In this document: positions 1-64,000 of the stretch, one piece after another
Layout of the letters: each line of letters begins with the position of its first letter
Position numbering within the stretch: the first letter of the stretch is position 1
IMG/VR virus record: IMGVR_UViG_3300042465_005589
Span: 62,001 to 126,000 of that record
Length of the DNA stretch: 64,000 bases
Strand: one strand, 5' to 3'
Notes under the pieces: generated by a model
What the model was told of the DNA's origin: nothing
The model's input: the letters and a program-made list of their open reading frames with translations, nothing else
The model's database searches: none
Position numbers and translations under genes: made by a program

Positions 1-78
1 AAAACTATACCCATAATGAACGATGTTAAATCTACCATAATTTCTTTTTTTTTATTTGTTTATTATTGAACTGATAAT

Positions 79-459
79 TTATTGTTTAACTCCTCCCCAC
101 AAATAACCATCACCATATGAAGTACATATTTCTTCACCGGGTTGGATTGTTTGTAAAGAGTAAAATTGAAATGCTCGTTTAGTTGGGTGATTTCTCCACA
201 TTGCGTTATTAGTATCTGAATGATTATATATACATCCATACCCTAATGGTATCACATATTCAGTCCAATTTGGTCCTTGAGGATAACAAAATCTATAATC
301 ATCAAGTAATCTTGATTGTTCCCATTTTTTTGTTGGTAAAGTCACTAAATGACATTCTTCAATCAACTCATCTTTTTCAATGACATCAATTGCAAATACC
401 CCCATTCCTTTTCCTGGAGAGGGTTTAATCTCTATTTTGGTCGGTATTAATAAATTCAT
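79..459 (-). CDS. SET domain protein (putative lysine methyltransferase)
   Basis: GKGMGVFA, GYGCIYNHS and GEEICTSYG SET motifs. Confidence 0.9.
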   Translation of the reverse strand: MNLLIPTKIEIKPSPGKGMGVFAIDVIEKDELIEECHLVTLPTKKWEQSRLLDDYRFCYPQGPNWTEYVIPLGYGCIYNHSDTNNAMWRNHPTKRAFQFYSLQTIQPGEEICTSYGDGYLWGGVKQ

Positions 460-484
460 AAGTAAATTATAATAAAAAAAGAGA

Positions 485-922
485 CTATTTCAAGTCTCTT
501 TTCATATCTCTTTCAATGTCCCGAGATTTAATACTGTCTCGTTTATCGTATGTCTTCTTTCCTTTGGCAAGAGCAATCTCCATCTTAACTAACCCGGTAT
601 CATTTATGAATACACGATAAGGAACGATGGTGGTTCCGTTGATTAGTTCGTTCTCCAATTTATTAAGTTCTTTTCGTTTAAGTAATAGTTTTCTATCCTT
701 TACGGTCTCGTGAAAGGACCCGAACCCATAATCAGAGATATTCATTCCCTTTATAAACAACTCACCATTGTTGAAGTAACAAAACCCCTCAGATATGGAG
801 ACCTTTCCCTGACGGATGGACTTTACCTCTGAACCAACTAGTTTGATTCCCACGATTAGTGTCTGTAGGAATGAATACTCAAACTTGGCTTTCTTATTGA
901 CTATGTTAATTGATTTTTTCAT
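485..922 (-). CDS. smpB: SsrA-binding protein SmpB
   Basis: NKKAKFEY, GIKLVGSEVKSIR, RKLLLKRKE, LAKGKKTYDKR. Confidence 0.97.
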   Translation of the reverse strand: MKKSINIVNKKAKFEYSFLQTLIVGIKLVGSEVKSIRQGKVSISEGFCYFNNGELFIKGMNISDYGFGSFHETVKDRKLLLKRKELNKLENELINGTTIVPYRVFINDTGLVKMEIALAKGKKTYDKRDSIKSRDIERDMKRDLK

Positions 923-999
923 ACGACAAAGATAATGATTTTTTTTCTAATAATTATGACTTTTTATACTTTTTGAGATATTTATAATAAAGAGATATT

Positions 1000-1152
1000 A
1001 TGAACCCAAGAAAAAAAGAAGAAGATAAAAAAGTAAAATTTGGAATCTGTGTTGACCCGGTAATATACCAAAAAATGGAAGATGAGATGATTAACAAATC
1101 TCGCCTGATTGAAACACTATTGAAAGAACATTATGGAAAAAAAAGTTTGTAG
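1000..1152 (+). CDS. 50-aa ribbon-helix-helix-like protein upstream of HNH endonuclease
   Basis: Read by hand: MNPRKKEEDKKVKFGICVDPVIYQKMEDEMINKSRLIETLLKEHYGKKSL; overlaps the HNH start. Confidence 0.65.
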   Translation: MNPRKKEEDKKVKFGICVDPVIYQKMEDEMINKSRLIETLLKEHYGKKSL

Positions 1153-1753
1153 TAAGTGTAAAGAAGAAAAAGAGGTTTGCGAGTTTGGGAAACGAAAAGA
1201 TTCCAAAGATGGTCTGCGAAGTGAATGTAAAAGTTGTGCTAAAGAATGGAGATTAAAGAATCGAGAACATTTATTAAAATATAATAAAAATTGGAAAAAT
1301 TCTAATTCAGAACACGTTTATCATTATCATAAAAAATATAAAGAAGAAAATGATGAAGAATTAAAGAAATATCAAAAAGAATGGTATCTACAAAATAAAA
1401 ATATTCTTAATGAAAAAATAAAACTAAAAAAATTAACAAACCCAATATTTTTAGTTTCGTGTTCAGTTAGAAAAAGAATGTCCGAGTATATTAAAAAAAA
1501 TAATATATTGAAAAAAAATAAAACTTTTAAAGTTGTTGGATTGAACCCTATTGAATTATCTCATTACTTGGAAACTCAATTTACAGAAGGAATGTCTTGG
1601 AATAACTATGGAAAGTATGGGTGGCATATTGACCATATAATTCCGTTATCTTCAGCAAAAAATGAAAATGAACTTTATAAGTTATGTCATTATACTAATC
1701 TCCAACCACTATGGGCAGAAGACAATCTAAAAAAATCAAATAAACTATTATAA
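1133..1753 (+). CDS. Free-standing HNH endonuclease with N-terminal CxxC-CxxC zinc finger
   Basis: CSKC..CKSC; WHIDHIIPLS..HYTNLQPLWAEDNLKK. Confidence 0.88.
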   Translation: MEKKVCSKCKEEKEVCEFGKRKDSKDGLRSECKSCAKEWRLKNREHLLKYNKNWKNSNSEHVYHYHKKYKEENDEELKKYQKEWYLQNKNILNEKIKLKKLTNPIFLVSCSVRKRMSEYIKKNNILKKNKTFKVVGLNPIELSHYLETQFTEGMSWNNYGKYGWHIDHIIPLSSAKNENELYKLCHYTNLQPLWAEDNLKKSNKLL

Positions 1754-1757
1754 ACAA

Positions 1758-1791
1758 AAAAAGGTGTCACAAATTAATGTAACACCTTTTT
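1758..1791. terminator. Bidirectional intrinsic terminator
   Basis: AAAAAGGTGT..ACACCTTTTT between the converging HNH gene and the large ncRNA. Confidence 0.7.
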
Positions 1792-1794
1792 GGC

Positions 1795-2674
1795 TTAATA
1801 CGATGAGAATACTCGTCTTATTGAGAATCTTCGGAAGGATTATTGTTTCCCTTCTTTTCCACCATCTTTTGAATGGTAATCCTCATTGCCGATTGGTTAG
1901 ACCAATCACTCCTTAAGATATCATTTACTCTCTCATTATTCAACTCTCTTTAACCTTGCGAGCTAACTCCGGATTCGACTCCGTAGAGGTTTTTGGCGAG
2001 AATACATTCAGACTTGCGGTCATCCTGTGCAACGAACAGCTCGTTACTATGTAGGCAACTTGTCAATGATACCTGACAGACACTTTTGCTTTTTTCTGTT
2101 TAGTTTTTCACCATATTGAAAATAGTTATTGTGTTGTGGATGTGTCCAAGTAGAGGTCTGTCTTAGGCTTCATCATCTTTTGGACGAAGAAATACCAACC
2201 TACTCGGTAGAGCGTCCCCACTCTCATATTTTAAGAATTCTTCGAATCAAAATCTTGGTAGATGTTTGATAAGGATAATGACAGCACCACCTGTTACTTA
2301 TCTTGTCTTTCGACTTTAAGATTTCTCTCATATTGGAACCCGTAATAATTAAGTTGGATAACCTAACTTCTTACTTGATTCCTATCACTTATTCCTATTG
2401 GAGTTCCCCCCTCAACCGAAAGACCCACATCTCCCGGTCACCTAACCACTTTCTCTAAAGCGTTGCCCTCAATACTGAAGGTCAGATGGTATGTGACTTG
2501 TATACTCGAGTCCCATTTCTGAGACCGCAAACCTGTTAACACAACAGATTCACTTTAGCCCGGTTTCCCGGTTTATTTAAGGATGATATACCACCCATTA
2601 TCGTTTTTTACTCCACCGAAGTGGGTAAAGGATAATCTAAAATTTCTAAGAACGTCTTGAGGTTTCCCTCATTT
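1795..2674 (-). ncRNA. ~880-nt highly structured RNA, GOLLD-like candidate
   Basis: No ORF >=60 aa, raised GC, many GNRA/UUCG hairpins, own promoter and terminator, beside tRNA-like genes. Confidence 0.65.
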
Positions 2675-2680
2675 GTTTTA

Positions 2681-2711
2681 CAAAGGTAAGTGATTTTTTT
2701 CATTTGTCAAA
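2681..2711 (-). promoter_or_regulatory. Bacteroidota housekeeping-sigma promoter driving the large ncRNA
   Basis: TTTG..TACCTTTG. Confidence 0.75.
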
Positions 2712-2743
2712 CACTTTTGTAATTTTTTTTTATTTTTTTTTAA

Positions 2744-2973
2744 TCTGTGATAAGACCTTAAGATTTACTCATTCGTAGGTCACCCATTCTGTACTACCTA
2801 AAACTCGCCTTTAACATCCGTTCTACCCAAACCATCGTTTATTTCTTGTTAACCTCACGGTTATCTTTGAGTACCTCCTCAACTGTAATCTGATAGGGAC
2901 TCCATATTGCTCGTCATTTCTGACTCCCTATGGGGTTCTGCTGTAATAGGTCTATCTGCTATCTTATCACAGA
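2744..2973 (-). ncRNA. 230-nt structured RNA, weak RNase P RNA catalytic-domain resemblance
   Basis: 12-bp closing stem TCTGTGATAAGA/TCTTATCACAGA; GAGGAGGTACTC and ACAGAATGGGTGACCT can pair as a P4-like helix. Confidence 0.45.
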
Positions 2974-3121
2974 ATAAAATTTGTAAACCCTTGAGAAGGA
3001 ATCTGTGGGCGTGTATAGGATTACTTGTCTACCTTCTATCCATCCGGGTCTCTCACCCGACGAAACTTTACTACAAATAAATTCGTAGTTCCATCCCCCA
3101 CCAAATTATGGTTTACTTTTG

Positions 3122-3211
3122 TGGTATCAGATGGGCTCGAACCACCGGCACAGAGTCTTTCGTTACTCCTGCTCTACCAAAGGAGATAAATCTCCACTGA
3201 GCTATAATACC
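3122..3211 (-). ncRNA. tRNA-like RNA with hairpin inserted in D-loop and 8-nt anticodon loop
   Basis: Acceptor GGTATTA/TGATACC, T-loop GTTCGAG, D-loop insert GGAGATTTATCTCC. Confidence 0.6.
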
Positions 3212-3219
3212 ATATATTT

Positions 3220-3297
3220 TAGTGGACGTATGCTCTACCATCTGAGCTACGGGGTTAAGACCGGAGGGATTTGAATCCTCGACACAACGTCCACCTA
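3220..3297 (-). ncRNA. Circularly permuted tRNA-like RNA (YrlA/Y RNA-like topology)
   Basis: Order: stem GTGGACGT, T-arm, closed acceptor-like hairpin, D-arm TAGCTCAGATGGTAGAGC, stem ACGTCCAC. Confidence 0.65.
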
Positions 3298-3332
3298 TTT
3301 TTTCAATAATTTTAAGAACTTTATTTCTTCTA

Positions 3333-3364
3333 CAAAGATAATACTTTTATTTTAATATATCAAA
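3333..3364 (-). promoter_or_regulatory. Bacteroidota-type promoter
   Basis: TTTG..TATCTTTG. Confidence 0.75.
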
Positions 3365-3523
3365 TTATTTTAAAAATAATTCTAACAATTTTGTAATACC
3401 TAAACCAAAACACATTCCGGCAACAAAATAACTGAATGCGGGATTTCTACCTTTTTCTTTTTGAATTTTTGCACCGTATAGATTTATAACCGTCAATCCG
3501 AATTGTATTAATACTATTTCCAT
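3365..3523 (-). CDS. Small 2-TM membrane protein
   Basis: 52-aa hydrophobic ORF read by hand, downstream of a promoter at 3550-3580. Confidence 0.5.
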   Translation of the reverse strand: MEIVLIQFGLTVINLYGAKIQKEKGRNPAFSYFVAGMCFGLGITKLLELFLK

Positions 3524-3735
3524 AATTTGTTTCTTTTTTAATTAGAGTACAAAGATAATACTATTTTTTAATCTACCAAATCTTTTTTTGAATTTTCATC
3601 AATTTTTTTTAATTCACTAATAAGTTGGTTACCGTACCACTCTAACCATTCAATATGGGTAAACTTTGAATCCGGATTATCCGACATAAAGTTTTTGTAT
3701 TGTGTTTCTAATGTTGCCATATAATTTAATTTTAG

Positions 3736-3813
3736 TAGTCAGAACAGGATTCGAACCTGTGTGTCCACATAAGGGGTTTCCTTACCGTGCATCTCCAATG
3801 TGCTACCTGACTA
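3736..3813 (-). ncRNA. tRNA shell 1 (AGTCAGG acceptor; non-canonical anticodon arm)
   Basis: CAGGTTCGAATCCTG T-arm plus acceptor AGTCAGG/TCTGACT. Confidence 0.6.
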
Positions 3814-4054
3814 AATTGTGAATCAAAAAATTTCAGCCTTAGCTCAAAAATATCATCACACGATAAGACTTCTTTGTATGGTTCAGGTATCTAAACAACC
3901 TAGGTCATTCTGAATCTTCATATCATTAAAGCAATACCTTTTTTAAGGTTCAAATCCGAACTGTAACTCATTTATTCCTTAACTTACCTAAATAAGTCTC
4001 TATGTTTATTCATAGCCCCTGTAGATACTACAGGTAGTTGACATCGTCGATTTG

Positions 4055-4200
4055 TAGTCAGGACAGGATTCGAACCTGTAAGGTATAACCACTAAAATCG
4101 TGGAGATGGAGGTCAATTCCTCTTTTACAATACCAACCTGTGAGCGTCTACCATCAGGAATTAGCTTTATCAGTGCTACCCTTGTTCCGCCACCTGACTA
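4055..4200 (-). ncRNA. tRNA shell 2 (146 nt, Leu-type D-arm with insert, cargo in place of anticodon arm)
   Basis: Acceptor AGTCAGG/CCTGACT, GTGGCGGAA..TGGTAGACGC, T-arm. Confidence 0.65.
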
Positions 4201-4204
4201 TTTA

Positions 4205-4367
4205 AAAACTAATGGTGTGTTGTTACACCAAGATACGAGGTTCGTTACCACCTACGTGTGACACCCAATAACGATTTCCCTGGATGTTGACTTTTTGTCC
4301 GTACACTCCCACAAGGGGACAACTCCTTAGAAGATGGATACTATCAATCCCACTTCCCATTAGTTTT
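4205..4367 (-). ncRNA. Orphan structured RNA, 163 nt
   Basis: 11-bp closing stem AAAACTAATGG/CCATTAGTTTT between tRNA shells. Confidence 0.45.
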
Positions 4368-4368
4368 G

Positions 4369-4471
4369 TAGTCAGGACAGGATTCGAACCTGTTCCGTCT
4401 TTGCCATAAAGAGTCGGCCTTACCGTTACTCAACCTTGGGGAGGTGATACCAACCAATGGTCTCCTAACTA
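4369..4471 (-). ncRNA. tRNA shell 3
   Basis: Same acceptor and T-arm as 4055-4200, unrelated middle. Confidence 0.6.
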
Positions 4472-4484
4472 TTTTATTATGGTA

Positions 4485-4515
4485 CAAAGATAATACTTTA
4501 TTTTAATTTACCAAA
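4485..4515 (-). promoter_or_regulatory. Bacteroidota-type promoter driving tRNA-shell cluster
   Basis: TTTG..TATCTTTG. Confidence 0.75.
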
Positions 4516-4589
4516 TTTATTTTATAAAAATCTGATAAAAATCCGTCTTTTAATATTTTTCCGGATATTTATATATAAATAACATTATA

Positions 4590-4742
4590 ATGGGTAGACC
4601 TAAATTAAAAGAAGACGATAAAAAAGGTAAATTAGGTATAACAATATCTAAAGAACTTATCAATAAAATAAACAAAATTACAAATAATAAATCATTATTT
4701 ATTGAAGAATTAATTATTAAATATTTCAAGAATGGAGAATAA
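4590..4742 (+). CDS. 50-aa RHH-like protein upstream of HNH endonuclease
   Basis: MGRPKLKEDDKKGKLGITISKELINKINKITNNKSLFIEELIIKYFKNGE; paralog of 1000-1152. Confidence 0.65.
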   Translation: MGRPKLKEDDKKGKLGITISKELINKINKITNNKSLFIEELIIKYFKNGE

Positions 4743-5352
4743 AATATGTTCTAAATGTAAAGTTGAAAAACTATTATGTGATTTTCATAATAATAAAAAA
4801 GAGAAGAGTGGTAAAAACTGTCAATGTAAAAGTTGTGTAAAACTTTGTTATAAATATATTAAAAAAATACCCATTATAAATTTAGAAGAATCTATTAAAA
4901 AAGAAAATTTAAGAAAATTAAAAAAAAGTGTGTATAATAAAAAGTATCGTGAAGAAAATCGTGAAATATTAAAGAAGAAAAAAAATATTTATAAACAAAT
5001 TAGGATAAATGAAAATCCTTTAGTTAAACTACGTTTTAGGATTTCCAATAACATAACTGTTTCGTTAAAACGAAATGGTGGTAAAAAATTAAGTAAAACT
5101 ACTAATATTTTAGGGTGTTCTTTTGATGATTTTAAGAAACATATTGAATTATTATGGGAATCTTGGATGAGTTGGGAAAATTATGGTAACCCAAAAGATG
5201 GTATTTATCAACCAAATAAAACTTGGGATTTAGACCATATAACTCCATCCTCAAAGGCAACATCTGAAGAAGAAATACTTAAATTAAATCATTATAGTAA
5301 CTTTCAACCATTATGTTCTTATAATAACAGATTCATAAAAAAAGGTGACTAA
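4732..5352 (+). CDS. Free-standing HNH endonuclease with zinc finger
   Basis: CSKC..CKSC; WDLDHITPSS..HYSNFQPLCSYNN; paralog of 1133-1753. Confidence 0.88.
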   Translation: MENKICSKCKVEKLLCDFHNNKKEKSGKNCQCKSCVKLCYKYIKKIPIINLEESIKKENLRKLKKSVYNKKYREENREILKKKKNIYKQIRINENPLVKLRFRISNNITVSLKRNGGKKLSKTTNILGCSFDDFKKHIELLWESWMSWENYGNPKDGIYQPNKTWDLDHITPSSKATSEEEILKLNHYSNFQPLCSYNNRFIKKGD

Positions 5353-5386
5353 TGTCACCTTTTTTATAATTTTAACAAAAAACTAT

Positions 5387-5489
5387 GTCAATCCACCAAA
5401 ACTGTTAAAATCTCCTACTTACCTATATGGGCTCGGCCATCCCGTTGTCATATTGATTTACCTGAAACTTCTTTGGGTTGTTGATTGAC
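5387..5489 (-). ncRNA. Possible orphan structured RNA, ~100 nt
   Basis: GTCAATC/GATTGAC closing stem, raised GC. Confidence 0.3.
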
Positions 5490-5513
5490 CACTCCCACTT
5501 ACTCAAGTAGTTT

Positions 5514-5768
5514 TTACATACTCATCATCCAACCCATTCGGTTTTGTTCTTGATACTGAGAATAAGTACATTTTCTCATTGTCTTATAATCCGGTCTCAA
5601 CTTAACGTGAGTTGGGTATTTTTTTTCGTGTTCTTTGTGTTCTCTCACCACTTTAGCGTAAGCCTCTCTTTTACTTGGTGCCCACACGTCATTAAATCCT
5701 CCACCTATCCAATTGAATAAATATAAATACTCCCCGTTAACACTTCTATATAATTTCTCTTTAGTCAT
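5514..5768 (-). CDS. Hypothetical protein
   Basis: 84-aa ORF on the local coding strand. Confidence 0.7.
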   Translation of the reverse strand: MTKEKLYRSVNGEYLYLFNWIGGGFNDVWAPSKREAYAKVVREHKEHEKKYPTHVKLRPDYKTMRKCTYSQYQEQNRMGWMMSM

Positions 5769-5771
5769 AAT

Positions 5772-5942
5772 TTATCCGTGATTTTCTTTATGTAGTAAGG
5801 TTCCAAAAGCATTTGAACCAATTGAAATTAGTAAATATCCAAACCAAATACCGTTTGTTTTAATAGTTAATCCAACAACCACAAATCCAATTATAACCAA
5901 TAGACTTAATAAAGATAATGTGTGTTTTGATAATTTTGTCAT
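5772..5942 (-). CDS. Small 2-TM membrane protein
   Basis: 56-aa hydrophobic ORF read by hand, promoter at 5966-5996. Confidence 0.55.
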   Translation of the reverse strand: MTKLSKHTLSLLSLLVIIGFVVVGLTIKTNGIWFGYLLISIGSNAFGTLLHKENHG

Positions 5943-5996
5943 AATAATTAGTTTTAAATTCGGTACAAAGATAATACTTATTTTTAATCCACCAAA

Positions 5997-6218
5997 TTAT
6001 TTTTCATAAATTAAATCAGTTTTTTCACAACCATCTTTTAATTCAAGTAAACCATTTCTACATTGTCTTTTGATAATGTCTAAAATAACTGATAATTCGT
6101 CCGATTTTTTTCTATTTATTTTCCCCCAATCTAATGAACCCCATTTAAAAGTGGATTCTATCGTTTTTAGTTCTAAAATAAACTCCTTTTTTTCAGTATT
6201 AGTTTGCCAATTACTCAT
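5997..6218 (-). CDS. Hypothetical protein
   Basis: 73-aa ORF after promoter 6243-6273. Confidence 0.6.
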   Translation of the reverse strand: MSNWQTNTEKKEFILELKTIESTFKWGSLDWGKINRKKSDELSVILDIIKRQCRNGLLELKDGCEKTDLIYEK

Positions 6219-6406
6219 AATTTTATATTTTTAAATCCGGTACAAAGATAAGCATTAAATCGACATCTCCAAATATTATTTTAATTTTTTTCAAAAAAAT
6301 TTTTTACGATAACGATTACGTAAATTAATTTGGCATAAAACTTGATATTACGGATTTGTTAACCTATTTATTTAACGAAATTAAACATTATTTAAAACAA
6401 ATTATT

Positions 6407-6571
6407 ATGAAAAAAGTATTTTTAGCCCTTGCAGTTATTGCAACGTTATCTTTAACATCTTGTAAACACGAAGTGAAACAAGACGAAGCAACTGAAGTTG
6501 TTGATGATTCAACACAAGTAGATTCCACATCAGTTGATACCACTCAAGTAGATACTACTCAAGTGAAGTAA
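6407..6571 (+). CDS. Small lipoprotein
   Basis: MKKVFLALAVIATLSLTSC lipobox, acidic D/S/T-rich tail. Confidence 0.8.
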   Translation: MKKVFLALAVIATLSLTSCKHEVKQDEATEVVDDSTQVDSTSVDTTQVDTTQVK

Positions 6572-6574
6572 AAC

Positions 6575-6606
6575 AAAAAACCCCTCTTAACGGAGGGGTT
6601 ATTTTA
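6575..6606. terminator. Bidirectional terminator
   Basis: AAAAAACCCCTC..GAGGGGTT between converging genes. Confidence 0.7.
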
Positions 6607-7206
6607 TTTAAGTAAGTTTCTAATTTTACCTATTTCTTTATTTACTCTATGTTCTTTTAATCCTAAAGCCGTCCCAAATGCTGCTCCGATTTGTGAGTTC
6701 ATAATATCACTAGCAGTACTATCGGCATCACCACCAGGTGGGATTGTTGTTGTTGTTGTTGTTGAACCATCAGCCGCTGGAGCGATTTGTTCTTTATTTG
6801 AAACATGTACATGGTTATAATGGTCATCCATTTGCCATAAAACAGATTTTGTATTACCACCTTCACTATTTCTTTTATATCCAAGTTGTTCTAACTGAAT
6901 TACAAAACTATCAACATTTCTTTTGTTAGATGGGTCTTTAACGGCAACACCATTAACTTTACTTATATCTACAGCACTTCCGGTTGAGTGTCTACTAACA
7001 GCTCCTGAATCTGTTGTTTCACTATGGTCAGACACCGCAGATGTTATATTCACGTTAACATTAGCGTTTTTAGATGCGGTACAAATATCTTTTAATAATG
7101 CGTCGTTTACTAAATCTAATCCAATATCAGAATCCACGCTTATATAAGAACATCCTGATGAATTTAGTTTAATATTTGCTTCTAATAATTGTATTAATTT
7201 TTTCAT
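6604..7206 (-). CDS. M15/Hedgehog-fold zinc peptidase, putative peptidoglycan hydrolase
   Basis: SRHSTGSAVDI (H-x6-D) and HYNHVHVS. Confidence 0.7.
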   Translation of the reverse strand: MKKLIQLLEANIKLNSSGCSYISVDSDIGLDLVNDALLKDICTASKNANVNVNITSAVSDHSETTDSGAVSRHSTGSAVDISKVNGVAVKDPSNKRNVDSFVIQLEQLGYKRNSEGGNTKSVLWQMDDHYNHVHVSNKEQIAPAADGSTTTTTTIPPGGDADSTASDIMNSQIGAAFGTALGLKEHRVNKEIGKIRNLLK

Positions 7207-7207
7207 A

Positions 7208-7813
7208 TTATTGTTGTAAATGTGTCATTAAAACACCTCCTATTGATGCCGAATGTTGTAGTAAATGATTTATTGATTCAATGTCCAATTTAGATTTTCT
7301 TTTTGTATAATCTAACCCTAATGTCCCGATGAATTTACCTTCAATAGTTTTTATTGCAAATAAATATCCGGATTTACAACCAGTATCTTCAGCAATATAT
7401 TTTAAACCAAAAGTCGCAATAGTTTCATCTTTATAATCGGAAATTTCAATCACATCGGTTTCTAATAACTGATTTATTGAACGGCTGAATAAATTAACTG
7501 GAATATTATGAAAATTTGATTGAACTGATGTTATTCCCGGACCAACAACTTCATACATAATACTGAATTTTGCTATAGATTTTCCTGTTGGATAAAAGTT
7601 ACCCCCATTATGGAATTGTGTTATCCAAACTCTATCTGATTTAAATTCGTCTTTAATATGTTCCAATTTTGTCATCACAAGTTCACTAACTTTTAGTGTT
7701 TCCAACACCATATCAGGCTTTTCAGTTTTTTTATCCAATTTATTCTTAATGAATAATAATAGGAGAGGTCCCAATACCCCCGTGATAAACGCCACTATTA
7801 TAGATACACTCAT
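7208..7813 (-). CDS. N-terminal TM plus GAF-like domain protein, T4 gpT-like holin architecture
   Basis: One TM helix, then DRVWITQFHNGG..FIGTLGLDY. Confidence 0.55.
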   Translation of the reverse strand: MSVSIIVAFITGVLGPLLLLFIKNKLDKKTEKPDMVLETLKVSELVMTKLEHIKDEFKSDRVWITQFHNGGNFYPTGKSIAKFSIMYEVVGPGITSVQSNFHNIPVNLFSRSINQLLETDVIEISDYKDETIATFGLKYIAEDTGCKSGYLFAIKTIEGKFIGTLGLDYTKRKSKLDIESINHLLQHSASIGGVLMTHLQQ

Positions 7814-7885
7814 AATTTTAACTTAATATTTTATAACTTATAAATAGTAAAAAAACAAAAAAAGTGGGATATTACTCCCACTTTT

Positions 7886-8911
7886 TTACAACTTTTTAAA
7901 TTCCGGTCTTATTAGATTCCATATGATTTCAGAGTAATTTTTCTTATCAAACATTCTAAACAGAATCCCTGACATATGTTTAGGTTGAGTGAATACCCAC
8001 TCAGCAAACTCTTTTCTATCTTCTATGGGTTCTTTATCGTTATATTTACCATACATCATACCATCAAACTTTTTACCAGCATCCTCAGATATTTGGAAAT
8101 GACTATATCTTAAATCTCTAACATAAGATTTAATTTTATTGTAAAATTCGTCTGGAACATCTTTTAATATTTCCATAACATCCTCACCATTTTTCAAATA
8201 CTCCCAAACTCCGGTTGTGGTAACATTGGTCATAATTTTGTGAAGACGAAGATACTCAACACCTTTAACTTTAACTCTATCCCCATTGGAGAACTTCACC
8301 ACAAACCCTTCTTGGTCGTTTTTAACCATTTCTTTGAGTTGTTTGTAGTCGTTTATACCATCGTATTTTTTAACCACATCAAACCCGTATTCTCTCCACA
8401 TTTCCACATCATATTCTTTACCATTCTTATCAAAGGTTCCCAATAGGACTAACCCTTCATAATCACCGTAATCTACTACCACGCGATTCTGAGGAAATAA
8501 AATTTCAAAACAAAAAGTCAGATGTCTGAACATTATATCGGTGTTGTATTTTTTAAGTAATTCTCTACCCTTAATTGCTTGGTCTGAACCAAATGACCCA
8601 CGAGTCGCTAATATCCATTGTCCTTCGTACCAAAAAACTATTAAAAGTGAGCCATCCATTTTTTCATACACCTCAAAGTTTTCAGTTGGTTCAAATTTTC
8701 CTTCCTCTATGTTGAAGAATTTATCAAAAGGTTTTGCTACGATATCTCCGGTGTGGTCGGTAACTAAACCTCTACACATCAAAAGAGTTTCGTCCCACAA
8801 ATTTTCATACTGGACTTTTTCGCTATAGTTCCATATAGTTAATGGGAGGTATGGATGTACTTGTTTGTAAAGTAATCCGTCTTCGTAATATTTGTTTAGT
8901 TTTTCTATCAT
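7886..8911 (-). CDS. RNA ligase, T4 Rnl1 family
   Basis: KPFDKFFN, YEKMDGS, FEIL, EGFVV, VKVK nucleotidyltransferase motifs. Confidence 0.92.
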   Translation of the reverse strand: MIEKLNKYYEDGLLYKQVHPYLPLTIWNYSEKVQYENLWDETLLMCRGLVTDHTGDIVAKPFDKFFNIEEGKFEPTENFEVYEKMDGSLLIVFWYEGQWILATRGSFGSDQAIKGRELLKKYNTDIMFRHLTFCFEILFPQNRVVVDYGDYEGLVLLGTFDKNGKEYDVEMWREYGFDVVKKYDGINDYKQLKEMVKNDQEGFVVKFSNGDRVKVKGVEYLRLHKIMTNVTTTGVWEYLKNGEDVMEILKDVPDEFYNKIKSYVRDLRYSHFQISEDAGKKFDGMMYGKYNDKEPIEDRKEFAEWVFTQPKHMSGILFRMFDKKNYSEIIWNLIRPEFKKL

Positions 8912-8912
8912 T

Positions 8913-9239
8913 TTATTCTATTTTTTTTAAATTCTCTTCTAATCTACTTAAGAATGATTCTTCACCATCATCACCTGATAACAACCAATCCACTCGTTGA
9001 GCGTATTCTTGAGCAATTTTAAGAGCTTTAACTGCATCTTTCATCTTCTCAATAACCTCATCCGGATATTTGTAATGGAATAAGTCCTCAGGGTATTTTT
9101 TATACCAATCAGGGTCAATCCAATGTTCTTTAAGTTCTTCCGGTGTTTTTTCTAAACCATTCTTCACAATAACCTCATCTATTTGGTCTGCGATGTAACC
9201 AATCTTATATTGGTTATAATCGAAATGCCCACCACTAAT
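8913..9239 (-). CDS. Hypothetical phage protein; reading frame extends to a possible ATT start
   Basis: Open frame ISGGHFDYNQYKIGYIADQ upstream of the tracked start at 9167. Confidence 0.65.
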   Translation of the reverse strand: MSGGHFDYNQYKIGYIADQIDEVIVKNGLEKTPEELKEHWIDPDWYKKYPEDLFHYKYPDEVIEKMKDAVKALKIAQEYAQRVDWLLSGDDGEESFLSRLEENLKKIE

Positions 9240-9975
9240 GACTCACTCTCCCATCTTTATTTATATTCATAGTTTTAATATAATTTTCGTTATTTATAAT
9301 TTTACTAATATGTGATTGGTTAACACCATACATTTGAGCAATTTTTGTTTGACTTACCCCCTCTTTGTTCAATTTTTTTATCTCATTATAATCACATTCC
9401 TCTAACTTAACATATTGTTTTTTTCTTAAAGACAAATCTAAATCTGTTGCAATAGTTTTATATCTTTTCTCAATCAAAATCAAACCAATTGTTCTCCTAC
9501 TTACAGAATATAAATCACTAATTTCTTTTTGAGTTAATTTATTTTCAATTAACAACAATTTTATCTCTCGAACTTGTTCCGGTGTTAACTTTTTTAAGGA
9601 TGACTCATAATGTCCGTGAATTTTACCAACGTTAACACTTTTGTTTGAGGAGCCTATCTTATCTTTTGTGTCTTGTGACATATACACATAACCTTCCATT
9701 GATTTAGGTAAACGACAATTTAAACCTATTTTATTATCTAAACATTCATAAAATGTACCATAAAATAACTCCCGTTCTAAAAGAATTTCAATATCACATT
9801 CTTCAATAACTTCAAAAATGTGATTATCAACACCATATTTTACTAACGAGTTATATAATTTAGTTTGACTATTACATCTTAATTTTTTATACCACTTCCA
9901 ACGAGTATCAACATCTTTTGATGAACCGATATATACAAGACCTTTTGGACTTGTTATTTTATAAACTCCAATCAT
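9235..9975 (-). CDS. GIY-YIG homing endonuclease with C-terminal HTH repeats
   Basis: GVYKIT..VYIGSS..R; two HTH-like segments (QKEISDLYSVS, QTKIAQMYGVNQSHIS). Confidence 0.88.
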   Translation of the reverse strand: MIGVYKITSPKGLVYIGSSKDVDTRWKWYKKLRCNSQTKLYNSLVKYGVDNHIFEVIEECDIEILLERELFYGTFYECLDNKIGLNCRLPKSMEGYVYMSQDTKDKIGSSNKSVNVGKIHGHYESSLKKLTPEQVREIKLLLIENKLTQKEISDLYSVSRRTIGLILIEKRYKTIATDLDLSLRKKQYVKLEECDYNEIKKLNKEGVSQTKIAQMYGVNQSHISKIINNENYIKTMNINKDGRVSH

Positions 9976-10026
9976 ATTTTAAACTTTATTTATAAATATA
10001 TTAGAATCAAATAAAAGTCCCCCCAC

Positions 10027-10410
10027 TCATATCAATTCAAATTTTGTTAATGTCTCTCTTCTTTCTTCTTTGTTAATCCCCAATAAATAATTTTTAACAT
10101 TACTTACAATCGGTTTACTGTAAATTTGAACTATCTCACTAAAGGTTATTGTTTTCTTTACAATCTGAGTCGGGTCACCTTTTAATCTACCGTTTTTATA
10201 ATCACTAATAGCTGTGAGAATAGTTTTCTTATAACCACTATTTCCATCAATTAGGTTTATTGTATGGTCTGTGTATTGTCCGTTGATAATCAATCTAAGT
10301 AAATGAACCTTTCTCGCTTTACCATAAGTAATAACATATTCGTCATACCCATTATGATTGAATCCGGTCTCCGTTTTTTCGTATTTGGCAACTTTAAAGA
10401 TATTTTCCAT
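10027..10410 (-). CDS. Hypothetical protein
   Basis: 127-aa ORF. Confidence 0.7.
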   Translation of the reverse strand: MENIFKVAKYEKTETGFNHNGYDEYVITYGKARKVHLLRLIINGQYTDHTINLIDGNSGYKKTILTAISDYKNGRLKGDPTQIVKKTITFSEIVQIYSKPIVSNVKNYLLGINKEERRETLTKFELI

Positions 10411-10443
10411 AATTAACTAATTTTGTGGGTCAAAGATATTAAA

Positions 10444-10827
10444 TTAAAGTTTTACCTCAAAACGATTTTTCATTAATTTCAATTTATCTTCCGGAACCCC
10501 GTGTTCATTAACACCTTCGTGTCTGTTTTCACAAATTAAAGAATAAACTCTATATCCGTGTTTTTCAGCCAAGTCAAAGTATGGTTTCATTTCCCATTCT
10601 TGAGTAAATGTGTTTGATACCACAACTCGTTTGCCTTTATTTTCCATAAAAACTTTTACAGCGTTTTGACACCAATCGTGAGCGTCTTTTAATTTAGTAA
10701 CGTCAAATTCGTACTTACCTTCGTAGGTAAAGTATTTATCCGCTTCCATATGTTGACCACCTAATGATTCCGCCAACGTAGATTTACCACTTCCTGGTAA
10801 TCCTCTTAATAAAAATAACTCTTTCAT
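10444..10827 (-). CDS. P-loop polynucleotide kinase-like protein (AAA_33)
   Basis: RGLPGSGKST, EAD, VVSNTF, NEHGVP. Confidence 0.88.
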   Translation of the reverse strand: MKELFLLRGLPGSGKSTLAESLGGQHMEADKYFTYEGKYEFDVTKLKDAHDWCQNAVKVFMENKGKRVVVSNTFTQEWEMKPYFDLAEKHGYRVYSLICENRHEGVNEHGVPEDKLKLMKNRFEVKL

Positions 10828-11150
10828 ATTTCACATTCTTTTAAATATTTAACAATCTTCTCAATCCCACCAACATCATCCGGATTGATGATAAACTCAT
10901 CAAATGCTCCGTATCTTGACTGATGTCCAAAAATATATTTTAATCCATAACCAACTCTTTGCCAAAATGGTCGTTTAACCAAATGAGTATGAACATAAAC
11001 CATTGGAAATCTTACACCATCAATATCGTCCTCATCATATAGGACAACCATTTGATGTTCCGTGTTATGACAGGAACACACAAATAAATCTTTTTTTGTT
11101 TGTTTAATTCTCATATTACTTTCACTTCTATTAATTTTCTTCTTAACCAC
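10824..11150 (-). CDS. Hypothetical protein
   Basis: ORF with CSCHxxEH. Confidence 0.65.
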   Translation of the reverse strand: MVKKKINRSESNMRIKQTKKDLFVCSCHNTEHQMVVLYDEDDIDGVRFPMVYVHTHLVKRPFWQRVGYGLKYIFGHQSRYGAFDEFIINPDDVGGIEKIVKYLKECEI

Positions 11151-11374
11151 TGTTCATCAACATTATCAGGTCTTTTACCTAAAATAATTTCATCAATCGT
11201 ATCCCCAAGACATTCCATCAACATTCTTTTTATTTCTGCCGGTGCATCCATTGGCGCATACGAATAACAATCTTGTATCATTTCGTGAGATAACGGGACC
11301 TCAATTATTATTCGTGACGATATAAATGAATCATCTTCATTAAAATGATTATCCTCAACTCTTGTGTTTAACAT
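11111..11374 (-). CDS. Hypothetical protein
   Basis: 87-aa ORF in operon. Confidence 0.65.
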   Translation of the reverse strand: MLNTRVEDNHFNEDDSFISSRIIIEVPLSHEMIQDCYSYAPMDAPAEIKRMLMECLGDTIDEIILGKRPDNVDEQWLRRKLIEVKVI

Positions 11375-11375
11375 A

Positions 11376-12038
11376 TTATTTTCTTTTTTTTCCGTCTTCA
11401 GTTATTACTTCATCTATGTGGTGGTCCCCATCCATATTTGAACGAATCTCTCTTTCCTTAACAATCTTAATTACGTTACTTAAATCGTATGGTGAAAAGA
11501 ACAAACTACCATCCATCCCTACATCCATTCTACGACCTTTACCAAAAATTTTTGTTTGAGGTAAATGACAGTGTCCGTGTAAGTGGATGTGTCCTTTGTT
11601 TAATCCATCCCAAGAATCAATAGGGAAGTGTATTAAAACCAATGTCTCAAACTTATACATCAATTTTGTGTAATGATTAACACTCGCAAACAATTCTTGA
11701 CAATCCTCTCGGTTGTTCTCAATGTGGTGGTCGTGATTACCTAATATAAGATGAATCTCTTTACACACAATTCTGTCTCTAAAAATTTTTACATTCTCAA
11801 ACCCACCAAAACTCCAATCTCCTAAGTGAATCAAAACATCATCTTGTCCAACAACACTATTAATGTTATTCACTATCATTTCATTCATCTCACCAATTGA
11901 GTCAAAATCTCTTGTTTGAGATATTGGAATACTCCCATCAGGTAATCTCCACGCAGTTACTCCACGACATATATTCTTATGTCCAAAGTGGGTATCGGAT
12001 ATAATCCAAACTTTTCTTTCTTTATCTATTTTTATCAT
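11376..12038 (-). CDS. Calcineurin-like metallophosphoesterase
   Basis: SDTHFGH, LGDW, GNHD, HGHCH. Confidence 0.92.
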   Translation of the reverse strand: MIKIDKERKVWIISDTHFGHKNICRGVTAWRLPDGSIPISQTRDFDSIGEMNEMIVNNINSVVGQDDVLIHLGDWSFGGFENVKIFRDRIVCKEIHLILGNHDHHIENNREDCQELFASVNHYTKLMYKFETLVLIHFPIDSWDGLNKGHIHLHGHCHLPQTKIFGKGRRMDVGMDGSLFFSPYDLSNVIKIVKEREIRSNMDGDHHIDEVITEDGKKRK

Positions 12039-12247
12039 TTTATACGTTCTTTGATTATTAATTTTTTTGCTCTATCAAATAAAGTGTCAAAATACTTACC
12101 AAATTCTTCATCAGAAACTACTTTATTAAAAAAGTCATCAAAAGTAATAATTTCACCACTTTCATCCAAATGAAGTTTATATGCTCTCTCAACTATTTTT
12201 TCACCTTCCGGACCCATTATACGTGTGGTATTTGGACTCTCACACAA
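12035..12247 (-). CDS. Hypothetical protein
   Basis: 70-aa ORF in operon. Confidence 0.55.
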   Translation of the reverse strand: MCESPNTTRIMGPEGEKIVERAYKLHLDESGEIITFDDFFNKVVSDEEFGKYFDTLFDRAKKLIIKERIK

Positions 12248-12687
12248 GTTTGTGCTTGACCCTCGTTCATATAAAAATTGTTCAAATATCCCATTATGTT
12301 CGCACTTCCGATTGGGTTTGCAGAATGAACATATACAATTGGAAATACAAATTTGTCAGCCTTTCTTTCACTTCTACTCATATTGAATCTACCTTCATTT
12401 GTATTGTGAAACAACGCAACCAAGAACTTAGAGGCATCATATCCGGTTTTCTCATCAATATTGTTGTAATCCAAAGTATAATTTGGCGAAACATTGTTGA
12501 AATACTCCTTCATTGCTGTATCCCCCAAATCGTGGTCCAACGAAATTATATCAATATTCTCCAATCCAATCTCATTAACTTTACTAACAAATTCATCGTA
12601 ATTTCTTACAACTATCCAATTATCTCCGGTTGGAGTTCTTACGTCATCTAAATAGATACGATAAGGTGGTTTTACATTATTTTCCAT
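12217..12687 (-). CDS. Cyclic-phosphate-processing receiver-like domain protein
   Basis: IYLDDVRTP..WIVVRNYDEF..ISLDHDLG..HSANPIG. Confidence 0.82.
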   Translation of the reverse strand: MENNVKPPYRIYLDDVRTPTGDNWIVVRNYDEFVSKVNEIGLENIDIISLDHDLGDTAMKEYFNNVSPNYTLDYNNIDEKTGYDASKFLVALFHNTNEGRFNMSRSERKADKFVFPIVYVHSANPIGSANIMGYLNNFYMNEGQAQTCVRVQIPHV

Positions 12688-12688
12688 T

Positions 12689-13162
12689 TTATAATAATTT
12701 TTTTAATACACTATCCCAATCAGGGTATTCATTCCAAACTTTTTTCTCATAATTCCACCCAAAATGAATTAATTCACCGGTGAACTCTCCGGCACCGTTT
12801 GCCGTTCTATCATCAATTAAATAATCACCAAGTAATAAATCTTTTCGATGAGTAATTACCATTTTTTTATGAAATAACTTACCAAAATATTTCTCAATCC
12901 AATACCTTTTATCCGTAGACGCATAAGGGTTTCCCCAAGGCGCCGCAGTGGCAATCAATAATTCATATTTCCCACTATCAACCAACTTATTGATTGCCTC
13001 AATTGCCCCATCATATGGTTTAGGGTCTCTAAAGATACCCGGAATATGGTCAGGACTATGTTTGTATTTGTGAACTAAATTTGGATGTTCATCGAACCAT
13101 TTATCAAATTCTCCCCCTAAATCAACCAATACACCATCCATATCAATAAAAATTCTTTTCAT
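12689..13162 (-). CDS. 5'(3')-deoxyribonucleotidase, HAD family
   Basis: IFIDMDGVLVD, K.LLLGDYLIDD. Confidence 0.88.
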   Translation of the reverse strand: MKRIFIDMDGVLVDLGGEFDKWFDEHPNLVHKYKHSPDHIPGIFRDPKPYDGAIEAINKLVDSGKYELLIATAAPWGNPYASTDKRYWIEKYFGKLFHKKMVITHRKDLLLGDYLIDDRTANGAGEFTGELIHFGWNYEKKVWNEYPDWDSVLKKLL

Positions 13163-13266
13163 ATTTCAATATTTTGATACAAAGATACACAATTTTTTCA
13201 TATAAAAAAATCCATCACTAAAAAAATGATGGATTATATTTTGAAACCTTGTTATTTATTTATTAT

Positions 13267-14154
13267 TTAGAATTTGTTCCCACAAGAAGAACAAAACTTA
13301 TCAGAATCTTTTTTTCTTTTTTTACCACAATTAGTACAATACACTTTTAAGTCCTGTTTTTCAAAAACTTGTTGTGATACAGGAAGAATCTTCCATATTG
13401 ATGTTGAACAAGCGTAATGGTTAAAAGTTTTATTCACCGTTTGAAATGATTGGTCAGATGAACCACCTTTTTCAACTCTACCGGTTTCTAATGAATCCAT
13501 AGACAACATATCCATAGTAACCTCACTACGAGAATTAGGTTTAGATTTTTTCAAACTTCTTAAAACACCTCTATTGTTTGGACCTAAAATCTCTCTTTTG
13601 TTTGGTCCTGCAAAAGTATTACTTATTGATGTAGTATTAAAATTAACACCCGCAGTATTACTTGATGATGTAAATGATAAATTACCATTTGTGGTTGTTG
13701 TTGTACCATTACCATTAATATTAAAAGAGTTTGAGTTATAAGTATGGATTGGTCCACCAAATGAACCCCCAACATAAGTTATTGGGTTATTCCACACCGG
13801 TTGTTTATATTCATCAAAGAAGTCAATAACAACATCCCCATTTCCGGCGATGGCATCCAATACTTCATTTGATGTTCCGTCAACCTCATAAGTTTCAAAC
13901 TTAAATTTACGAGCGTCGTCAAGGTATCTCTCAAGAAATACTCTTTGTCCCGGTTTAAGTACAATTCCTCCTCCGGAGATATAACTTCCGTCAAGTTTAA
14001 TTTTCGCTAATACTGTGGTTGATGATGGGTTAAATAATTCTAGTTCGAATTCTTCCCCGTTTTTAAGATAGACATTTTGTCCAACTTGTTTAAGACGTTT
14101 TTTGTCTTTTGTAATATACGCACAAGGCGTACCTGTTTTTGTTTGGTAATACAT
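13267..14154 (-). CDS. Hypothetical protein with C-terminal zinc ribbon
   Basis: CTNCG..KFCSSCG. Confidence 0.8.
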   Translation of the reverse strand: MYYQTKTGTPCAYITKDKKRLKQVGQNVYLKNGEEFELELFNPSSTTVLAKIKLDGSYISGGGIVLKPGQRVFLERYLDDARKFKFETYEVDGTSNEVLDAIAGNGDVVIDFFDEYKQPVWNNPITYVGGSFGGPIHTYNSNSFNINGNGTTTTTNGNLSFTSSSNTAGVNFNTTSISNTFAGPNKREILGPNNRGVLRSLKKSKPNSRSEVTMDMLSMDSLETGRVEKGGSSDQSFQTVNKTFNHYACSTSIWKILPVSQQVFEKQDLKVYCTNCGKKRKKDSDKFCSSCGNKF

Positions 14155-14434
14155 AATTTCCTTATTTTATTTTTTATGTTTATTGAACTTCGCTTCGTTG
14201 GTATTAATTCCAACTCAAATGTCTCTGTGAACACGCGAACCTCAGCAACAAGGTTTCATTTATAAATATAAGGATACTTTATTTTATTGTAAATAAAAAA
14301 CCCCCAAGTTTCCTTGAAGGTTTTATGTAGAGTTAACTGGTATCTACACTTAGGAATGACCCTAAGACCACCGTTCATCACCTGTAAGGGTCTAACGATA
14401 GATATTGTACTTGCTTACACTCAAATATCCGCTG

Positions 14435-14510
14435 TGTCCTATACAGGATTCGAACCTGTGACCTTTTCGTTATGAGCGAACTGCTACTGACCGGACTGAG
14501 CTAATAGGAC
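14435..14510 (-). tRNA. tRNA-Met or Ile2 (CAT)
   Basis: Cloverleaf, loop CT-CAT-AA. Confidence 0.85.
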
Positions 14511-14549
14511 TAAAATGGGTTTTTAATGAACCCACAAACATATGTCAAC

Positions 14550-14780
14550 TTATTGGTGGTGTTTCACATACCTACCAAATTTATCAACCCTCACAGAGAG
14601 TTTCTCCAATCTAAAGTTCCACTGTTTGAACTTTCCTAAGCCCGATTTAATTCGTGCTTGTTTAATCGCAGATTCCTCTGCCTTCTCACGTCCTTCTTCC
14701 GTAGTTTCTACGAAAAAAGTGGGAGCCTGAACACCGTTATTAACGGGAACTACTCTCCAAATTCTCAATTTCTGAGTCAT
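14550..14780 (-). CDS. Hypothetical protein
   Basis: 76-aa ORF between tRNAs. Confidence 0.6.
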   Translation of the reverse strand: MTQKLRIWRVVPVNNGVQAPTFFVETTEEGREKAEESAIKQARIKSGLGKFKQWNFRLEKLSVRVDKFGRYVKHHQ

Positions 14781-14847
14781 AAATTTTAGCTAATAGCTAA
14801 AACTATGTGGAGTTGGGTTGGTTGTTTTTCATATTAATAAATATTAG

Positions 14848-14926
14848 TATCCCCGACGAGAGTTGAACTCGTAAGCCTAAGCGTCTCCTTTTAAGGAAGA
14901 GGTGTTTACCGTTTCACCACGGGGAT
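14848..14926 (-). tRNA. tRNA-Leu (TAA)
   Basis: CT-TAA-AA loop, variable arm. Confidence 0.8.
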
Positions 14927-14953
14927 GTGTTCCCCCAATGAGATTAATTTGGG

Positions 14954-15123
14954 GTAGATTTTTTCTGTTTTCCTATTCAAAAGTCGAGACGGTCTTACCC
15001 GCACATAAAAGTCAACTATTACTTGGAGGTGAGTTAGTACGCTCCCTTTTCCCAAAGACCCCCTCTGTAAAACCGTTTGAGGCGTCAGCTACATCTTTGT
15101 TTAAGAAACGATGCCAAATCTAT
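14954..15123 (-). ncRNA. Orphan structured RNA, ~170 nt
   Basis: Closing stem GTAGATTT/AAATCTAT, raised GC. Confidence 0.35.
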
Positions 15124-15144
15124 TGAGTATCTCTATCTCAATTG

Positions 15145-15238
15145 TAGTCAGGAGAGGAATCGAACCTCTCTACAGGGTGCTACCCGTCATCCGTGACCTT
15201 CCATCGGACTCGAACCGACCTTGTATCCAACCTGACTA
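15145..15238 (-). ncRNA. tRNA shell 4 with a nested second T-arm
   Basis: AGTCAGG acceptor; internal TCGGTTCGAGTCCGA. Confidence 0.6.
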
Positions 15239-15244
15239 TATTAT

Positions 15245-15321
15245 AACAACTACTCTTATCCCGTCTGTTATTCACAAGCCCTAATTTGTGTCAGGAGATT
15301 CGAACTCCATCCCTAGTTGTC
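15245..15321 (-). ncRNA. Second permuted (YrlA-like) tRNA-like RNA candidate
   Basis: Terminal stem, T-arm GGAGTTCGAATCTCC, then closed hairpin CACAA/TTGTG. Confidence 0.45.
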
Positions 15322-15362
15322 AAGTGTGTCTAAAGAGCGTTTGACACTTCCTTTATAATTTG

Positions 15363-15486
15363 TAGTCAGAACAGGGGTCGAACCTGTAATAAAAGACAAG
15401 CGGTTAGTCCTTTCACAAGGATTAGGGATTATGTCTATTCCCACATTTAACACACCACTGCGTACACCAATTCCGCCACCTGACTA
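15363..15486 (-). ncRNA. tRNA shell 5 (Leu-type D-arm, ~60-nt cargo)
   Basis: AGTCAGG acceptor, GGCGGAATTGGTGTACGC, T-arm. Confidence 0.65.
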
Positions 15487-15559
15487 TTTTCTCGTCTTTC
15501 CGAGATGTCAACTACTTGTATGTTGTTCCTACATACCAATCCTCTTATAGTCGATTTTG

Positions 15560-15681
15560 TGAACAGAGTAGGATTCGAACCTACAATAGTACCATACTCA
15601 TAAATTTCCGTTTACTTCGAGGAATCGAACCTCATCTCCCGACCTCCTGGCCGAGACGCTTTACCATTTACCACCCGTTCA
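15560..15681 (-). ncRNA. tRNA shell 6 with a nested second T-arm
   Basis: Acceptor TGAACGG/CTGTTCA; internal GAGGTTCGATTCCTC. Confidence 0.6.
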
Positions 15682-15686
15682 TTTTG

Positions 15687-15760
15687 AGCTTCCTGTCAGA
15701 ATCGAACTGACTCTATTCCGGGTTACAAATCCGGTACACCACCATTCGTGCGTAGGAAGC
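15687..15760 (-). tRNA. tRNA-Thr (TGT)
   Basis: TT-TGT-AA loop, A-C mismatch at stem base. Confidence 0.7.
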
Positions 15761-15869
15761 CTGTCGCAGAGTATTTTTTTTAAGTAGAAGTCAACTCTGT
15801 CTCTTAAACTACTAAAAGAAACTGCCCAAGGTCTATCCTGCTTTCGCTGTCCAGATTTTTCTCTGTTTC

Positions 15870-15959
15870 TTATAACATCATCACTTCGGCCACATTGGGA
15901 GAACCGCAGTTCCCACGTTGTTTAAGGAGGTAGTTGGCGGTGTATCACACCGAGTTATG
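15870..15959 (-). ncRNA. Orphan structured RNA, ~90 nt
   Basis: Closing stem and internal hairpins (GGTGTGATACACC, GGGAACTGCGGTTCTCCC). Confidence 0.35.
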
Positions 15960-15970
15960 ATAATGTATTG

Positions 15971-16043
15971 TACCTCAGGAGGGAATCGAACCCTCAAAAT
16001 CTTGTTCCTAAGACAAGCGTGTCTACCGTTCCACCACCAAGGC
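15971..16043 (-). tRNA. tRNA-Leu (TAG), short variable loop
   Basis: CT-TAG-GA loop, Leu-type D-arm. Confidence 0.75.
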
Positions 16044-16051
16044 AATTGATG

Positions 16052-16123
16052 TGACTCCACAGGGATTCGAACCCCGATAATTTCCTTAGAAGAGAAATGT
16101 CCTATCCGTTGAACGATGGAGCC
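16052..16123 (-). tRNA. tRNA-Arg (TCT)
   Basis: CT-TCT-AA loop. Confidence 0.85.
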
Positions 16124-16127
16124 AATT

Positions 16128-16348
16128 TATTCTGTTACCGACATAGATTGGTAATTAAGTGTGAAGGCCCAAACCCCTTCACTCCCCTATTATAGTCTGT
16201 CGCAACGTTGGAACGAATGCCGACCTTTTCACTTAACCTTTCGTTAGACATACGAATCTATGTTTTCTGTATGTGGTGAGTAACTTCCTTCCCCACTTGT
16301 GTTTCCGAGATATCGAGGGCACCATACTGTCTAACGTCAAACAGAATA
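16128..16348 (-). ncRNA. Orphan structured RNA, 221 nt
   Basis: 9-bp closing stem TATTCTGTT/AACAGAATA, several internal hairpins. Confidence 0.5.
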
Positions 16349-16358
16349 TAAAATTTAA

Positions 16359-16530
16359 AATAAAACACTGCTGTGGAGCAACACCACAATCCGACTTAAG
16401 GTTTTCATCAGGTGGATAGCTAATCCGGACTTATTCCCTTCTCACCGCAAAACAGATAATACGTACTTTCTGAATACTATAGGTGTCGTGATAACAGGTG
16501 CTGGTTAACCTATTTTCGTCGTGTTGTATT
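16359..16530 (-). ncRNA. Orphan structured RNA, 172 nt
   Basis: Closing stem AATACAACAC/GTGTTTTATT. Confidence 0.45.
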
Positions 16531-16534
16531 TTTG

Positions 16535-16605
16535 TGCGAGTACCGGTAGTCGAAACCGGCCCATCTGATTGGAAGTCAGAGATGCTACCGAAACACTTCA
16601 CTCGC
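16535..16605 (-). tRNA. tRNA-Gly (TCC)
   Basis: CT-TCC-AA loop. Confidence 0.85.
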
Positions 16606-16633
16606 AGTTAGATGAAATTAATCATCTATTTTG

Positions 16634-16807
16634 TTACACTTTTGTTTTAAGAGTGTCAATCTCTTTGTTGATTCTCTTCACATCAGAATCAGTTAATGGA
16701 ATCTTGGTATCCATAGTACCTTTTTCGGTTTTTACACCATTTTTTAATTGTTTCTCCAACATTTCAAGAACTCTTTGTTGTCTTGACCTTTTTGCTACTG
16801 TAGCCAT
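16634..16807 (-). CDS. Small basic hypothetical protein (57 aa)
   Basis: MATVAKRSRQQRVLEMLEKQLK.. read by hand. Confidence 0.6.
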   Translation of the reverse strand: MATVAKRSRQQRVLEMLEKQLKNGVKTEKGTMDTKIPLTDSDVKRINKEIDTLKTKV

Positions 16808-16829
16808 ACGGATTTAGTTATTAAATTAG

Positions 16830-16902
16830 TAGCGTAGGGCAGGTAACGCTCCTGCTTTGTTCGGCTTATGAGACCGATGGGATACTATACCCCCCCCTCG
16901 CG
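16830..16902 (-). tRNA. tRNA-Met (CAT), atypical, initiator-like C1 mismatch
   Basis: CT-CAT-AA loop; T-loop AGCGTTA. Confidence 0.6.
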
Positions 16903-16919
16903 ATGTATTATTTATTTTG

Positions 16920-17026
16920 CTGACTAATAAGGATTTGAACCTTAATCTCCCTTCCCCTGAGAAGCCCACGTTCCAGGGACTCGAACCCTGTTTTGGAGGA
17001 TGGTGTGCACCATTACACTATAATCA
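16920..17026 (-). ncRNA. tRNA shell 7 with a nested second T-arm
   Basis: Outer AAGGTTCAAATCCTT, inner CAGGGTTCGAGTCCCTG. Confidence 0.55.
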
Positions 17027-17076
17027 ATCGGATGCTTCGAATCATCCATTCCCAAGGTAATTAATCTTGAGTTTTG

Positions 17077-17147
17077 CGGTCTATGACGGTAACGCTCCGT
17101 CTACTCAACAGTGACAGTGTTGGATGATGCTTCTTCACTAATAGACC
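17077..17147 (-). tRNA. tRNA-Asp (GTC)
   Basis: CT-GTC-AC loop, G73, T-loop AGCGTTA. Confidence 0.8.
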
Positions 17148-17216
17148 TTGTTTTTATTCTCAACAAAGATAGGTAGAACAATTTAAACTACCAAATCTTT
17201 TTTTATTTTATTTTTG

Positions 17217-17288
17217 TGGAGGTACACGGTAACGCTCCGTGTTCTGTGATTTGCAAAACCACTGTAATTGCTTTTATACGATACCCCC
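17217..17288 (-). tRNA. tRNA-Cys (GCA), atypical (A73)
   Basis: TT-GCA-AA loop; 5' end overlaps the endonuclease stop codon. Confidence 0.65.
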
Positions 17289-17918
17289 ATTATTTATTTT
17301 CCTTCCCAATCTCCATCCTTCCGGAATTAAATCTCCTTTAAATATTTTTTTATTCTCAATTTCATTTGTTATCCAACAAGTCCCATACTGAGAATTATTT
17401 TCCCCATTACCTTGTCCTTTTCGAGATTCTTTCATTTTCTCAATAGATTCGGGGCTATGTTTTTTCCCTTTAAAATTATCATACTTAATCTTCCCCTCTT
17501 TATGTAGTTTTTTTACTCCTTCTTGTCTTACACGAATCATTTTATCTCGATATTCCGGGTCTTTCCATCTTTCTTTCATAAGAATACTAGACGCTATTTG
17601 ACCCTTTTCCCAATCTTTTTTTGTAAATCCACCTGAACCACCTTCTTTAAGATTCATACATAATTTATCGGAGATTAAAATCTTATCAACAATTTTTAAC
17701 TCTCGAATAACTAACTCTTCTCTTGTTAGTAAAAACTCCAAAATTTCTTTTGTGTGGTTTTCTTTACCGTATTTTCTAATAGAATATCTTAATCGTTTTC
17801 CACTACCCAAATAACCATCTTCTAAATTAGTGGTACTGTGCATTCCGATATAAAATCTATTTGTAACATTACAAGTTGTTTTATAAATGTAATGTATATG
17901 TGGTTTTTTTCTCGCCAT
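17274..17918 (-). CDS. Seg-like GIY-YIG homing endonuclease with NUMOD3-like motif
   Basis: YIYKTT..FYIGMHST..YLGSG; FKGKKHSPESIEKM. Confidence 0.88.
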   Translation of the reverse strand: MARKKPHIHYIYKTTCNVTNRFYIGMHSTTNLEDGYLGSGKRLRYSIRKYGKENHTKEILEFLLTREELVIRELKIVDKILISDKLCMNLKEGGSGGFTKKDWEKGQIASSILMKERWKDPEYRDKMIRVRQEGVKKLHKEGKIKYDNFKGKKHSPESIEKMKESRKGQGNGENNSQYGTCWITNEIENKKIFKGDLIPEGWRLGRKINNGGIV

Positions 17919-17975
17919 TTTGTTCTTTTACTATAAATATCTCAATATATAGTAAAAGTACAAAAATGTTTAAAG

Positions 17976-18047
17976 TACTGCCACGGAGAATCGAACTCCG
18001 ATTTTATGGATGAAAACCATATATCCTGACCGTTAGATGATGGCAGC
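17976..18047 (-). tRNA. tRNA-Glu (TTC)
   Basis: TT-TTC-AT loop. Confidence 0.85.
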
Positions 18048-18152
18048 GAATTTTGGATAGATGAGGTTCTATCCGGACCAGGACTTTCTCCCTTGGGAGA
18101 TGTCATTTTTACATTATCAATATTTCAATTAACTTGTTTCTTTTTGATGGTA

Positions 18153-18183
18153 CAAAGATAATACTTTATTTCATTCTACCAAA
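18153..18183 (-). promoter_or_regulatory. Bacteroidota-type promoter
   Basis: TTTG..TATCTTTG; a second copy at 18312. Confidence 0.75.
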
Positions 18184-18615
18184 TTTTATTCTTCTTTTTT
18201 TTCTTCTTCGATTAAAACATTTTTTAATCCGTAGGTTACTCCTAATATTGGTGAGTAATCCATAACCAACTCTTCTCTTATATCGTCCATATCTTGTTTT
18301 TTAATTCGGTACAAAGATAATCTTTTATTTCATTCCGACAACTATAAACCAAAAAAAAATCCACCTTTTTTGAAGATGGATTTTTGAATATTTTTTTTAC
18401 TTAAATATATATCATACCATCGACTTCCAAGTTGTATCTCTACCCTCAGTTCCCGCTATCGTAAGTAATATGTTTAAAGTTTGCATTTGTTGTGTTATTG
18501 TAATTTCTAATAAATATACGACTTTTTATAAAAGTGTCAAGTCTTTTTTTATTTATTTTTTTAATAACGATGATTTTAAAACTATTTATAGATAATAAAC
18601 GTTAAAAACTTTAAT

Positions 18616-18786
18616 ATGAATAAAGAACAAATTTTTGGTGTTATTCGCCATGTATTCACTGCCGTTGGTGGTATTGTAATTGCTCAAGGTTACATTTCTG
18701 ACGGATTGTACACTGAACTATCGGGTGCGGTATTAACATTAGTTGGTGTAATTTGGTCAATTGTTGCCAAAAAACCAGTAGTGTAA
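18616..18786 (+). CDS. Small putative holin (Pam3-gp28-like)
   Basis: MNKEQIFGVIRHVFTAVGG.., two TM segments, read by hand. Confidence 0.7.
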   Translation: MNKEQIFGVIRHVFTAVGGIVIAQGYISDGLYTELSGAVLTLVGVIWSIVAKKPVV

Positions 18787-18839
18787 TAAACAATAAAAAG
18801 GGTTAGATAATTCTAACCCTTTTTTTATAATTATTATTT

Positions 18840-19184
18840 TTAATAATCCCAAATATCTTTATCTTTATCTCTTTTAAGTAATTTTTTATATTCGAGAACT
18901 TTTTTTGGATTTATAAATCTAATTCCGTTATATAGGAATGAATGATTATCAATTAAATCATCAATATCATATTTGGGCCAATTATCGAAGAACTCAATAT
19001 CTTTGGTTCTATATTCTCCTTTATCATTGAATCCCCATTTTGATGGTCGTATAATAACATCTAAATCGTTAACATCATCAACCATACCGGTTATCACTAA
19101 TGGTGCCGAACCAAAAACAGCATAATCCTCAGAGTTTAAATTATAATCCTTGAGTTTATCCATTAAAAATTTAAAGTTTTTCAT
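18840..19184 (-). CDS. Minimal nucleotidyltransferase (Pol-beta superfamily)
   Basis: VFGSAPL..G..DLDV. Confidence 0.7.
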   Translation of the reverse strand: MKNFKFLMDKLKDYNLNSEDYAVFGSAPLVITGMVDDVNDLDVIIRPSKWGFNDKGEYRTKDIEFFDNWPKYDIDDLIDNHSFLYNGIRFINPKKVLEYKKLLKRDKDKDIWDY

Positions 19185-19202
19185 ATTGATAAATATATAA
19201 AA

Positions 19203-19400
19203 AAAAGTTTAACAACCCCGCCCTTGGGTCGTAGCGGGCAACAATGGGAAATCCGGAATTCGTCGTGTTCGTCACCGGCGTACTAGTCCTTATCTATCCT
19301 TTACCATATTTCTATGGTGCTACTATTGGGAGGTCACCCCTATCAACACGTCTAGTCCATTAATTTTTTAGAGTATGGACACCCCGGTTGTTAAACTTTT
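19203..19400 (-). ncRNA. Orphan structured RNA, 198 nt
   Basis: Perfect 15-bp closing stem, multibranched interior. Confidence 0.6.
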
Positions 19401-19405
19401 TAATT

Positions 19406-19481
19406 TGGGATATTGATAGGATTCGAACCTATATCCTCCCGGCCTTACGCCGGTCGCACGTCCAATTGTGCTTCAAAATCC
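19406..19481 (-). ncRNA. Degenerate tRNA-like gene with 5-nt anticodon loop
   Basis: Intact T- and D-arm; CCGGC-GTAAG-GCCGG. Confidence 0.55.
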
Positions 19482-19552
19482 ATATTTCTTCGGGAGAGAC
19501 CCTCTAGGGATAACCATAACGGAATTACCCTTGACTCACTCTCCGTCTTCTG

Positions 19553-19623
19553 CGCAGACCGTAGGAATCGAACCTACCCATCGAGGTTTTGGAGACCTGA
19601 CCGACGCCTTGTCTGTGACCTGC
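19553..19623 (-). tRNA. tRNA-Trp (CCA)
   Basis: CT-CCA-AA loop, G73. Confidence 0.8.
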
Positions 19624-19627
19624 ATTT

Positions 19628-19787
19628 AATAACATAATTCTTCTTGGTTCCCCGCCGGGTAACCCCCCTACTTTTTCACACAACCCGGATGCCTCCGAAT
19701 CTAATTTTCTATTTTACTCCCTAGTAAGAAACGCGTCTTCCATTCGGTTGTTCAAGCCCATTTTCGTGGTTAAACAATTATGTTATT
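19628..19787 (-). ncRNA. Orphan structured RNA, 160 nt
   Basis: 12-bp closing stem AATAACATAATT/AATTATGTTATT filling the gap between two tRNAs. Confidence 0.5.
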
Positions 19788-19789
19788 TG

Positions 19790-19859
19790 AGGTCTCGGTG
19801 GGAATCGAACCCACTCTGTTAGTTTTGCAGACTAACCGGTCGCCACGACCATCAAGACC
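19790..19859 (-). tRNA. tRNA-Cys (GCA)
   Basis: CT-GCA-AA loop, U73. Confidence 0.8.
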
Positions 19860-19934
19860 AATTAACCTACGACCTAAAGAACAGGAATTGTGTCCATATC
19901 ATTCTATGAGTACCGTAGGTTTTCTATTTTAAAA

Positions 19935-20042
19935 TTATCACTACGGGATTCGAACCCGTATTCAGTAACAAATTAAGAGATTCTATCTCAGTTACTATGC
20001 TAACCCAAGGTGGTATTCATTCCCACTTACACCAAGTGATAA
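19935..20042 (-). ncRNA. tRNA shell 8 (hairpin inserts in D-loop and anticodon loop)
   Basis: T-arm ACGGGTTCGAATCCCGT; extended arms. Confidence 0.55.
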
Positions 20043-20045
20043 TCT

Positions 20046-20888
20046 TTAATTTTCTGTTTCTAATCTTTTAATAACATCTTTAATATTGATATATGATGTT
20101 AAAATTGTTGGTAACCCAAGAAGAGCATTACAAAAGTCGAACATATATCTATAAGTTGAAAATACACTTCCCACACTCACCTTATTATACATTACATAGT
20201 AAGTTAACAATGCGGTTACACTTCCATAAACAATTCCTTGAATCCAAATTGAGAACTTAGCATCAATACTTGACATTTTAAGAGATAAGGACTGACCTCT
20301 TTTTAACAAATTGTTAATTGCTGAGATTTTTCTCGTACCAATCACATCAGTTTGTTCTTCAGACAAATCATTATATTGACTCGTAATATCTGCTATCTTT
20401 GGTGAATAATATGCTGTCGCTCCCAAGATTAAAATTGTTGTGATAATCAAGAACCCAACAATCGGTAAACTTACCATTGACAAGAAGTAGATAGCACCAA
20501 CCAAACCAATGATTGTTTGTATTACTAACAACATATCTCTCTCAAAAAACTGAACGATGTAGTGCATTAAGGTTAATCTTCCATTGATTTTGGTAGTCTC
20601 AACATCACTATCAAGTTGTTTACAAGTTTCAATAGAAGCAAATCTTCTATAAATTCCGGAGAACACTTTAGTGTCGTAAATTCTACTAATATATCCAAAG
20701 AACATAATCGCAGCAAACGTAGAAACCAAATACCATATGTATGAATAATCTTTAACTATCAAATGGTCAATCGCATTACCCAAAACTTTTGGATACATAA
20801 CCATTAATATCGCATTAATCATAAACAATGAATACGAAAACATTATTGATTTCCAATTCTCCCTAAACATTATTTTTAACTTATTCAT
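20046..20888 (-). CDS. ABC-transporter six-TM domain protein without ATPase domain
   Basis: Six TM segments; LGNAID..RIYDTKVF. Confidence 0.7.
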   Translation of the reverse strand: MNKLKIMFRENWKSIMFSYSLFMINAILMVMYPKVLGNAIDHLIVKDYSYIWYLVSTFAAIMFFGYISRIYDTKVFSGIYRRFASIETCKQLDSDVETTKINGRLTLMHYIVQFFERDMLLVIQTIIGLVGAIYFLSMVSLPIVGFLIITTILILGATAYYSPKIADITSQYNDLSEEQTDVIGTRKISAINNLLKRGQSLSLKMSSIDAKFSIWIQGIVYGSVTALLTYYVMYNKVSVGSVFSTYRYMFDFCNALLGLPTILTSYINIKDVIKRLETEN

Positions 20889-20928
20889 ATCTCCTCTTTT
20901 TTAATTTTGACAAAGATACAATTAAATT

Positions 20929-21720
20929 TTAAAATAATTTGGTTTGAACTGAAAAAACTTTTTCTAATCTTTTTTCAGACATTTTAACATATTCATCGTG
21001 TATTTCATAACCAAGACCTTTTCTCCCCAATTTCTTACACGAAACTAATGTTGTTCCTGAACCTAAAAATGGGTCTAACACTAAATCACCATAAAAAGAA
21101 TAATATTTTACAATATTGTCTGATAATTTTTCAGGATATGGTGCCAAATGTTTTGATTTAGTCTCCGGATTAATTAACCAAACATTACTTCGTTCATATT
21201 CTTCATTAACCAATGATTTCTCCAAAGTTTCTTTATCATACGACCTAACAATCTTATCTATTAAAAAGTTAGCCGGTTTTTGAAATACTAATATTGTTTC
21301 CGATACTAAATTTGGTTTATACGCCACAGGTTTTCTATGTTGGAAGAACCCGCCATTTCTATTAATTGCAGCACCTTCAGGTTTAACCCAAACAATATCA
21401 TCAATATATTTCCAACCCATTTTTTCCATTATTGCGAAAAAGTGGAATGGGATTGCCAAACGTTTACTTTCGTGAGACCTTGATTCTCGAGCCACAATAA
21501 CCGGAGATAAATTTACCACACACATACGACCATCCTTAGTTATTCTGAAAATTTCTAAAAAAACATTTTTTAAAAATTCCAAGTAATCTTCATATGTTGG
21601 CCATTCACTATATGACTTAGCATTATAATAGGGTGGAGAAGTCCAAGTTAAATCAACACAAGGTTCTTCAATTTTTTTTAATCCAGATAAACAATCTTCA
21701 TTTATTATTTTTAATTCCAT
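20929..21720 (-). CDS. DNA methyltransferase (N4-C/N6-A, beta class)
   Basis: TSPPY, HLAPYP, VLDPFLGSGTT. Confidence 0.93.
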   Translation of the reverse strand: MELKIINEDCLSGLKKIEEPCVDLTWTSPPYYNAKSYSEWPTYEDYLEFLKNVFLEIFRITKDGRMCVVNLSPVIVARESRSHESKRLAIPFHFFAIMEKMGWKYIDDIVWVKPEGAAINRNGGFFQHRKPVAYKPNLVSETILVFQKPANFLIDKIVRSYDKETLEKSLVNEEYERSNVWLINPETKSKHLAPYPEKLSDNIVKYYSFYGDLVLDPFLGSGTTLVSCKKLGRKGLGYEIHDEYVKMSEKRLEKVFSVQTKLF

Positions 21721-22148
21721 TATAGGTTAAAATTTCTTGCGGAATCTTTTTTATTAGAACAATCACCGCTGTCGATGCTCTTTCTATTATGACATAATTT
21801 ACAAAATGTTTTAACATTTTCAGTATCATTATTATTGTGGTCACCATCTAAATGGTCTAAATCTAAACAACCAATTTCAAATCCAACCCAATCTTCAATG
21901 GTTGGGACCGGACATTTAAATCCTAATTGACCATCAATATTTTCACAATATTTTTTCTTATGAATGACAATACCTTCTCTAATTACCCCTTTTTTTCTAT
22001 CTGTTTGACATCTTGAACATTCAGTCTTAAAAGACCAATTTGTCCAACTTCTAACCGCAACATCATTATCGCACCCAATGTTTACACACTTAGGTAAAAT
22101 AAGACCCCTTTCATAATATTTAGTTTTTTGTACGTTTGAAATACTCAT
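21720..22148 (-). CDS. HNH-family protein
   Basis: LDLDHLDGDHNNN..CKLCH. Confidence 0.7.
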   Translation of the reverse strand: MSISNVQKTKYYERGLILPKCVNIGCDNDVAVRSWTNWSFKTECSRCQTDRKKGVIREGIVIHKKKYCENIDGQLGFKCPVPTIEDWVGFEIGCLDLDHLDGDHNNNDTENVKTFCKLCHNRKSIDSGDCSNKKDSARNFNL

Positions 22149-22181
22149 ATTTTTTAGTTTATATAATAATACGAGTTTTTT

Positions 22182-22691
22182 TTAGAAAAACAAATATGGT
22201 TCCCATTCTTTTGGAATTTCGTGGTGAACCTGTTTCATCAACATCAAATAGTGTGGTCGTCTTGGTTGTGGAATTTCTTTACCATACTCTTCCAATGTTA
22301 AATTGGACTTCTCACCGTTACATCTTCTACAAGCGGTAACCAAGTTGTCCCAACTGTCTTTACCACCCTTAGATTGGGGCACTACGTGGTCTAATGTTAA
22401 CGACTTTCTATTATTGTCCCCACAATACACACACTCAAAATTATCTCTACGATAAACATTCTCTCTACTTAAAGGAACTTTTTGAATTATCTGATTCACA
22501 TATTTGTAGACCCGGATAATTGATGGTTTTTTGATATCCAATTCAGGATTCACTAATTTGAATGATTCCGGATGTTCATTTATAACGTCAGCATTACCCT
22601 TATAAGAAATGACGAAAGCCCTCTCTGTGGAAATAATACTCCTCGCCATAAAACTTGAATCCAAAACCAAAGTTTTTTGGTAACTACTCAC
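22182..22691 (-). CDS. HNH endonuclease (McrA-like)
   Basis: RDNFECVYCG..TLDHVVPQSKGG..WDNLVTACRRCN. Confidence 0.9.
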   Translation of the reverse strand: MSSYQKTLVLDSSFMARSIISTERAFVISYKGNADVINEHPESFKLVNPELDIKKPSIIRVYKYVNQIIQKVPLSRENVYRRDNFECVYCGDNNRKSLTLDHVVPQSKGGKDSWDNLVTACRRCNGEKSNLTLEEYGKEIPQPRRPHYLMLMKQVHHEIPKEWEPYLFF

Positions 22692-22722
22692 GACTATTAA
22701 TTTTTAATTAAACATTTTTTTG

Positions 22723-22793
22723 TACCCCCAGGTGGTATCGAACCAACTTCCCGATATTAAAAGTATCGTGCTTCACCTTAAAGCTTTGGGGGT
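22723..22793 (-). tRNA. tRNA-Lys (TTT)
   Basis: CT-TTT-AA loop. Confidence 0.85.
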
Positions 22794-22875
22794 GATTGGG
22801 CTCATTTTACTCTATCATTTGGCTCAAAATATAAGTAATTTGAGCTTAATAATCAAAATCAGTGAGCCACATTTG

Positions 22876-22949
22876 TAGGTGGTATGAGACTCGAACTCAT
22901 AACCTCTTCGGTATCAGCGAAGGACTCCAACCAATTGAGCTAACCACCT
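22876..22949 (-). tRNA. tRNA-Ile (GAT)
   Basis: CT-GAT-AC loop. Confidence 0.85.
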
Positions 22950-22955
22950 AAATTG

Positions 22956-23032
22956 TCGGGATAGCAGGATTCGAACCTGCGAGTTCTCCTGCTCCCAAAG
23001 CAGGCGGGGTAACCGGACTCCCCAATATCCCG
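22956..23032 (-). tRNA. tRNA-Pro (TGG)
   Basis: TT-TGG-GA loop. Confidence 0.88.
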
Positions 23033-23097
23033 AATTTTCTAATTCTACGCTTCCCCCATACTGTTAGGGTTCTATAAATTAGTAACAATCTCCCTCG

Positions 23098-23171
23098 TCT
23101 AAATGACTGGACTCGAACCAGCGGTCTGTACATTCCAAGTGTACCGGATTAACCAACTTTCCCACATCTAG
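23098..23171 (-). tRNA. tRNA-Pro (TGG), second copy
   Basis: CT-TGG-AA loop. Confidence 0.8.
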
Positions 23172-23175
23172 AATT

Positions 23176-23288
23176 TAATTAGTTGAGTTTATAACATCTT
23201 TATCCTACTAAGGCAAGGACTCCATTTGGGGTTCCGTTGATTGATGTCTCTTTATACCCCTTGACGGAACAAACGGGGGAACTAATTA
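23176..23288 (-). ncRNA. Orphan structured RNA, ~110 nt
   Basis: 9-bp closing stem TAATTAGTT/AACTAATTA. Confidence 0.4.
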
Positions 23289-23290
23289 TT

Positions 23291-23485
23291 TTATAATGAT
23301 TTAATTAACTCATCATACTTACCTGAGTGATAATCCTCTACCATTTGTTGAATTCTTAAATCTCTTGATTCAACACCTTTTCTTAGTTTTTCAAGTTGTT
23401 CGGGTGTTGGATTGTTATTTACCGTGTAATTGACTCCTATCGCATCTAATTTATCGGTAATTTCTTTTATTTCAATTTTTTTCAT
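23291..23485 (-). CDS. Hypothetical protein
   Basis: 64-aa ORF. Confidence 0.65.
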   Translation of the reverse strand: MKKIEIKEITDKLDAIGVNYTVNNNPTPEQLEKLRKGVESRDLRIQQMVEDYHSGKYDELIKSL

Positions 23486-23602
23486 AATATCTATTTTACC
23501 TCTAAATAAAGAGTAACTTTAATTCCTTTTTTAGTTATGAAAAACCCTGCTTCATACCAAAATTTTTCTTTCTCTTTTTCTTCCATAATCTTTAATTTTC
23601 TG

Positions 23603-23688
23603 CGGAGAGCAGAATACTCGAAATCCATCCCTTTTACAGAACCACTCGCTTAGCAGGCGGTGACAATACCCTGATTGTTTTACTCTCC
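23603..23688 (-). tRNA. tRNA-Ser (GCT)
   Basis: CT-GCT-AA loop, long variable arm, G73. Confidence 0.8.
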
Positions 23689-23780
23689 AATTCGTAGGAC
23701 ATCGCTTAACCTACAGTGAATAGCTCTTTCACTTTTGACGTTGCCATATTTACATATGTTGGCATCTAACGATTTTTTTG

Positions 23781-23853
23781 TGTCCCCAAGAGGATTCGAA
23801 CCCCTATCGTATCTGCCGTAAAGATAAGTCCTATCCAATTGAACGATGGAGAC
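23781..23853 (-). tRNA. tRNA-Arg (ACG)
   Basis: TT-ACG-GC loop. Confidence 0.85.
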
Positions 23854-24063
23854 AATTTGAGGTTGAGAACTCCTCTGTGTTGTGTAGGATGATATAACCT
23901 ACCTCGTATTTCATATTCCCCTCTCACCGGGAACAACACATTTACCATTACTGATAGTATCTTTATGTAAATTAAAGTATTAGTACTATAGACATATTAT
24001 ATTTAATTGACCGTTTCACCAATTTGCACAAGGGTGACTTTAATTTACAAAGATACTCAATTT

Positions 24064-24252
24064 TTACTTCCACTGAGTCATTCGGTTATACTTCCAAGTT
24101 TTATGTTCTCTGTATTTGTGAGAGAACTGACCTTTTCTGTAATAAACACCCTCATCCCAATAAGATGGGTATTCAAACTTTAACCAAATCAATCTGTAAT
24201 CTTTTGAACAAGTCGCCTTGTTCAGTTTCATTCTGTTTGTGTTTACACTCAT
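24064..24252 (-). CDS. Small basic hypothetical protein
   Basis: 62-aa ORF. Confidence 0.6.
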   Translation of the reverse strand: MSVNTNRMKLNKATCSKDYRLIWLKFEYPSYWDEGVYYRKGQFSHKYREHKTWKYNRMTQWK

Positions 24253-24302
24253 AATCTTGAGTCTGTTGTTTAGCAGACCTCAAAGATTATCCAATACCTT
24301 TT

Positions 24303-24560
24303 TCATAACCGTAATTTATAAACTCGTTTATATTCGTCCAACGCCGACTTTAGATTCTCAATACATTCTCGGTAATTAACATCATCACCAAGATTAAATC
24401 TCTCATTTTCTTGTTCCCTCTTGAACAACACTTTTAACGAATTATCAATGTTGGATAAAATGTCCAAGTAAACCATCTCTTTGTCTTTGGATTTCTTTAA
24501 ATCAAATTTTAAATCTACAATTAGACCCTCTAATTCTTCAATTTTTTCATTCTCATCCAT
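24303..24560 (-). CDS. Hypothetical coiled-coil protein
   Basis: 85-aa ORF. Confidence 0.7.
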   Translation of the reverse strand: MDENEKIEELEGLIVDLKFDLKKSKDKEMVYLDILSNIDNSLKVLFKREQENERFNLGDDVNYRECIENLKSALDEYKRVYKLRL

Positions 24561-24574
24561 AACACATAATTTAG

Positions 24575-24647
24575 GGTGACTAAGGAGAATCGAACTCCCA
24601 TTTACAGAACCACAATCTATCGTGTTAACCGTTACACTATAGCCACC
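24575..24647 (-). tRNA. tRNA-His (GTG)
   Basis: TT-GTG-GT loop, G-1/C73. Confidence 0.88.
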
Positions 24648-24653
24648 ATATTT

Positions 24654-24759
24654 AAACCTATCAATGTGGGTTTGAGATGTACCCTTTTCAATCCGCTTTC
24701 ACACCCATCACCCCTTCTTAAGTAGGAGCTGTCAGTATCGGATACCACATTTAAGGTTT
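24654..24759 (-). ncRNA. Orphan structured RNA, ~105 nt
   Basis: Interrupted closing stem AAACCT/AGGTTT plus AATGTGG/CCACATT. Confidence 0.4.
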
Positions 24760-24761
24760 TG

Positions 24762-24833
24762 TACTCTTGGAAGGAATTGAACCTTCTTTTCATTCTTATC
24801 AGGAATGTGTGCTAACCATTCTACTACAAGAGC
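24762..24833 (-). tRNA. tRNA-Ile (GAT), second copy
   Basis: CT-GAT-AA loop. Confidence 0.8.
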
Positions 24834-24910
24834 AATTTTACCCCACTTCACCGGCTTAACGGACCGGCTGCCATATGGGAGTGGGGGTTTCCTGTTGTAT
24901 CAGGACTCCG

Positions 24911-24982
24911 CGGACTTGGGGAATCACGATATCCCGACCCTTCGCTTAACAGGCGAACGCTCTTCCTCTGAGCTACAAGTCC
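24911..24982 (-). tRNA. tRNA-Asn (GTT), atypical T-loop
   Basis: CT-GTT-AA loop, G73. Confidence 0.75.
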
Positions 24983-25131
24983 AATTTTGACTACTACCTG
25001 ACTCCTTTCGAACTTTGCAGGCTCGTATCATTCAATAATAGTAGTCCAAGGCGTTACGCACCCATCTGATAACTTTACTTCTCTTGAGTCCGGATAAGCG
25101 CTTACCAACTCGGGGGTTGTTTCCTTGTTTG

Positions 25132-25204
25132 TGGGGACTACCGGTTACGCTCCGGTCTCCTTGATTCTTCAGACCAATGCTTTCACTAGATTAGCTTAAT
25201 CCCC
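25132..25204 (-). tRNA. tRNA-Phe (GAA)
   Basis: CT-GAA-GA loop; T-loop AGCGTAA. Confidence 0.78.
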
Positions 25205-25361
25205 AATTATAATAATGATGGAGTACCCGTCTCGCTCCATTCTTAAGTGCTTAATCGTAGTTTTACGAGGCCCTCGGCACATTCCCTTTTCAGGGGGGTG
25301 ATGATTTCTTGAACCCATATTGAATTGTCGACATCCAATATAGAGAAACCCATTATCATAG

Positions 25362-25442
25362 TGGGCAGTAGTGGACTCGAACCACTCCAGTTAAGACTTG
25401 ATTTACAGTCAAGTTGCCGTATCCGAACGACTTTTACTACCC
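25362..25442 (-). tRNA. tRNA-Tyr (GTA)
   Basis: CT-GTA-AA loop, variable arm. Confidence 0.85.
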
Positions 25443-25487
25443 AATTACACTTCCTTTCCTATGTGGTATAGTGTGAACCAATATTAG

Positions 25488-25558
25488 TACCTCGTGGTGG
25501 AATCGAACCACCGCCATTTGTATGTAAAACAAATACGCTCCCATTACGCCAACGAGGC
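25488..25558 (-). tRNA. tRNA-Val (TAC)
   Basis: TT-TAC-AT loop. Confidence 0.82.
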
Positions 25559-25742
25559 TGAGTCCCACTTTACTATTGCAATAGTTGATGAGGTAGTGAG
25601 ACACCTTTATCATCATTCTGTACCGAGTAATGGTGTTGAGCCATTCTAAAGTCAGATATGAGCCGTCTTTGGTCCCGGACCACTCGGCAGTTGTGGTGGA
25701 CATAGGCTCATCACCTATTCTTGGGTTTCCACCGAACCCTTG

Positions 25743-25814
25743 TTATCCCTAATGGAATCGAACCACTTCCGCGTAGACCAAAACTACGTGTACTAACCGT
25801 TATACGAAGGGACA
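25743..25814 (-). tRNA. tRNA-Gln (TTG)
   Basis: TT-TTG-GT loop, U1-A72. Confidence 0.82.
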
Positions 25815-25914
25815 AAATATTTTTTAGTTAATGAACGGTTACCACAATTACGTTCGCCCCGGACTGCTCCGGACATTCTTTTTTGGGTGTGGATTAAACT
25901 ATTTAACTAACCCG

Positions 25915-25996
25915 CGGAGGAGACAGGATTCGAACCTGCAACCCATTACGAGCGACGGTTTTCAAGACCGCTCGACAACCAACTGTCCACTCCTCC
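25915..25996 (-). tRNA. tRNA-Ser (TGA)
   Basis: CT-TGA-AA loop, variable arm, G73. Confidence 0.87.
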
Positions 25997-26045
25997 ATTT
26001 TTCTTACCAATATTTCAAATAACTAATTCCTTTATTTTGATGGGA

Positions 26046-26076
26046 CAAAGGTAATCCTTTTTTTCTAACTTCCAAA
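26046..26076 (-). promoter_or_regulatory. Bacteroidota-type promoter at the head of the tRNA array
   Basis: TTTG..TACCTTTG. Confidence 0.75.
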
Positions 26077-26365
26077 CTTTTAACCAAAAAAAAATCCTGA
26101 ACTTTTTGAGTTCAGGATTTTGGTTATATTTTATGTTTAACTTTATCTATATTGTAGTTAAATCATCGAATAAATCATCTGAACTTGTATGCGAAATACG
26201 CGGATACGAACAATTACTAAACTGTTGGTTCCAAATCGAGACATTCATATGTTTATTACTATTTTTCATTTTTCTTTTTTTTGTGGTATTTCTACCTTGT
26301 TCTTTATAACTATTACAAACTTACGAAAAGTTTATCAAAAGTCAAATATTTTTTTATTTTTTTTA

Positions 26366-26632
26366 TTATATCAATTTGTTCGCAATCTCAATTATTCTAC
26401 TTTCGTCCTCATTGGATAGTAAATGCTTAGAATTTCTAATTTTCATCATTAATTCATCCCACTCTAACTCCATTACTGTCGCCCCTTCTTTTTTTGGTTT
26501 AACTCTCCCATTGAATGAATCTAAATGACCATCCTCAATAAGGCTTTCAATTAAATCGTCAATATCTCTTTTTGAACACGCCGATATATATTCGTAAGGC
26601 TCAATATCAATTTCTGTACTAAAATCTGGCAT
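26366..26632 (-). CDS. Hypothetical protein
   Basis: 88-aa ORF. Confidence 0.7.
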   Translation of the reverse strand: MPDFSTEIDIEPYEYISACSKRDIDDLIESLIEDGHLDSFNGRVKPKKEGATVMELEWDELMMKIRNSKHLLSNEDESRIIEIANKLI

Positions 26633-26635
26633 AAT

Positions 26636-26899
26636 TTATAAATTTTCTAAATAATTAATTAATTCGGTTACTTCTTCTTTTGAATTCCATCCTGAAACAT
26701 CATTACCATCGGGCATTGGCACAAATTTATCAAGAGTTTTATAAAACGCAGCAACTTCAAAGGAAGTCGTTCCATTTCCATATAAATGTTTTCCCCCAAC
26801 AACGGAAACTTCAATATCATTTCCTAAATCTAATTTTGCTTGAACAGCTCCATTACCCATTGAGTGGGGTTTAAATACTAAATCATCAAATGTTTTCAT
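26636..26899 (-). CDS. Hypothetical phage protein (start reassigned to MKTF)
   Basis: The tracked N-terminus MYYFCP is the translated promoter. Confidence 0.7.
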   Translation of the reverse strand: MKTFDDLVFKPHSMGNGAVQAKLDLGNDIEVSVVGGKHLYGNGTTSFEVAAFYKTLDKFVPMPDGNDVSGWNSKEEVTELINYLENL

Positions 26900-26929
26900 A
26901 GGACAAAAGTAATACAAATAATTTAATTA

Positions 26930-28078
26930 TCAAAAATAAAACCCACCTTTTTTTCTTTTAACATTAAAAGACTCTTCAATTTGTTTTCTTTGGTTAACCA
27001 TCGAGTCTTTTTTAAGTTCTGTTAATTGATTTCTATAGTTTGGTACTAGTTCTCTAAGAGGTTTTTCGTCTTTTTTAGATGGTATAAAAATTCCTTTGGT
27101 TTGTAAAACTTGGTTAATAACATTATAATCAACATTATCTGTGGGTTCATTTTTATTCATCAAACTATTAATTAAATTAATATTTTTTGTTTTATCAACT
27201 ACACTGTTAGGAGGATTAATTATCCTTGAATCAACTATTACAGGTTTTTTAGATAATGTTATTTTTTTACTAGTTAATTTATCCAATAATAATTGACTTT
27301 CTTTTGGTTTACCATAATTAGGAGTATAAGTAATCCCATCTTCATTTACTATTGTAATATTTTCATATTTAGGTAATTTGTAAACATATCCAGCAATTTT
27401 ACTTTGTAGAGTTTTATCCCCAAATGAGTTTGTATTTGAATATGATTGATTTTCATGCCATGTGTAGATATACGTTACTTGGTCCAAATAATAGAAATGA
27501 GAATTTCCCGCCATTTCTAACATTGGTATTCCTGCACCAATATCACAACCCGCTTTAAAATATTCTCCCTCAAATTTTAAATCTTCATCTTTAATCATTC
27601 TAAATAAAAATGCTCGATAGGTTCTCATGTGTGAGAAATTCCACGATTTAATTCTTGCTTTATCAGCATTAAATTTACCATAATTCCCTACAACACCGTC
27701 TTTATCCATCCATTTTGAACCACAAATCCATATATTTTCATTTGTATATATTTTAGTAATTAATCCTAAAACAAAATTATCACTTAATTGGTCATCACCA
27801 TCAATTTCAATAATAACATCATCCCAATCTATATTTGGATTATTATTAATAACATCAATAAAATTTTTGGTTTTATATTTTTTCTCAATATTTTTTATTA
27901 AGATAAATCGTTCATCCCCATCGATGGCTTCAAGAGCAACATCGTAAGAATTATCAGTTGACATATCATCAATCATATATACGACAAATTCGCTATAATA
28001 TTGATTTTTTATAGATTTAATACAGTCTGCGACGTATTCTTCGGAATTCCAAAATGTGGATACAATAACTAGTTTCAT
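26930..28078 (-). CDS. Glycosyltransferase family 2
   Basis: VSTFWN..MIDDMSTD..IEIDGDD. Confidence 0.88.
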   Translation of the reverse strand: MKLVIVSTFWNSEEYVADCIKSIKNQYYSEFVVYMIDDMSTDNSYDVALEAIDGDERFILIKNIEKKYKTKNFIDVINNNPNIDWDDVIIEIDGDDQLSDNFVLGLITKIYTNENIWICGSKWMDKDGVVGNYGKFNADKARIKSWNFSHMRTYRAFLFRMIKDEDLKFEGEYFKAGCDIGAGIPMLEMAGNSHFYYLDQVTYIYTWHENQSYSNTNSFGDKTLQSKIAGYVYKLPKYENITIVNEDGITYTPNYGKPKESQLLLDKLTSKKITLSKKPVIVDSRIINPPNSVVDKTKNINLINSLMNKNEPTDNVDYNVINQVLQTKGIFIPSKKDEKPLRELVPNYRNQLTELKKDSMVNQRKQIEESFNVKRKKGGFYF

Positions 28079-28144
28079 AAAAAGAAAGGTTCAATATTTA
28101 TAAATAGACCTAATGTCTTATTTTAATAATAAAAACAAAATAAA

Positions 28145-28714
28145 ATGATTGAGAATACATTTATTAAACCTAAAGGAAGGGTTTTTCATATGATACCCTG
28201 GAATTCTGATAAAAATATTGGTAAATCATATAATGAATTAATGTCAATGGTCAAAACTGATGATTGGGTTTGTTTTTTAGATGGTGATGCTGTTCATACC
28301 TCTCATTTTTTTGGGAAACGGATTGAAGAAGTTATTCAAACTAATCCTGAATATTCATTATTCACTTGTACAACAAATAGAGTTAATTGTCAATATCAAA
28401 TTGCTCCTAATGTCGATATTAAAACAAATGACCAAGAATACCATAGGAATTTTGGAGATTCTCTTTGGGAATTATATGGTAATCAAGTTATGGATGTTAC
28501 ACATAATATGGAATTAAGTGGTGTTTTAATTGTTATAAAAAAATCCATATGGGAAAAAGTTGGTGGTTTTAAAGAAGATAAAATGTTAACTATAGATAAC
28601 GACATTCATAGAAAAATTAGAATTTCCGGTGGATTAGTCGGGTTAATGAAAGGGATATATGTACAACATTGGTATCGTGGTGGTATAAAAGAAAATAGAC
28701 AACACTTACTATAA
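28145..28714 (+). CDS. GT-A fold glycosyltransferase-like protein
   Basis: WVCFLDGD, WEKVGGF, YVQH. Confidence 0.75.
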   Translation: MIENTFIKPKGRVFHMIPWNSDKNIGKSYNELMSMVKTDDWVCFLDGDAVHTSHFFGKRIEEVIQTNPEYSLFTCTTNRVNCQYQIAPNVDIKTNDQEYHRNFGDSLWELYGNQVMDVTHNMELSGVLIVIKKSIWEKVGGFKEDKMLTIDNDIHRKIRISGGLVGLMKGIYVQHWYRGGIKENRQHLL

Positions 28715-29454
28715 TGTATTTAATTCATAAACAAGGGGGTTATTTTAATTCAATTTCAAAAATGGTTGAGGAGGTTTTAGAAGAACCTTGTAGACACACA
28801 TCAAATCCAAATGAAACAGGTGTATGGGTATTATTTTTCACTTCATTTTTATCAGGATTTTATAAATCAATTAAAGGTGATTATATTGTTATTCAAACAG
28901 AACCACCTGAAAGAACTTTCAATAGATATCCGGAATATAAAATAATGTGTGATAACGCAATTAAAGTTTTAGATTACTCTAAGAATTTTGAAATACGTTA
29001 TTCCAATAACTATAGGGTTGATTGTGAAGAATCTAAAGAAATTGACGTTCTTTTCTACGGAGTTTTAAGCCCAAGAAGAAAAGAACTCTTAGATAAAATA
29101 AATGTACCAAATAAAGTTATTCTTCATACATCACCTCCGGTTGCTGGTACTGATTTATGGAAATTAATAAATAAAAGTAAAATTGTATTATTAATCAGTA
29201 CACACGATAGTTCACAAGAACTTGATTGGATTAGACTCACACCTTTATTATCCAATAAAGTTTTTGTTATTATGGAAAAAAATGATGACAAAAAATACGA
29301 TTACTTAAGTAATCATATCGCAATAACAAATTATGATTACATACCAACATTAATTAAACATTTTTTAAAAAACCCATTAGGTAGAGCTCAATGGGCGGAT
29401 AAAGGATTTGACTATATAAGACAACATAAAACAAAAATAATAAACAATGATTAG
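28714..29454 (+). CDS. Glycosyltransferase-like protein (GT-B C-terminal-like)
   Basis: DVLFYGVLSPRR..SKIVLLI..R. Confidence 0.65.
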   Translation: MYLIHKQGGYFNSISKMVEEVLEEPCRHTSNPNETGVWVLFFTSFLSGFYKSIKGDYIVIQTEPPERTFNRYPEYKIMCDNAIKVLDYSKNFEIRYSNNYRVDCEESKEIDVLFYGVLSPRRKELLDKINVPNKVILHTSPPVAGTDLWKLINKSKIVLLISTHDSSQELDWIRLTPLLSNKVFVIMEKNDDKKYDYLSNHIAITNYDYIPTLIKHFLKNPLGRAQWADKGFDYIRQHKTKIINND

Positions 29455-30220
29455 AACTAATTTTTTTACCGCATGTAATGGGATATACAAAGAATTTATA
29501 CCTCTTTTTATATTATCCCATCTATATTATAACGAAAATTGTTTTGTTGAAATAGGTGTTGATACAATGTTAAAACCTGAAATATTAAAAAGTTTACAGG
29601 TACTTAATAATTTTTACCCAAATAAATTTAGCATTCACCTAATAGATTTTGGACCTATTAATGTTAATAGTAAAAAATATAATGCAATACCAAATACGAT
29701 TAGATTTTTTACCACCCCAAAAACTAAAAGTGAATATGTCTATATTTCCGATATAGACATTATTTGTCTTCAAAAAGAATTATCCGATATTCATATTAAT
29801 GATATGATAAGAACAGGTTTACCATATTCAAATATTGTGAGACCAGTCAAAGACGAATCCCATCCTCATCGTAGATTGAGTGGGTTACATTTTACACCAT
29901 ACGATAATTATTATCCATTACCAAATTATGATAATTTATGCCAAACAGGTTTATTACAACATGATGAAGTATTTTTATATGAATTAGTTAAAAAACGTCA
30001 TCCTAATTTTTTAATAGATAATTCATATAGACCTGTTCACGGTATTCACGTATCTCCAAATAGAAATCCAACCGGAACTATGAATTGGGGTATACCTAAA
30101 TGGAGAAATCAATGGGGGGAATTTAGAAATTCTAAAGAATTTAGAGACCTCGAGTTAACTTTAACACAAATGATTAAAGAAAAAATAAATATAATTGATA
30201 ATTACTATACCGATAACTAA
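29447..30220 (+). CDS. Glycosyltransferase-like protein (DxD)
   Basis: YVYISDIDII; position in cluster. Confidence 0.55.
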   Translation: MIRTNFFTACNGIYKEFIPLFILSHLYYNENCFVEIGVDTMLKPEILKSLQVLNNFYPNKFSIHLIDFGPINVNSKKYNAIPNTIRFFTTPKTKSEYVYISDIDIICLQKELSDIHINDMIRTGLPYSNIVRPVKDESHPHRRLSGLHFTPYDNYYPLPNYDNLCQTGLLQHDEVFLYELVKKRHPNFLIDNSYRPVHGIHVSPNRNPTGTMNWGIPKWRNQWGEFRNSKEFRDLELTLTQMIKEKINIIDNYYTDN

Positions 30221-30226
30221 AAAATA

Positions 30227-30931
30227 ATGGAAACTTTTACAAATAAAACACCAAAAATAATTGTTTATAGTGTGAGTACTGGTGGGTACGATGAACTAAA
30301 AACACCAACCGTATACGACCCAAACATTAGATACATTTTATTTACCGATAATAAATATTTTAAATCAGATGTGTGGGAAGTTAATCATGTTGATTTTATT
30401 GATAATAATTTAGATAACAGACGAAAAGCTAGATATATTAAACTAAACCCTCATTTAATTTTACCAACTCACGACATAAGTATTTGGATTGACCATTGTT
30501 ATGTTCCAAGATTTTCTAATGCCGAAGAATTATTAAATGAAATTAAGTTTTTTAACAATGATATTATGTGTTATAAACATGATGTAAGACAGTGCTTATA
30601 TTCAGAATCTGAAGAAGTTAAATCTCAAGGATTAGACTATCCGGACATTGTTAATACTCAAATGAAAAAATATAGAATGGAAGGTTTTCCTCACAATTAC
30701 AATCTATTCGATAGTGGTTTCACCATTAGAAAAAATAATGAAAAAGTTAACGAATTTAATAATATTTGGTGGGATGAAGTTAAAAATTTTAGCGCTAGAG
30801 ACCAATTATCTCAAGTTTATTCTTCATGGAAAACTGATACTCAAATATCCCCAATATCCATTGGTTCATCAATCTACATAAATAAATTTTTAAACCCTAA
30901 AATTAAACACCCTAAAAAATGGTTGATATAA
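30227..30931 (+). CDS. DUF616/TOD1-MUCI70 glycosyltransferase-like protein
   Basis: TGGYD, SIWID, H..R.C.Y.E, RDQLS. Confidence 0.82.
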   Translation: METFTNKTPKIIVYSVSTGGYDELKTPTVYDPNIRYILFTDNKYFKSDVWEVNHVDFIDNNLDNRRKARYIKLNPHLILPTHDISIWIDHCYVPRFSNAEELLNEIKFFNNDIMCYKHDVRQCLYSESEEVKSQGLDYPDIVNTQMKKYRMEGFPHNYNLFDSGFTIRKNNEKVNEFNNIWWDEVKNFSARDQLSQVYSSWKTDTQISPISIGSSIYINKFLNPKIKHPKKWLI

Positions 30932-31503
30932 TTGCTGTAACATACGGACAAAATGAAATATTAAAATGTTTCATTAATTCAATTAAATCTCAAACAAGTA
31001 ATAATTGGAGATTAGTGATTATTCATGACGGTCCAAATCCAACATTACATAACGAACTTAGAAATGAAGGTTATTTAAATTCAGATAAAATTGAATTTAT
31101 TGAGCATCCTGTAAGAACTGAATATTACGGACATTTATTACGTAAATGGTCGTTAGAAAACGTTATTAAGAATGAATATGTCTTACTAACTAATGGAGAT
31201 AATTATTATATGCCAACAATGGTTGATGAGATTAGTAAAAGAACGGAAGATTTAATATACTTTGATTTAATTCATTCACATAAAACACCATTTAATAGTA
31301 ATAATTCGACTTACGGATTAATGAATAGTCAATTAATTAGTTCCAAAGTTGATATGGGTAATGTTGTTATTAAAAGTGAGTTAGCTAAAAAAGTAGGTTT
31401 TAATTCTGTCGCATTTAACGCCGATTGGATTTACTTTAGTGATATAATTAAATTATCACCAAGTATTTTTAAAATTGATAAAGTATTATTCGTACATAAT
31501 TAA
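30919..31503 (+). CDS. Glycosyltransferase family 2
   Basis: IIHDGP, LLTNGDNYY, ADW, VLFVHN. Confidence 0.8.
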   Translation: MVDIIAVTYGQNEILKCFINSIKSQTSNNWRLVIIHDGPNPTLHNELRNEGYLNSDKIEFIEHPVRTEYYGHLLRKWSLENVIKNEYVLLTNGDNYYMPTMVDEISKRTEDLIYFDLIHSHKTPFNSNNSTYGLMNSQLISSKVDMGNVVIKSELAKKVGFNSVAFNADWIYFSDIIKLSPSIFKIDKVLFVHN

Positions 31504-31508
31504 AAAAC

Positions 31509-31534
31509 AAAAAGATGTCTCTCGACATCTTTTT
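31509..31534. terminator. Bidirectional terminator
   Basis: AAAAAGATGTC..GACATCTTTTT. Confidence 0.7.
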
Positions 31535-31602
31535 GCTAGATTTGGAATTTTCCCCTTTCTTTTAGTTGGTTAATCCCATTCGGATTCTACTCCGAAGGTA
31601 CT

Positions 31603-33219
31603 TTAATTAGACATTGCTTTATCTCTAATTTCATCATGAGCGTTATCTAACTTATCAGATAACCCATTTAATAATGGACATAATATTTTTGTGATATTAC
31701 TTTCAAGTTTATTTAAAAAGTCATTATCGTTTACATAATCAAAAATGTTGTCTCTTACCATATCGTATAGACCACCATTCAAATCAGCATCTTTTTTTAA
31801 TTTCCCAGCACTTCCATCAACAATTGATTTTGAAATTGTTTTTGTCAAATAACTACAATCAAGTAATTTTTCAATATCACTAACTTTAATATCATCAAGT
31901 GAATTAATTATTAATTTACTCATCCATCCATCAGAGTGTAATGGTGTTAATTTAGAAACTAACCATTCACCCATATATTCTTTAAATGTGTCAAAAATTG
32001 AATCGTAATCACCCTTGTCAAAAAACCCTTTTAACGTTTCAAAAAATTGTTCTTGGATAATATGTTTACTAAAATTTTGAGAATTTAAATAAATAGATTC
32101 TGTCAATATATCGTTAAACAATCTTTTTTGTTGAGGTTTGGTTTTTAAATATAAAGTCTCTACTATAATAGACGTTCTACCTTTAACAATTTTAGATTCC
32201 GCAGAATATGTTCTTAATTTTTCAGTTTTAACTTTTGTTAAATTTTCCTTAATTAAAGATTTAATTTTTAAATCAGTAGATTCGTTAAGACCAATAATGT
32301 ATGGACTAGGTGCTTTAAGATATTTGGTTTTACCCGCTAAAATTCTAAATACTTGTCTTTTATCAATTTTTTTATTTAAGAATCCGTAAGGAGACAATTT
32401 ACTCTTAACTTCAGCAGTTTCATCTTCTCTAAAACCATCAAAACTATCAAACTGTCCTGAACCATCACATTTAACTAATTGTTGTTTAAACTCTCTTAAT
32501 TGAGGGATTGGTGTTGTTTCAACTCTCGCATTATATTGTAATGCTGCTCCAAGATATTGACCTAATATTGTTCTACAACCTTCAGCATCTAATTTGATAC
32601 CTCCGGCAGCTCCCGCTTGTAAATCTTTAGTTTTACCTTTTGGTAAATAAAGAATTATGTTTTTCCAACCTTTATCTCTATCCAAAGCCGGTACTTGAGT
32701 AAATTGTGTTGTTAAAACATCGCTATCCGGTAACACTTTATCTTCAATATTGGTTAATAATTTAGCCTTTGGATAATCCTTAGATAACAATTCATTCCAT
32801 TGTTTAAAAATGTTTGACACAGCTTCTTTATCAACATAAGTTTGTAAGTTAGCTGTTACATTATCCAATGTTTTTAATAAAGTCACCTCATCCAATTTTG
32901 GGTCAATATTAAATGATGTTAATAAAGGACTTGTTGAATATGATAATGCGTCACATGCCCATTTTTTTTTATTTTTAGTCACCATATTCTGCACAGTCAT
33001 ATCAGCAAAGAATACAACATTCTCACCTTTACTATTTTGACCATACCAAATATCTTGATTATTTAATTTTCCTGGCTTACCATTCTTTAACCATTTAGGA
33101 AAACAACCCGATTTAAAGGCGTTTTGGAATAATAATTGTTCGTTAGTTTGAACTGGTCTAGCCTGTAATTGTTCTTTTATTGTATTTTTCATAATTGGTT
33201 GTTTTTTATACTTCTTCAT
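31603..33219 (-). CDS. Large hypothetical protein, possibly virion-associated
   Basis: 538-aa ORF in leader-bearing operon. Confidence 0.8.
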   Translation of the reverse strand: MKKYKKQPIMKNTIKEQLQARPVQTNEQLLFQNAFKSGCFPKWLKNGKPGKLNNQDIWYGQNSKGENVVFFADMTVQNMVTKNKKKWACDALSYSTSPLLTSFNIDPKLDEVTLLKTLDNVTANLQTYVDKEAVSNIFKQWNELLSKDYPKAKLLTNIEDKVLPDSDVLTTQFTQVPALDRDKGWKNIILYLPKGKTKDLQAGAAGGIKLDAEGCRTILGQYLGAALQYNARVETTPIPQLREFKQQLVKCDGSGQFDSFDGFREDETAEVKSKLSPYGFLNKKIDKRQVFRILAGKTKYLKAPSPYIIGLNESTDLKIKSLIKENLTKVKTEKLRTYSAESKIVKGRTSIIVETLYLKTKPQQKRLFNDILTESIYLNSQNFSKHIIQEQFFETLKGFFDKGDYDSIFDTFKEYMGEWLVSKLTPLHSDGWMSKLIINSLDDIKVSDIEKLLDCSYLTKTISKSIVDGSAGKLKKDADLNGGLYDMVRDNIFDYVNDNDFLNKLESNITKILCPLLNGLSDKLDNAHDEIRDKAMSN

Positions 33220-34009
33220 CGTCTGATATGGTACTTTGAATTTGTCCTTGTACCTGTGTATTAGAATCTGTTATTCCATCATTTTGTTGTTTAGGAGTTT
33301 CACCTCCTTGAACACCAGGTAATGTTTTAGGTAGATTTTGTGCGTCTTTAAGTTTTTGAGCAAAAAATTCTTTATATTTTTCAGCATTATCTGTCGGTGG
33401 AGTTGAGTTTTGTGGTGTTGTTGGTTCTACCGGTGTATCACCCTTCGGATTTTTATCAAACAACGCTTTTATAGAATCAATACCTTTTTGAGCTTTAGCT
33501 TCAACCCAATTTGGATATTTAGTTGCGAATTTACCACCCGACTTACCTTTAAAATAATATTTTCCGTTTTCTAATTTGTAATCATAAGATTTATCATTTT
33601 TAGTAATTAAAACCGATGTTGGTGGTGTCGTTCCTGCTGCCGGTGGCGTTGTTCCTGCTGCCGGTGGTGTAGTCCCTGATGCTGTAGTCCCTGCTGCTGT
33701 AGTTGTTCCTGCTGCCGGTGGTGTTGTTCCTGCTGATGTAGTCCCTGCTGCTGTAGTTGTTCCTGCTGCCGGTGGTGTTGTTCCTGCTACAGCCGCTTGT
33801 GCGTTTTTCAACATATCAGCCGGAGATGTTGGGGTATACTTAATACCAGCGTCTTGAGCCGAACCTGTATTAGATGTGAAATTAAATTTTTTATCACCAA
33901 CAGTTTGTTCAACAATGTTTTCAGATAAAGTCTTTTTAGGGTCGTAATTAAATAAAAGAGCCGCTTTTTGTAGCTCTTCAGAAATTAAATTATTTATATT
34001 ATTTTTCAT
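33206..34009 (-). CDS. Leader-bearing protein with (PP)AAGTT repeats
   Basis: LISEE..LSENIVEQ leader; T/P/A-rich linker. Confidence 0.8.
   Translation of the reverse strand: MKNNINNLISEELQKAALLFNYDPKKTLSENIVEQTVGDKKFNFTSNTGSAQDAGIKYTPTSPADMLKNAQAAVAGTTPPAAGTTTAAGTTSAGTTPPAAGTTTAAGTTASGTTPPAAGTTPPAAGTTPPTSVLITKNDKSYDYKLENGKYYFKGKSGGKFATKYPNWVEAKAQKGIDSIKALFDKNPKGDTPVEPTTPQNSTPPTDNAEKYKEFFAQKLKDAQNLPKTLPGVQGGETPKQQNDGITDSNTQVQGQIQSTISDDEEV
33620..33790 (-). repeat. Coding tandem repeats (AAGTT / PPAAGTT)
   Basis: Repeated GTTCCTGCTGC(CGGTGG) units of 15-21 bp. Confidence 0.9.
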
Positions 34010-34020
34010 ATATTTTTTTT

Positions 34021-35241
34021 TTAAAGTTCAATATCGTCACCCACATTAGGGTCTAAATCGTCTTGTTTTATTTGAGTAACTTTACTCCACCCTTTAGATG
34101 ATGTATATTGACCACCATCTTCGGTATTAATTACCATTTGATTACCATCACATTTCCAAGTCCCATTTAAAATAGTTCCATCTTCAAACTCATAGATAAA
34201 TTTTAAATTTTTATAAAAATTCAACGAATCTTTACCACTTGTTGATTTAAAAGATATTTTATTAGTTTGTGTTGTAGGTATATTCTTTCCAAAACCGTTA
34301 AAACAAGAATAATCATTTGTCCAAGTAGGTTTAGAAGATTCTGTTGTTGATGGTGCTGGTGGTGGAATCACCGGTGTTGATTGACCACATTCTTTTTTAG
34401 CATTAGGGAATCTTTTATCCAAGTCTCTAATTGCGTTAGGAAGATTTTTTAATGATTTCCAATCAGTAATTGATTTACCTTTTGTTTCCCATTCACAGTC
34501 ATTTGATAATCTATATTGATAAGGGTCTCCTGGTGTTGTATATATTTTTTTATCACTAGTTGATGTACTTGAGGATGATAATGAACCTAAATTACTTTTT
34601 CCGGTATTATCCCACCCAAATTGTTTGGTATATTCATAACCATCTTCTGTTTTTATATATAATTTACCTGAAACACATTTCCATTTTCCATTTAATATAG
34701 CTTTAACTTCATTTTCATAAACAAATTTTCCGTCTTTATAAAAATATAAATTATCTTCACCATCTTGAGTTTTAACAACAACTTTATCATCACTATCACT
34801 TCTATTAATATTACCTATCTCGTTAATGCAAGGGTTATCTTTTACCCAATCAGGTAAAGTTGTCATGTCTTCCCACCAATTAGATAAACGGTCTCTAATA
34901 TCACGATACCATACATTACCTTCTTTCCATACTTTTTTACCGGCATCTTTCAATTTCTCAAGAAGAGCTGCGTCCGTAACCTTTTCCCAAAATATTCTTT
35001 CAATATCAGAAACGTTTGGAATTGGGTCCGGAGTTGGAGGTGCAGGTGTCGGAGGTGCAGGTGTCGGTGGAGATGGCGTTGGAGGAGCTGGTGTTGGTGT
35101 TGTAATTTTAGGTTTATACCATTTACCATCACTACTAACATCATATTTAGACTTATCTATCTTACCAATTAAGGGTGGTGGAACTGCAGTCCAATCACCA
35201 CTATTGTCAGGTTGTTCTAATATAAGGGAATTTCTTTTCAT
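34021..35241 (-). CDS. Leader-bearing protein with Pro-rich repeats and a duplicated ~70-aa module
   Basis: PTPAPP repeats; two FYK..KF.YE..NG.WKC..TEDG..Y...GW modules. Confidence 0.8.
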   Translation of the reverse strand: MKRNSLILEQPDNSGDWTAVPPPLIGKIDKSKYDVSSDGKWYKPKITTPTPAPPTPSPPTPAPPTPAPPTPDPIPNVSDIERIFWEKVTDAALLEKLKDAGKKVWKEGNVWYRDIRDRLSNWWEDMTTLPDWVKDNPCINEIGNINRSDSDDKVVVKTQDGEDNLYFYKDGKFVYENEVKAILNGKWKCVSGKLYIKTEDGYEYTKQFGWDNTGKSNLGSLSSSSTSTSDKKIYTTPGDPYQYRLSNDCEWETKGKSITDWKSLKNLPNAIRDLDKRFPNAKKECGQSTPVIPPPAPSTTESSKPTWTNDYSCFNGFGKNIPTTQTNKISFKSTSGKDSLNFYKNLKFIYEFEDGTILNGTWKCDGNQMVINTEDGGQYTSSKGWSKVTQIKQDDLDPNVGDDIEL

Positions 35242-35264
35242 ATTACATAAATATCAATAAAATA

Positions 35265-37160
35265 TTAATTACCTTTAGAGTAAGGAATAAATTTTTTACC
35301 ATCCTTATCCCAATACCAAGTATCAAATCCAGTACTAGAATCAATTTCATTTGTTTGAGCTGAAACTCCATCATATTCTTTTTTAACGGTAAAACCATAT
35401 TCTTTCATTTTAAGATTAAATAATCCTTTTAAACCAGCATCCGTTGTATCATCAATTACTTCTTCAGATTTCTTTTTCGCTTCTTCCGTTGTCTTTTCAA
35501 CCTCAACTTTAACATCGGTTTGCATACAATTAAAAATAATATTAATATTTTCTTCTCTTGATTTAGTTTTATCATAACATTTCAATTTAGATAACTCCTC
35601 ATCTGTTAATTTAGACAACGCCTCAATAAATTCTTTTTTACCTTTATTTAAAATACCTTCACCCGCTTTAACATCAAATTTAGAATTCATCCAATCATAA
35701 ATGTCTAAACCTAGTAAATGAGCCGGATTTAAATCTATTCTAGTTATTGGGAAGTCATCTGGAAAAGGTAAATGAACATCAAAATAAGTGTCAGTTTTTT
35801 TCCAATTATTATATCTTTCAACAAAATTTTTCCAATATAACTCAAAAATATTTTTAGTATCAGTGTCATTTCCATAACCAAAAATATTAAACCATTGAAA
35901 TAATGTTTGAAAAGTAAGGATGGTTGCGGGTAACCCTACGTGTGTAGCAACCCATAAATCTCGAACCAAGTCTTTTAATCCTGGTACTCCTCGTTTAAAA
36001 TATGACGCCCATTCATCAATACTTTTTGGTGCTCCCACAGTTAATAAACTAACCGTTCTTTCTAATAAAACTGGAATTTTATTTTTCATAAATTTAGGCA
36101 TTACTGAACTAGCCAAATCTTTTAACGCGTTTGCCGATGAAGTATTATCCAAAAAATAAGTAAGAGAACCCCATCTTCCTGATTCAAAAGGATTATGACT
36201 TTTAACTTGAGTTAAAACTTCACTAACTTCAGTACTATTATTAGGGTATCTCTTTTTTAAATATTTTTCCATTGTAGAATAAAAAGCCTCTTGTCCTGTT
36301 TTATATTTTTGAATTAGAACATCCATGTTAGTTCTAATATTACGAAACAAATTATCATCAATAGCCTCACCTCGTTTAAGTTGGTCAATTGATTGTGATA
36401 AAGCTTCATCAAATTTATTAAATAAATCTTGAGCAAATTTTTCATCACCTATTTTCCATAATCTAGCTTTATTCACATAATTATCTAATGCCGCACGAGT
36501 AAAGTCAATAAGAGTTTTATCACTAGATAATATATTTTCCCACCATTTAAGTGTTTTTGGAGATAAATCTTTTAATGATTCTCTATACAGAACTGAACTT
36601 ATTCCAATGCCTTCTTCACCTAAATCAGACACGACTTCGGTAACAAATTTATCTTGTTTAAGGTCTCTAATTTTTTGAGCAATTTTTTGAATTAAAACTT
36701 CATTTAAAAATACATCTTCTTCTCCATTAAGGTCTGTTAACACATCTCCGATTTTTTTATTACCTTTTGCTTGATTTGAGATAAATTCTATTAAACCTTT
36801 TTCACTTTTATTTGTTGATAACATAGCTTCACTCATTAATAGTTCGTAAATATCGTCAACAATACCTTGATTTTGACTAACTATTTGACCAAATATTTCT
36901 TTTTCTGCTTTACTTAAAGTATCATATAATGATGTGTTATCTAATACATCCATAATTTTTCTTAACACTCCTTTGTTAACTCTAATTGAATCAACCATTA
37001 CCTCATCAACGACATTATCAATTACCTTTTGACTTTTATTAAAAAAACTTTTTATTAAATCACTACCTATTTCAACATACTTATTTTCTTTTAATATTTT
37101 TGCATCAACACCCATAAGTTGTTGTTGACGATAAATCTCATATATAATTTTTTTATTCAT
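35265..37160 (-). CDS. Large helical protein with hydrophobic segment
   Basis: 631-aa ORF; QQLMG..ILKE leader. Confidence 0.8.
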   Translation of the reverse strand: MNKKIIYEIYRQQQLMGVDAKILKENKYVEIGSDLIKSFFNKSQKVIDNVVDEVMVDSIRVNKGVLRKIMDVLDNTSLYDTLSKAEKEIFGQIVSQNQGIVDDIYELLMSEAMLSTNKSEKGLIEFISNQAKGNKKIGDVLTDLNGEEDVFLNEVLIQKIAQKIRDLKQDKFVTEVVSDLGEEGIGISSVLYRESLKDLSPKTLKWWENILSSDKTLIDFTRAALDNYVNKARLWKIGDEKFAQDLFNKFDEALSQSIDQLKRGEAIDDNLFRNIRTNMDVLIQKYKTGQEAFYSTMEKYLKKRYPNNSTEVSEVLTQVKSHNPFESGRWGSLTYFLDNTSSANALKDLASSVMPKFMKNKIPVLLERTVSLLTVGAPKSIDEWASYFKRGVPGLKDLVRDLWVATHVGLPATILTFQTLFQWFNIFGYGNDTDTKNIFELYWKNFVERYNNWKKTDTYFDVHLPFPDDFPITRIDLNPAHLLGLDIYDWMNSKFDVKAGEGILNKGKKEFIEALSKLTDEELSKLKCYDKTKSREENINIIFNCMQTDVKVEVEKTTEEAKKKSEEVIDDTTDAGLKGLFNLKMKEYGFTVKKEYDGVSAQTNEIDSSTGFDTWYWDKDGKKFIPYSKGN

Positions 37161-37185
37161 AACTTATTATTTTAATATAAATACA

Positions 37186-38862
37186 TTATCTTTTAATCTT
37201 AAACCAATTAACCCCATTTACTTGAGTATAATCATAAACCGTATTTTCATTTTTTAATTCTGATTCAGGAATAAATCCTTCTTTTCTTAATTTTTTTTCA
37301 TCCTCAAGACTACCTTTTTTATTATCCACCGCTTTATTCTCATCCTCCGGTAATTCGGTATAAACACCTCCCGCTTCTTGAATACTATCTTTCATTACTG
37401 TGTTATAATATTTTCCCCAAGATTTTCCTTTTTTATTTAATTTTGTAAATGTTTCAATTTTTTTAACTGATTCGGTCTGTGGTAATTTTTTTAATACTTC
37501 CGCGTCATTAGACAATAAATTAAACGCCATTTCTTTTTGAAGTTCTTCAGGAATATTTATATAAACACCTTTTAATTTTTCTAAATCTTCTGAATTAAGA
37601 ACATCTCCCCACGCAGCATTTACCAAAATACCCAATAAAATAAAAAACGCATTTGTACTTAATTCTCTAGCCCAAAGTTTATTAAAAAAAGAAATACTTT
37701 TTAATAATTCAGGTTTAGATTTAACCATATTCTTAAGTTCTTTTATTATAATTTTAGGTAAATCATCCGAAACCGCAGTTTTCAATTCTTTTAATAATAA
37801 ATTTTTTGTTACTTCATCTTGAGTTAATAATTTTGACATAACTAATTGTTCAGATTCAGATAAACCATTATAAAATTTAACATAATCTTCAACATTACTT
37901 GATTTAGTCAATCCTGCTTTTGATAATTTTTCAGATAATTCAGTGAAAACCCCTTCAGGTATTCCTCTAAACATTTTTGAAAGTTTTAACATTGGTAAAG
38001 CCCCTGTAATAAATGATAATGCCGCTGAAACATTTTCACCTTTTTCAAGCTCTCTAAAACCAACCGCCGCACCTAAACCAGCTTCAAGTGCTATTTCCGC
38101 ATATAAAACCCATGCGGCACCACCCGTTAACATACCGGCAATTGCCGTTCCTAATGCAGCAGCTATTTGAATTGCAAAACCATAGTCGTCAACAAACCTT
38201 TGATAATCACTACGTTTATCAACCCATTCAGGTGGAGTATAAGGTTCTTTTGTTTTTAAATTTCTATAATAACCAAATCTCCAAAGATTAGTTCCTTCTG
38301 TTTTAATTACATAACCAATATAAACTTCATCACCAATGGAGAATTGCCTTACAGAACCTATCGGAAATACTTTACTAAGATTACTAATTAATAGTTTTTT
38401 ATCTTCTTTAGGGTGTTTTTTAACAAATTTATTAACAGTGTCACTAATTCCTTCTATATCCCAAAAATAAATTTTACTATCTTCCGGTATTGGGACACTA
38501 TTAATGTCACCCATTTTTTGATTTGAAGGTGAAGGGTAATAACAAAACCTTTTTCCGGTTTCTTTGTCGACAAGAATAGCGTCTTCACCTTCAACCCCTT
38601 CAGGATTTTTAGGGATTCCTAATGCTTTATCGGGATATTTACACCAATTAGGGTATTTTTTAGATTTTTCTTCAGCACTTCGTTGTAAAATTTGTTGTTC
38701 CCCTCTTGCTAATATTTCTTTTGTTTGAGGATTTTCAAATCTACTATCAGGTTGTTCAAATATATATTGAGTATTTTCATTTAAAGTTTTGGACATATCA
38801 TACCCCATCAATAGTTTAACTCTATTAACAAGTAATTCACCCTCATTTAATTTATTGTCCAT
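37186..38862 (-). CDS. Large protein with Gly/Ala-rich TM segments
   Basis: 558-aa ORF; LLMGY..TLNE..IFEQ leader. Confidence 0.8.
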   Translation of the reverse strand: MDNKLNEGELLVNRVKLLMGYDMSKTLNENTQYIFEQPDSRFENPQTKEILARGEQQILQRSAEEKSKKYPNWCKYPDKALGIPKNPEGVEGEDAILVDKETGKRFCYYPSPSNQKMGDINSVPIPEDSKIYFWDIEGISDTVNKFVKKHPKEDKKLLISNLSKVFPIGSVRQFSIGDEVYIGYVIKTEGTNLWRFGYYRNLKTKEPYTPPEWVDKRSDYQRFVDDYGFAIQIAAALGTAIAGMLTGGAAWVLYAEIALEAGLGAAVGFRELEKGENVSAALSFITGALPMLKLSKMFRGIPEGVFTELSEKLSKAGLTKSSNVEDYVKFYNGLSESEQLVMSKLLTQDEVTKNLLLKELKTAVSDDLPKIIIKELKNMVKSKPELLKSISFFNKLWARELSTNAFFILLGILVNAAWGDVLNSEDLEKLKGVYINIPEELQKEMAFNLLSNDAEVLKKLPQTESVKKIETFTKLNKKGKSWGKYYNTVMKDSIQEAGGVYTELPEDENKAVDNKKGSLEDEKKLRKEGFIPESELKNENTVYDYTQVNGVNWFKIKR

Positions 38863-38931
38863 AAAATGTTTTTTTATAAATAGTTTGGTTTATAAAAAAA
38901 TAAAAATTATCTTTGACCAAAATATAAGGAT

Positions 38932-39219
38932 ATGAGATATAAAATAAATGAATTAGTTTGTGTTAGAGGTACAAACACACCTAAAAAAATTACAGAATTT
39001 GAAAATATTTGTGGTACAGGGATTTATTATATGTCAGATAATACTTCATATTCTGAAGAACAAATTCTAATCGGTTATACGGATTATATTGATTTAAGTA
39101 ATAAATGTGAATCTATTATAGAGGAAAAAAAAGATGTTATAGTAAATTTGATTGACTATAAAAAATACGCCAAGAATTGGGCGAAGGTTATTTCAGAAAC
39201 AGAAAATAGGGATAAATAA
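38932..39219 (+). CDS. Hypothetical protein
   Basis: 95-aa ORF after TATCTTTG. Confidence 0.7.
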   Translation: MRYKINELVCVRGTNTPKKITEFENICGTGIYYMSDNTSYSEEQILIGYTDYIDLSNKCESIIEEKKDVIVNLIDYKKYAKNWAKVISETENRDK

Positions 39220-39220
39220 T

Positions 39221-39472
39221 TTAAGGAACAGGATTCGCATGACCTCTTGTAAGTCCTGTCCCCCACTTTTCACCGGCAACACCTAACATATTTGCAGGAC
39301 CTCTAGTTAATCCGGTCTCCCATTTTCTACCAGTATTTGTTGCAGTTCCACCACCACCGGCAGCTGCGGGTGCGGCATCAGGGGTTTCTTCTTGTTCACC
39401 AAGTTCTTCGTTTGAATTACTTGTTGTGTATCGTTTCATTAAACTAATTATGTGGTCAATATCTGTTCTCAT
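39221..39472 (-). CDS. Small protein with duplicated KW.TGLTRG.AN motif (start reassigned to MRTD)
   Basis: Motif seen twice; TATTTAT upstream. Confidence 0.7.
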   Translation of the reverse strand: MRTDIDHIISLMKRYTTSNSNEELGEQEETPDAAPAAAGGGGTATNTGRKWETGLTRGPANMLGVAGEKWGTGLTRGHANPVP

Positions 39473-39534
39473 ATGTTGATAAATATTTTTTGTTTTGAAA
39501 AAAATTGTATCTTTGTAAAATAAAACCATAATAT

Positions 39535-40047
39535 ATGAAAAAAATAATTTTAAATTTAGTATTATTACTAACATTAGTATCCTGTGAAGTCTATGACCAA
39601 CCAAAAACTTTAAGTTTAAGTGGTGAATACATTGTAGATAGAATCACCCGTACATCAACGGAAAATACATCAGGAACTCAACAATTAGTTGTTTATCAAC
39701 CAGGAGACACTTTTATTAGCAATGCTGAATCATTTCCAATGGATATTATAGTTATTGGAGCAACACGATGGCACTTTGATTATAGTGTCATATCATTTAG
39801 TCCTGTTGGGTTAAACAATGGTCAAGTATTGTGGCAATATCAATATTTTTATCAAGTTTATAATAATTGGTATAACACCGATTTAGGACATATTGAATTT
39901 GAGTTGAATAACGGGTCGAAAAGAATGTTTAAGATTATTGATGACGGGATGGAGAGTTTAACTCTTAGAACTACCGGACAATGGGCTGACGGACCATATG
40001 GACCTAACTCTAATATAACATTACATTTAACCCGAGTCGGTCCTTAA
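39535..40047 (+). CDS. Lipoprotein
   Basis: MKKIILNLVLLLTLVSC lipobox. Confidence 0.82.
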   Translation: MKKIILNLVLLLTLVSCEVYDQPKTLSLSGEYIVDRITRTSTENTSGTQQLVVYQPGDTFISNAESFPMDIIVIGATRWHFDYSVISFSPVGLNNGQVLWQYQYFYQVYNNWYNTDLGHIEFELNNGSKRMFKIIDDGMESLTLRTTGQWADGPYGPNSNITLHLTRVGP

Positions 40048-40048
40048 T

Positions 40049-40075
40049 AAAAAACCCACCTATTGGTGGGTTTTT
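40049..40075. terminator. Bidirectional terminator
   Basis: AAAAAACCCACC..GGTGGGTTTTT. Confidence 0.75.
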
Positions 40076-40078
40076 GTT

Positions 40079-40390
40079 TTAAAATAATTGAGTGTCTGGT
40101 AATTTTTTTGGATAGATTAAATAATATTCATTTAAAAAAGATATAATCTCATCTTCATCTAAAAAATCTTCATCAAAATCATCGTATACCTCATCAAACT
40201 CATCATCGTCTTCATCAAAAAAACTTTCATCAATTTTATTTGAGATATTATATCCAAATGTTTCTATCTCATCAAGTATTATTTGGTCTGTTCTTATTTC
40301 ATCTTCATTATCACTTAAGATTCTGAATGTCACATCTAAAGTATGAGATGTTTCATTTATGTAATAAGACACTAATTCTTTAATTTCCAT
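40079..40390 (-). CDS. Acidic hypothetical protein
   Basis: 103-aa D/E-rich ORF. Confidence 0.75.
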   Translation of the reverse strand: MEIKELVSYYINETSHTLDVTFRILSDNEDEIRTDQIILDEIETFGYNISNKIDESFFDEDDDEFDEVYDDFDEDFLDEDEIISFLNEYYLIYPKKLPDTQLF

Positions 40391-40452
40391 TATTGTTTAA
40401 TTTAACATTGTTTATTACAAAGAAATATCACAACTTTTTTGAAAGTTCTAAA

Positions 40453-41013
40453 TTAGTTATATTTTTTAAATCTTTTGAACATATCTAAAGATTCATTAAT
40501 TTTATCTAAAATGTTCTCTTTTTCCTCTTCCTCAATTTCATTTTCTTCATCGCCTAAATCCATTAAATCATCAAGATTCATTTCAAAATCATCATCTTCA
40601 TACATTTCAAATTCATCGTCAAAATCAACAGTACCATTAGTTAAGTCATCTTCACCATCACCAATCATATCAAGTTGTTCTTCAACTTCTTCAAAACTTT
40701 CGTCCGGAACAAATTGTGAACCTGGTGAAATATATTCAACAACTTCATTATAATCTTCTTCTTCATCGGAAAATAAACCAGTACTTTTATTATCATGTTT
40801 CATCTCATTGATGTTCATGTTTCTATAAGTTGTTACCTCACCTTTATTATTAACTGTAAGACCTTCTTTATCGTTAGCGAAGTCTTGTACATATAATGGT
40901 TGTTCGTTTGATGGTTGGATATAACTTGTTAAGTATCCATCATAAACTTCCTTATGTTGGTCAAGGATGTTATTTTTTTCCTCGTTTGTCATTTTAAAAA
41001 AATATGCGTTCAT
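40453..41013 (-). CDS. Acidic hypothetical protein (scaffold-like composition)
   Basis: 186-aa D/E-rich ORF. Confidence 0.75.
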   Translation of the reverse strand: MNAYFFKMTNEEKNNILDQHKEVYDGYLTSYIQPSNEQPLYVQDFANDKEGLTVNNKGEVTTYRNMNINEMKHDNKSTGLFSDEEEDYNEVVEYISPGSQFVPDESFEEVEEQLDMIGDGEDDLTNGTVDFDDEFEMYEDDDFEMNLDDLMDLGDEENEIEEEEKENILDKINESLDMFKRFKKYN

Positions 41014-41027
41014 ATATTTGTTTTGTG

Positions 41028-41516
41028 TTACGCAATACCTGTTGTGGTATCTGTTGGTTGATTATTCATTGCGAAGTCCGCTTTTGGAACAAATTTCCCA
41101 CCACGACTAACTGTACAATATTGTTTTTCTAATGCTTTTAAAAATTTTAAATTAAATAATGTGAGAGGTTTAAGTTCTCTTTCTTTAAAGTTTTGAGGAT
41201 TTTTACCTTTTAAAATTACAATTGGTTCCGATGTACCACATTGAAATTCTAAAACTCTAGAAGCTCCTCCAGTTCTACCTTCATTATCTATTACGATTTT
41301 TATTGTGTTACCTTCTTTAACCGGTTTAAGAATTTTAAAAGTCCCTAATAATTGTGTTTCACCTTTATCTTTATAAAGATTTACTGTTTTACCATCAATT
41401 GGTGTTGGTGTAGGTCTTAATACACCCTGTTCAGAAATAATATTCTTTTTAACGGAGTGCATTTCTAAAATCCTATTTTTTTCATCTTGAGAAATATCAT
41501 TAAATAAATTTTTCAT
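41028..41516 (-). CDS. Leader-bearing hypothetical protein
   Basis: ISQDEKNRILEMH..IISEQ. Confidence 0.75.
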   Translation of the reverse strand: MKNLFNDISQDEKNRILEMHSVKKNIISEQGVLRPTPTPIDGKTVNLYKDKGETQLLGTFKILKPVKEGNTIKIVIDNEGRTGGASRVLEFQCGTSEPIVILKGKNPQNFKERELKPLTLFNLKFLKALEKQYCTVSRGGKFVPKADFAMNNQPTDTTTGIA

Positions 41517-41550
41517 AATAATTTGTTTTGTATATAAATATGTTTATGTA

Positions 41551-42132
41551 TTATAAAAGGGTATATGTTTGAACAATCTTGGTTGCAAACCTTTGTAGGT
41601 ATTTATTAATACTTGACATATCCTCTTCAATCCCCTTATCATTTAAATAGTTTATAACCCCGTTAATCATTTCTGCTTGTGATTGGTTAGCGTGGTCTAA
41701 CACTTCTTCAAAGGCTTCTTCATTATGTATGTCTTTGTATTTGAATTCGTGTTGGATTCTTTCTCGACCAATATAAAGATATGGGGATGCTCCCATCATA
41801 TTGGTAATACCAGATTCTCTAACCATTAAAAGGTATTTTTTTAAAAATTTAATGTTGAAATATTTGAACAATTCAATATTGTTCATTATAAATTTATCTC
41901 TATCTTCAGTGATTCTTTTTTTGGATTTAAATCTCTCTTCTTTATCCCACATATCCGTATCAGACAATAACGCTAGTTTACTACCATTATCCCATTCAAC
42001 ACCATATTGAATATCACCAAATATTTTATCAACACTATATACTGTACCAAGAGTTCCATCAGGTACAGAATTTTCTTCTGACATGTGTAATAAAATTATT
42101 CTATCACCTTTTTTTAACTCTGGATTAATCAT
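41551..42132 (-). CDS. DUF4314-like plus DUF5049-like fusion protein
   Basis: GDRI..GT.GTV..V.WDNGS.L.L; VRESGITNM. Confidence 0.6.
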   Translation of the reverse strand: MINPELKKGDRIILLHMSEENSVPDGTLGTVYSVDKIFGDIQYGVEWDNGSKLALLSDTDMWDKEERFKSKKRITEDRDKFIMNNIELFKYFNIKFLKKYLLMVRESGITNMMGASPYLYIGRERIQHEFKYKDIHNEEAFEEVLDHANQSQAEMINGVINYLNDKGIEEDMSSINKYLQRFATKIVQTYTLL

Positions 42133-42182
42133 ATTTAATAAATTTATTTAACAATAAATATAATTAAAGTATTTATTGTTGT

Positions 42183-42812
42183 ATGAAAACCACATTAATA
42201 ATAAATGAAAGTCAAAAAAAGATGATTCTTAAAGAATCTACAATTGACAATTTAACTAAATCCATTCAAGAGGGTTATGAATATTCGACCAAAGTCTTAA
42301 ATGAGGTAAAAGAAAATTACGGTCTTAATTTTGATTTCCTAATAACATGGGGAGCAAGTATTGGGGGTTTTATCTCACCAATTGGTGAATTTATTCAAGG
42401 TAAATACCCTGAGATATCAGATATTAATTTAAGTTTAATCTTAACTGGTATTATCGCTGTTCATTATTTAGATAACAAAAAAGATATTGAGAAAATTCTT
42501 ACGAAGATAAAAGAAGAAGGATTGTCCGATGTTTTTAAAGTTGGGTTAGATAAATCGAAAGAATTAAAAGATACTTTATTTAATTTTCTTGAAAGTCTAA
42601 ATGTGACATTTTTTAAGATTTCAAAAATGATATCCTACGCATTTATTGTTCCGGTTCTACTTACCATCTTTACAATGGTTAAAAGTGGTCAAATAAATAC
42701 TTCTGACGCAAAAGAAATTGCGGTAAGGGTTATTGGTAGTGGAGTTGTAAATCTGTCAGGTATTGTTGTTAGAGATTTAGTAACTAAATTAATTAAAAGA
42801 TTCAAAGGTTAA
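42183..42812 (+). CDS. Leader-bearing membrane protein
   Basis: LIINESQ leader; TM segments. Confidence 0.75.
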   Translation: MKTTLIINESQKKMILKESTIDNLTKSIQEGYEYSTKVLNEVKENYGLNFDFLITWGASIGGFISPIGEFIQGKYPEISDINLSLILTGIIAVHYLDNKKDIEKILTKIKEEGLSDVFKVGLDKSKELKDTLFNFLESLNVTFFKISKMISYAFIVPVLLTIFTMVKSGQINTSDAKEIAVRVIGSGVVNLSGIVVRDLVTKLIKRFKG

Positions 42813-43594
42813 TCTCCCGAAATAAAATCACATAATTTACTTGAAAATGTTGATTGATTTATATAATTAAAATCGTCAACCTCAATATCACCAATATTTC
42901 TAAGATATGTGTAAGTATGTGTCCATATCTCACAATCTTCTAAATTCATATATTTGGTAATTTCACCCCAAACAATACCATCTAACGGGACTCTAAGGTT
43001 ATCGTCTTCACTCATATACCCAACAATAGTTTCCGCAAGGTCTTGAGTTATGTTTTCTAAAGGTTCATTATCAACTAACACTTGATTACAATAAACTGAA
43101 ATATCAGTTGTTATTCCATCATCTATATAGACATCAGAAACTTCATAACTAACATTCAAGGTTAATGTTTTTCTTTCACCACCACAAAAAAAGTTAAGTC
43201 CTGTTTGTTTTGAACCTAATCGGTCTATGTCTTTAGTAATTTTTTCATTAAACCATTTAGGGATATACCCACCATATTTACCAATTTTCTCCCCATCATA
43301 ATAAATGTCATTAACTTTAGTAAAAACATTCGACCAATTAAGACCAACCATTTCACATCCATCTTGTACGATGTGTTTTGATTTACAATTAAAAAAATCC
43401 CACAAATAAGGGATATCTGATTGTTTTGGTGTAATTTCTAAATCATATTGGATTTCAGGGTAAGATTCACCACCTCTAGTTGTTTTATCAACTTCAATAT
43501 TAACAAATCTAAATCTAAATGCGTCCACAGTGTGTGTTAATTTAGTTAGATATGATATAAGACCTTTTATTTCACCACTATTGACCATTGACAA
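42809..43594 (-). CDS. Hypothetical protein
   Basis: 261-aa ORF. Confidence 0.75.
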   Translation of the reverse strand: MSMVNSGEIKGLISYLTKLTHTVDAFRFRFVNIEVDKTTRGGESYPEIQYDLEITPKQSDIPYLWDFFNCKSKHIVQDGCEMVGLNWSNVFTKVNDIYYDGEKIGKYGGYIPKWFNEKITKDIDRLGSKQTGLNFFCGGERKTLTLNVSYEVSDVYIDDGITTDISVYCNQVLVDNEPLENITQDLAETIVGYMSEDDNLRVPLDGIVWGEITKYMNLEDCEIWTHTYTYLRNIGDIEVDDFNYINQSTFSSKLCDFISGD

Positions 43595-44549
43595 TGATTT
43601 GAATTACTTTTTCCATTTCATCTTCAGTCAATTTATGGATATCTTTATGTGTTTCATACCAATCTCTAACAACATCATTAAATGGTAATTTTCTTAACTT
43701 GGCAACTCTTCTAAAACCAACTCTTTGAGCTGTTATTTCATGTGGTTGAGTGTAATATTTAAATGGTTCTTCTGGTTCTTTTTTACGTTTACGTTCTCCT
43801 TTAAAATATTGGAAACCATGTTCCAATTCATGAGCCATAATATCGTTTAATTCACCTATTATATTATAAAAATTTCTTTTTAATGTTTTTGGATTAAAAA
43901 TTATTAAAACCTCAATTACATCTTCATCCGGAACAAAAGTTCCTGTCATTTTATACCCCTCTAATTTATTGTTAATTTTGATTGTTAAATCAATTGAAAA
44001 TCCAAAAGGGAGATTTGTGAATGAGTAATTACGACCATCTTCAGGGTTTGGTAACATAAAACTACCGCGTTTTCCATTTTTTAAAACATTCACAATATCT
44101 TTTACTGTTGTTCTAACGGCTAATCTACTCATTCTTGATTCTGTTATGTTTTCAGGTTTTTTCACGTCAAATGTTAAACTATCAATTGTTGTTCTAATAT
44201 TACTATCAAAGATACTTAAAAAATTGGTCATCTCCAAATTTAAATTTGAATAGAATTTGTATAATCTATTTTCAAAACTTCTAGCAATCATTTTACCTTG
44301 TTCATTGTCTTCAGGTGTAAATAATAATCGACTTAAATTATCATTAAGACCTATAATAACAACATTTAATAAGGCGTAATCATATTCCTCACCAACGCTA
44401 GTCATTTTTCTATAACCATCAATTTTGAATTTATAATCAATATCCGAAATCATTGATTCCGGTAAATCATTAATTATTTGACCTTTAAACTTAAATGTCC
44501 GGGTTGATAATAGTTCATTAATTCTATTTAGTTGTTTTTCTGTTAACAT
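43578..44549 (-). CDS. Protein with C-terminal HExxH zincin-like domain
   Basis: AHELEHGFQ..PHEITA. Confidence 0.7.
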   Translation of the reverse strand: MLTEKQLNRINELLSTRTFKFKGQIINDLPESMISDIDYKFKIDGYRKMTSVGEEYDYALLNVVIIGLNDNLSRLLFTPEDNEQGKMIARSFENRLYKFYSNLNLEMTNFLSIFDSNIRTTIDSLTFDVKKPENITESRMSRLAVRTTVKDIVNVLKNGKRGSFMLPNPEDGRNYSFTNLPFGFSIDLTIKINNKLEGYKMTGTFVPDEDVIEVLIIFNPKTLKRNFYNIIGELNDIMAHELEHGFQYFKGERKRKKEPEEPFKYYTQPHEITAQRVGFRRVAKLRKLPFNDVVRDWYETHKDIHKLTEDEMEKVIQIIVNGQ

Positions 44550-44809
44550 ATTTATAAATACTTTAATAATCGATTAATGTTTTTTTTATCTTTATTTTTT
44601 ATATATTTATAAAAAAATACAATATGTCTTGTTACGAAAAATTATTAGAATGGGTTGAGGATGAACAAAATAAATTCTCAGACGATGATTTTGAAATCTC
44701 ACAACTAGTTGCCTACTCAACTTTAGAGTTAGTCAAACGAAAAATAATAGAATTAAAGAATGAAGAATTATAGATATCCCTATATTTATAGTATAAAAAC
44801 ATTTCAGTT

Positions 44810-45322
44810 ATGAAAAAAATACAAATAAACGAGACCGAACTTCGCAAATCAGTTAGAAAACATTTGTTGGAACAATCTGAATCCGGAGCGAAAGATAATA
44901 GAGAAGAAAAACAAAGATGTGTTTCTGGAAACATAATGCCATTAGATGAACTTGTTGGTCCTTCCGACAATTTTAGTGATTATACATCAGGTGTTTTAAA
45001 ACGTGATGGTGGTATTAACGGAATGGTTGACACATTAGATATGTTAAGAACATTACGTTTACATTCAAACATTAAAGATAATGGTGAACATTTGTCATAT
45101 AATTTAATGAATCACCTAAATAAATTTAGAAATAAAAATTTTCACGACGAAACAAACAATGGATGTTTAAAAGCGATGGATAAAGTAATTGAACTTTATA
45201 AAGAAAATGAACACGGTGAAGATTTAGTTAAAGACATTGAAAAAGTGTTAGCTCACAAAGACCCATCTCCAAGAGCAAAAGAATATCTGAAAAGATGTTT
45301 GGTTTTAGTTAAGGAGAAATAA
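44810..45322 (+). CDS. Leader-bearing hypothetical protein
   Basis: IQINETELR..LLEQ. Confidence 0.75.
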   Translation: MKKIQINETELRKSVRKHLLEQSESGAKDNREEKQRCVSGNIMPLDELVGPSDNFSDYTSGVLKRDGGINGMVDTLDMLRTLRLHSNIKDNGEHLSYNLMNHLNKFRNKNFHDETNNGCLKAMDKVIELYKENEHGEDLVKDIEKVLAHKDPSPRAKEYLKRCLVLVKEK

Positions 45323-45443
45323 TACACCCCGTCATTGGGGACATTTAGGACCGTTATCAGTGATGGTAACAAAATAAAGGGGAAGTTCGCTACTATCCCC
45401 TTTTTTAATTTATAAAAGTAAATATTTATTATAAAACATTATT

Positions 45444-45737
45444 ATGAAAAGTAACAAATATTTTTTTGGGTGGGATAACATTAAATGGTTCATTTCTGAA
45501 ATTGGAAAACAATATAGTAATTCGGATTCTTATTTTTCAAAAAAAAGAGTTGAATCGGGCGTGGCTTTTTCTGTTGGACAAATAGGTTTAATTTTCTTTT
45601 TATTTAAGAAATATGAGACATTATCGATGTCCGATGTTGTTATGTGGGCAACATTAGAATTCGCAATCGCTGGTTATATTATTAATCAAATCCAAAAGGA
45701 AAAAAAAGATGAATCAAATGAAAACCCTCCTGTATAA
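45444..45737 (+). CDS. 2-TM membrane protein
   Basis: Hydrophobic segments. Confidence 0.7.
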   Translation: MKSNKYFFGWDNIKWFISEIGKQYSNSDSYFSKKRVESGVAFSVGQIGLIFFLFKKYETLSMSDVVMWATLEFAIAGYIINQIQKEKKDESNENPPV

Positions 45738-45748
45738 GGGGGTTTTTT
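45721..45748. terminator. Bidirectional terminator
   Basis: AAAACCCTCC..GGGGGTTTTTT. Confidence 0.65.
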
Positions 45749-45750
45749 AT

Positions 45751-46104
45751 TTATCGTTTTTGTGGTAAATGAAATTCTTGTTGGATAATATCTTTGGCTT
45801 GTTGACGTAATTCTTTAGCTTGTTGTTCTAAATCACGAGATTGTCTAATTAAATCATTTGCCTGTTCCGCTTGTTCATCAGATAGATAAAAAACTTCCGT
45901 TCTACTACCCCCGTGACGAGCAACACCTCTTTCTAATGGTTTCTTTTCTCTTTTTGTAAAAACACCATTACTATAAGTGTATATATTTTTACCCTCACTT
46001 TTATGTGTTAATACATCCGCAGACCAAGTCCCGGAATCGTCTAAATCAGATTTTTTAACAATTCTTAATTTATTAAATTGTTCTTCAGTTACAGTTATTT
46101 TCAT
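45751..46104 (-). CDS. Leader-bearing hypothetical protein
   Basis: MKITVTEEQ. Confidence 0.7.
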   Translation of the reverse strand: MKITVTEEQFNKLRIVKKSDLDDSGTWSADVLTHKSEGKNIYTYSNGVFTKREKKPLERGVARHGGSRTEVFYLSDEQAEQANDLIRQSRDLEQQAKELRQQAKDIIQQEFHLPQKR

Positions 46105-46601
46105 TTTTTATTTCTAATTTTATTCTTTAAGTTAGATAAAGCCGAAATAACAATATCTGTATTATCAATTTGAATTGGTATATTTTTAACTCTAACAATA
46201 CTATCATTTTTAGGGTTTGATGATGAACCATTACCGTTGTTACGTATCACCATTTGGTGTGGGCGACTACCTCTTAACATATTTTGTAATTCATCAATCT
46301 GAGCAATTATTTCTTTCTCTCTTTGAATCCTTTTATGAGAACATTCGGATTGTCCATCAATCACTTCCTGAGTCAAATTATCAATTCTAAGAGTTAAAGT
46401 ATCCATTTGGGTATTCAGAGATATAATTTCTTTTTTTTGTCTCTGAATCACCAAATTCTGTTGTATTGGGTCCGGTTTTAATGCGTCGATAATATCTGAA
46501 CCAAATGTTATAAAAAAGACGGATATACATAAAATAATCAAAGCCCAAATACGTTGGGCTGTTGAAAATGTTTTAAGGATTTCGGTAAAGTATTGAATCA
46601 T
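46101..46601 (-). CDS. TM plus coiled-coil protein (possible i-spanin)
   Basis: One N-terminal TM, coiled coil. Confidence 0.55.
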   Translation of the reverse strand: MIQYFTEILKTFSTAQRIWALIILCISVFFITFGSDIIDALKPDPIQQNLVIQRQKKEIISLNTQMDTLTLRIDNLTQEVIDGQSECSHKRIQREKEIIAQIDELQNMLRGSRPHQMVIRNNGNGSSSNPKNDSIVRVKNIPIQIDNTDIVISALSNLKNKIRNKK

Positions 46602-46612
46602 ACTGATAAATA

Positions 46613-47203
46613 TCAGTCATTCAGGTATTGTAATAATTTTTCTTTAACACCCGCTTGTTTTATTCCTTCACTTTCTCTTGGTGTGTGAACGAAGTTGGAT
46701 AATCCCCACTTTTGCTCATAAAATCCGTTAGAATCTTTTTCACCTAACTCCAAATCATCAATACAAGCCCAATGTGTGATTTCAGGATGGTCAGTTAGAT
46801 ATTGTCTAACTTCGATACATCTTTGTTGTTCGTACATTGTTCTTCTAACCCATTCAAACTCATCAGGTTTATCACAACCGATGTATCGTTTGGTGAATGC
46901 GATTGGAGCTTTTAAGATTCCTTTTGATAAAAAATATTCACCAAGTTCTTCTAATGTCGCAAATAATCTCCAATCAGAGGATACAACGATTTCAGCTCCG
47001 GTTTGTTCTAACACCTCATTTAATACCTTAACGGCTTTCTTATCAAAATCGTCAAATCTAACATCAAGGGGCGCCTCCGAATCGTTGAGAGCTTCCGGAT
47101 TAAGTTTTTTATACTTCTTCCATTTTTTAGCTCGTCCACCCCAATTATTGGAAAGACAGATTACCCCATCATTATCCAAAAACAATATTTTTTTAGTTTC
47201 CAT
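46613..47203 (-). CDS. HAD phosphatase, Swiss-Army-Knife RNA-repair-like (HAD_SAK_2)
   Basis: LFLDNDGVI, IVVSSDWR, CIDD. Confidence 0.85.
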   Translation of the reverse strand: METKKILFLDNDGVICLSNNWGGRAKKWKKYKKLNPEALNDSEAPLDVRFDDFDKKAVKVLNEVLEQTGAEIVVSSDWRLFATLEELGEYFLSKGILKAPIAFTKRYIGCDKPDEFEWVRRTMYEQQRCIEVRQYLTDHPEITHWACIDDLELGEKDSNGFYEQKWGLSNFVHTPRESEGIKQAGVKEKLLQYLND

Positions 47204-47576
47204 CTATTTCTCTTTTATTTATATAAGTTTTATACTTATCAATTATACTTACTTCATACGGAACCCGTAATATCGCTAAACGTGTGTTTGATAACATATT
47301 AACATAATTATTTACATCGTCCGGGAATAAAGGTAACTTTTTTTCTCTTGCCCGCATAACCCATTCCAACTTTCTTTCCTCAATATAGAGATATTTTCTT
47401 CTTTCAACTAAATCCCACAATAACTCGGGGGTTAAAAGACCCAATTTCTCTAAGGTTACAATTGCCCGGTCGGTTGAACTATTTAAGGATGAAACACTTA
47501 TACGTTTCCCTTTTGCTCGTTTGTAATTCAATTTCTTTAATGAATCAAAACTTCTAACTTTTATAATCCCTTTCAT
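47193..47576 (-). CDS. Hypothetical protein
   Basis: 127-aa ORF. Confidence 0.65.
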   Translation of the reverse strand: MKGIIKVRSFDSLKKLNYKRAKGKRISVSSLNSSTDRAIVTLEKLGLLTPELLWDLVERRKYLYIEERKLEWVMRAREKKLPLFPDDVNNYVNMLSNTRLAILRVPYEVSIIDKYKTYINKREIDGN

Positions 47577-47583
47577 AATTTAC

Positions 47584-47796
47584 TTATTTCCACCCAATTT
47601 GTAAATCTGTTAAGTCAGTAAGTGCTGATGTGTAGTTTTGGTAATCATCCCAATTTCCCGCACAATTATAAACTACTCTTACAGATGTTGTGGTATGTTC
47701 AGGAATTTCTTTTACTACACCATTTTCAATTCTATCTCCAATATGTTCCGGAACATAAGTAACTTTGTCCCCTACTTTTAAATCTGATTGTTTCAT
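47584..47796 (-). CDS. Hypothetical protein (SH3-like)
   Basis: VGDKVTYVP. Confidence 0.65.
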   Translation of the reverse strand: MKQSDLKVGDKVTYVPEHIGDRIENGVVKEIPEHTTTSVRVVYNCAGNWDDYQNYTSALTDLTDLQIGWK

Positions 47797-47800
47797 TTCT

Positions 47801-48091
47801 TTATTCTTCTTCGTTAAATTTACTTATTTCGTCCCAAATTTCCTGTGATGTCGCAACTTCACCCATTTCCATAGTAAAACTCTTTAAACCTCTTCTATAA
47901 TCATTACTAAACCATTTACCCTCACCATTTAATCTGACATAGGTTCTGAAACCGTTTAAGTTCCAATGTGGTTTAATTTCACTATTCGGGTTATGAGCAC
48001 AATCACCATACCAAACATCAATACACCCCTCTACACAAGGAACTCTACTGAATTTAACCCACCCTTCTTGTAAGTATTCAGGATTTATCAT
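47801..48091 (-). CDS. Hypothetical protein
   Basis: 96-aa ORF. Confidence 0.65.
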   Translation of the reverse strand: MINPEYLQEGWVKFSRVPCVEGCIDVWYGDCAHNPNSEIKPHWNLNGFRTYVRLNGEGKWFSNDYRRGLKSFTMEMGEVATSQEIWDEISKFNEEE

Positions 48092-48306
48092 TATTGGTAA
48101 AATTTTATAATTTCATCATCATCTAATTCATCCCAATCTTCTTCTTCCTCTTCCGGTTCATTCGCCTCAAGTATTTTTGAGACACTTAAATTGTATAGGA
48201 CATCACCCAAGCTATCCTGTGATAGGATATACTTTCTAATCTCGTCTATTGTAAATGTGTTTTGCATCTTATATGTAGGTATTAACTTTATACGCTTCAT
48301 AATCAT
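48091..48306 (-). CDS. Hypothetical acidic protein
   Basis: ORF in operon. Confidence 0.6.
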   Translation of the reverse strand: MIMKRIKLIPTYKMQNTFTIDEIRKYILSQDSLGDVLYNLSVSKILEANEPEEEEEDWDELDDDEIIKFYQ

Positions 48307-48574
48307 AGAGATTTGCCGAATACTGTAAATATTTTGGGTCGACCAAATATCGGATAACCCTACCTGTGTTCAGATTCTTACTTTCCCAAATGTATTGACC
48401 GGTTTCGTTTAATGTCGGTAATGTTGTTACCTCACTTTTAATACCAACCCCCAACTCATATTCATAATGAATATCACCAACTTTAATCTCTTCAACTATT
48501 ACGTTTCCTTTTGTGTATGTTTTCATCTTATTTTTAACATTTATGTTCTTTATCTTTGTAGATGGAACAACCAC
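48269..48574 (-). CDS. Hypothetical protein
   Basis: ORF in operon; start probably MKTYTK. Confidence 0.65.
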   Translation of the reverse strand: MVVPSTKIKNINVKNKMKTYTKGNVIVEEIKVGDIHYEYELGVGIKSEVTTLPTLNETGQYIWESKNLNTGRVIRYLVDPKYLQYSANLYDYEAYKVNTYI

Positions 48575-48710
48575 AATTACTACAAATTTTTATACCCTTT
48601 TCTTTCATCTCTTTGAAGATGTTTTCAATATTACCGGAATGGTAATTAAATTGGTTTTCAACTCGTTCCAAATATTCTGTAACTGTTTCTGTTTCTAACT
48701 TTTCCATCTA

Positions 48711-49211
48711 TTATCCTTTTAATATTCTAATTGCTCTGTTGGCACATTCATTTGTTAATCCATATCCGATATCCAACGCATCCGGATGATTGATGTTGTT
48801 AGCGGTTCTAACAAAATTCCCTCTCTGATTTGGTAAGAAATCATTATCGTCGTCAAAGATAACATATTTTTCCACTTCGGGATGTTCATTTAACCAATAT
48901 TCAACTTCGTGACCTCTCTCAACTTGGTCTAACCATTCAAATAAACCTTCATTAAATAAGTAAGTACAATCCTCTGTGATATCAATCACCTCACCAGGTA
49001 AGTTTCTCTTTTCCCACATTTCTTTCATCCTATCAAGACCCGCATATCTCCAAGTGGATGATATTACAATCTTGGCACCGGTTTCTTCAATAACTCGTTT
49101 AAGGTTATTGACGAATTGTGGCATAAATTGACTACCAAACTCATCGTGGTCGTGGGAGTAAACATTAAGAACCCCATCAATATCCAAAAATATGACCTTA
49201 ATTTTTTCCAT
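48711..49211 (-). CDS. HAD phosphatase, HAD_SAK_2-like
   Basis: IFLDIDGVLN, IVISSTWR, IFDD. Confidence 0.87.
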   Translation of the reverse strand: MEKIKVIFLDIDGVLNVYSHDHDEFGSQFMPQFVNNLKRVIEETGAKIVISSTWRYAGLDRMKEMWEKRNLPGEVIDITEDCTYLFNEGLFEWLDQVERGHEVEYWLNEHPEVEKYVIFDDDNDFLPNQRGNFVRTANNINHPDALDIGYGLTNECANRAIRILKG

Positions 49212-49289
49212 TTTTAATTTCTTTTAAAATAATAGACACAATTGAACCTATTATTAACACTAAACCTATTACTCCAACTATACTCATTT

Positions 49290-49700
49290 TTATTCTTTTT
49301 TCTTTGGTATTTCGTAATTTTCTTTTAACCATTCAAATAATTCGTTTGGTAATATACACGGGTAAAAATCTATAAAATCAAATAAGATTTCTTCCCAATC
49401 CATTATAACAACATCAACATTAATGTTATACATTTCCTCCATTTCTTCCGGCATTATACCATATAATGTGTTGATGTTTTCACTATTCCCACCTTTGAAA
49501 TATTCACGAACCATATTTCGTCTTCTTTCTTCAGTTTGGTTTAACCACCAAGTTCTAATTTCTTTATTGGTGTAGGTGTCTTCATAAACCATATTCATCA
49601 TTTCAATCTCAGTCAATTCCAACTCTTCCGGTGTAATTTTTGATATCATATCTTTTAAGATTTCTGAATTATACACTCTTGGTTTGTTATAATCACCCAT
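49290..49700 (-). CDS. Hypothetical protein
   Basis: 136-aa ORF. Confidence 0.7.
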   Translation of the reverse strand: MGDYNKPRVYNSEILKDMISKITPEELELTEIEMMNMVYEDTYTNKEIRTWWLNQTEERRRNMVREYFKGGNSENINTLYGIMPEEMEEMYNINVDVVIMDWEEILFDFIDFYPCILPNELFEWLKENYEIPKKKE

Positions 49701-49713
49701 TTCTTATTTTTTT

Positions 49714-49974
49714 TTATTTTTTTTCATACAATATGTCTTTTATTTTTCTTAACTTCTCCCCTGAAGGGTCTGTTATATGTAAAATTCTAATTAAAGAATT
49801 TATCTCCTTAATTTCATATGGTAATCCCCAACCGGAAGAACAGGTTAGGGCATCCCTACCGGTTAATTCTTCAAATTTATCTCTTACTATAGACCTTAAC
49901 GGCCAATCACCAATACTTTCTCCCTCGTGTAGTGGACCAATCTCACAAAACCAATAGTTGTTAATTTCTTCCAT
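49714..49974 (-). CDS. Hypothetical protein
   Basis: 86-aa ORF. Confidence 0.7.
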   Translation of the reverse strand: MEEINNYWFCEIGPLHEGESIGDWPLRSIVRDKFEELTGRDALTCSSGWGLPYEIKEINSLIRILHITDPSGEKLRKIKDILYEKK

Positions 49975-49986
49975 ATGAAATATTTT

Positions 49987-50598
49987 TTATTCTTTATTTA
50001 ATTGTTTAATAATATATTGAATACCTTTATCAGTTAATTTATAACCATCCGGAAATTCACCATAACCATCACTTGTCATTTCCAAATGAGCAGGGTTGAT
50101 TAAATACAAACCTTTCAAAACTTTATGTTGATGAATTACTCTTTTAGCTCCTTCTCTTTTCTCATCGTTAAAGATATCCTCAAGTTTAATTTCTTTAACT
50201 AAAGCAGTACTACCTTTTGTGACAGGGTTATTTTGGTCAATTTGTTCATATAACCCCAATTCTTCATCACCCTTCATCATATCAATTAGATGTTGTTTTT
50301 GTTCTTCTTTATGAGGAATTATAATACCTCTTTCTAATAAATGGGGTCTAGCATACCATTTACAAAGAGAATGGTTTTGTCCTAAATCATTTGGGTCAAC
50401 ATCTCTTCCCATAGGATTAACTAATGCTTCGGTAAAGTCAATTTCATTACCATCGTAAAATCTCTCATTCTTAATATAAACAAAATCCGTCATTTCCACA
50501 AAATTCGGATGTAATGGTAATCTAAAAGAACCACCACCTTCAGACCTCACATACCTTACAAACCACTTATCACCTATTTTTTCTAATTTACCTTTCAT
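49987..50598 (-). CDS. Hypothetical protein (start reassigned to MKGK)
   Basis: The tracked N-terminus spans the promoter. Confidence 0.7.
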   Translation of the reverse strand: MKGKLEKIGDKWFVRYVRSEGGGSFRLPLHPNFVEMTDFVYIKNERFYDGNEIDFTEALVNPMGRDVDPNDLGQNHSLCKWYARPHLLERGIIIPHKEEQKQHLIDMMKGDEELGLYEQIDQNNPVTKGSTALVKEIKLEDIFNDEKREGAKRVIHQHKVLKGLYLINPAHLEMTSDGYGEFPDGYKLTDKGIQYIIKQLNKE

Positions 50599-50681
50599 AT
50601 TCAATTGTTTTATGGGACAAAGATAAACAAAAAATCCCAATAAAAAAATTATTGGGATTAAAAAAACATTATTGTAAAATG

Positions 50682-52550
50682 TTATTCAGGTTTAACTTCT
50701 TCAAACTCTACATCTGAAGCGTTTATATCTGATTCCGGTGTCTCACTCTCATTTACACTATTGTATAATTCCTGTGTGATGGTTTGGAACTTTTGAGTAA
50801 GTTCTTCCATAATCGTTTTAACATTTTCCACATCTTTATTAGAATGAGATTCTTTCAAAGTATCAAGAATAGTTGTTATTTCTGTTTTTTGTTCTTCAGA
50901 AATCTTATCCTCTAAATCCGTTAAAGATTTACCTGTTTGGAATATCAGGTTGTCAGCAGAGTTTAATGTATCCACATCTTCTTTAACTTTTTTGTCCGCT
51001 TCAGCATTTTCTTCAGCTTCAGCCTTCATTCTTTCAATGTCTTCTTGAGATAGTCCCGTTGAACCCTCAATTCTAATTGATTGTGTTTTGTTTGTTGCTT
51101 TGTCAACCGCAGATACGTTGATGATACCATTCGCATCAATATCAAAGATAACCTCAATCTGAGGAACACCTCTCATCGATGGTGGTAAACCATCTAAATG
51201 GAATCTTCCCATCGTTCTGTTGTCTTTCGCCATTGGTCTCTCCCCTTGTAAGACGTGAATCTCCACAGAAGGTTGATTATCAACAGCCGTTGAGAAAACT
51301 TGTGACTTTTTGGTTGGGATTGTGGTATTTGATTCAATAAGTCGAGTTAAAATCCCACCCATCGTTTCAATACCTAATGAAAGTGGTGTTACGTCTAATA
51401 ACAACACGTCTTTCACATCACCAGCCAATACACCCCCTTGAATAGCCGCTCCTAACGCAACTACTTCATCCGGATTAACACCTTTTGATGGTTCTTTACC
51501 AAAGAACTTCTTAACCGCCTCTTGTATTGCTGGGATTCTTGTTGTTCCACCAACAAGGATAACCTCATCAATATCGGAAATCTTAAGTTTCGCGTTTTTC
51601 AATGCCGTTTTACAAGGGTCAATCGTTCTTTTGATTAAATCAGTAGCAAGTTGTTCAAACTTAGCTCTTGATAAAGTTTTAACCAAGTGTTTTGGTCCGG
51701 TCGCATCAGCACTTAAATAAGGTAAGTTGATTTCTGTCTGAGGAGATGAAGATAATTCAACCTTCGCTTTCTCAGCACCTTCTCTTAACCTTTGTAATGC
51801 CATTGCGTCTTTTGAGATGTCTATACCACCATTATCGTTCTTAAATTCTTCAACCAAGTAATCGATAATGACTCTGTCAAAGTCGTCCCCTCCTAAGTGA
51901 GTGTCTCCATCGGTAGATAATACCTCAAACACACCTCCACCTAAGTCAAGAATAGACACGTCGTGAGTTCCCCCTCCGCAGTCAAACACAACAATTTTAC
52001 TATCACCCTTTTTGTCAAGACCGTACGCAAGAGCCGCCGCGGTTGGTTCGTTGATAATACGACGAACATTTAATCCGGCAATTTCACCCGCCTCTTTTGT
52101 AGCCTGACGTTGGGCGTCGTTAAAGTAAGCTGGAACGGTGATTACCGCATCAGTTACTGATTCACCCAAATAATCTTCAGCAGTTTGTTTCATCTTTTGT
52201 AAGATGATTGCCGATAATTCTTGTGGTGAGTATTTTCTATCATCAATTTGAACTCTTGGTTGTGAGTTTTCATTTACAACTGAGTAAGGAACTTTTCCAA
52301 TTTCGTTTTTACTCTCGTTATAGGTGGAACCCATAAATCGTTTAATTGATGATATTGTTTTAGTCGGATTGGTTACCGCCTGTCTTTTTGCCGGGTCACC
52401 AACTTTTCTTTCTCCTTCGTTGATGAAACCGATGATTGAAGGTGTTGTTCTTTTACCTTCTGAATTTGCTATTACAACAGGTTCGTTCCCCTCCATTACA
52501 GAGACACACGAGTTTGTTGTTCCTAAGTCAATTCCAATAATTTTTCCCAT
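50682..52550 (-). CDS. dnaK: Chaperone DnaK (Hsp70)
   Basis: [30 protein letters not shown]; full length. Confidence 0.98.
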
Positions 52551-52682
52551 AGTTAAATAAGTTTTGTTAAAGTATATGTGTTTAATTTTATTGTGTCAAG
52601 CACAACCCACATATTATCAAAATTGTGCCAAAACAAAAAACCTGACAAAAAGTCAGGTTCGTATGTTATTGTGTCAGGTTGA

Positions 52683-53141
52683 TTACATTCTTTCTTTTAT
52701 GTCGTCCAACATACTCTCATCAAATTCTACTCCGTGTCTCTCTTGGAAGTGGTCCAATAATGTCCGAACTGATTCATAATAACCTTTATCTTGTAATAAT
52801 AGGTAAGCTCCTAAATCGGCTTCCAGTTCATCTTTCTCGTCTCTTGGTCCATCGTGACCTAATAATACGTGGGTAACCTCGTGAGCTTCAATAAATTTCA
52901 ATATACTTTTAGCGTCCGGTTGTCCCGTCAATATCTCACCATCAATAATGATTAAATTCTTACCAGGAACCATAAATCCAAAACCATATTCTTCAAAGTA
53001 TCCTTTAACTTGTTCGTATAATGGGTCTTCCTCAAATACCACAACAACCGTAACACCATCTAAAAATTCGCTGGTGTATTCCAATTGAGTATTTTCGTTA
53101 ATTAATTTTTTATATTGAGATTCTGTAATTATTAATTTCAT
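52683..53141 (-). CDS. Leader-bearing HExxH metallopeptidase (start MKLIITESQ)
   Basis: AHEVTHVLLGH..ELEAD. Confidence 0.75.
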   Translation of the reverse strand: MKLIITESQYKKLINENTQLEYTSEFLDGVTVVVVFEEDPLYEQVKGYFEEYGFGFMVPGKNLIIIDGEILTGQPDAKSILKFIEAHEVTHVLLGHDGPRDEKDELEADLGAYLLLQDKGYYESVRTLLDHFQERHGVEFDESMLDDIKERM

Positions 53142-53145
53142 ATTT

Positions 53146-54306
53146 TCACCATTTATAATTACTTTCCTCACCGTGCATAGTCACAAAGTCAGACAATGTA
53201 AGGTTTAATTTTGGAAATTTTTTATTAATCATATTAATAAATAATTCATTACTTATTTTACCCATACCAGGATAGTAATTAATATTATTTGGTCTAAAAA
53301 TTTTTCCTAATGACCCAAATATTATTATAAGGTCATTTTCTAATCCAATTAAAAATTTTTTATTATACTCATCAATATTTGATATAAACCATTTACGTCC
53401 TTTCTCTAATTTATCATCTAATGTTATGTTATTAACAATATCAGTTAAAACATATTTAATACCTTTTATTGTATTTTTTTCATCATCTGTTATCTCTAAA
53501 CCTAATTTTTCTTTATAATAAATTGGTATTAACTTTTCACTTAACCCTTTTTTTAGTAAAAATTTAGTTAAATTAATAAATAATTCACTTTCACTAATGT
53601 CGTCATCATTTTTATCCATAAATTGAGTAGAATCATAATGAAATTGGTAAGGAGATTTTGGGTCTCCTAAATTATAAAAAACATAATAGGATGAACCTGG
53701 TGAGTTTTTAAGATATTCTTTAAAACTATCAAATCCCGCCATAGTGCAAATTGATACTATCTGCCCTTTATCTCTACCCGAACATTTACCAAGAATCTCC
53801 CGATACACATTCCAAGCTTCTTTACTATCCTTCACTTCCGGTGGAACTTGAAAAGATTGTAATCCATCGACCATCCCCAAATATTTAATACCAACAGACT
53901 CTAATTTTTGAATATCGTTTGTGCTAACTAAGTTTTTTTTATCAGAAATATCACCTTGTTCATTATCTTGTTGTTTTATTAAAATATCTTTTGACTTTCT
54001 TTCAAACTTATCAACATCTTGTAATGTTTTAATTTGACCTAAATCTTTAATAGGGTAGTGTTGTTTAAATTTTTCAAAAATATTAAAGTAATTTTTAAAT
54101 TTATAAGCGTCCTCATATTTTATGAAACCGGAACTTAACATTTTTAACAACCATCCGACATAAAATGGTTTTTTTATATTATTAAGAATTTCATTAAACT
54201 GATTTTCAGGGATTAACTCTGAATCAACATATTTAACCCTTAACTCATCTTCTGAGTATTGCTCGGTAAGTATTCTATACTGCGTTTCTGTAATTATTAG
54301 TTTCAT
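53146..54306 (-). CDS. Leader-bearing hypothetical protein
   Basis: MKLIITETQ; YQFHYDSTQFMD. Confidence 0.78.
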   Translation of the reverse strand: MKLIITETQYRILTEQYSEDELRVKYVDSELIPENQFNEILNNIKKPFYVGWLLKMLSSGFIKYEDAYKFKNYFNIFEKFKQHYPIKDLGQIKTLQDVDKFERKSKDILIKQQDNEQGDISDKKNLVSTNDIQKLESVGIKYLGMVDGLQSFQVPPEVKDSKEAWNVYREILGKCSGRDKGQIVSICTMAGFDSFKEYLKNSPGSSYYVFYNLGDPKSPYQFHYDSTQFMDKNDDDISESELFINLTKFLLKKGLSEKLIPIYYKEKLGLEITDDEKNTIKGIKYVLTDIVNNITLDDKLEKGRKWFISNIDEYNKKFLIGLENDLIIIFGSLGKIFRPNNINYYPGMGKISNELFINMINKKFPKLNLTLSDFVTMHGEESNYKW

Positions 54307-54542
54307 ATTTTATCAACCTTAGCTTTAAATTTAACGCCATTTGTTCTTAATATATAAACTAATCTATGATATTGAATTGAGTCCGTCAATGTTATTGAAA
54401 ATGGCTCTATTACCTCAATATTAAAAACTTCTTTTTGTTGTTTGGTTCCCGTAATACCTTTTAACGCATTTAAGTTATCCTCATCCCAAAAGATACCCTC
54501 TTTAATTTTTTTCATCTGAGATTCTGTAATTATTAATTTCAT
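54303..54542 (-). CDS. Small leader-bearing protein
   Basis: MKLIITESQ. Confidence 0.72.
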   Translation of the reverse strand: MKLIITESQMKKIKEGIFWDEDNLNALKGITGTKQQKEVFNIEVIEPFSITLTDSIQYHRLVYILRTNGVKFKAKVDKI

Positions 54543-54590
54543 ATTGATAAATACCTTAAAATTTCATATCATTACACAAAAGTATAAATT

Positions 54591-55289
54591 ATGATAAAAA
54601 ATACCACACCTTATATCGGAAAACTTAAATTAAAATTTGAAAAGTTCCCTGAATATACCGGAAAATCAAAATTAAATAAAATTCACTTGAATTTAGGCTT
54701 CACAAAATTGGTTTCAAGGATTACTCCCGTTAGAACATTGTCTGGATGGGTCGTTAATCCTGAATGTGTTTATTTAATCCAAAAATACACCGGAGGTGTT
54801 ATTGGTGAGCATACTTTTGGAGATGAAAACGAATATAGTTTACCTAATTCATTTTTAACTAAAGACGGTAAATATATCGGAGATATTGATAGAGGTTGGT
54901 GGTATTATAAAAACAATATGGTTGTAAACGAGAGTTATCCTCACGGAGTTGCCACAATTATTGAATATAATGATATGTATCCCGACCAACAATTCATTAC
55001 CGGATATCACGGATATACCCACAGAGGTGGTCAAACATTTAAAATTGGTGATAGATTATTTGACCCATCTTATATACCAAAAGAAGAAGATTACGAAGAG
55101 TGGGAATGGGCTGGTTGGAAACAAAAATATGATAAATCATTTAGTGAAGGTGATGACTTCGATAAAAAATGGATGGCAGAATCAGGAATTGCTTATGTTA
55201 TACCATATACAAAAAGGGGTACTAAAGTAATTGAGACTAATCCAGAAGCTTTACAAGCAGCAATCAATATGTCGAAGGACTTATCATAA
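54591..55289 (+). CDS. Hypothetical protein
   Basis: 232-aa ORF. Confidence 0.75.
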   Translation: MIKNTTPYIGKLKLKFEKFPEYTGKSKLNKIHLNLGFTKLVSRITPVRTLSGWVVNPECVYLIQKYTGGVIGEHTFGDENEYSLPNSFLTKDGKYIGDIDRGWWYYKNNMVVNESYPHGVATIIEYNDMYPDQQFITGYHGYTHRGGQTFKIGDRLFDPSYIPKEEDYEEWEWAGWKQKYDKSFSEGDDFDKKWMAESGIAYVIPYTKRGTKVIETNPEALQAAINMSKDLS

Positions 55290-55325
55290 AAAAATAAACC
55301 CCTACTTTACAGTGGGGGTTTTTTA

Positions 55326-55631
55326 TTATCTAAATCTACGTGGTAATCTATCCTCATATTCATTATCTTCACTATCAAAGTCATCCATTTCATCTTCATC
55401 ATCAAGACCTAATTTACTTAAGTCAAAATCACTAAAATCATCATCCTCAATATCGTCCGGATTAGTTTCATCAACATCATCGTATTTATAACCTTTATCC
55501 AAATCTTCAGTATCACCATAAAAATATTCATCTATTTCTGGTTGTTCTTGTTCTGAAATAACTCTACCCGCCTTATACCCTAAAAGGTACTTCATATTGG
55601 CAATATCTTCGTTAATTAATTTCTTATCCAT
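55326..55631 (-). CDS. Acidic leader-bearing protein
   Basis: LINE..LLGY..VISEQ. Confidence 0.72.
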   Translation of the reverse strand: MDKKLINEDIANMKYLLGYKAGRVISEQEQPEIDEYFYGDTEDLDKGYKYDDVDETNPDDIEDDDFSDFDLSKLGLDDEDEMDDFDSEDNEYEDRLPRRFR

Positions 55632-55660
55632 TTTAATTGTTTTTTATTATAAATATACCA

Positions 55661-56458
55661 TTATTTTAATAAGTTATAATATTCTTTGAAGTGTTTGAGT
55701 CTATCAGGTAATCCAATAGTTCCCCCGTTTACTCTTTTAGTTACCTCAGTTACTGTGGTATCATCCGCCCCTTTATCACAAATAGACCATAGTTTATTTG
55801 AGTCAAAGAAGAATGCCGCTGACGCCAATGGATATTTTGTAGCGACCAAATCAGGGTTTGTGATAGTATCTTCTCCGATGAATTTTGCGAAGTTTTTATA
55901 GTTGTCTTTACCAGTTAATTGAATATATCCACGTCCTCTAAATTTGAAACCCTCTTTTGTTGATTCATCCCCATTACCCATTCTACCACCATATACTTTT
56001 GACGCAATTTTTTCAGGGTTTCTTGCGTAAGATTCTGATAAGTTACCAGGAAAGTATTTTGGGAATATCTTTTTAAGACCATCCGCAGAATAGTTAACAT
56101 TTTCGGAAACCAATTTAAATCCTCCTGATTCGTGACCACATTGGGATAAGAAGTGAGCCAATCTTAATGGTGTTGTAATATTGAATTTTTTTGCCGTATC
56201 CGGAATCTGAGCAATTACTGAATCAGGGACATGACCTTTTAAATTTTCTAATTTAAAGATTCCTTTAATAACTTCACCCAAAAACATTTTTTCCCATGTC
56301 TCATCACCAATAACCCCATCTGACGTTAATCCATTTTTAGTTTGCCATTCTTTAACTAATTTTTCGGTACCAACACCAAAATCACCATCAACCACAGTAC
56401 CTAATTTTGTTTGTAGTTTTTTCACATCTTCCCCTTTTGACCCAACTTTCAATAACAT
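55661..56458 (-). CDS. Endolysin: peptidoglycan-binding domain plus GH19 muramidase
   Basis: LKVGSKGEDVKKLQ..DGDFG; HESGGF, FRGRGYIQLTGKDNY, VNGG. Confidence 0.93.
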   Translation of the reverse strand: MLLKVGSKGEDVKKLQTKLGTVVDGDFGVGTEKLVKEWQTKNGLTSDGVIGDETWEKMFLGEVIKGIFKLENLKGHVPDSVIAQIPDTAKKFNITTPLRLAHFLSQCGHESGGFKLVSENVNYSADGLKKIFPKYFPGNLSESYARNPEKIASKVYGGRMGNGDESTKEGFKFRGRGYIQLTGKDNYKNFAKFIGEDTITNPDLVATKYPLASAAFFFDSNKLWSICDKGADDTTVTEVTKRVNGGTIGLPDRLKHFKEYYNLLK

Positions 56459-56520
56459 AATCTCTAATTTTACAATTGTTTATATGTCAATAAATACCTA
56501 CTCAACAAATTTTACGTATT

Positions 56521-56567
56521 TGTGGGTTTATTAGTTTTTGGTGTTGTGGGTTTATTAGTTTTTGGTG
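56521..56567. repeat. 23-bp direct repeat x2 (24-bp period)
   Basis: TGTGGGTTTATTAGTTTTTGGTG twice. Confidence 0.9.
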
Positions 56568-56580
56568 CATAAAAAAAAGG

Positions 56581-56766
56581 TTACTTTTTTAGAGTAACCT
56601 TTCTTGTAACCTTTTTATTTTTAACAATTGGTTTTTTATACTTAATTTCAACCTCATAAGGACCAAACTTATTTTTTGATGTGTCATATCTCCAAATAAT
56701 TATCTCATCTGGGTCATCGTAAACTTGTTCCCACTTTTTACCTAAATCTTTTACTATTATACTCAT
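56581..56766 (-). CDS. Hypothetical protein
   Basis: 61-aa ORF. Confidence 0.65.
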   Translation of the reverse strand: MSIIVKDLGKKWEQVYDDPDEIIIWRYDTSKNKFGPYEVEIKYKKPIVKNKKVTRKVTLKK

Positions 56767-56802
56767 AGGACAAAATTAAACAATATTTACAATATTTCAA
56801 AA

Positions 56803-57000
56803 TTATTCATCTTCTTTTTTATGTTTTTTCCATTCAAACCAAAACGCCATTAAAACTAATAGATTCATACCAAATGACGCAATAATTTCATATAAATCTT
56901 CATAAACATTCATCGTTAGATGAACATGACCAATAACCCAAAAAGGTACCGCTAAATTACTACCCATCCAAATAATAAAAAACAATAAAAATTTCTTCAT
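56803..57000 (-). CDS. Small 2-TM membrane protein
   Basis: Hydrophobic segments. Confidence 0.7.
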   Translation of the reverse strand: MKKFLLFFIIWMGSNLAVPFWVIGHVHLTMNVYEDLYEIIASFGMNLLVLMAFWFEWKKHKKEDE

Positions 57001-57011
57001 ATTAATAAATA

Positions 57012-57824
57012 CTACTTATTTAATAAATCCCAAGCTCTTGCCAATCTTGTTAAACCAATACCAGCACCAAATCTTGGAAAGAAGTCCAAAGATAAGAATT
57101 CTTCCAATTCTTTTTCCACTCTATCTTTTCCAAATAACTCAAATAACTTGGAAGAATACCCACCACCTTCGATTGAGTAGAACATCTCTCTCATTTTAAC
57201 AACATCACAACTTCTCTCAGCAGAACCAATAGTTTCTTGACCAAAAAGGATTACGTCAACCTTATTGAAGATGTTGTCTGAATCGTGTTTCATATTCCAA
57301 AATGGGTTTGTTCTAATTGGAAAGTTTTGTAATGATATAACCTCACTTTTTTCTTTCCACATTCTTGATTCGTGTTCATCTTCTAAAATAGAAACATCTC
57401 CATATTCTTTACAAACTTGTTCGTAATCTACGGGAACTGGTTCTGAGAAACCTAAATATTGTAATAATTCACGTTCTAATACAAGTAAATGAAGCATACC
57501 ACCCTTTGATTCAAATTCAAACATTGGAAAGATTAACTCGTGACGACCCGGAATTGGATTTTTCTCTTCTCTATATGATGTTGAAATACAGAACACTCCA
57601 TCCCACTCAGGATTCTTCAATAATTCCAATTCTAACCACATTTGTCCTGTTTGTGGTAATGGCCAAATTTCACCCCCATATTCAAAGGTTTTTACTGAAT
57701 GTGGGTTTTCACAAGCAGCTAAAATAGATAATCTTGATTGAGTTGGGACCTCAATAAAATTCTTACTAACGAAGAATGTTCTTAATTTTTGTACCAGTTC
57801 GTGGTAAGTTTTTGTGTTTTTCAT
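57012..57824 (-). CDS. Class II aaRS-like catalytic domain lacking anticodon domain (AsnRS2/archaeal-type asparagine synthetase-like)
   Basis: LPQTGQ, STSYREE..RH..FPMFEFE, ETIGSAER, GAGIGLTRL. Confidence 0.82.
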   Translation of the reverse strand: MKNTKTYHELVQKLRTFFVSKNFIEVPTQSRLSILAACENPHSVKTFEYGGEIWPLPQTGQMWLELELLKNPEWDGVFCISTSYREEKNPIPGRHELIFPMFEFESKGGMLHLLVLERELLQYLGFSEPVPVDYEQVCKEYGDVSILEDEHESRMWKEKSEVISLQNFPIRTNPFWNMKHDSDNIFNKVDVILFGQETIGSAERSCDVVKMREMFYSIEGGGYSSKLFELFGKDRVEKELEEFLSLDFFPRFGAGIGLTRLARAWDLLNK

Positions 57825-57861
57825 TGTTTTAATATTTAATTTTTATTGTTTACGTATGGGC

Positions 57862-57942
57862 AAAAAAAAGTCCCTAAAATAAAATAGGGACTTACATTTA
57901 AGTAATATAGTTGTTCGGCATGTATAATTCATATCTCTTCAT
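57862..57942 (-). promoter_or_regulatory. Candidate leader-peptide attenuator (MKRYELYMPNNYIT plus terminator)
   Basis: 14-aa uORF 57898-57942, hairpin AAGTCCCTA/TAGGGACTT plus T8. Confidence 0.5.
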
Positions 57943-58017
57943 TGGTAATAAATATACTATATTAAGATAAAAAATCAATAAGCTTTACATTTTAATATTT
58001 GAGAATATATTTATAGT

Positions 58018-58203
58018 ATGAACGATGAACAAAAAGCCCAATTGTATAGCCAACTAACATATAATTATGATAGATTAGCTAATGAAATCTCCTCAATTAA
58101 AGGTGAGAGTATTGATTTAAATCAACCACAAAAAGAAAGAATTCAAAAACTTCAGGTTGAACAGCATAAAATTATGAGTCGAGTTCAACAATTAATGAAT
58201 TAG
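58018..58203 (+). CDS. Hypothetical coiled-coil protein
   Basis: 61-aa ORF after TATTTATA. Confidence 0.7.
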   Translation: MNDEQKAQLYSQLTYNYDRLANEISSIKGESIDLNQPQKERIQKLQVEQHKIMSRVQQLMN

Positions 58204-58231
58204 ACTATATTTATAAACAAAAACAAAAATT

Positions 58232-58564
58232 ATGTTATTAGCAAAAATTAATCCATCAGCAGAAAAAATTTCAGAAATTACACCATTTAGTTCGGTAACT
58301 ATATCTTTAGATTATATGACCGCAATTGCAAGACCGTATGTAGCAGGAGCTACTCAAACAAATTTCTCAATTGAATTTGGTGCTATTACTAAAGTTGACG
58401 GTGTTCCTACATCATTTCGAGCTCAAAATCAAAGTAACCTAACATTAACCTCAGAAGAATTATCTTCATGGGGAACTAACGACGAAGTTTTATTAACTAT
58501 CATAGCTAGTAAATTAGGTGTTGCGATTGAAGGTTACGAAAACGTAGACAACGGAAATTTCTAA
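58232..58564 (+). CDS. Hypothetical protein
   Basis: 110-aa ORF. Confidence 0.72.
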   Translation: MLLAKINPSAEKISEITPFSSVTISLDYMTAIARPYVAGATQTNFSIEFGAITKVDGVPTSFRAQNQSNLTLTSEELSSWGTNDEVLLTIIASKLGVAIEGYENVDNGNF

Positions 58565-58595
58565 AAAACAAACCCCCAATTAAGGGGGTTTTTTA

Positions 58596-59288
58596 TTACA
58601 CAAACTCTACTTCGTTTGTATCCGGATTCCAATCAACGGTTAATGGTTTTTGAGTATATATGTATCTCTCATCTAAAACCGCAGTGTTAAAGTGGTGTGT
58701 GTCTCCTTTTCTAACGTAACCATATCCGGTGTGGATGTGACCAACATTATGAAGTTTAACATTCAATCTCTCTAATCTTTCAGTCAATAACTCACAACCC
58801 AAATTATCGTATCTTCTACCATCAACGGTGTCTAATATTCCAAATGCCGGACAGTGAGTAAGTAAGATGTCAGTATCATCAGGGATTCCTTCCCATTTAC
58901 CCGCCAATCCCATACCATTTTTAGGTAAGTTAAACGCCCATCCGTGAAATTCAGGTTGCCAAGGACTACCGTAGATTTTTACTTCTCTTTCGTCACCAAT
59001 TTGGATTTTGAATTCACTATCTTGAAGATATGTGATACCGGTGTAGAAATCTAATATTTCTTTTACCTTATCAACATTATCTTGAAAACCCCAATCGTGA
59101 TTTCCGGCTACGAATACCTTGTGAGTATAACCTTTAATGTCGTTAAACCATTTACAGAACTCTCTGATTTCGTGTTCGTAACCCATAGATGATATATCAC
59201 CACTATGGACTAGTAAGTCACCACCAGGTAAGTCGGCAGTTATTTGTTTGTGTTTGTTGTGTGTGTCACTTATTAATGTTATTTTCAT
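58596..59288 (-). CDS. Metallophosphoesterase (MPPED/239FB-like)
   Basis: ISDTH, HSGD, AGNHD, THCP, GHIH. Confidence 0.92.
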   Translation of the reverse strand: MKITLISDTHNKHKQITADLPGGDLLVHSGDISSMGYEHEIREFCKWFNDIKGYTHKVFVAGNHDWGFQDNVDKVKEILDFYTGITYLQDSEFKIQIGDEREVKIYGSPWQPEFHGWAFNLPKNGMGLAGKWEGIPDDTDILLTHCPAFGILDTVDGRRYDNLGCELLTERLERLNVKLHNVGHIHTGYGYVRKGDTHHFNTAVLDERYIYTQKPLTVDWNPDTNEVEFV

Positions 59289-59306
59289 AATTTCTAAATT
59301 TCTATA

Positions 59307-59507
59307 TCATTTGTTTAAATTTTTATACTCTGTTAATGTTAGGTATAAATCAATTCCCAATTTTTTTTTTAACATAGTGTTAATCTCATCTTGATTACCG
59401 GCGTACGTATTTGAATTAAATAATAATTCGTGCATTATTTCAAGTGTCTTTTCTTTTTCTACCCCAATATTTGCTAAAGTTTCAATAATGTATTTTTCTT
59501 CTTCCAT
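59307..59507 (-). CDS. Hypothetical protein
   Basis: 66-aa ORF. Confidence 0.6.
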   Translation of the reverse strand: MEEEKYIIETLANIGVEKEKTLEIMHELLFNSNTYAGNQDEINTMLKKKLGIDLYLTLTEYKNLNK

Positions 59508-59510
59508 AAT

Positions 59511-59747
59511 CTAAATTTCTATAACATTTGTCATTATATCTCCGACACTGTAATATCCGGTTAATGATTCAAAATTTGGGGGACACACATCACTATTTTG
59601 AAACTCAATTTCGTAATGTCTATCTTCTTCGGGGCTAGATTCAACCATCCCTTTTTTTAACGCCTCATATTTGTCTTCAGCCTCAACTTTAAATAATTGT
59701 AAGTCGTTATCAAACAAACTTAAAATTCCTACTACATAATTTTTCAT
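59511..59747 (-). CDS. Hypothetical protein
   Basis: 78-aa ORF. Confidence 0.65.
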   Translation of the reverse strand: MKNYVVGILSLFDNDLQLFKVEAEDKYEALKKGMVESSPEEDRHYEIEFQNSDVCPPNFESLTGYYSVGDIMTNVIEI

Positions 59748-60076
59748 TCTTCTTCTTCTTTTTTATCGTCAAAATCAAATCCATCTCCAAATAAATCATC
59801 ACCTTTATAATCGGGATGTTTTTCGTGCATATCGGTAATACCTTTAACCCAAAGGGCGGATACTCCAATAACAACAAACGCCATTAATCCATATACTTCT
59901 AACATAACTTATTTTTTTTATTACTTAATTCTTTATGTCGTTCTTCATCACCCGGTTTATCATAATTCCAAGTTAAAACATATTCAAGTGTGATTAACTC
60001 TTTATATTCATCAACAGTTAAATTACCTCTGAGTTCTTCTGCAACTTTATTCCAAACTTCTTCAAATGTGCTCATA

Positions 60077-60724
60077 TTAATCCCACCATCTCTCGATGTT
60101 TTTTTCCATTATTTTGAATAACAATTTTCTTGCTCTGTCGTGGTTGATATGTCCGATATTCATAGCGATTCTTTGTTTTTTATCGGTACTGACGTTATTG
60201 TGGTCTTCTAATGAAAAAATACCTTCACCATTTAAAACCCTTTTGTAGATTAGTGGATATTTCTTGAAGTAATCGTCAAAATTCTCTTCCAATAATCGTG
60301 ATTCCCAAGAACTATAACCTTCTTTTCCCGGCACGGGTTCAAACCAATGTTTTGTATTATGATAGTCAGTGTATTCACCTGAATAAAACTCATCTTGAAC
60401 TAACCCCATCAATTTTACACACAATCTCATTCTTTTTGCATCTTCTTGAGCTCGAGTATGTATGTCCCTACGACCAATATAGTCAGCTTGTCCTGATAAC
60501 TTATGTTTCATTATATCAAAGATGTAATGACTGTCCCAGTTTCGGTCTTTCCATATGATTGGGAACCAATAAATTAAGTTTTTTACACCCATTTTAATAT
60601 ATTTGTGGTAATATTGACCATCGTGATACCACCATAACGGTATAAATCGTAATTTTCTCATAATCCACGATTCTTTTTCTCTTTCTTCCGACCATTGGTC
60701 AAATATGTCTTTTTCTGGTTCCAT
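60077..60724 (-). CDS. Hypothetical aromatic-rich phage protein
   Basis: WFPIIWKDRNWD. Confidence 0.75.
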   Translation of the reverse strand: MEPEKDIFDQWSEEREKESWIMRKLRFIPLWWYHDGQYYHKYIKMGVKNLIYWFPIIWKDRNWDSHYIFDIMKHKLSGQADYIGRRDIHTRAQEDAKRMRLCVKLMGLVQDEFYSGEYTDYHNTKHWFEPVPGKEGYSSWESRLLEENFDDYFKKYPLIYKRVLNGEGIFSLEDHNNVSTDKKQRIAMNIGHINHDRARKLLFKIMEKNIERWWD

Positions 60725-60880
60725 TTTTAATATTTTCTACAAAGATAAGTAATTATTTAAAATAAAAAAAGGAATTAGTAAAACTAACTCCTTTTTTTTT
60801 TGGGTAAGATATGTAGGCACTCAGATGTGAGTGATAGAACTTATAAATATACGTAAATTAAAAAAAATACGTATAAATCA

Positions 60881-61102
60881 CTATATAACACCATTTTTTT
60901 GAATATCTTCACTATGTTCACTATAATTGTTATTAAAATCCTTTAATAATGTGATTTTTAAATCCTTACTCATCTCAAAACTCCATTTATTCATAAAATT
61001 ATTAAATAAGTTAAGAGAACCTTCTATGTGGTCCTTTGTTTTAGAGGAAAATAATACTTTATTAACCCAATCAAATTCCTGATAGATATTATATACGTCC
61101 AT
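60881..61102 (-). CDS. Hypothetical protein
   Basis: 73-aa ORF. Confidence 0.6.
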   Translation of the reverse strand: MDVYNIYQEFDWVNKVLFSSKTKDHIEGSLNLFNNFMNKWSFEMSKDLKITLLKDFNNNYSEHSEDIQKNGVI

Positions 61103-61386
61103 TATTTTTTAGTTCTCATAATTTTACTTAAATTTTGAAACTCTGACATCATTTTATTCATATCAGGCAACCCATTCATTATCTCTGTAGGATTAATGTT
61201 AAACATTTGAGTTGGAATTGATTTTTTCATTTCCATATATGTGTTAAACAGTTGTTTACCATATTTTTTCCAAAATTTATACCCCAAAATAATCATGGTT
61301 AGTTGCAGAATCACGAAAATCGTTAAAATTACATTTAGATACATAGTTTTTTTCTTAATGATAAGGCGTTTCTTGATAAATGTCAA
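61102..61386 (-). CDS. Single-TM hypothetical protein
   Basis: Hydrophobic N-terminus. Confidence 0.6.
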   Translation of the reverse strand: MTFIKKRLIIKKKTMYLNVILTIFVILQLTMIILGYKFWKKYGKQLFNTYMEMKKSIPTQMFNINPTEIMNGLPDMNKMMSEFQNLSKIMRTKK

Positions 61387-61679
61387 ATATTAAACTATAT
61401 TTATCACATATGAAGAAAGCGTTTGAATTTTTCTTAAATAAACTCTTGAAAAAAGAGATTGACCTACTTTTTGGGGTTGATAGTATTATTGTTGTTAATT
61501 ATATCAAATATTCCACAAATAATAAATCATTAACCATTGATTGCAAGTTATTAACTACCGACCCTGAGATATGTATTGAAACATATCCTGTAGGGTTAGA
61601 ATGTCTAGTGATGGAAAGTTGGGGATGGATGGGTTGTCAGGAAAATATTACCTTAACCCATTCAATAGACCTTAAATAA
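61380..61679 (+). CDS. Hypothetical protein
   Basis: ORF; start probably MKKAF. Confidence 0.6.
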   Translation: MSNIKLYLSHMKKAFEFFLNKLLKKEIDLLFGVDSIIVVNYIKYSTNNKSLTIDCKLLTTDPEICIETYPVGLECLVMESWGWMGCQENITLTHSIDLK

Positions 61680-61866
61680 ATAAGTGTACGTCAGATTGAA
61701 TTAACCCTTCTATCACAAATTCATCAAACACGTCTTGGACGACCTCAGAAAAATTTCTTTTTGAGTCGTTATTTCTAATTTTAGTTACTTCATTAGAGAA
61801 TTCTTTGAATACTCCTGAAATATGAGCGAAATAGTACATTTCCTCAACGTGTTCTTCGTTTGACAT
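61672..61866 (-). CDS. Hypothetical protein
   Basis: 64-aa ORF. Confidence 0.55.
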   Translation of the reverse strand: MSNEEHVEEMYYFAHISGVFKEFSNEVTKIRNNDSKRNFSEVVQDVFDEFVIEGLIQSDVHLFI

Positions 61867-61987
61867 GATATTATAAAGGGTTTAAGGGGTTATTTATACC
61901 CATAATTATAGTCTTTTTTATTTTTTTTGTCAATTACATTTGATTATTATTTAATTTAAACTTATATTTTCTAAAAATACTTAAAAT

Positions 61988-62413
61988 ATGAAAAAAATTC
62001 AAACAGGTGATACAGTAAAAGTACACTACACAGGGAAATTAGAAGATGGGTCTATTTTTGATACGTCATTAGCTGAAGGTCGTGAGCCGATTGAAGTAAC
62101 TTTAGGTCAGGGACAATTAATTCCGGGATTTGAAGCTGGGTTAATTGACATGAGTGAAGGTGAGAAAAAAACAGTTGAGATTGAATCTGCGGACGCTTAT
62201 GGTGACCCAAGACCTGAAATGATTAATGAAGTACCTAAAGCTAATGTTCCTGAAGGAGTACAATCTGGAGAAATGTTACAAGGTATGGGACCACAAGGAC
62301 CAGTTAATGTAAAGGTGGTATCTGTAACTGAAGAAACTGTTACATTAGATGCTAATCACCCATTAGCAGGTAAAAAATTAATTTTTGATTTAGAAATTGT
62401 TAGTATCTCTTAA
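61988..62413 (+). CDS. FKBP-type peptidyl-prolyl isomerase (SlyD/SlpA-like, no His-rich tail)
   Basis: VKVHYTGKLEDG..FD, LIPGFE, DANHPLAGKKL. Confidence 0.93.
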   Translation: MKKIQTGDTVKVHYTGKLEDGSIFDTSLAEGREPIEVTLGQGQLIPGFEAGLIDMSEGEKKTVEIESADAYGDPRPEMINEVPKANVPEGVQSGEMLQGMGPQGPVNVKVVSVTEETVTLDANHPLAGKKLIFDLEIVSIS

Positions 62414-62438
62414 TGAGATATTAACAATTTTTTGTTAT

Positions 62439-62828
62439 TTAATCATACATTTTATCAGCATCTTTCGGGTGCGATTTTTCGTATTTTTTAATTATTGAAC
62501 CGGACTTTGCGTTAGCCTCATCTTCATTTTTACCACCAATATCACCACCTCTATCTCTATTGAGAATTGTTCGTTGATATTCATGAATCCACTCATGAGT
62601 TAATGTTCTTAAAATATCGCGATTCATTCTCCCTTTAGATAAGACGAATATTTCACTATTGTCATTTCTAAGACCTGTAGTCATATTTGTGTCTCTCTTA
62701 CCTACAAAAATAATGGTTAAGTCTCTTTTCAAGGGGCATTCTGTTTGCAAGTAACTAATGAAATTATTAAAAAATTTAAAATTATCTTTAGGTATATCAG
62801 AATTAATATGTTTAATTGTAATTTTCAT
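62439..62828 (-). CDS. HExxH zincin-like protein
   Basis: LTHEWIHEYQ..EDEAN. Confidence 0.68.
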   Translation of the reverse strand: MKITIKHINSDIPKDNFKFFNNFISYLQTECPLKRDLTIIFVGKRDTNMTTGLRNDNSEIFVLSKGRMNRDILRTLTHEWIHEYQRTILNRDRGGDIGGKNEDEANAKSGSIIKKYEKSHPKDADKMYD

Positions 62829-62879
62829 ATTTTATAAATATATCACAATTGCTAAGTATTTATATATAAAAGATTAAAC

Positions 62880-63470
62880 ATGTCAAAAAAATTAATAATA
62901 ACTGAAGAAGAAAAAGATGAAATAAAATCTTTACACAATATTAATGAACAAATTGGGTTTGAGGAAATTATTAACTATGTTAAAAATTTATTAAATAATA
63001 TGGGTAAGGGAACTGAGTCTAAACCAAACACCAATATTGTTACAAGTAATATAACATCTGATGATGACATTTATAAGGGTATTTTAGAATGTATCGGGGC
63101 TAAACCAACAAAAAATAATATGTTATTTATGTATGCTTGGAGACAAGCCGAAGGAGGTGGGTCATCAAACAACCCCTTTAATACCACTCAAAAATGGGCA
63201 AATGCAACAATTCTTAAAAATAGTTCTGCTGGTGTTAAAAACTATAAAACACCTGAAGATGGAATACAAGCAACTTGTAAAACATTAAAAAATGGTAGGT
63301 ACCAAAGTATTATAGACGGGTTTAAAAATGATGTGGGACTATCCAAATTAACAGATGCTGTTGTAAATTCGCCTTGGGGTACTAAGGATTTATTACGTAC
63401 AGTAACTCAAGGATATATCGCTGGTAATACACCAAAACCAAAACCAATTAATAGAACTGAAATCGTTTAA
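62880..63470 (+). CDS. Leader-bearing lysozyme-like (putative muramidase/glucosaminidase) protein
   Basis: WRQAEGG..NNPFNT..GVKNY..GIQAT. Confidence 0.62.
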   Translation: MSKKLIITEEEKDEIKSLHNINEQIGFEEIINYVKNLLNNMGKGTESKPNTNIVTSNITSDDDIYKGILECIGAKPTKNNMLFMYAWRQAEGGGSSNNPFNTTQKWANATILKNSSAGVKNYKTPEDGIQATCKTLKNGRYQSIIDGFKNDVGLSKLTDAVVNSPWGTKDLLRTVTQGYIAGNTPKPKPINRTEIV

Positions 63471-63498
63471 ACAAGAAAACCGACATCAGTCGGTTTTT

Positions 63499-63852
63499 TT
63501 ATTTAATAAATTGTAGTAAAACATAACATAGTTTGTATCCTGTGAACGCCCCTAAAGCGGAAGGTATCGGGAACACAATTAATTTACCCAAGTCAGTTAC
63601 GTATTTTGGACGGTTCACAATTTTACCCATATAGAAGTAATATACAATATACCCCACCAAAACAGCAATATCTGTTCGTGTTGCAATAAAAACCACTAAG
63701 GTGGCACCTAAGAATCCAAAAGTAAAATTGTCTCTTACACCTTCCCAAACTTCTTTGTTTGAGGCGGACTCATACTCCTTAACAATTTTTTTAATTTTTA
63801 CTTTATTCTTTTTAAAGTAATTATTCTCCGATTCTATATTTTGCTCTTCCAT
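63499..63852 (-). CDS. Membrane protein
   Basis: Three hydrophobic segments. Confidence 0.7.
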   Translation of the reverse strand: MEEQNIESENNYFKKNKVKIKKIVKEYESASNKEVWEGVRDNFTFGFLGATLVVFIATRTDIAVLVGYIVYYFYMGKIVNRPKYVTDLGKLIVFPIPSALGAFTGYKLCYVLLQFIK

Positions 63853-64000
63853 CTAATGTTTCCGCTGTAAATTTATCCTTATTTAAGAATGTTAGTTCTA
63901 ATTGAATACTTGCTATTAATAATTCTTCAACTTGGTCCCAAGTTATCAAACCTTTCATCCATAATGTATGGAGTGACCTCATTATTTCAAATTCTGTTGC

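What the first reader, a model, noticed from the sequence alone, without database searches (positions are those of the whole stretch)
1795..2674. ~880-nt ornate ncRNA (GOLLD-like) with its own promoter and terminator
Seen: no ORF >=60 aa, raised GC, a host-type promoter at 2681-2711 and a terminator at 1758-1791. Minus-strand hairpins include CCGGGAAACCGG, CCACTTCGGTGG, GACCGCAAGTC, GATTGGTCTAACCAATC and two CAAAAG-loop stems. Known: GOLLD RNAs are ~800 nt, occur in phages and lake metagenomes near tRNAs, and have unknown function. Family assignment is inference.
Basis: partly seen in the sequence, partly recalled or inferred. Interest (0 to 1): 0.8.

Follow-up and report, generated by a model that had tools for sequence, protein, structure and literature searches.

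The report
GOLLD RNA gene in jumbo phage

Summary
The observation and the interpretation both hold. Window 1800-2207 (-) matches the Rfam GOLLD model (RF02032) end to end at 306 bits (threshold 150, E 1e-86). That model covers only the conserved 3' domain. The remaining ~470 nt (2208-2680) form the 5' domain: they are colinear in about 40 phage contigs at 70-100% identity, with 96 predicted base pairs that are 96.7% canonical, 73 of them with compensatory changes. The loops that build the solved GOLLD nanocages are present, and the J13/15-L20 kissing loop is complementary in 35 of 35 homologs across three variants. The terminator (1791-1758) is confirmed. The promoter has a perfect -35 (TTGACA, 2710-2705) and a weak -10 (TACCTT, 2688-2683). 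The consensus scanner missed it, but it is conserved in 27 of 35 homologs and belongs to a promoter class with 14 copies in the window. The host genome is an uncultured jumbo phage of roughly 305-320 kb. This is a new member of a known family, so interest is modest. One possibly new point: in this phage lineage GOLLD sits in a conserved tmRNA-SmpB-GOLLD-tRNA island. In the window an HNH endonuclease gene has inserted between GOLLD and SmpB, and the tmRNA lies about 380 nt outside the window.

The parts
2705..2710 (-). -35 hexamer TTGACA of the GOLLD promoter, preceded by an A-rich tract
   Evidence: Sequence. The TTGnnn block is conserved in 27 of 35 homologs at 16-17 nt from the -10 block.
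2680..2688 (-). -10 block TACCTT (2688-2683) plus conserved TGT; the predicted transcription start is about 2676-2679
   Evidence: The core TAnCTTTGT occurs 19 times in the window against 4.7 expected. The two-block motif occurs 14 times against 2.9 expected. The start site is inferred from spacing only.
2659..2670 (-). First hairpin GAGG-GAAA-CCUC at the 5' end of the RNA
   Evidence: The outermost pair changes G-C, A-U, C-G and U-A among homologs in alignment A1.
2208..2680 (-). GOLLD 5' domain, which the Rfam model does not cover
   Evidence: Colinear homology at 70-100% identity in about 40 IMG/VR contigs. RNAalifold predicts 96 pairs, 96.7% canonical, 73 with compensatory changes; slid controls give 34-44% and 22-32.
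1800..2207 (-). GOLLD conserved 3' domain (P14-P27)
   Evidence: Rfam RF02032, 306.3 bits, gathering score 150, E 1e-86, model 1-416 of 416. 76 pairs, 98.7% canonical, 46 compensatory.
2091..2146 (-). Variable A-rich linker, the region that is disordered inside the cage in solved GOLLD structures; no embedded tRNA here
   Evidence: Unpaired stretch in the Rfam alignment. It is length- and sequence-variable in A1. ARAGORN finds no tRNA inside 1795-2674.
2088..2089 (-). J13/15 dinucleotide GC that pairs with L20; this is intermolecular bridge B7 in the env-38 structure
   Evidence: Complementary to L20 in 35 of 35 sequences: GC:GC 28, GG:CC 5, UC:GA 2. The bridge is described in PMC12286853.
2011..2021 (-). 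P20/L20 hairpin GAC-CGCAA-GUC; the kissing nucleotides are G2017 and C2016
2065..2074 (-). 5' strand of the long-range helix (square brackets in the Rfam structure line); its partner is 1916-1925
   Evidence: 10 pairs, 98% canonical, 7 with compensatory changes; slid controls give 25-39% and 0-2.
1916..1925 (-). 3' strand of the long-range helix
1970..1983 (-). P21a hairpin; loop GUCGAA holds the self-complementary UCGA (inner CG)
   Evidence: Other clades have CGCAA (inner GC). This is the GC/CG switch that PMC12286853 reports for symmetric kissing loop B8.
1950..1966 (-). P21b hairpin; loop CGCAA with a central GC (symmetric kissing loop B9 in env-38)
   Evidence: P21b is present in env-38 (14-mer) and absent in the S. 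agalactiae GOLLD (12-mer), per PMC12990946.
1758..1791 (-). Intrinsic terminator, probably bidirectional; it also closes the convergent HNH ORF
   Evidence: Scanner call with 14 pairs and a T-run. There is an A-run on one side and a T-run on the other. Compensatory changes in L042, L038 and L032.
1133..1753 (+). HNH / endonuclease VII-type homing endonuclease ORF, inserted between the GOLLD terminator and SmpB (context, not part of the RNA)
   Evidence: PHROG 1035, E 6.6e-20; weak Pfam HNH match. It is absent in L032, L038, L062, L048, L013 and L046, where SmpB starts 35 nt after the terminator.
485..922 (-). SmpB gene, a conserved downstream neighbour of GOLLD in this clade (context)
   Evidence: Pfam SmpB, E 3.3e-48. 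Synteny.

Best explanation
Shown: window ~2677 to ~1753 (minus strand) is a gene for a GOLLD RNA. The structured core of 871 nt (2670-1800) consists of a 5' domain (2680-2208), an A-rich variable linker (2146-2091) and the family's conserved 3' domain (2207-1800). Both domains are under strong selection for base pairing.

Inferred from sequence and conservation: the RNA is made as its own transcript. It starts at a sigma-70-like promoter of a class this phage uses repeatedly (-35 TTGACA, 16-nt spacer, -10 TACCTT followed by TGT). It ends at an intrinsic, probably bidirectional terminator (1791-1758).

Inferred by homology to the solved GOLLD structures (env-38 14-mer; S. agalactiae 12-mer): the RNA folds into two separate domains, and copies of it join into a closed, hollow, dihedral RNA-only cage. 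The joins are kissing loops and A-minor contacts. The loops used for this are all present here, and the first covaries: J13/15 with L20, and the self-complementary L21a and L21b. Because P21a and P21b are both present, an env-38-like assembly of about 14 copies is the better guess.

Hypothesis only: the cellular role of GOLLD is not known for any member. The gene lies inside a phage island devoted to translation and RNA repair: tmRNA, SmpB, 23 tRNAs, an Rnl1-type RNA ligase and a cyclic-phosphate-processing protein. My working model is that the cage acts during lytic growth on a component of the translation apparatus, holding or shielding tRNA, tmRNA or ribosomes.
For: - Rfam GOLLD full-length hit, 306.3 bits against a gathering score of 150; no competing family at E<=1.
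- 5' domain: homologs at 70-100% identity over about 510 nt in about 40 viral contigs. 96 pairs, 96.7% canonical, 73 compensatory; slid controls about 40% and 22-32.
- 3' domain: 76 pairs, 98.7% canonical, 46 compensatory. Long-range helix: 7 of 10 pairs compensatory.
- Kissing loop B7 is complementary in 35 of 35 sequences across three variants. L21a and L21b carry palindromic cores, matching the bridges described in PMC12286853 and PMC12990946.
- The promoter motif is conserved in 27 of 35 homologs and enriched in the window, 14 copies against 2.9 expected. The terminator is called by the scanner.
- Four contigs from different metagenome samples carry 100% identical copies.
- Context: SmpB, RNA ligase, cREC domain, tRNAs. 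A tmRNA lies just outside the window on identical contigs.
Against: - No transcript data exist, so the promoter, start site and terminator use are predictions. The -10 hexamer matches the consensus at only 3 of 6 positions, and the scanner did not call the promoter.
- There is no terminator between the upstream RNA genes and GOLLD, so read-through transcripts are possible.
- Cage formation and stoichiometry are extrapolated from two solved homologs. I could not align the window to their sequences, and published stoichiometry varies among family members (10, 12 or 14).
- I could not map the RNAalifold helices of the 5' domain one-to-one onto the published P1-P13.
- The link to translation rests on gene neighbourhood within one related phage lineage. 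It may only reflect clustering of all RNA genes in one island.
Confidence: 0.9

Rival explanations
1. It is a GOLLD RNA, but it is not an independent transcription unit. It would be made mainly by read-through from the upstream RNA genes (promoter at 3363, tRNA-like RNA at 3121-3307, unknown element 2742-2971) and released by processing. The TTGACA motif would be weak or inactive.
For: No terminator was found between 3363 and 2711. The -10 is poor. In some relatives (L001, L002, L052, L056, L033) GOLLD lacks the motif and follows a tRNA, and in many relatives a tRNA-Met abuts its 3' end. GOLLD can therefore be part of processed polycistronic RNA transcripts.
Against: The two-block motif is conserved directly upstream of GOLLD in 27 of 35 homologs, with conserved spacing and position relative to the first hairpin. 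The same motif precedes many other genes in the window on the sense strand.
Confidence: 0.15
2. The RNA acts mainly in cis as a giant leader or regulator of the downstream SmpB gene, rather than as a free RNA.
For: In six relatives SmpB starts only 35 nt after the GOLLD terminator, on the same strand.
Against: A strong terminator separates them. SmpB has its own TATCTTTGT promoter-like core right before the ATG. In the window an oppositely oriented HNH gene of about 620 bp lies between them. Most GOLLD relatives at 70-76% identity are followed by tRNA-Met, not SmpB. Free GOLLD RNAs assemble on their own (PMC12286853).
Confidence: 0.04
3. It is not GOLLD but another large structured RNA (ROOL, OLE, a group I or II intron) or a decayed protein-coding gene.
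For: None beyond size and the absence of ORFs.
Against: No hit from any other family in 1795-2674 at E<=1. GOLLD scores twice its threshold. The substitution pattern is compensatory in helices, not codon-like. The longest ORF is 51 aa.
Confidence: 0.01

Closest known systems
GOLLD RNA env-38 (marine metagenome; cryo-EM 14-mer nanocage, PDB 9MEE; Kretsch et al. 2025, PMC12286853)
   Same: Same Rfam family. Similar length (833 nt against about 871 nt). Two-domain layout with an internal variable linker. The J13/15-L20 kissing loop, and both P21a and P21b with palindromic loop cores, are present. Phage or environmental origin near tRNA genes.
   Different: env-38 lies downstream of a tRNA-Met, whereas the window copy has its own promoter and an intrinsic terminator. 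L21a here has an inner CG (UCGA) where other clades have GC. I could not align the two sequences directly, so 5'-domain equivalence helix by helix is untested.
Streptococcus agalactiae GOLLD (12-mer, PDB 9L0R; reviewed in PMC12990946)
   Same: Same family and the same conserved 3' domain.
   Different: The S. agalactiae RNA is shorter (700 nt) and lacks P9, P11a-c and P21b. The window copy retains P21b and has a long 5' domain, so it is closer to the env-38 type. The S. agalactiae copy is chromosomal or prophage-borne in a Gram-positive pathogen; this one is in an uncultured jumbo phage.
Mycobacterium tRNA-array GOLLD (PMC6582537; Morgado et al. 2020)
   Same: GOLLD embedded in a large horizontally transferred tRNA cluster together with an HNH endonuclease gene.
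   Different: The mycobacterial copies carry a (pseudo)tRNA inside the linker; the window copy has none. My profile of the window-type 5' domain finds nothing in the mycobacterial loci, and the 3'-domain profile finds them only weakly.
ROOL RNA (Rfam; 8-mer nanocage)
   Same: A large ornate phage or prophage RNA near tRNA islands that forms an RNA-only cage; probably an analogous role.
   Different: Unrelated sequence and secondary structure. No ROOL hit in the window.

Membership tests
GOLLD RNA (Rfam RF02032) | Match to the family covariance model above the curated gathering score, over the whole model | tested here: met
   306.3 bits against 150, E 1e-86, model positions 1-416 of 416, window 2207-1800 (-).
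GOLLD RNA (Rfam RF02032) | Giant size (about 700-850 nt or more) with a less conserved 5' domain joined to the conserved 3' domain by a variable linker | tested here: met
   Structured core 2670-1800, 871 nt. The 5' domain is colinear in 35 non-redundant homologs, with 73 of 96 pairs compensatory. The linker varies in length and sequence.
GOLLD RNA (Rfam RF02032) | Covarying J13/15-L20 loop-linker pairing (bridge B7) and the long-range helix of the 3' domain | tested here: met
   B7 is complementary in 35 of 35 sequences with 3 variants. Long-range helix: 10 bp, 98% canonical, 7 compensatory.
GOLLD RNA (Rfam RF02032) | Self-complementary loops L21a and L21b used for symmetric kissing (bridges B8, B9) | tested here: met
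   L21a is GUCGAA (UCGA) and L21b is CGCAA (GC). The GC/CG alternation between clades matches the published description. This is a sequence-level test only.
GOLLD RNA (Rfam RF02032) | Encoded in phages or prophages, near tRNA genes | tested here: met
   23 tRNA genes in the window, all on the same strand. Identical copies lie on IMG/VR viral contigs of up to 318 kb. Homing endonucleases, SmpB and tmRNA are neighbours.
GOLLD RNA (Rfam RF02032) | Assembly into a closed RNA-only homo-oligomeric cage | not testable with these tools
   Needs in vitro transcription plus mass photometry or cryo-EM.
GOLLD RNA (Rfam RF02032) | Expression that rises during phage lytic growth | not testable with these tools
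   Uncultured phage; no transcript data available here.
ROOL, OLE, group I / group II introns | Match to the respective Rfam covariance model | tested here: not met
   No hit in 1795-2674 at gathering scores or at E<=1 with permissive filters.

The most novel reading that the evidence does not exclude
In this lineage of freshwater jumbo phages, GOLLD is functionally coupled to phage-encoded trans-translation. The cage would work with tmRNA-SmpB, and perhaps the adjoining tRNA-Met, for example by storing, shielding or delivering them, or by docking on ribosomes.

The basis is a conserved gene order: tmRNA (convergent), SmpB, GOLLD, then the tRNA array. 17 of 29 GOLLD loci with enough flank carry a convergent tmRNA 0.2-5.6 kb downstream. 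In six loci SmpB starts 35 nt after the GOLLD terminator. I found no paper that reports this link.

My evidence does not exclude the simpler reading, that all RNA genes of the phage merely share one island.
Probability: 0.12. Interest if true: 0.75.

Novelty: new member of a known kind. Interest (0 to 1): 0.3.

Why it matters
GOLLD is one of the largest bacterial and phage non-coding RNAs without a known function. In 2025 it was shown to form RNA-only cages larger than a ribosome. This locus adds nothing new in kind, but it is a clean, complete example with defined ends, and I found about 60 close and distant relatives.

That set provides three things:
- A deep covariation alignment for the poorly conserved 5' domain.
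- Natural variants of the cage-forming kissing loops (GC:GC, GG:CC, UC:GA).
- A conserved neighbourhood (tmRNA, SmpB, tRNA-Met, RNA-repair genes) that narrows the functional hypotheses to translation and ribosome rescue.

These are leads for experiments, not discoveries in themselves.

Tried and rejected
- Consensus promoter scan of 1000-4000 did not call the GOLLD promoter. I kept the promoter on the strength of conservation, not on the scan.
- Phage database (INPHARED, blastn): only two hits, unannotated megaphage records of about 640 kb (LR756502, LR745206) at 66-71% identity. This gave no annotation or host.
- Genome scan with the subtype motif: 0 hits in about 185,000 species genomes.
- Genome scan with a looser family motif: 120 loci, nearly all chance matches. 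Only three Mycobacterium loci are real GOLLDs by profile search. None has the window-type 5' domain or a nearby tmRNA, so there is no host hint.
- tmRNA inside the window: none by ARAGORN, Rfam or my nhmmer profile. It lies just outside the window.
- PHROG and Pfam searches of seven large window proteins found nothing, so the phage could not be classified.
- The original GOLLD paper (Weinberg 2009) and Morgado 2020 are not held in the library. I could not check whether they mention tmRNA or SmpB neighbours.
- Direct comparison with the env-38 or S. agalactiae GOLLD sequences was not possible, because I had no tool reference for those RNA sequences and did not type them in.
- The unknown element at 2742-2971 is too conserved for a covariation test.

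Full report
OBSERVATION. On the minus strand, window 1795-2674 has no ORF of 60 aa or more; the longest are 51, 50 and 46 aa. Its GC content is 0.35-0.465, against 0.20-0.30 in the flanks. The intrinsic terminator at 1791..1758 is called by the scanner with 14 pairs, a 6-nt loop and a T-run. The proposed promoter has a perfect TTGACA at 2710-2705. After a 16-nt spacer the -10 is TACCTT (2688-2683), too weak for the consensus scanner, which did not report it.

IDENTITY. A scan of the whole window against Rfam 15 gives one GOLLD hit (RF02032) at 2207-1800 (-). It scores 306.3 bits against a gathering score of 150, with E 1e-86, and covers model positions 1-416 of 416. A permissive scan of 1-8000 at E<=1 finds no other family inside the feature: no ROOL, no OLE and no intron models. 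The published descriptions explain why the model covers only half of the feature. [quoted passage not shown]

THE 5' HALF. A conserved 3'-domain motif retrieved 60 IMG/VR contigs. BLAST of the window's 5' part (2720-2208) against them gives colinear matches over about 500 nt at 70-100% identity in about 40 loci. Four copies are 100% identical, on contigs from different samples of up to 318 kb. Two megaphage records of about 640 kb also match, at 66-71%.

I aligned 35 non-redundant full-length sequences as A1. RNAalifold on the 5' domain predicts 18 helices with 96 pairs. Of the cells, 96.7% are canonical, and 73 pairs show changes on both sides. Sliding the partners by 1-3 columns gives 34-44% canonical and 22-32 pairs. 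The structure was derived from the same alignment, so the controls flatter it somewhat, but the margin is very large. The 3' domain gives 76 pairs, 98.7% canonical, 46 compensatory. The long-range helix 2074-2065/1925-1916 gives 10 pairs, 98% canonical, 7 compensatory. Rfam confirms GOLLD at 275-332 bits in all 12 relatives tested.

CAGE-FORMING CONTACTS. Cryo-EM work showed that GOLLD forms closed RNA-only cages. These are held together by, among other contacts, a J13/15-L20 kissing loop (bridge B7) and symmetric kissing of L21a and L21b (bridges B8 and B9).
- In A1 the J13/15 dinucleotide (window G2089 C2088) and the L20 dinucleotide (G2017 C2016) are complementary in 35 of 35 sequences: GC:GC 28 times, GG:CC 5 times and UC:GA twice.
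- L21a in the window is GUCGAA, with the self-complementary UCGA. Other clades have CGCAA. This is the GC/CG alternation described for B8.
- L21b is CGCAA, with a central GC.
- P21b is present, as in the 14-mer env-38 RNA, and unlike the 12-mer S. agalactiae RNA, which lacks it.
- No tRNA is embedded in the linker.

That this RNA assembles into a cage, and how many copies join, is inferred by homology. It is not shown.

ENDS OF THE RNA. Directly upstream of the first hairpin (GAGG-GAAA-CCUC, 2670-2659, whose outer pair takes four different Watson-Crick forms in A1) lies a two-block motif, TTGnnn-N16-17-TAnCTTTGTAAAA. It is present in 27 of 35 homologs, with near-variants in two more, and it is duplicated in tandem in eight loci. 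In the window the motif occurs 14 times against 2.9 expected from Markov shuffles (maximum 9 in 200). Thirteen copies are on the minus strand, in front of small genes and RNA genes, at 3363, 3579, 4514, 5995, 6272, 17194, 18182, 18341, 26075 and elsewhere. It is therefore a promoter class of this phage, and the GOLLD copy has the best -35.

The homologs without the motif follow a tRNA instead (L001, L002, L052, L056, L033). At the 3' end the window's clade (82% identity or more) has the terminator, with compensatory changes in L042, L038 and L032. Many relatives at 70-76% identity instead have a tRNA-Met(CAT) 2-25 nt after the last GOLLD hairpin. This recalls the association of env-38 with a Met-tRNA, which lies upstream of that RNA. 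The predicted primary transcript runs from about 2677 to about 1753, roughly 925 nt.

CONTEXT. The window carries:
- 23 tRNA genes, all on the minus strand.
- SmpB (485-922) and a SET-domain gene (79-459).
- An Rnl1-type RNA ligase, a metallophosphatase, a cyclic-phosphate-processing receiver-domain protein, a DNA methylase, GIY-YIG, HNH and NUMOD3 homing endonucleases, and a full-length DnaK.

Large proteins have no Pfam or PHROG hit. Related contigs reach 305-322 kb. A bacterial-type tmRNA, SmpB, sigma-70-like promoters and intrinsic terminators all point to a jumbo bacteriophage. I could not determine the host.

SYNTENY WITH TRANS-TRANSLATION GENES. In L032, L038, L062, L048, L013 and L046, SmpB begins 35 nt after the GOLLD terminator, on the same strand. 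In the window a 206-aa HNH / endonuclease VII-type ORF (1133-1753, +; PHROG 1035, E 6.6e-20) is inserted there, on the opposite strand. A 47%-identical paralog occupies the same site in L045.

Rfam finds tmRNA genes above threshold near GOLLD in L050, L044, L028, L025 and L032. It also finds one on contigs L063 and L066, whose overlap with the window is identical (0 mismatches over 1647 and 713 nt). That places a tmRNA at window-equivalent coordinates -774 to -378, on the plus strand. An nhmmer profile of these tmRNAs finds one in 25 of the 60 GOLLD loci. Among the 29 loci with at least 4.5 kb of downstream flank, 17 have it, always convergent and 0.2-5.6 kb from the GOLLD 3' end.

No paper in the searchable library links GOLLD with tmRNA or SmpB in phages. 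The 2009 discovery paper was not available to me. The loci are related to one another, so this is one conserved arrangement rather than many independent events. It may reflect no more than clustering of all RNA genes in one island.

VERDICT. The feature is a complete, evidently functional GOLLD RNA gene in an uncultured freshwater-type jumbo phage: a new member of a known family. Its molecular behaviour, self-assembly into an RNA cage, is inferred from solved homologs and from conservation and covariation of the contact loops. Its biological role remains unknown. The translation-linked model is a hypothesis resting on neighbourhood alone.

Noticed in passing
window 485-922 (-) and, outside the window, equivalent coordinates -774..-378 (+); L063:10464-10860, L066:566-962: Conserved tmRNA (convergent) - SmpB - GOLLD - tRNA-array order. 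The tmRNA lies about 380 nt beyond the left edge of the window, on contigs whose overlap with the window is 100% identical. 17 of 29 GOLLD loci with enough flank have a convergent tmRNA downstream.
   Followed up: yes
window 1133-1753 (+) and 4732-5352 (+): Two 206-aa HNH / endonuclease VII-type ORFs, 31% identical to each other, low in GC and on the strand opposite to all neighbours. The first is an insertion between the GOLLD terminator and SmpB. A 47%-identical paralog sits at the same site in L045, which suggests a homing hot spot.
   Followed up: partly
window 2742-2971 (-): ORF-free conserved element closed by an 11-13-bp stem (CUGUGAUAAGA / UCUUAUCACAG). Fold z-score -3.3; no Rfam hit at E<=1. 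It is 98.8% identical in L045, where GOLLD is only 82% identical, and it sits at a different genomic place in L016, with one compensatory change in the stem. It exists as a short form of about 130 nt and a long form of about 242 nt in 21 copies (20 viral-contig loci with the 23-mer core plus a variant in L016). Likely an undescribed small RNA, but too invariant for a covariation test.
   Followed up: partly
window 3121-3363 (-): A promoter-motif copy (3363-3332) is followed by a weak Y-RNA-like (YrlA) hit at 3203-3307 (34 bits, threshold 69) and a 91-nt 'tRNA-Thr(GGT)'. The homologs of that tRNA call are read by ARAGORN as Thr, Pro or undetermined. It may therefore be a tRNA-like RNA rather than a decoding tRNA. 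The unit is conserved at 82-90% in eight relatives.
   Followed up: partly
window 4051-4154 and 4364-4471 (-): Two further ORF-free blocks conserved at 90-98% in relatives. They overlap sub-threshold Rfam hits: tRNA at 26.6 bits over 145 nt, and preQ1 riboswitch at 27.4 bits against a threshold of 39. The whole of 2720-4700 lacks ORFs of 60 aa or more and looks like a run of small RNA genes.
   Followed up: no
window 923-936 (-): The SmpB ATG (922) is preceded directly by TATCTTTGTCGT, the same -10-like core as the GOLLD promoter. The same junction occurs in L032 and L038. If that core is a -10 element, the SmpB mRNA would be leaderless or nearly so.
   Followed up: no
window-wide, e.g. 3579, 4514, 5995, 6272, 17194, 18182, 18341, 26075 (-): Phage promoter class TTGGTA-N17-TATCTTTGTACC: 14 copies against 2.9 expected, 13 of them on the minus strand.
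   Followed up: yes
window 79-459 (-): The SET-domain methyltransferase gene is present here and in L055 but absent at the same position in L032 and L038, so it is an insertion or deletion next to SmpB.
   Followed up: partly
window 7886-8911, 11376-12038, 12217-12687 (-); 50682-52550 (-): An RNA-repair set lies beside the tRNA array: T4 Rnl1-type RNA ligase, metallophosphatase and a cyclic-phosphate-processing receiver domain. This suggests defence of tRNAs against host anticodon nucleases. There is also a full-length phage DnaK/Hsp70 (852 bits).
   Followed up: no
L007, L008, L010, L014, L023, L025, L028, L039, L058 (GOLLD 3' ends): In relatives at 70-76% identity a tRNA-Met(CAT) starts 2-25 nt after the last GOLLD hairpin. 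There the GOLLD 3' end is probably made by tRNA processing rather than by a terminator.
   Followed up: partly
L016, L026, L011, L054, L044, L041, L008, L037 (upstream of GOLLD): Tandem duplication of the promoter motif. The first copy is followed by a short hairpin or by an insert of 100-300 nt before the second copy and GOLLD. The content of the inserts was not examined.
   Followed up: no

Follow-up and report, generated by a model that had tools for sequence, protein, structure and literature searches.

Conserved RNA cassettes between the tRNA genes of a large freshwater phage

The tRNA gene array of a large freshwater phage raises the question of whether the segments that separate its tRNA genes are passive spacers or genes for RNAs in their own right. 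The array was examined in a window of 64,000 nucleotides (positions 62,001 to 126,000 of IMG/VR record IMGVR_UViG_3300042465_005589). An earlier note, made from the sequence alone, had listed 12 higher-GC spacers with complementary first and last nucleotides and had inferred polycistronic transcripts from which tRNA processing releases a dozen unknown RNAs. Here, the listed segments, referred to below as elements and named by their first coordinate in that list, were analyzed by folding, shuffling controls and comparison with related phage contigs. Most gaps between the tRNAs of this array were found to hold conserved, folded, non-coding RNAs of unknown function. The inference of the note was supported in every part that can be tested in silico, whereas release and stability of these RNAs remain inferred in the absence of expression data. 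The features are collected in Table 1.

Table 1. Features of the tRNA/RNA island and of the 4205 cluster. The single-sequence test gives the longest Watson-Crick helix compared with dinucleotide shuffles.
Position	Strand	Feature	Single-sequence test	Remarks
26121-26091		Strong intrinsic terminator		
26042-26063	-	Promoter-like motif (AAWAAAGWATTATCTTTGTACC family)		TAnnTTTG-type -7 box; about 45 nt upstream of the first tRNA (Ser)
14434-25996	-	tRNA/RNA island		22 ARAGORN tRNAs, 4 further Rfam tRNAs, at least 4 aberrant long tRNA-like RNAs, structured cassettes, and a few homing-endonuclease, methylase and small ORFs
25824-25910	-	Cassette between tRNA-Ser (4 nt away) and tRNA-Gln (10 nt away)	8 bp, p<=0.02	Internal hairpin with compensatory changes
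25559-25741	-	Further conserved structured spacer between tRNA-Gln and tRNA-Val		Homologues in 36 loci
25209-25359	-	Cassette between tRNA-Tyr and a non-canonical tRNA-Phe (listed as 25212-25356)	Not significant	Internal 10-nt palindrome
25132-25204	-	tRNA found with Rfam		
25047-25131	-	Further conserved stem-closed spacer		Directly after the tRNA-Phe-like gene; homologues in 21 loci
24989-25046	-	58-nt cassette 6 nt upstream of tRNA-Asn	8 bp, p<=0.02	Two compensatory changes in the closing helix; inner hairpin covaries
24834-24909	-	Further 73-nt, probably pseudoknotted RNA		Starts 0 nt after a tRNA and ends 1-3 nt before the next; homologues in 67 loci
24654-24759	-	Cassette between tRNA-Ile and tRNA-His	7 bp (inner helix), p<=0.02	Conserved closed core about 24663-24751
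23176-23288	-	Cassette 4-5 nt upstream of tRNA-Pro	9 bp, p<=0.02	
22794-22874	-	Further conserved stem-closed hairpin RNA between tRNA-Ile and tRNA-Lys		Homologues in 25 loci
about 19933-20044		Aberrant long tRNA-like RNA		
19628-19787	-	Cassette 1-2 nt after tRNA-Cys and 3 nt before a tRNA-Trp-like gene	12 bp, p<=0.02	
19553-19624	-	tRNA found with Rfam		
19481-19552	-	Further conserved structured spacer		Homologues in 25 loci
19408-19480	-	tRNA found with Rfam		
19202-19401	-	Multi-helix cassette of about 200 nt (listed as 19203-19400)	16 bp, p<=0.02	In relatives, one variable loop carries either a 15-nt hairpin or a GIY-YIG homing endonuclease gene
18795-18824	.	Bidirectional intrinsic terminator		Ends the first transcription unit
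18385-18355		Strong intrinsic terminator		
18149-18170	-	Promoter-like motif upstream of tRNA-Glu		Start of the second RNA run
16920-17026		Aberrant long tRNA-like RNA		
16831-16901	-	tRNA found with Rfam		
16359-16530	-	Cassette 3 nt after tRNA-Gly	Not significant	11 of 42 predicted pairs compensatory among 4 distinct sequences
16128-16348	-	221-nt cassette 4 nt before tRNA-Arg(tct)	9 bp, p<=0.02	
15878-15963	-	Corrected extent of 15870-15959	Not significant (as listed)	Likely pseudoknot (ACCGC/GCGGU, covarying); very conserved core
15560-15680		Aberrant long tRNA-like RNA		
15363-15485		Aberrant long tRNA-like RNA		
15144-15237		Aberrant long tRNA-like RNA		
14927-15143	-	Corrected extent of 14954-15123	Not significant (as listed)	Hairpin at each end; the two loops pair (GAGAU/AUCUC, covarying)
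14297-14324	-	Intrinsic terminator after the last tRNA (Met)		
4481-4502	-	Promoter-like motif before the 4205 cluster		
4205-4367	-	Cassette between two long tRNA-like genes (0 nt and 5 nt away)	11 bp, p<=0.02	
4055-4199		Aberrant long tRNA-like RNA		
1800-2207		GOLLD RNA		

Folding, conservation and covariation of the elements

All 12 listed segments have complementary ends, and, read on the minus strand, 10 of them fold with their ends paired. In 16359 the closing helix sits about 5 nt inside each end, whereas the single-sequence fold of 15870 does not pair its ends. The GC content of the segments is 0.39-0.48, as compared to about 0.27-0.33 for the surrounding window. When the longest Watson-Crick helix spanning at least 80% of each element was compared with 200 dinucleotide shuffles, 8 of the 12 elements were significant on their own. 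Among 463 unique same-strand tRNA-tRNA gaps of 50-300 nt in loci from related phage contigs, a terminal helix of at least 6 bp occurs in 36.5% against 3.8% of shuffles, and one of at least 8 bp in 21% against 0.2%.

Homologues were found for 10 of the 12 elements, and covariation exceeded that of slid controls in every family with informative relatives. Compensatory changes occur in the closing helix of 25212, 15870, 16359, 19203, 19628, 23176, 24654 and 24989. By contrast, the 9-bp closing helix of 25824 is invariant, which says nothing either way, and 16128 and 4205 have only near-identical relatives, so closure of these three elements is without comparative support. It has to be considered that most families other than 25212 rest on 4-20 distinct, fairly close sequences and that RNAalifold structures favour covarying columns, so the slid controls flatter them. 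The best case is the family of 25212, which occurs in more than 120 IMG/VR contigs: 97.3% of cells are paired against 78.8% in shuffles, the covariation score is 0.504 against 0.160 (0 of 500 shuffles as high) with slid structures reaching at most 0.12, and 8 of the 9 closing pairs changed on both sides. A GUCGAC loop is present in 58 of 63 distinct sequences of this family.

The comparison also led to corrections of the earlier note. For 15870, the conserved closing helix is UUAUCAU/GUGAUGA, while the CATAAC/GTTAT pairing of the element as listed is not conserved. For 24654, the outer AAACCT/AGGTTT pairing is not conserved, but the inner AUGUGG/CCACAU helix is. For 14954, the unit is the whole gap, which is closed by a covarying contact between the loops of two flanking hairpins instead of a helix that joins the ends. 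Furthermore, there are more such RNAs than the dozen inferred in the note, since at least six further spacers are also conserved and structured.

No Rfam 15 family matches the elements at E<=1, and they are absent from 50,697 GenBank phage records. The segments are not copies of each other. Indels are mostly not multiples of 3 and substitutions show no 3-base periodicity, so the segments are not coding.

Placement in the array and proposed processing

Every tRNA and cassette of the array lies on one strand, and each family keeps a spacing of 0-6 nt to the upstream tRNA and of 1-14 nt to the downstream one, even where the flanking tRNAs differ between phages. These are the same distances that separate adjacent tRNAs. 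In the family of 25212, 110 of 136 copies lie within 15 nt of a tRNA, and 1282 of 1282 tRNAs within 2 kb share its strand. The tRNA flanks over 1260 contexts showed an A-rich leader, U at -1, and then N73-C-A-A-A with no CCA. A promoter-like motif occurs 7 times on the minus strand against 0.02 expected, with copies just upstream of the first RNA gene of three runs, and strong intrinsic terminators were found only at four positions, never between a cassette and its tRNA. This is in accordance with polycistronic transcription, although the island has at least three transcription units, not one. The cassettes are accessory modules that are gained and lost as units: in different phages, the slot between tRNA-Gly and tRNA-Arg is empty, holds 16359 alone, holds 16128 alone, or holds both.

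Following this, we propose, with moderate confidence, that the island is a set of RNA operons in which genes for many unrelated, structured, non-coding RNAs of about 60-220 nt are slotted between tRNA genes. Each run would be transcribed from a promoter upstream of its first RNA gene to a terminator at its end, and the host's tRNA-processing enzymes would cut the precursor by an RNase P-type cut at the 5' end of each tRNA and an RNase Z-type cut (or endonuclease plus trimming) after the discriminator base of the CCA-less tRNAs. Those cuts would automatically free each cassette with tails of only a few nucleotides, and the paired ends would then shield it from exonucleases, so that it persists as a discrete small RNA. 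Whereas the covarying folds and their conserved placement on the tRNA strand were observed, transcription, the cleavage sites, stability and action in trans are inferred.

Cis-acting spacers, remodelled tRNAs and DNA-level elements

Alternatively, the folded spacers might act only in cis, keeping neighbouring tRNAs from misfolding into each other or positioning the processing enzymes, and be degraded once the tRNAs are cut out. This would be in line with the tight, conserved spacing, with the fact that each cassette is individually dispensable, as seen from the empty slots, and with the lack of an identified target or partner. However, this reading appears doubtful: many adjacent tRNAs in the same arrays manage with spacers of 0-15 nt (180 of 1040 unique gaps), an insulator needs no invariant stretches of 20-30 nt, conserved loops, loop-loop contacts or pseudoknots, and more than ten unrelated folds are each conserved across phages while their flanking tRNAs change.

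It is unlikely that the elements are decaying or heavily remodelled tRNA genes that have kept only their acceptor stem. The window does contain aberrant long tRNA-like RNAs with an acceptor stem and one or two T arms; rnaC of phage T4 has a T arm against its closing helix, and in the family of 25212 the 3' hairpin abuts the closing helix with 0-1 nt between them. Contrarily, none of the 12 elements scores as tRNA with ARAGORN or with Rfam, even at E<=1, compensatory changes and invariant loops show selection for their own folds, and the families share no sequence with one another.

Still less likely is a role of the complementary ends at the DNA level, as terminal inverted repeats of small mobile elements or as recombination or homing sites, despite the fact that the cassettes come and go as units, that homing endonuclease genes lie in the island and that one sits inside a cassette in relatives. 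The ends covary to keep pairing instead of keeping a recognition sequence, G-U pairs occur on the tRNA strand only, internal helices covary too, and each family is single-copy in the window with no shared ends; no target-site duplication was noticed at the ends inspected, albeit without a systematic test. Finally, that the segments encode small proteins is very unlikely: short stop-free frames exist in some of the six frames but are uninformative at these lengths, whereas covarying helices run the whole length of the elements, and the indel and substitution patterns described above speak against it.

Relation to described RNAs and possible role

The closest precedent is found in phage T4, where rnaC and rnaD (species 1 and species 2 small stable RNAs) lie inside the tRNA cluster on the tRNA strand in the layout tRNA-Arg, 1 nt, rnaD, 6 nt, rnaC. 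They are annotated without an assigned function and are not in Rfam, rnaC folds with its ends paired, and the GIY-YIG homing endonuclease gene segB sits in the same cluster (PMC2330249). However, they show no sequence similarity to anything in the window, T4 has two such RNAs at the end of its cluster whereas at least 17 unrelated cassettes are interleaved with the tRNAs here, and the T arm of rnaC is canonical, while the 12 elements do not carry one. GOLLD and ROOL are likewise phage-encoded structured RNAs of unknown function often found near tRNA islands (PMC12286853), and two self-complementary motifs in the family of 25212 hint at self-association, but the cassettes are 60-220 nt rather than over 500 nt and do not match the GOLLD or ROOL models. 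In MALAT1/mascRNA (PMC8457004), tRNA or tRNA-like folds serve as cleavage signals that define the ends of neighbouring RNAs in one transcript, although in a different domain of life and with different products. Bacterial Y RNA-like RNAs (YrlA, RF02553) are small RNAs closed by a terminal stem and associated with RNA-repair genes, but no cassette has a YrlA match, the one sub-threshold hit (3203-3307; 34 bits against a gathering score of 69) overlaps a tRNA, and no Ro/TROVE protein was found among the 30 window ORFs scanned.

Although no function can be assigned to any of the cassettes, their setting is a tRNA island with an RNA-repair gene set (Rnl1-like ligase, phosphoesterase, cyclic-phosphate cREC domain) a few kb downstream and a GOLLD RNA about 12 kb away. 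The most likely arena for these RNAs is therefore the phage-host contest over tRNA, translation and RNA damage.

Folding, homologues and covariation of the intergenic RNA segments

The window has a GC content of about 30%, and its relatives are IMG/VR viral contigs of up to 362 kb and freshwater-lake metagenome contigs. Besides the tRNA array it encodes an Hsp70, homing endonucleases and a DNA methylase. Since every tRNA is on the minus strand, the array is read here from 25996 down to 14434, and RNA families are named by the first coordinate of the corresponding segment in the window. The earlier note had claimed that the first and last nucleotides of 12 segments in or near the array are complementary, and this observation was confirmed. 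Ten of the 12 segments folded with their ends paired, the other two being 16359-16530 and 15870-15959, and the GC content of the listed segments was 0.39-0.48 against a background of about 0.3. When the longest Watson-Crick helix spanning at least 80% of each element was compared with dinucleotide shuffles, it was significant (p<=0.02) for 8 of 12 elements, with 7 to 16 bp against a shuffle mean of about 4-5 bp, whereas the other four were not significant alone. A first test of terminal helices on whole gaps was too strict where a gap holds two cassettes or extra hairpins and was replaced. In order to avoid using the boundaries chosen in the note, every unique 50-300-nt gap between adjacent same-strand tRNAs in all fetched loci (n=463) was then examined for a helix joining the first 10 nt to the last 14 nt. 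A helix of at least 6 bp occurred in 36.5% of the gaps against 3.8% of shuffles, of at least 8 bp in 21% against 0.2%, and of at least 10 bp in 8.9% against 0%. Although these sequences are related and the counts are hence not independent, the effect is large and general across the related arrays.

To obtain homologues, the gene of a 280-aa protein in the middle of the island served as anchor, which brought in 22 viral and 50 metagenome loci of 37-100% protein identity. Ten of the 12 elements have homologues at 72-98% identity. A 20-nt motif from the 3' hairpin of 25212-25356 hit more than 120 further IMG/VR contigs, and these enlarged several other families too. For family 25212, a covariance model found 100 copies, 63 of them distinct. 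On that alignment 97.3% of cells pair against 78.8% for shuffled partners, and the covariation score was 0.504 as compared to 0.160 for shuffles (0 of 500 shuffles as high) and at most 0.12 for structures slid by 1-3 columns. In the closing helix, 8 of 9 pairs changed on both sides. The 3' hairpin of this family never varies; however, it was the search pattern, so this is ascertainment. In nine other families, the RNAalifold pairs showed more compensatory changes than the slid controls did, but the structures were derived from the same alignments, so the controls are generous to them. Double changes were carried specifically by the closing helices of 15870, 16359, 19203, 19628, 23176, 24654 and 24989, while that of 25824 is invariant. 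For 16128-16348 and 4205-4367, only identical or near-identical relatives were found.

Compensatory changes in RNAalifold pairs of nine RNA families and in structures slid along the same alignments
Family	Compensatory pairs / total	Slid controls
14954	18 / 23	2-7
15870	6 / 22	0
16359	11 / 48	0-2
19203	10 / 41	0-3
19628	6 / 44	0-2
23176	6 / 22	0-2
24654	4 / 27	0-1
24989	2 / 13	0
25824	2 / 20	0-1

The segments are not coding: most distinct indels are not multiples of three and variable columns show no three-base periodicity. These two tests were used because a search for stop-free frames is uninformative at these lengths. The cassette families are not copies of each other, as an all-against-all blastn of 23 spacers gave a single 12-nt match.

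Extent, number and surroundings of the RNA elements

The comparison of homologues led to corrections of the boundaries proposed in the earlier note. For 15870-15959, the conserved closing helix is UUAUCAU/GUGAUGA, and a second, pseudoknot-type pairing (ACCGC with GCGGU) covaries through three variants. A 9-mer in this element resembling an anti-Shine-Dalgarno sequence, ACCUCCUUA, is not conserved in more distant homologues and is treated as coincidence. For 24654-24759, only the inner helix is conserved. The segment 14954-15123 lies at a constant 23-24 nt and 29 nt from the flanking tRNAs because the unit is the whole gap, in which a hairpin sits at each end and the two loops are complementary: GAGAU/AUCUC, with the variants GAGAC/GUCUC, GAAGU/AUUUC and GAGGU/AUCUC. 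This RNA is closed by a loop-loop contact and not by a terminal stem.

Moreover, there are more such RNAs than the dozen proposed in the note, since spacers not listed there are also conserved and folded. One of these, 24834-24909, is a very conserved 73-nt RNA in which GGAG/CUCC and CCCCAC/GUGGGG appear to form a pseudoknot. Several further units are aberrant long tRNA-like RNAs of 94-145 nt with an acceptor stem, one or two T arms (two or three of them carry two) and long inserts, most of which are missed by ARAGORN. ARAGORN also reported tRNAs with four-base or two-base anticodons, written as ???(gtaa), ???(gaaa), ???(tagt) and ???(ac), in the arrays of the fetched loci L007, L008, L011, L027 and L030, and these are tRNA-like genes with odd anticodon loops.

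Coordinates of features in the window (strand given where stated)
Coordinates	Strand	Feature	Remarks
1800-2207	-	GOLLD RNA	Rfam 306 bits, gathering score 150; downstream of a second small cluster of tRNA and tRNA-like genes, with tRNAs at 3121-3211 and 3736-3812
3329-3350	-	Promoter-like motif	
3546-3567	-	Promoter-like motif	
4055-4199	-	Aberrant tRNA-like RNA	
4205-4367		Cassette	Flanked by tRNA-like genes with acceptor stem AGTCAGG/CCTGACT
4481-4502	-	Promoter-like motif	Ahead of the 4205 cluster
5962-5983	-	Promoter-like motif	
7886-8911	-	Rnl1-type RNA ligase	
11376-12038	-	Metallophosphoesterase	
12217-12687	-	Cyclic-phosphate-processing cREC domain protein	
12689-13162	-	NT5C-like nucleotidase	
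14324-14297		Strong terminator	
14434-25996	-	tRNA array	22 tRNAs by ARAGORN; the Rfam tRNA model adds four more plus several long aberrant tRNA-like hits
14927-15143	-	Cassette, corrected from 14954-15123	Whole gap between tRNAs
15144-15237	-	Aberrant tRNA-like RNA	Acceptor stem AGTCAGG/CCTGACT
15363-15485	-	Aberrant tRNA-like RNA	Acceptor stem AGTCAGG/CCTGACT
15560-15680	-	Aberrant tRNA-like RNA	
about 15878-15963		Cassette, corrected from 15870-15959	
16124-16533		Slot between tRNA-Gly and tRNA-Arg(tct)	
16128-16348		Cassette	
16359-16530		Cassette	
16831-16901	-	tRNA with unusual T loop	
16920-17026	-	Aberrant tRNA-like RNA	
17076-17147	-	tRNA with unusual T loop	
18149-18170	-	Promoter-like motif	Ahead of tRNA-Glu
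18308-18329	-	Promoter-like motif	
18355-18540	-	Apparent small transcription unit	Near-consensus sigma-70-like promoter, 24-codon ORF and strong terminator
18385-18355		Strong terminator	
18616-18786	+	56-aa ORF	Ends at the bidirectional terminator
18824-18795		Strong terminator	
19203-19400		Cassette	
19481-19552		Further folded spacer	25 loci
about 19933-20044	-	Aberrant tRNA-like RNA	
20046-20888		280-aa protein gene	Anchor for fetching related loci
22794-22874		Further folded spacer	25 loci
24654-24759		Cassette	
24834-24909	-	Further folded spacer	67 loci
24989-25046		Cassette	
25047-25131		Further folded spacer	21 loci
25132-25204	-	tRNA with unusual T loop	
25209-25359		Cassette of family 25212 (25212-25356)	
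about 25250-25330	-	Two self-complementary sites of family 25212	
25559-25741		Further folded spacer	36 loci
26042-26063	-	Promoter-like motif	Ahead of tRNA-Ser
26121-26091		Strong terminator	
50682-52550	-	Full-length Hsp70/DnaK homologue	Pfam HSP70, E=2e-256

Placement relative to tRNAs and modularity of the cassettes

Each family keeps its distance to whatever tRNA flanks it. Family 25212 lies 3-6 nt after Tyr, Glu, Arg or Val and 6-14 nt before Phe, Ala, Val, Glu, Pro or Asp; family 25824 lies 4 nt after Ser and 10 nt before Gln; family 24654 lies 1-3 nt after Ile or Asn and 8 nt before His; and family 24989 lies 6 nt before Asn. The 24834 family starts 0 nt after a tRNA (Phe or Asn) and ends 1-3 nt before the next. 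Of 136 copies of family 25212, 110 are within 15 nt of a tRNA, and all 1282 tRNAs within 2 kb are on its strand. Over 1260 distinct tRNA contexts, the leader is A-rich with U at -1 and the 3' side reads N73-C-A-A-A with no encoded CCA, and several tRNAs have an unusual T loop (AGCGUUA or AGCGUAA). A repeated 22-nt promoter-like motif ending in TATCTTTGTACC, a TAnnTTTG-type -7 box, occurs seven times on the minus strand against 0.02 expected. As such a box appears to be typical of Bacteroidota promoters, the motif, together with one copy of family 25212 binned in a Bacteroidetes MAG and the similarity of tRNA-Glu to Cellulophaga phages, hints at a Bacteroidota host. A near-consensus sigma-70-like promoter (TTGACA, 16 nt, TATATT) followed by a 24-codon ORF and a strong terminator looks like a separate small transcription unit inside the island, and on the opposite strand lies a 56-aa ORF which looks hydrophobic by eye.

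This arrangement of promoter-like motifs and terminators supports co-transcription. A 5' cut at each tRNA and a 3' cut after each discriminator base would free every cassette with tails of a few nucleotides, although this step is inferred in the absence of expression data. RNase III is an unlikely player, because most closing helices are only 6-12 bp, given the length of its substrates. Taken together, the interpretation of the earlier note, namely that polycistronic transcripts are punctuated by tRNA processing which releases unknown RNAs, is supported as far as sequence can take it.

Furthermore, the cassettes are gained and lost as whole units. In the fetched related loci, the slot between tRNA-Gly and tRNA-Arg(tct) is empty in L007, L008 and L034, holds 16359 alone in L009, L011 and L022, and holds 16128 alone in L030, while both are present in the window. 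In L009, L010 and L022 (14404-15476 in the last), the 19203 homologue carries a 218-aa GIY-YIG homing endonuclease gene in the variable loop where L011 and L014 have a 15-nt hairpin, and both halves of the RNA and its closing helix remain in place.

Relation to described RNAs and possible roles

The closest precedent is the tRNA cluster of phage T4, in which tRNA-Arg is followed after 1 nt by rnaD (119 nt) and after a further 6 nt by rnaC (139 nt), with the segB homing endonuclease in the cluster (PMC2330249). As in T4, the cassettes lie inside a phage tRNA cluster, on the tRNA strand and within a few nt of a tRNA gene. The T4 rnaC folds closed with a T arm against its closing helix, and neither T4 RNA is in Rfam. 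However, no sequence homology was detected: nhmmer searches with rnaC and rnaD found nothing in the window (E<=1) or in the loci (E<=0.01). GOLLD and ROOL are likewise phage RNAs of unknown function "often near tRNA islands" (PMC12286853), but GOLLD matched only at its own locus in the window and no Rfam 15 family matched any cassette at E<=1. Searches of 50,697 GenBank phage records with megablast and blastn matched only tRNAs, and full-text literature searches found no description of these RNAs. In bacterial genomes, the 20-nt motif of family 25212 hit four contigs, of which two were chance partial matches in high-GC genomes and two were true copies on tiny phage-like contigs. Thus, small RNAs of this sort in phage tRNA clusters are already known, while the families and the density of the arrangement are new.

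Other assignments were not supported. None of the 12 elements was called as tRNA by ARAGORN or the Rfam tRNA model (RF00005, clan CL00001), even at E<=1, in contrast to the aberrant tRNA-like members of the array. Inverted-repeat mobile elements are not indicated either, as the families are unrelated and single-copy in the window and their ends covary to keep pairing, although target-site duplications were not searched for systematically. No small self-cleaving ribozyme (hammerhead, twister, pistol, hatchet or HDV-like) was matched in Rfam at E<=1. The segment 24989-25046 has UGAUA, a hairpin, AAA and GUC but by eye lacks a hammerhead stem I, and 24834-24909, which looks doubly pseudoknotted, has by eye a different helix order from HDV-like folds. 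A YrlA/Ro system was supported only by a sub-threshold hit overlapping a tRNA, and no TROVE domain was found among the 30 window ORFs scanned, with about 38 ORFs of at least 100 aa left unscanned. A group I intron, considered for 19203-19400 because of the endonuclease gene inserted in relatives, had no Rfam intron hit at E<=1 and no interrupted host gene.

A few kb downstream of the island lie genes for an RNA ligase, a metallophosphoesterase, a cREC domain protein and a nucleotidase, which resemble a tRNA-repair set of the T4 kind. The island therefore sits in a region devoted to keeping RNA working during infection, and this is the only basis for proposing that the cassettes act in that arena.

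Family 25212 additionally provides a lead, as it has two self-complementary sites. Its first hairpin loop reads GUCGAC in 58 of 63 distinct sequences, whereas four of the other five (the fifth is a truncated hit) have a different hairpin there, whose loop holds GCGC. A 10-nt perfect palindrome is kept through nine sequence variants, including its central four bases (GGCC, UGCA, GAUC, GCGC). Since adjacent bases cannot pair within one hairpin, this pattern fits pairing between two molecules better than a hairpin. The evidence is thin, however, as the GAUC and GCGC variants are each a single sequence and five variants have an odd central base. It is conceivable, although we consider it unlikely on present evidence, that phage tRNA arrays are production lines for a whole toolkit of RNA-only devices and not just tRNA supply, and that at least this cassette self-associates into symmetric dimers or larger assemblies, a small-scale counterpart of the GOLLD and ROOL cages encoded near such islands.

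Small stable RNAs in phage tRNA clusters have been known since T4 and still have no function. Here, more than a dozen unrelated families were found in one array, one of them with an alignment deep enough to fix its fold and all of them in a clade sampled hundreds of times in lake metagenomes, so that the problem can now be approached by comparison and by structure determination. These conserved, compact folds, with predicted pseudoknots, loop-loop contacts and possible self-association, are candidates suitable for structural work. Long spacers in phage tRNA arrays should not be assumed to be empty. While tRNA islands are usually treated as codon-usage or anti-defence tRNA supply, in this clade a large share of the island encodes other RNAs that are inferred to ride on tRNA processing.

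What the first reader, a model, noticed from the sequence alone, without database searches (positions are those of the whole stretch)
17217..17918. Seg-like endonuclease ORF ends inside a tRNA-Cys gene
Seen: the last codons GGG-GGT-ATC-GTA-TAA (G-G-I-V-stop) are the first 15 nt of tRNA-Cys. This copy has A73 whereas a normal U73 Cys gene exists at 19790. Known: T4 SegB sits in and mobilises the tRNA region. Inference: tRNA maturation would cut off the endonuclease stop codon, coupling nuclease expression to RNase P and creating a non-stop mRNA for SmpB/tmRNA.
Basis: partly seen in the sequence, partly recalled or inferred. Interest (0 to 1): 0.6.

Follow-up and report, generated by a model that had tools for sequence, protein, structure and literature searches.

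The report
Homing endonuclease gene ending inside tRNA-Ala
A selfish SegB-type homing endonuclease gene fills the gap between two tRNA genes of a large freshwater phage and takes its stop codon from the next tRNA, which is tRNA-Ala and not tRNA-Cys; this is a tighter version of the arrangement already described for phage T4 segB.

Summary
The overlap is real. ORF 17274..17918 (-), 214 aa, ends on a TAA formed by nucleotides 13-15 of a cloverleaf at 17217..17288 (-).

The cloverleaf is not tRNA-Cys. The anticodon-stem register puts UGC at positions 34-36. It also has G3:U70 and A73, so it is tRNA-Ala(UGC), the only Ala tRNA in the 156-kb phage record. It carries an odd T-loop (AGCGUUA) and is missed by default ARAGORN and by Rfam.

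The ORF is a full-length homologue of T4 SegB (37% identity, GIY-YIG plus NUMOD3). It is under purifying selection (dN/dS 0.07-0.15).

A near-identical phage allele without the gene (L114) shows that the cassette replaces a 61-nt Glu-to-Ala spacer exactly from tRNA edge to tRNA edge. The cassette has no in-frame stop of its own.

Among 87 distinct relatives, most start 40-65 nt after an upstream tRNA. Fifteen stop 0-10 nt before a downstream tRNA and 11 stop inside it. All eleven 5' leaders folded, including T4's, form a hairpin over the start codon or the bases just before it.

The idea that tRNA processing curbs endonuclease expression was proposed for T4 segB in 2008. It remains untested here. 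I class this as a new member of a known kind, with a minor twist.

The parts
18355..18385 (-). Terminator-like hairpin upstream of the unit. The scan finds no other such site on this strand until 17048-17029.
18048..18107 (-). Conserved ~60-nt leader element directly before tRNA-Glu. It is present in the endonuclease-less allele L114. In L098/L118/L120/L130 it lies between tRNA-Glu and tRNA-Ala.
   Evidence: only a weak Rfam DUF2693-RNA match (24.6 bits against an 81.3 cut-off)
17975..18047 (-). tRNA-Glu(UUC) with a canonical T-loop. It is the left boundary of the cassette and the likely recognition target by analogy with SegB.
   Evidence: SegB recognition of T-arm and tRNA 3' end from PMC2330249
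17919..17974 (-). 56-nt 5' leader of the endonuclease gene. A stable hairpin (window 17918-17965) has a 3' arm that covers the five bases before AUG and the A of AUG.
   Evidence: -16.1 kcal/mol, z -4.9; the same kind of hairpin in 10 of 10 relatives including T4 segB
17274..17918 (-). SegB-family GIY-YIG/NUMOD3 homing endonuclease ORF, 214 aa. The conserved core ends at G205-R206. The tail KINNGGIV is unusually long for the family.
17274..17288 (-). 15-nt overlap: codons 211-214 plus the TAA stop equal tRNA-Ala positions 1-15.
17217..17288 (-). tRNA-Ala(UGC) with G3:U70 and A73, T-loop AGCGUUA, no GG in the D-loop and no encoded CCA. It is the only Ala tRNA in the record.
17076..17147 (-). 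tRNA-Asp(GUC), next gene in the array, with the same AGCGUUA T-loop.

Best explanation
This is a free-standing SegB-family homing endonuclease cassette: a hairpin leader plus a GIY-YIG/NUMOD3 ORF. It has replaced the spacer between tRNA-Glu(UUC) and tRNA-Ala(UGC) in the tRNA array of a large freshwater phage, probably one infecting Bacteroidota. Shown: the cassette runs exactly from the 3' edge of tRNA-Glu to position 1 of tRNA-Ala. It has no in-frame stop of its own, so translation runs 15 nt into the tRNA gene and ends on a TAA that is native to the tRNA (also present in alleles without the cassette). Shown: this is one end of a family-wide continuum in which the ORF starts 40-65 nt after one tRNA and stops within a few nt of, or inside, the next. 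Inferred by analogy with T4 SegB: the enzyme recognises the T-arm and 3' end of a tRNA gene in cassette-less phages and cuts there, and repair copies the cassette using the flanking tRNA genes as homology arms. Inferred: the gene is transcribed as part of the pre-tRNA precursor. The leader hairpin limits initiation, and RNase P cleavage at tRNA-Ala position 1 leaves an mRNA ending on codon 210 without a stop. Only unprocessed precursors could then give the full 214-aa protein, and ribosomes on processed RNA would need rescue. I take the overlap to be a tolerated by-product of tRNA-to-tRNA packing that adds to an already low expression, not a purpose-built switch.
For: Identity: phrog_314 homing endonuclease, E 1.4e-34. 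NUMOD3 scores above the Pfam cut-off. T4 segB gives 37% identity over residues 8-208. There are 4799 relatives, those listed being 203-275 aa and mostly 207-225 aa, and the invariant residues are kept. dN/dS is 0.15 against L005/L006 and 0.07 against L002. Cassette limits: L114 is near-identical through the leader element and tRNA-Glu and again from tRNA-Ala G1. It has a 61-nt spacer where the window has the leader plus ORF. Other cassette-less alleles are L088, L094, L098, L106, L118, L120 and L130. The tRNA is real: 16 distinct sequences all have G1-C72, G2-C71, G3:U70 and A73, with compensatory changes at acceptor pairs 4-7, all five anticodon-stem pairs and T-stem pairs 1-3. It is the sole Ala tRNA in the record. 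Family pattern over 87 distinct proteins: 50 start 40-65 nt after a tRNA, 15 stop 0-10 nt before a tRNA and 11 stop inside one. T4 segB starts 41 nt after one tRNA and stops 5 nt before tRNA-Arg. Hairpins over or abutting the start codon were found in 11 of 11 leaders. A 64-66%-identical lineage (L135) also ends inside tRNA-Ala, with a 10-nt overlap in a different frame. The T4 precedent for both controls and for T-arm recognition is PMC2330249. The association of segB with tRNAs across phages is PMC13096335.
Against: There are no transcript data. The four metatranscriptome runs held only contigs, which cover the tRNA genes with flanks of other alleles, and none covers the endonuclease gene. 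Co-transcription, RNase P cleavage and any effect on protein yield are all inferred. Endonuclease activity and target are not tested. The upstream tRNA-Glu T-arm differs from the T4 SegB core motif at two positions. The tRNA has a non-canonical elbow and fails the Rfam model, so efficient processing cannot be taken for granted. Most relatives keep their own stop, so the overlap is not needed for the family's way of life.
Confidence: 0.72

Rival explanations
1. The overlap is a selected attenuator. Cassettes without their own stop are obligately coupled to tRNA maturation. RNase P turns the mRNA into a non-stop message, and tmRNA/SmpB (or ArfA/ArfB) removes the product. This sets endonuclease dosage and protects the phage's own tRNA genes from a relaxed-specificity nuclease.
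For: The run-on junction at tRNA-Ala persists in two lineages that are only about 65% identical, and it uses two different reading frames. Overlaps recur with eight different tRNA species. The family shows a second, conserved layer of repression, the start-codon hairpin. T4 authors argued that SegB must be kept very low.
Against: 76 of 87 relatives have their own stop. The 87%-identical relative stops 9 nt before its tRNA. Overlap lengths range from 2 to 38 nt with no preferred geometry. The extra residues are unconserved. There is no RNA or protein evidence.
Confidence: 0.18
2. The cloverleaf is a decayed or non-functional tRNA-like remnant that is not processed. The ORF then simply ends in non-coding DNA and no coupling exists.
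For: It is missed by default ARAGORN and by Rfam even at E<=10. The T-loop is AGCGUUA, the D-loop has no GG and no CCA is encoded.
Against: The alanine identity elements are invariant, and 16 distinct sequences from many phage contigs show compensatory stem changes. It is the only Ala tRNA in an array that otherwise covers 19-20 amino acids. The same T-loop occurs in neighbouring Asp and Met tRNAs. The sequence is present in metatranscriptome contigs (weak evidence).
Confidence: 0.06
3. One reading: a second tRNA-Cys copy with an aberrant A73 discriminator is overlapped by the ORF.
For: The letters GCA occur in the anticodon loop.
Against: The pairing register puts UGC at 34-36 and GCA at 35-37. 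ARAGORN calls Ala(UGC). G3:U70 plus A73 are alanine determinants and are invariant in 16 relatives.
Confidence: 0.01
4. The endonuclease gene is a decaying or inactive passenger. The C-terminal run-on would be the first step of its erosion.
For: The tail after the GR motif is 8 aa against the usual 1-3 aa. Damaged copies exist elsewhere in the family (L021, L072).
Against: The ORF is full length with all invariant family residues. dN/dS is 0.07-0.15. The identical gene occurs on six contigs from different samples.
Confidence: 0.04

Closest known systems
Phage T4 SegB (GIY-YIG homing endonuclease in the T4 tRNA cluster; PMC2330249)
   Same: It is a full-length homologue (37% identity) of about the same size, with GIY-YIG plus NUMOD3. 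It is free-standing between tRNA genes, starts about 40-56 nt after a tRNA and has a hairpin over the start codon. Its stop lies next to the downstream tRNA. Related phages show presence/absence polymorphism.
   Different: T4 segB has its own stop 5 nt before tRNA-Arg, whereas here the stop is tRNA-Ala nt 13-15. The host phage is an uncultured freshwater phage, not a T-even phage. Activity and target are untested here.
SegB homologues associated with tRNA genes across phages (PMC13096335, 2026)
   Same: That survey reported a statistical co-localisation of segB homologues with tRNA genes in many phage groups, including phages of Bacteroidota. The survey here finds the same association.
   Different: The sections of that paper read here (abstract and section 10) report co-localisation within 1 kb and segmental amplification. 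They do not mention the edge-to-edge cassette geometry or ORFs ending inside tRNAs. Its other sections were not searched for either point.
Phage T5 F-TflI/II/III endonuclease ORFs in a tRNA cluster (mentioned in PMC2330249)
   Same: These are endonuclease ORFs embedded in a phage tRNA cluster, for which lowering of expression by precursor processing was proposed.
   Different: I did not compare these proteins with the window's ORF. No sequence comparison was made here.
Mitochondrial tRNA punctuation with incomplete or overlapping stop codons
   Same: mRNAs are delimited by excision of flanking tRNAs, and ORF ends abut or overlap tRNA genes.
   Different: In mitochondria the stop is completed by polyadenylation. 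Here cleavage would remove the stop together with four sense codons, and no completion mechanism is known. This is an analogy only, from general knowledge.
I-TevI-type translational control by a start-site hairpin
   Same: A stable hairpin sequesters the initiation region of a homing endonuclease gene.
   Different: I-TevI is intron-encoded and is released by late-promoter transcripts. No such promoter was identified here (one search gives only chance-level matches).

Membership tests
SegB-type GIY-YIG homing endonuclease | N-terminal GIY-YIG catalytic module | tested here: met
   The YIY...YIG motif and the family's invariant residues are present. phrog_314 gives E 1.4e-34. The protein aligns with T4 SegB over residues 8-208. 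The Pfam GIY-YIG and SegE_GIY-YIG models score below their cut-offs.
SegB-type GIY-YIG homing endonuclease | C-terminal NUMOD3 DNA-binding motif | tested here: met
   PF07460 scores 22.5 bits against a cut-off of 20.4, at residues 151-171.
SegB-type GIY-YIG homing endonuclease | Free-standing ORF between tRNA genes of a phage tRNA cluster | tested here: met
   The order is tRNA-Glu, then the ORF, then tRNA-Ala, all on the same strand. The same geometry holds in T4 and in most of 87 relatives.
SegB-type GIY-YIG homing endonuclease | Presence/absence polymorphism at an otherwise homologous locus | tested here: met
   L114 and seven other contigs have the Glu-Ala junction without the gene.
SegB-type GIY-YIG homing endonuclease | Site-specific cleavage of the gene-less allele at a tRNA T-arm/3' end, followed by homing in mixed infection | not testable with these tools
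   This needs purified protein and cultured phages. The only indirect support is that the left cassette edge lies at the tRNA-Glu 3' end.
SegB-type GIY-YIG homing endonuclease | Hairpin occluding the translation initiation region (proposed for T4 segB) | tested here: met
   Window: z -4.9, with the A of AUG in the stem. 10 of 10 relatives including T4 show a comparable hairpin. This is a prediction only.
tRNA-Ala | Cloverleaf with a 7-nt anticodon loop, U33, anticodon UGC and a purine at 37 | tested here: met
tRNA-Ala | G3:U70 pair and A73 discriminator (AlaRS identity set) | tested here: met
   Both are present in the window and invariant in 16 of 16 distinct relatives. They were not part of the search pattern.
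tRNA-Ala | Canonical elbow: T-loop T54-Psi55-C56 and D-loop G18-G19; match to the general tRNA model | tested here: not met
   The T-loop is AGCGUUA and the D-loop lacks GG. There is no RF00005 hit at E<=10 and no default ARAGORN call.
tRNA-Ala | Processing by RNase P and charging with alanine | not testable with these tools
   Only metatranscriptome contigs were available, and these cannot show RNA ends.
   GCA lies at positions 35-37 and the discriminator is A. The true tRNA-Cys is at 19789-19859.

The most novel reading that the evidence does not exclude
SegB-family cassettes that lack their own stop codon, and end inside the next tRNA, form a recurrent selected class. In this class RNase P maturation of the tRNA and completion of the endonuclease are mutually exclusive on each transcript, and ribosome rescue acts as the dosage governor of a selfish nuclease. 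This would be a bacterial-virus counterpart of mitochondrial tRNA punctuation. A linked possibility is that the widespread odd T-arms in these arrays are alleles that escape T-arm-reading nucleases.
Probability: 0.15. Interest if true: 0.6.

Novelty: new member of a known kind. Interest (0 to 1): 0.35.

Why it matters
The result corrects an annotation: a hidden tRNA-Ala, not a Cys variant. It shows with exact gene-less alleles that SegB-type cassettes occupy tRNA-to-tRNA spacers edge to edge, so tightly that about one in eight relatives ends its ORF inside the next tRNA. That gives a natural series (own stop at 0-10 nt, overlaps of 2-38 nt) on which the 2008 hypothesis that tRNA processing restrains a homing endonuclease could be tested. 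It also flags a class of phage tRNAs with non-canonical elbows that standard tRNA finders miss, which affects counts of phage tRNA repertoires.

Tried and rejected
1. RNA evidence. One run search and one read-laying run on 1,101 bases (within the operators' limit) were made. Only Logan contigs of four metatranscriptomes were available. They cover tRNA-Ala and tRNA-Glu with flanks of other alleles, and none covers the endonuclease gene. Short contigs that match the tRNA almost exactly can be explained by allele branching in the assembly graph, so I do not count them as evidence of processing.

2. Odd T-loops as escape alleles. I tested whether odd T-loops mark tRNAs next to the endonuclease, as escape from SegB's GGTTCRANTCC recognition. 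There is no positional enrichment: 3 of 59 upstream, 5 of 40 downstream and 61 of 523 elsewhere. No baseline from arrays without the gene was available.

3. Single-base deletion. I first thought the run-on arose from a recent one-base deletion relative to the 87%-identical copy (AAA ATG AAA TAA against AAA ATA AAT AAT). L135 shows that a 64-66%-identical lineage also runs into tRNA-Ala, so the junction type is older. I drop the simple deletion story.

4. Megablast of the region against deposited phages found only short tRNA matches.

5. Sigma-70 promoter matches are at chance level and would not suit a Bacteroidota host anyway.

6. Technical slips. One alignment used wrong-strand coordinates for L114/L130 and was repeated correctly. 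The MAFFT alignment of the tRNAs was poor at the 5' half, so stems were counted by anchored parsing instead.

7. The large protein-representative search, structure prediction and complex prediction were not used because the family assignment was already clear.

Full report
**Observation**

On the minus strand, ORF 17274..17918 (214 aa) ends with GGG GGT ATC GTA TAA. The 72 nt from 17288 down to 17217 fold into a cloverleaf. It has a 7-bp acceptor stem, a short D arm, a 5-bp anticodon stem and a 5-bp T stem. Codon 211 starts exactly at cloverleaf position 1, so the overlap is 15 nt (17274-17288).

**The tRNA is Ala, not Cys**

- The only anticodon-stem register that pairs leaves a 7-nt loop in which UGC occupies positions 34-36. 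GCA is one step out of register.
- ARAGORN at a 90% threshold calls tRNA-Ala(UGC) at 17216-17288, with a G3:U70 wobble pair and A73. These are the alanine identity elements. A73 is thus expected and is not an anomaly of a Cys gene.
- The true tRNA-Cys(GCA) with U73 is at 19789-19859.
- Default ARAGORN and Rfam, even at E<=10, miss the Ala gene. Its T-loop is AGCGUUA and its D-loop has no GG.
- It is nevertheless a real gene family. A pattern search that fixed only the anticodon loop and T-loop found 47 viral loci.
- ARAGORN at its 90% threshold called 16 distinct tRNA-Ala(UGC) genes with this T-loop among the loci held; the window's own sequence is represented by its identical copy L091.
- All 16 have G1-C72, G2-C71, G3:U70 and A73. 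All show compensatory changes at acceptor pairs 4-7, at all five anticodon-stem pairs and at T-stem pairs 1-3.
- It is the only Ala tRNA in the whole 156,626-bp virus record. With relaxed calls, that record's array covers 19 amino acids, plus a Trp-like gene.

**The ORF**

- It matches PHROG 314 (homing endonuclease, E 1.4e-34) and NUMOD3 above the Pfam cut-off.
- It aligns with T4 SegB over residues 8-208 at 37% identity.
- A word-indexed search found 4799 relatives; the 120 listed are 203-275 aa, mostly 207-225 aa.
- The conserved core ends at a G-R pair (residues 205-206). Relatives then have typically 1-3 more residues, whereas the window has 8, KINNGGIV.
- dN/dS is 0.15 against the 91%-identical lineage and 0.07 against the 87%-identical one. 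The gene is therefore maintained by selection.

**What the cassette is**

- Contig L114 is the exact gene-less allele. It is near-identical to the window through a 60-nt leader element and tRNA-Glu(UUC) up to one base past the discriminator. It is identical again from tRNA-Ala position 1 onward.
- Between these points L114 has a 61-nt spacer, where the window has a 56-nt leader plus the ORF.
- The inserted DNA therefore carries no in-frame stop. The TAA belongs to the tRNA and is present in all gene-less alleles (L088, L094, L098, L106, L114, L118, L120, L130).
- The same spacer holds a different nuclease gene (DUF559 plus HTH) in L100/L103/L107, so it is a hot spot.
- The window's genotype occurs unchanged on six other IMG/VR contigs.

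**Family pattern**

I surveyed 87 distinct relatives on the loci then held (the window and L002-L133: encoding contigs and IMG/VR viral contigs). L135 was fetched later and is not among them.

| Feature | Count of 87 |
|---|---|
| Start 40-65 nt after a same-strand tRNA | 50 |
| Stop 0-10 nt before a downstream tRNA | 15 |
| Stop inside the downstream tRNA (overlap 2-38 nt) | 11 |

- The overlapped tRNAs are Gly, Gln, Lys, Ile, Trp, Ala, Glu, Ser and Met.
- Two of the 11 overlapping copies look damaged. A few of the others belong to the same lineage.
- Of 45 copies flanked closely on both sides, 13 lie between two tRNAs for the same amino acid.
- T4 segB fits the pattern: it starts 41 nt after a tRNA and stops 5 nt before tRNA-Arg.
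- The 87%-identical copy (L002-L004) stops 9 nt before a tRNA-Glu.
- A 64-66%-identical lineage (L135) sits in the same Glu-Ala spacer. It also ends inside tRNA-Ala, by 10 nt and in another frame.
- The overlap is thus recurrent and can persist, but it is a minority state.

**Expression**

- The window's leader folds into a hairpin (z -4.9) whose 3' arm covers the bases before AUG and its A.
- Ten of ten other leaders tested, including T4's, form comparable hairpins over or abutting the start codon, despite different sequences.
- The scan finds no terminator-like site on this strand between 18355 and 17048.
- The 2008 SegB paper proposed two controls: a hairpin over the initiation region, and processing for tRNA-Arg that cuts between the last and the stop codon of segB. 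It also showed that SegB recognises the tRNA T-arm and cuts at tRNA gene 3' ends (PMC2330249).
- A 2026 paper documents a wide association of segB with tRNA genes (PMC13096335).
Here RNase P would leave an mRNA ending on codon 210 with no stop.
- I could not test this. The available RNA runs were contigs only and did not cover the gene.

**Verdict**

This is a SegB-family homing endonuclease cassette packed edge to edge between tRNA-Glu and a non-canonical tRNA-Ala, using the tRNA's own TAA as its stop. The anatomy, homology, gene-less alleles and family pattern are shown. Co-transcription, RNase P cleavage, ribosome rescue and homing are inferred. I regard the overlap as a tolerated by-product of this packing and not as a dedicated switch.

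Noticed in passing
window 1800-2207 (-): A full-length GOLLD RNA (Rfam RF02032, 306 bits, model 1-416) lies in the same phage, upstream of the tRNA array. This fits the known link of GOLLD with phage tRNA clusters.
   Followed up: no
window 16831-16901, 17076-17147, 17216-17288, 25131-25204, 24910-24982 (all -); loci L002-L133: This is a class of phage tRNAs with non-canonical T-loops (AGCGUUA/AGCGUAA, ATCGURA, UGCRAAU and others). Positions 54/58 often appear swapped from U:A to A:U, or position 55 is G, and the D-loop lacks GG. About 11% of parsed tRNAs in endonuclease-bearing arrays have such loops, and several are missed by default tRNA finders. They are not enriched next to the endonuclease. 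Two literature searches found no description.
   Followed up: partly
window 18048-18107 (-); L098, L118, L120, L130: A conserved ~60-nt element precedes tRNA-Glu in the window and in L114, but lies between tRNA-Glu and tRNA-Ala in other relatives. There is only a weak Rfam DUF2693-RNA match (24.6 bits). It may be a small structured RNA or a processing leader.
   Followed up: partly
L100 3351-4286 (+), also L103, L107: An unrelated 311-aa ORF (DUF559 Vsr-like nuclease fold, E 3.5e-14, plus a C-terminal HTH and an N-terminal zinc-finger-like motif) fills the same Glu-Ala spacer and stops 11 nt before tRNA-Ala. A second nuclease family thus uses the same site.
   Followed up: partly
window 15363-15485, 16920-17026, 15144-15237, 3121-3211 (all -): These are tRNA-model matches or tRNA calls of 91-123 nt, far longer than a normal tRNA. 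They may be tRNA genes with inserts or introns.
   Followed up: no
window 19407-19480 and 19553-19624 (-): Two odd tRNAs. One has the anticodon loop CGUAAGG, is called Leu(UAA) only at relaxed threshold and has no long variable arm. The other matches the tRNA-Sec model weakly (30 bits) but has a CCA (Trp) anticodon.
   Followed up: no
window 19190-19400: A G+C-rich stretch between ORF 18840-19184 and the tRNA at 19407-19480 has no ORF and no Rfam match at E<=10. It looks structured but was not analysed.
   Followed up: no
loci L002-L004, L009, L018, L022, L026/27, L031, L036, L040, L055, L059, L075: Endonuclease copies are often flanked on both sides by tRNAs for the same amino acid (13 of 45 closely flanked copies). 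This suggests that the upstream tRNA travels with the cassette, or that local duplication occurs as reported for SegB-driven amplification (PMC13096335).
   Followed up: partly
L002 911-1786: A related phage contig encodes a protein with a Por_Secre_tail (type IX secretion sorting) domain, which points to a Bacteroidota host for this phage group.
   Followed up: no
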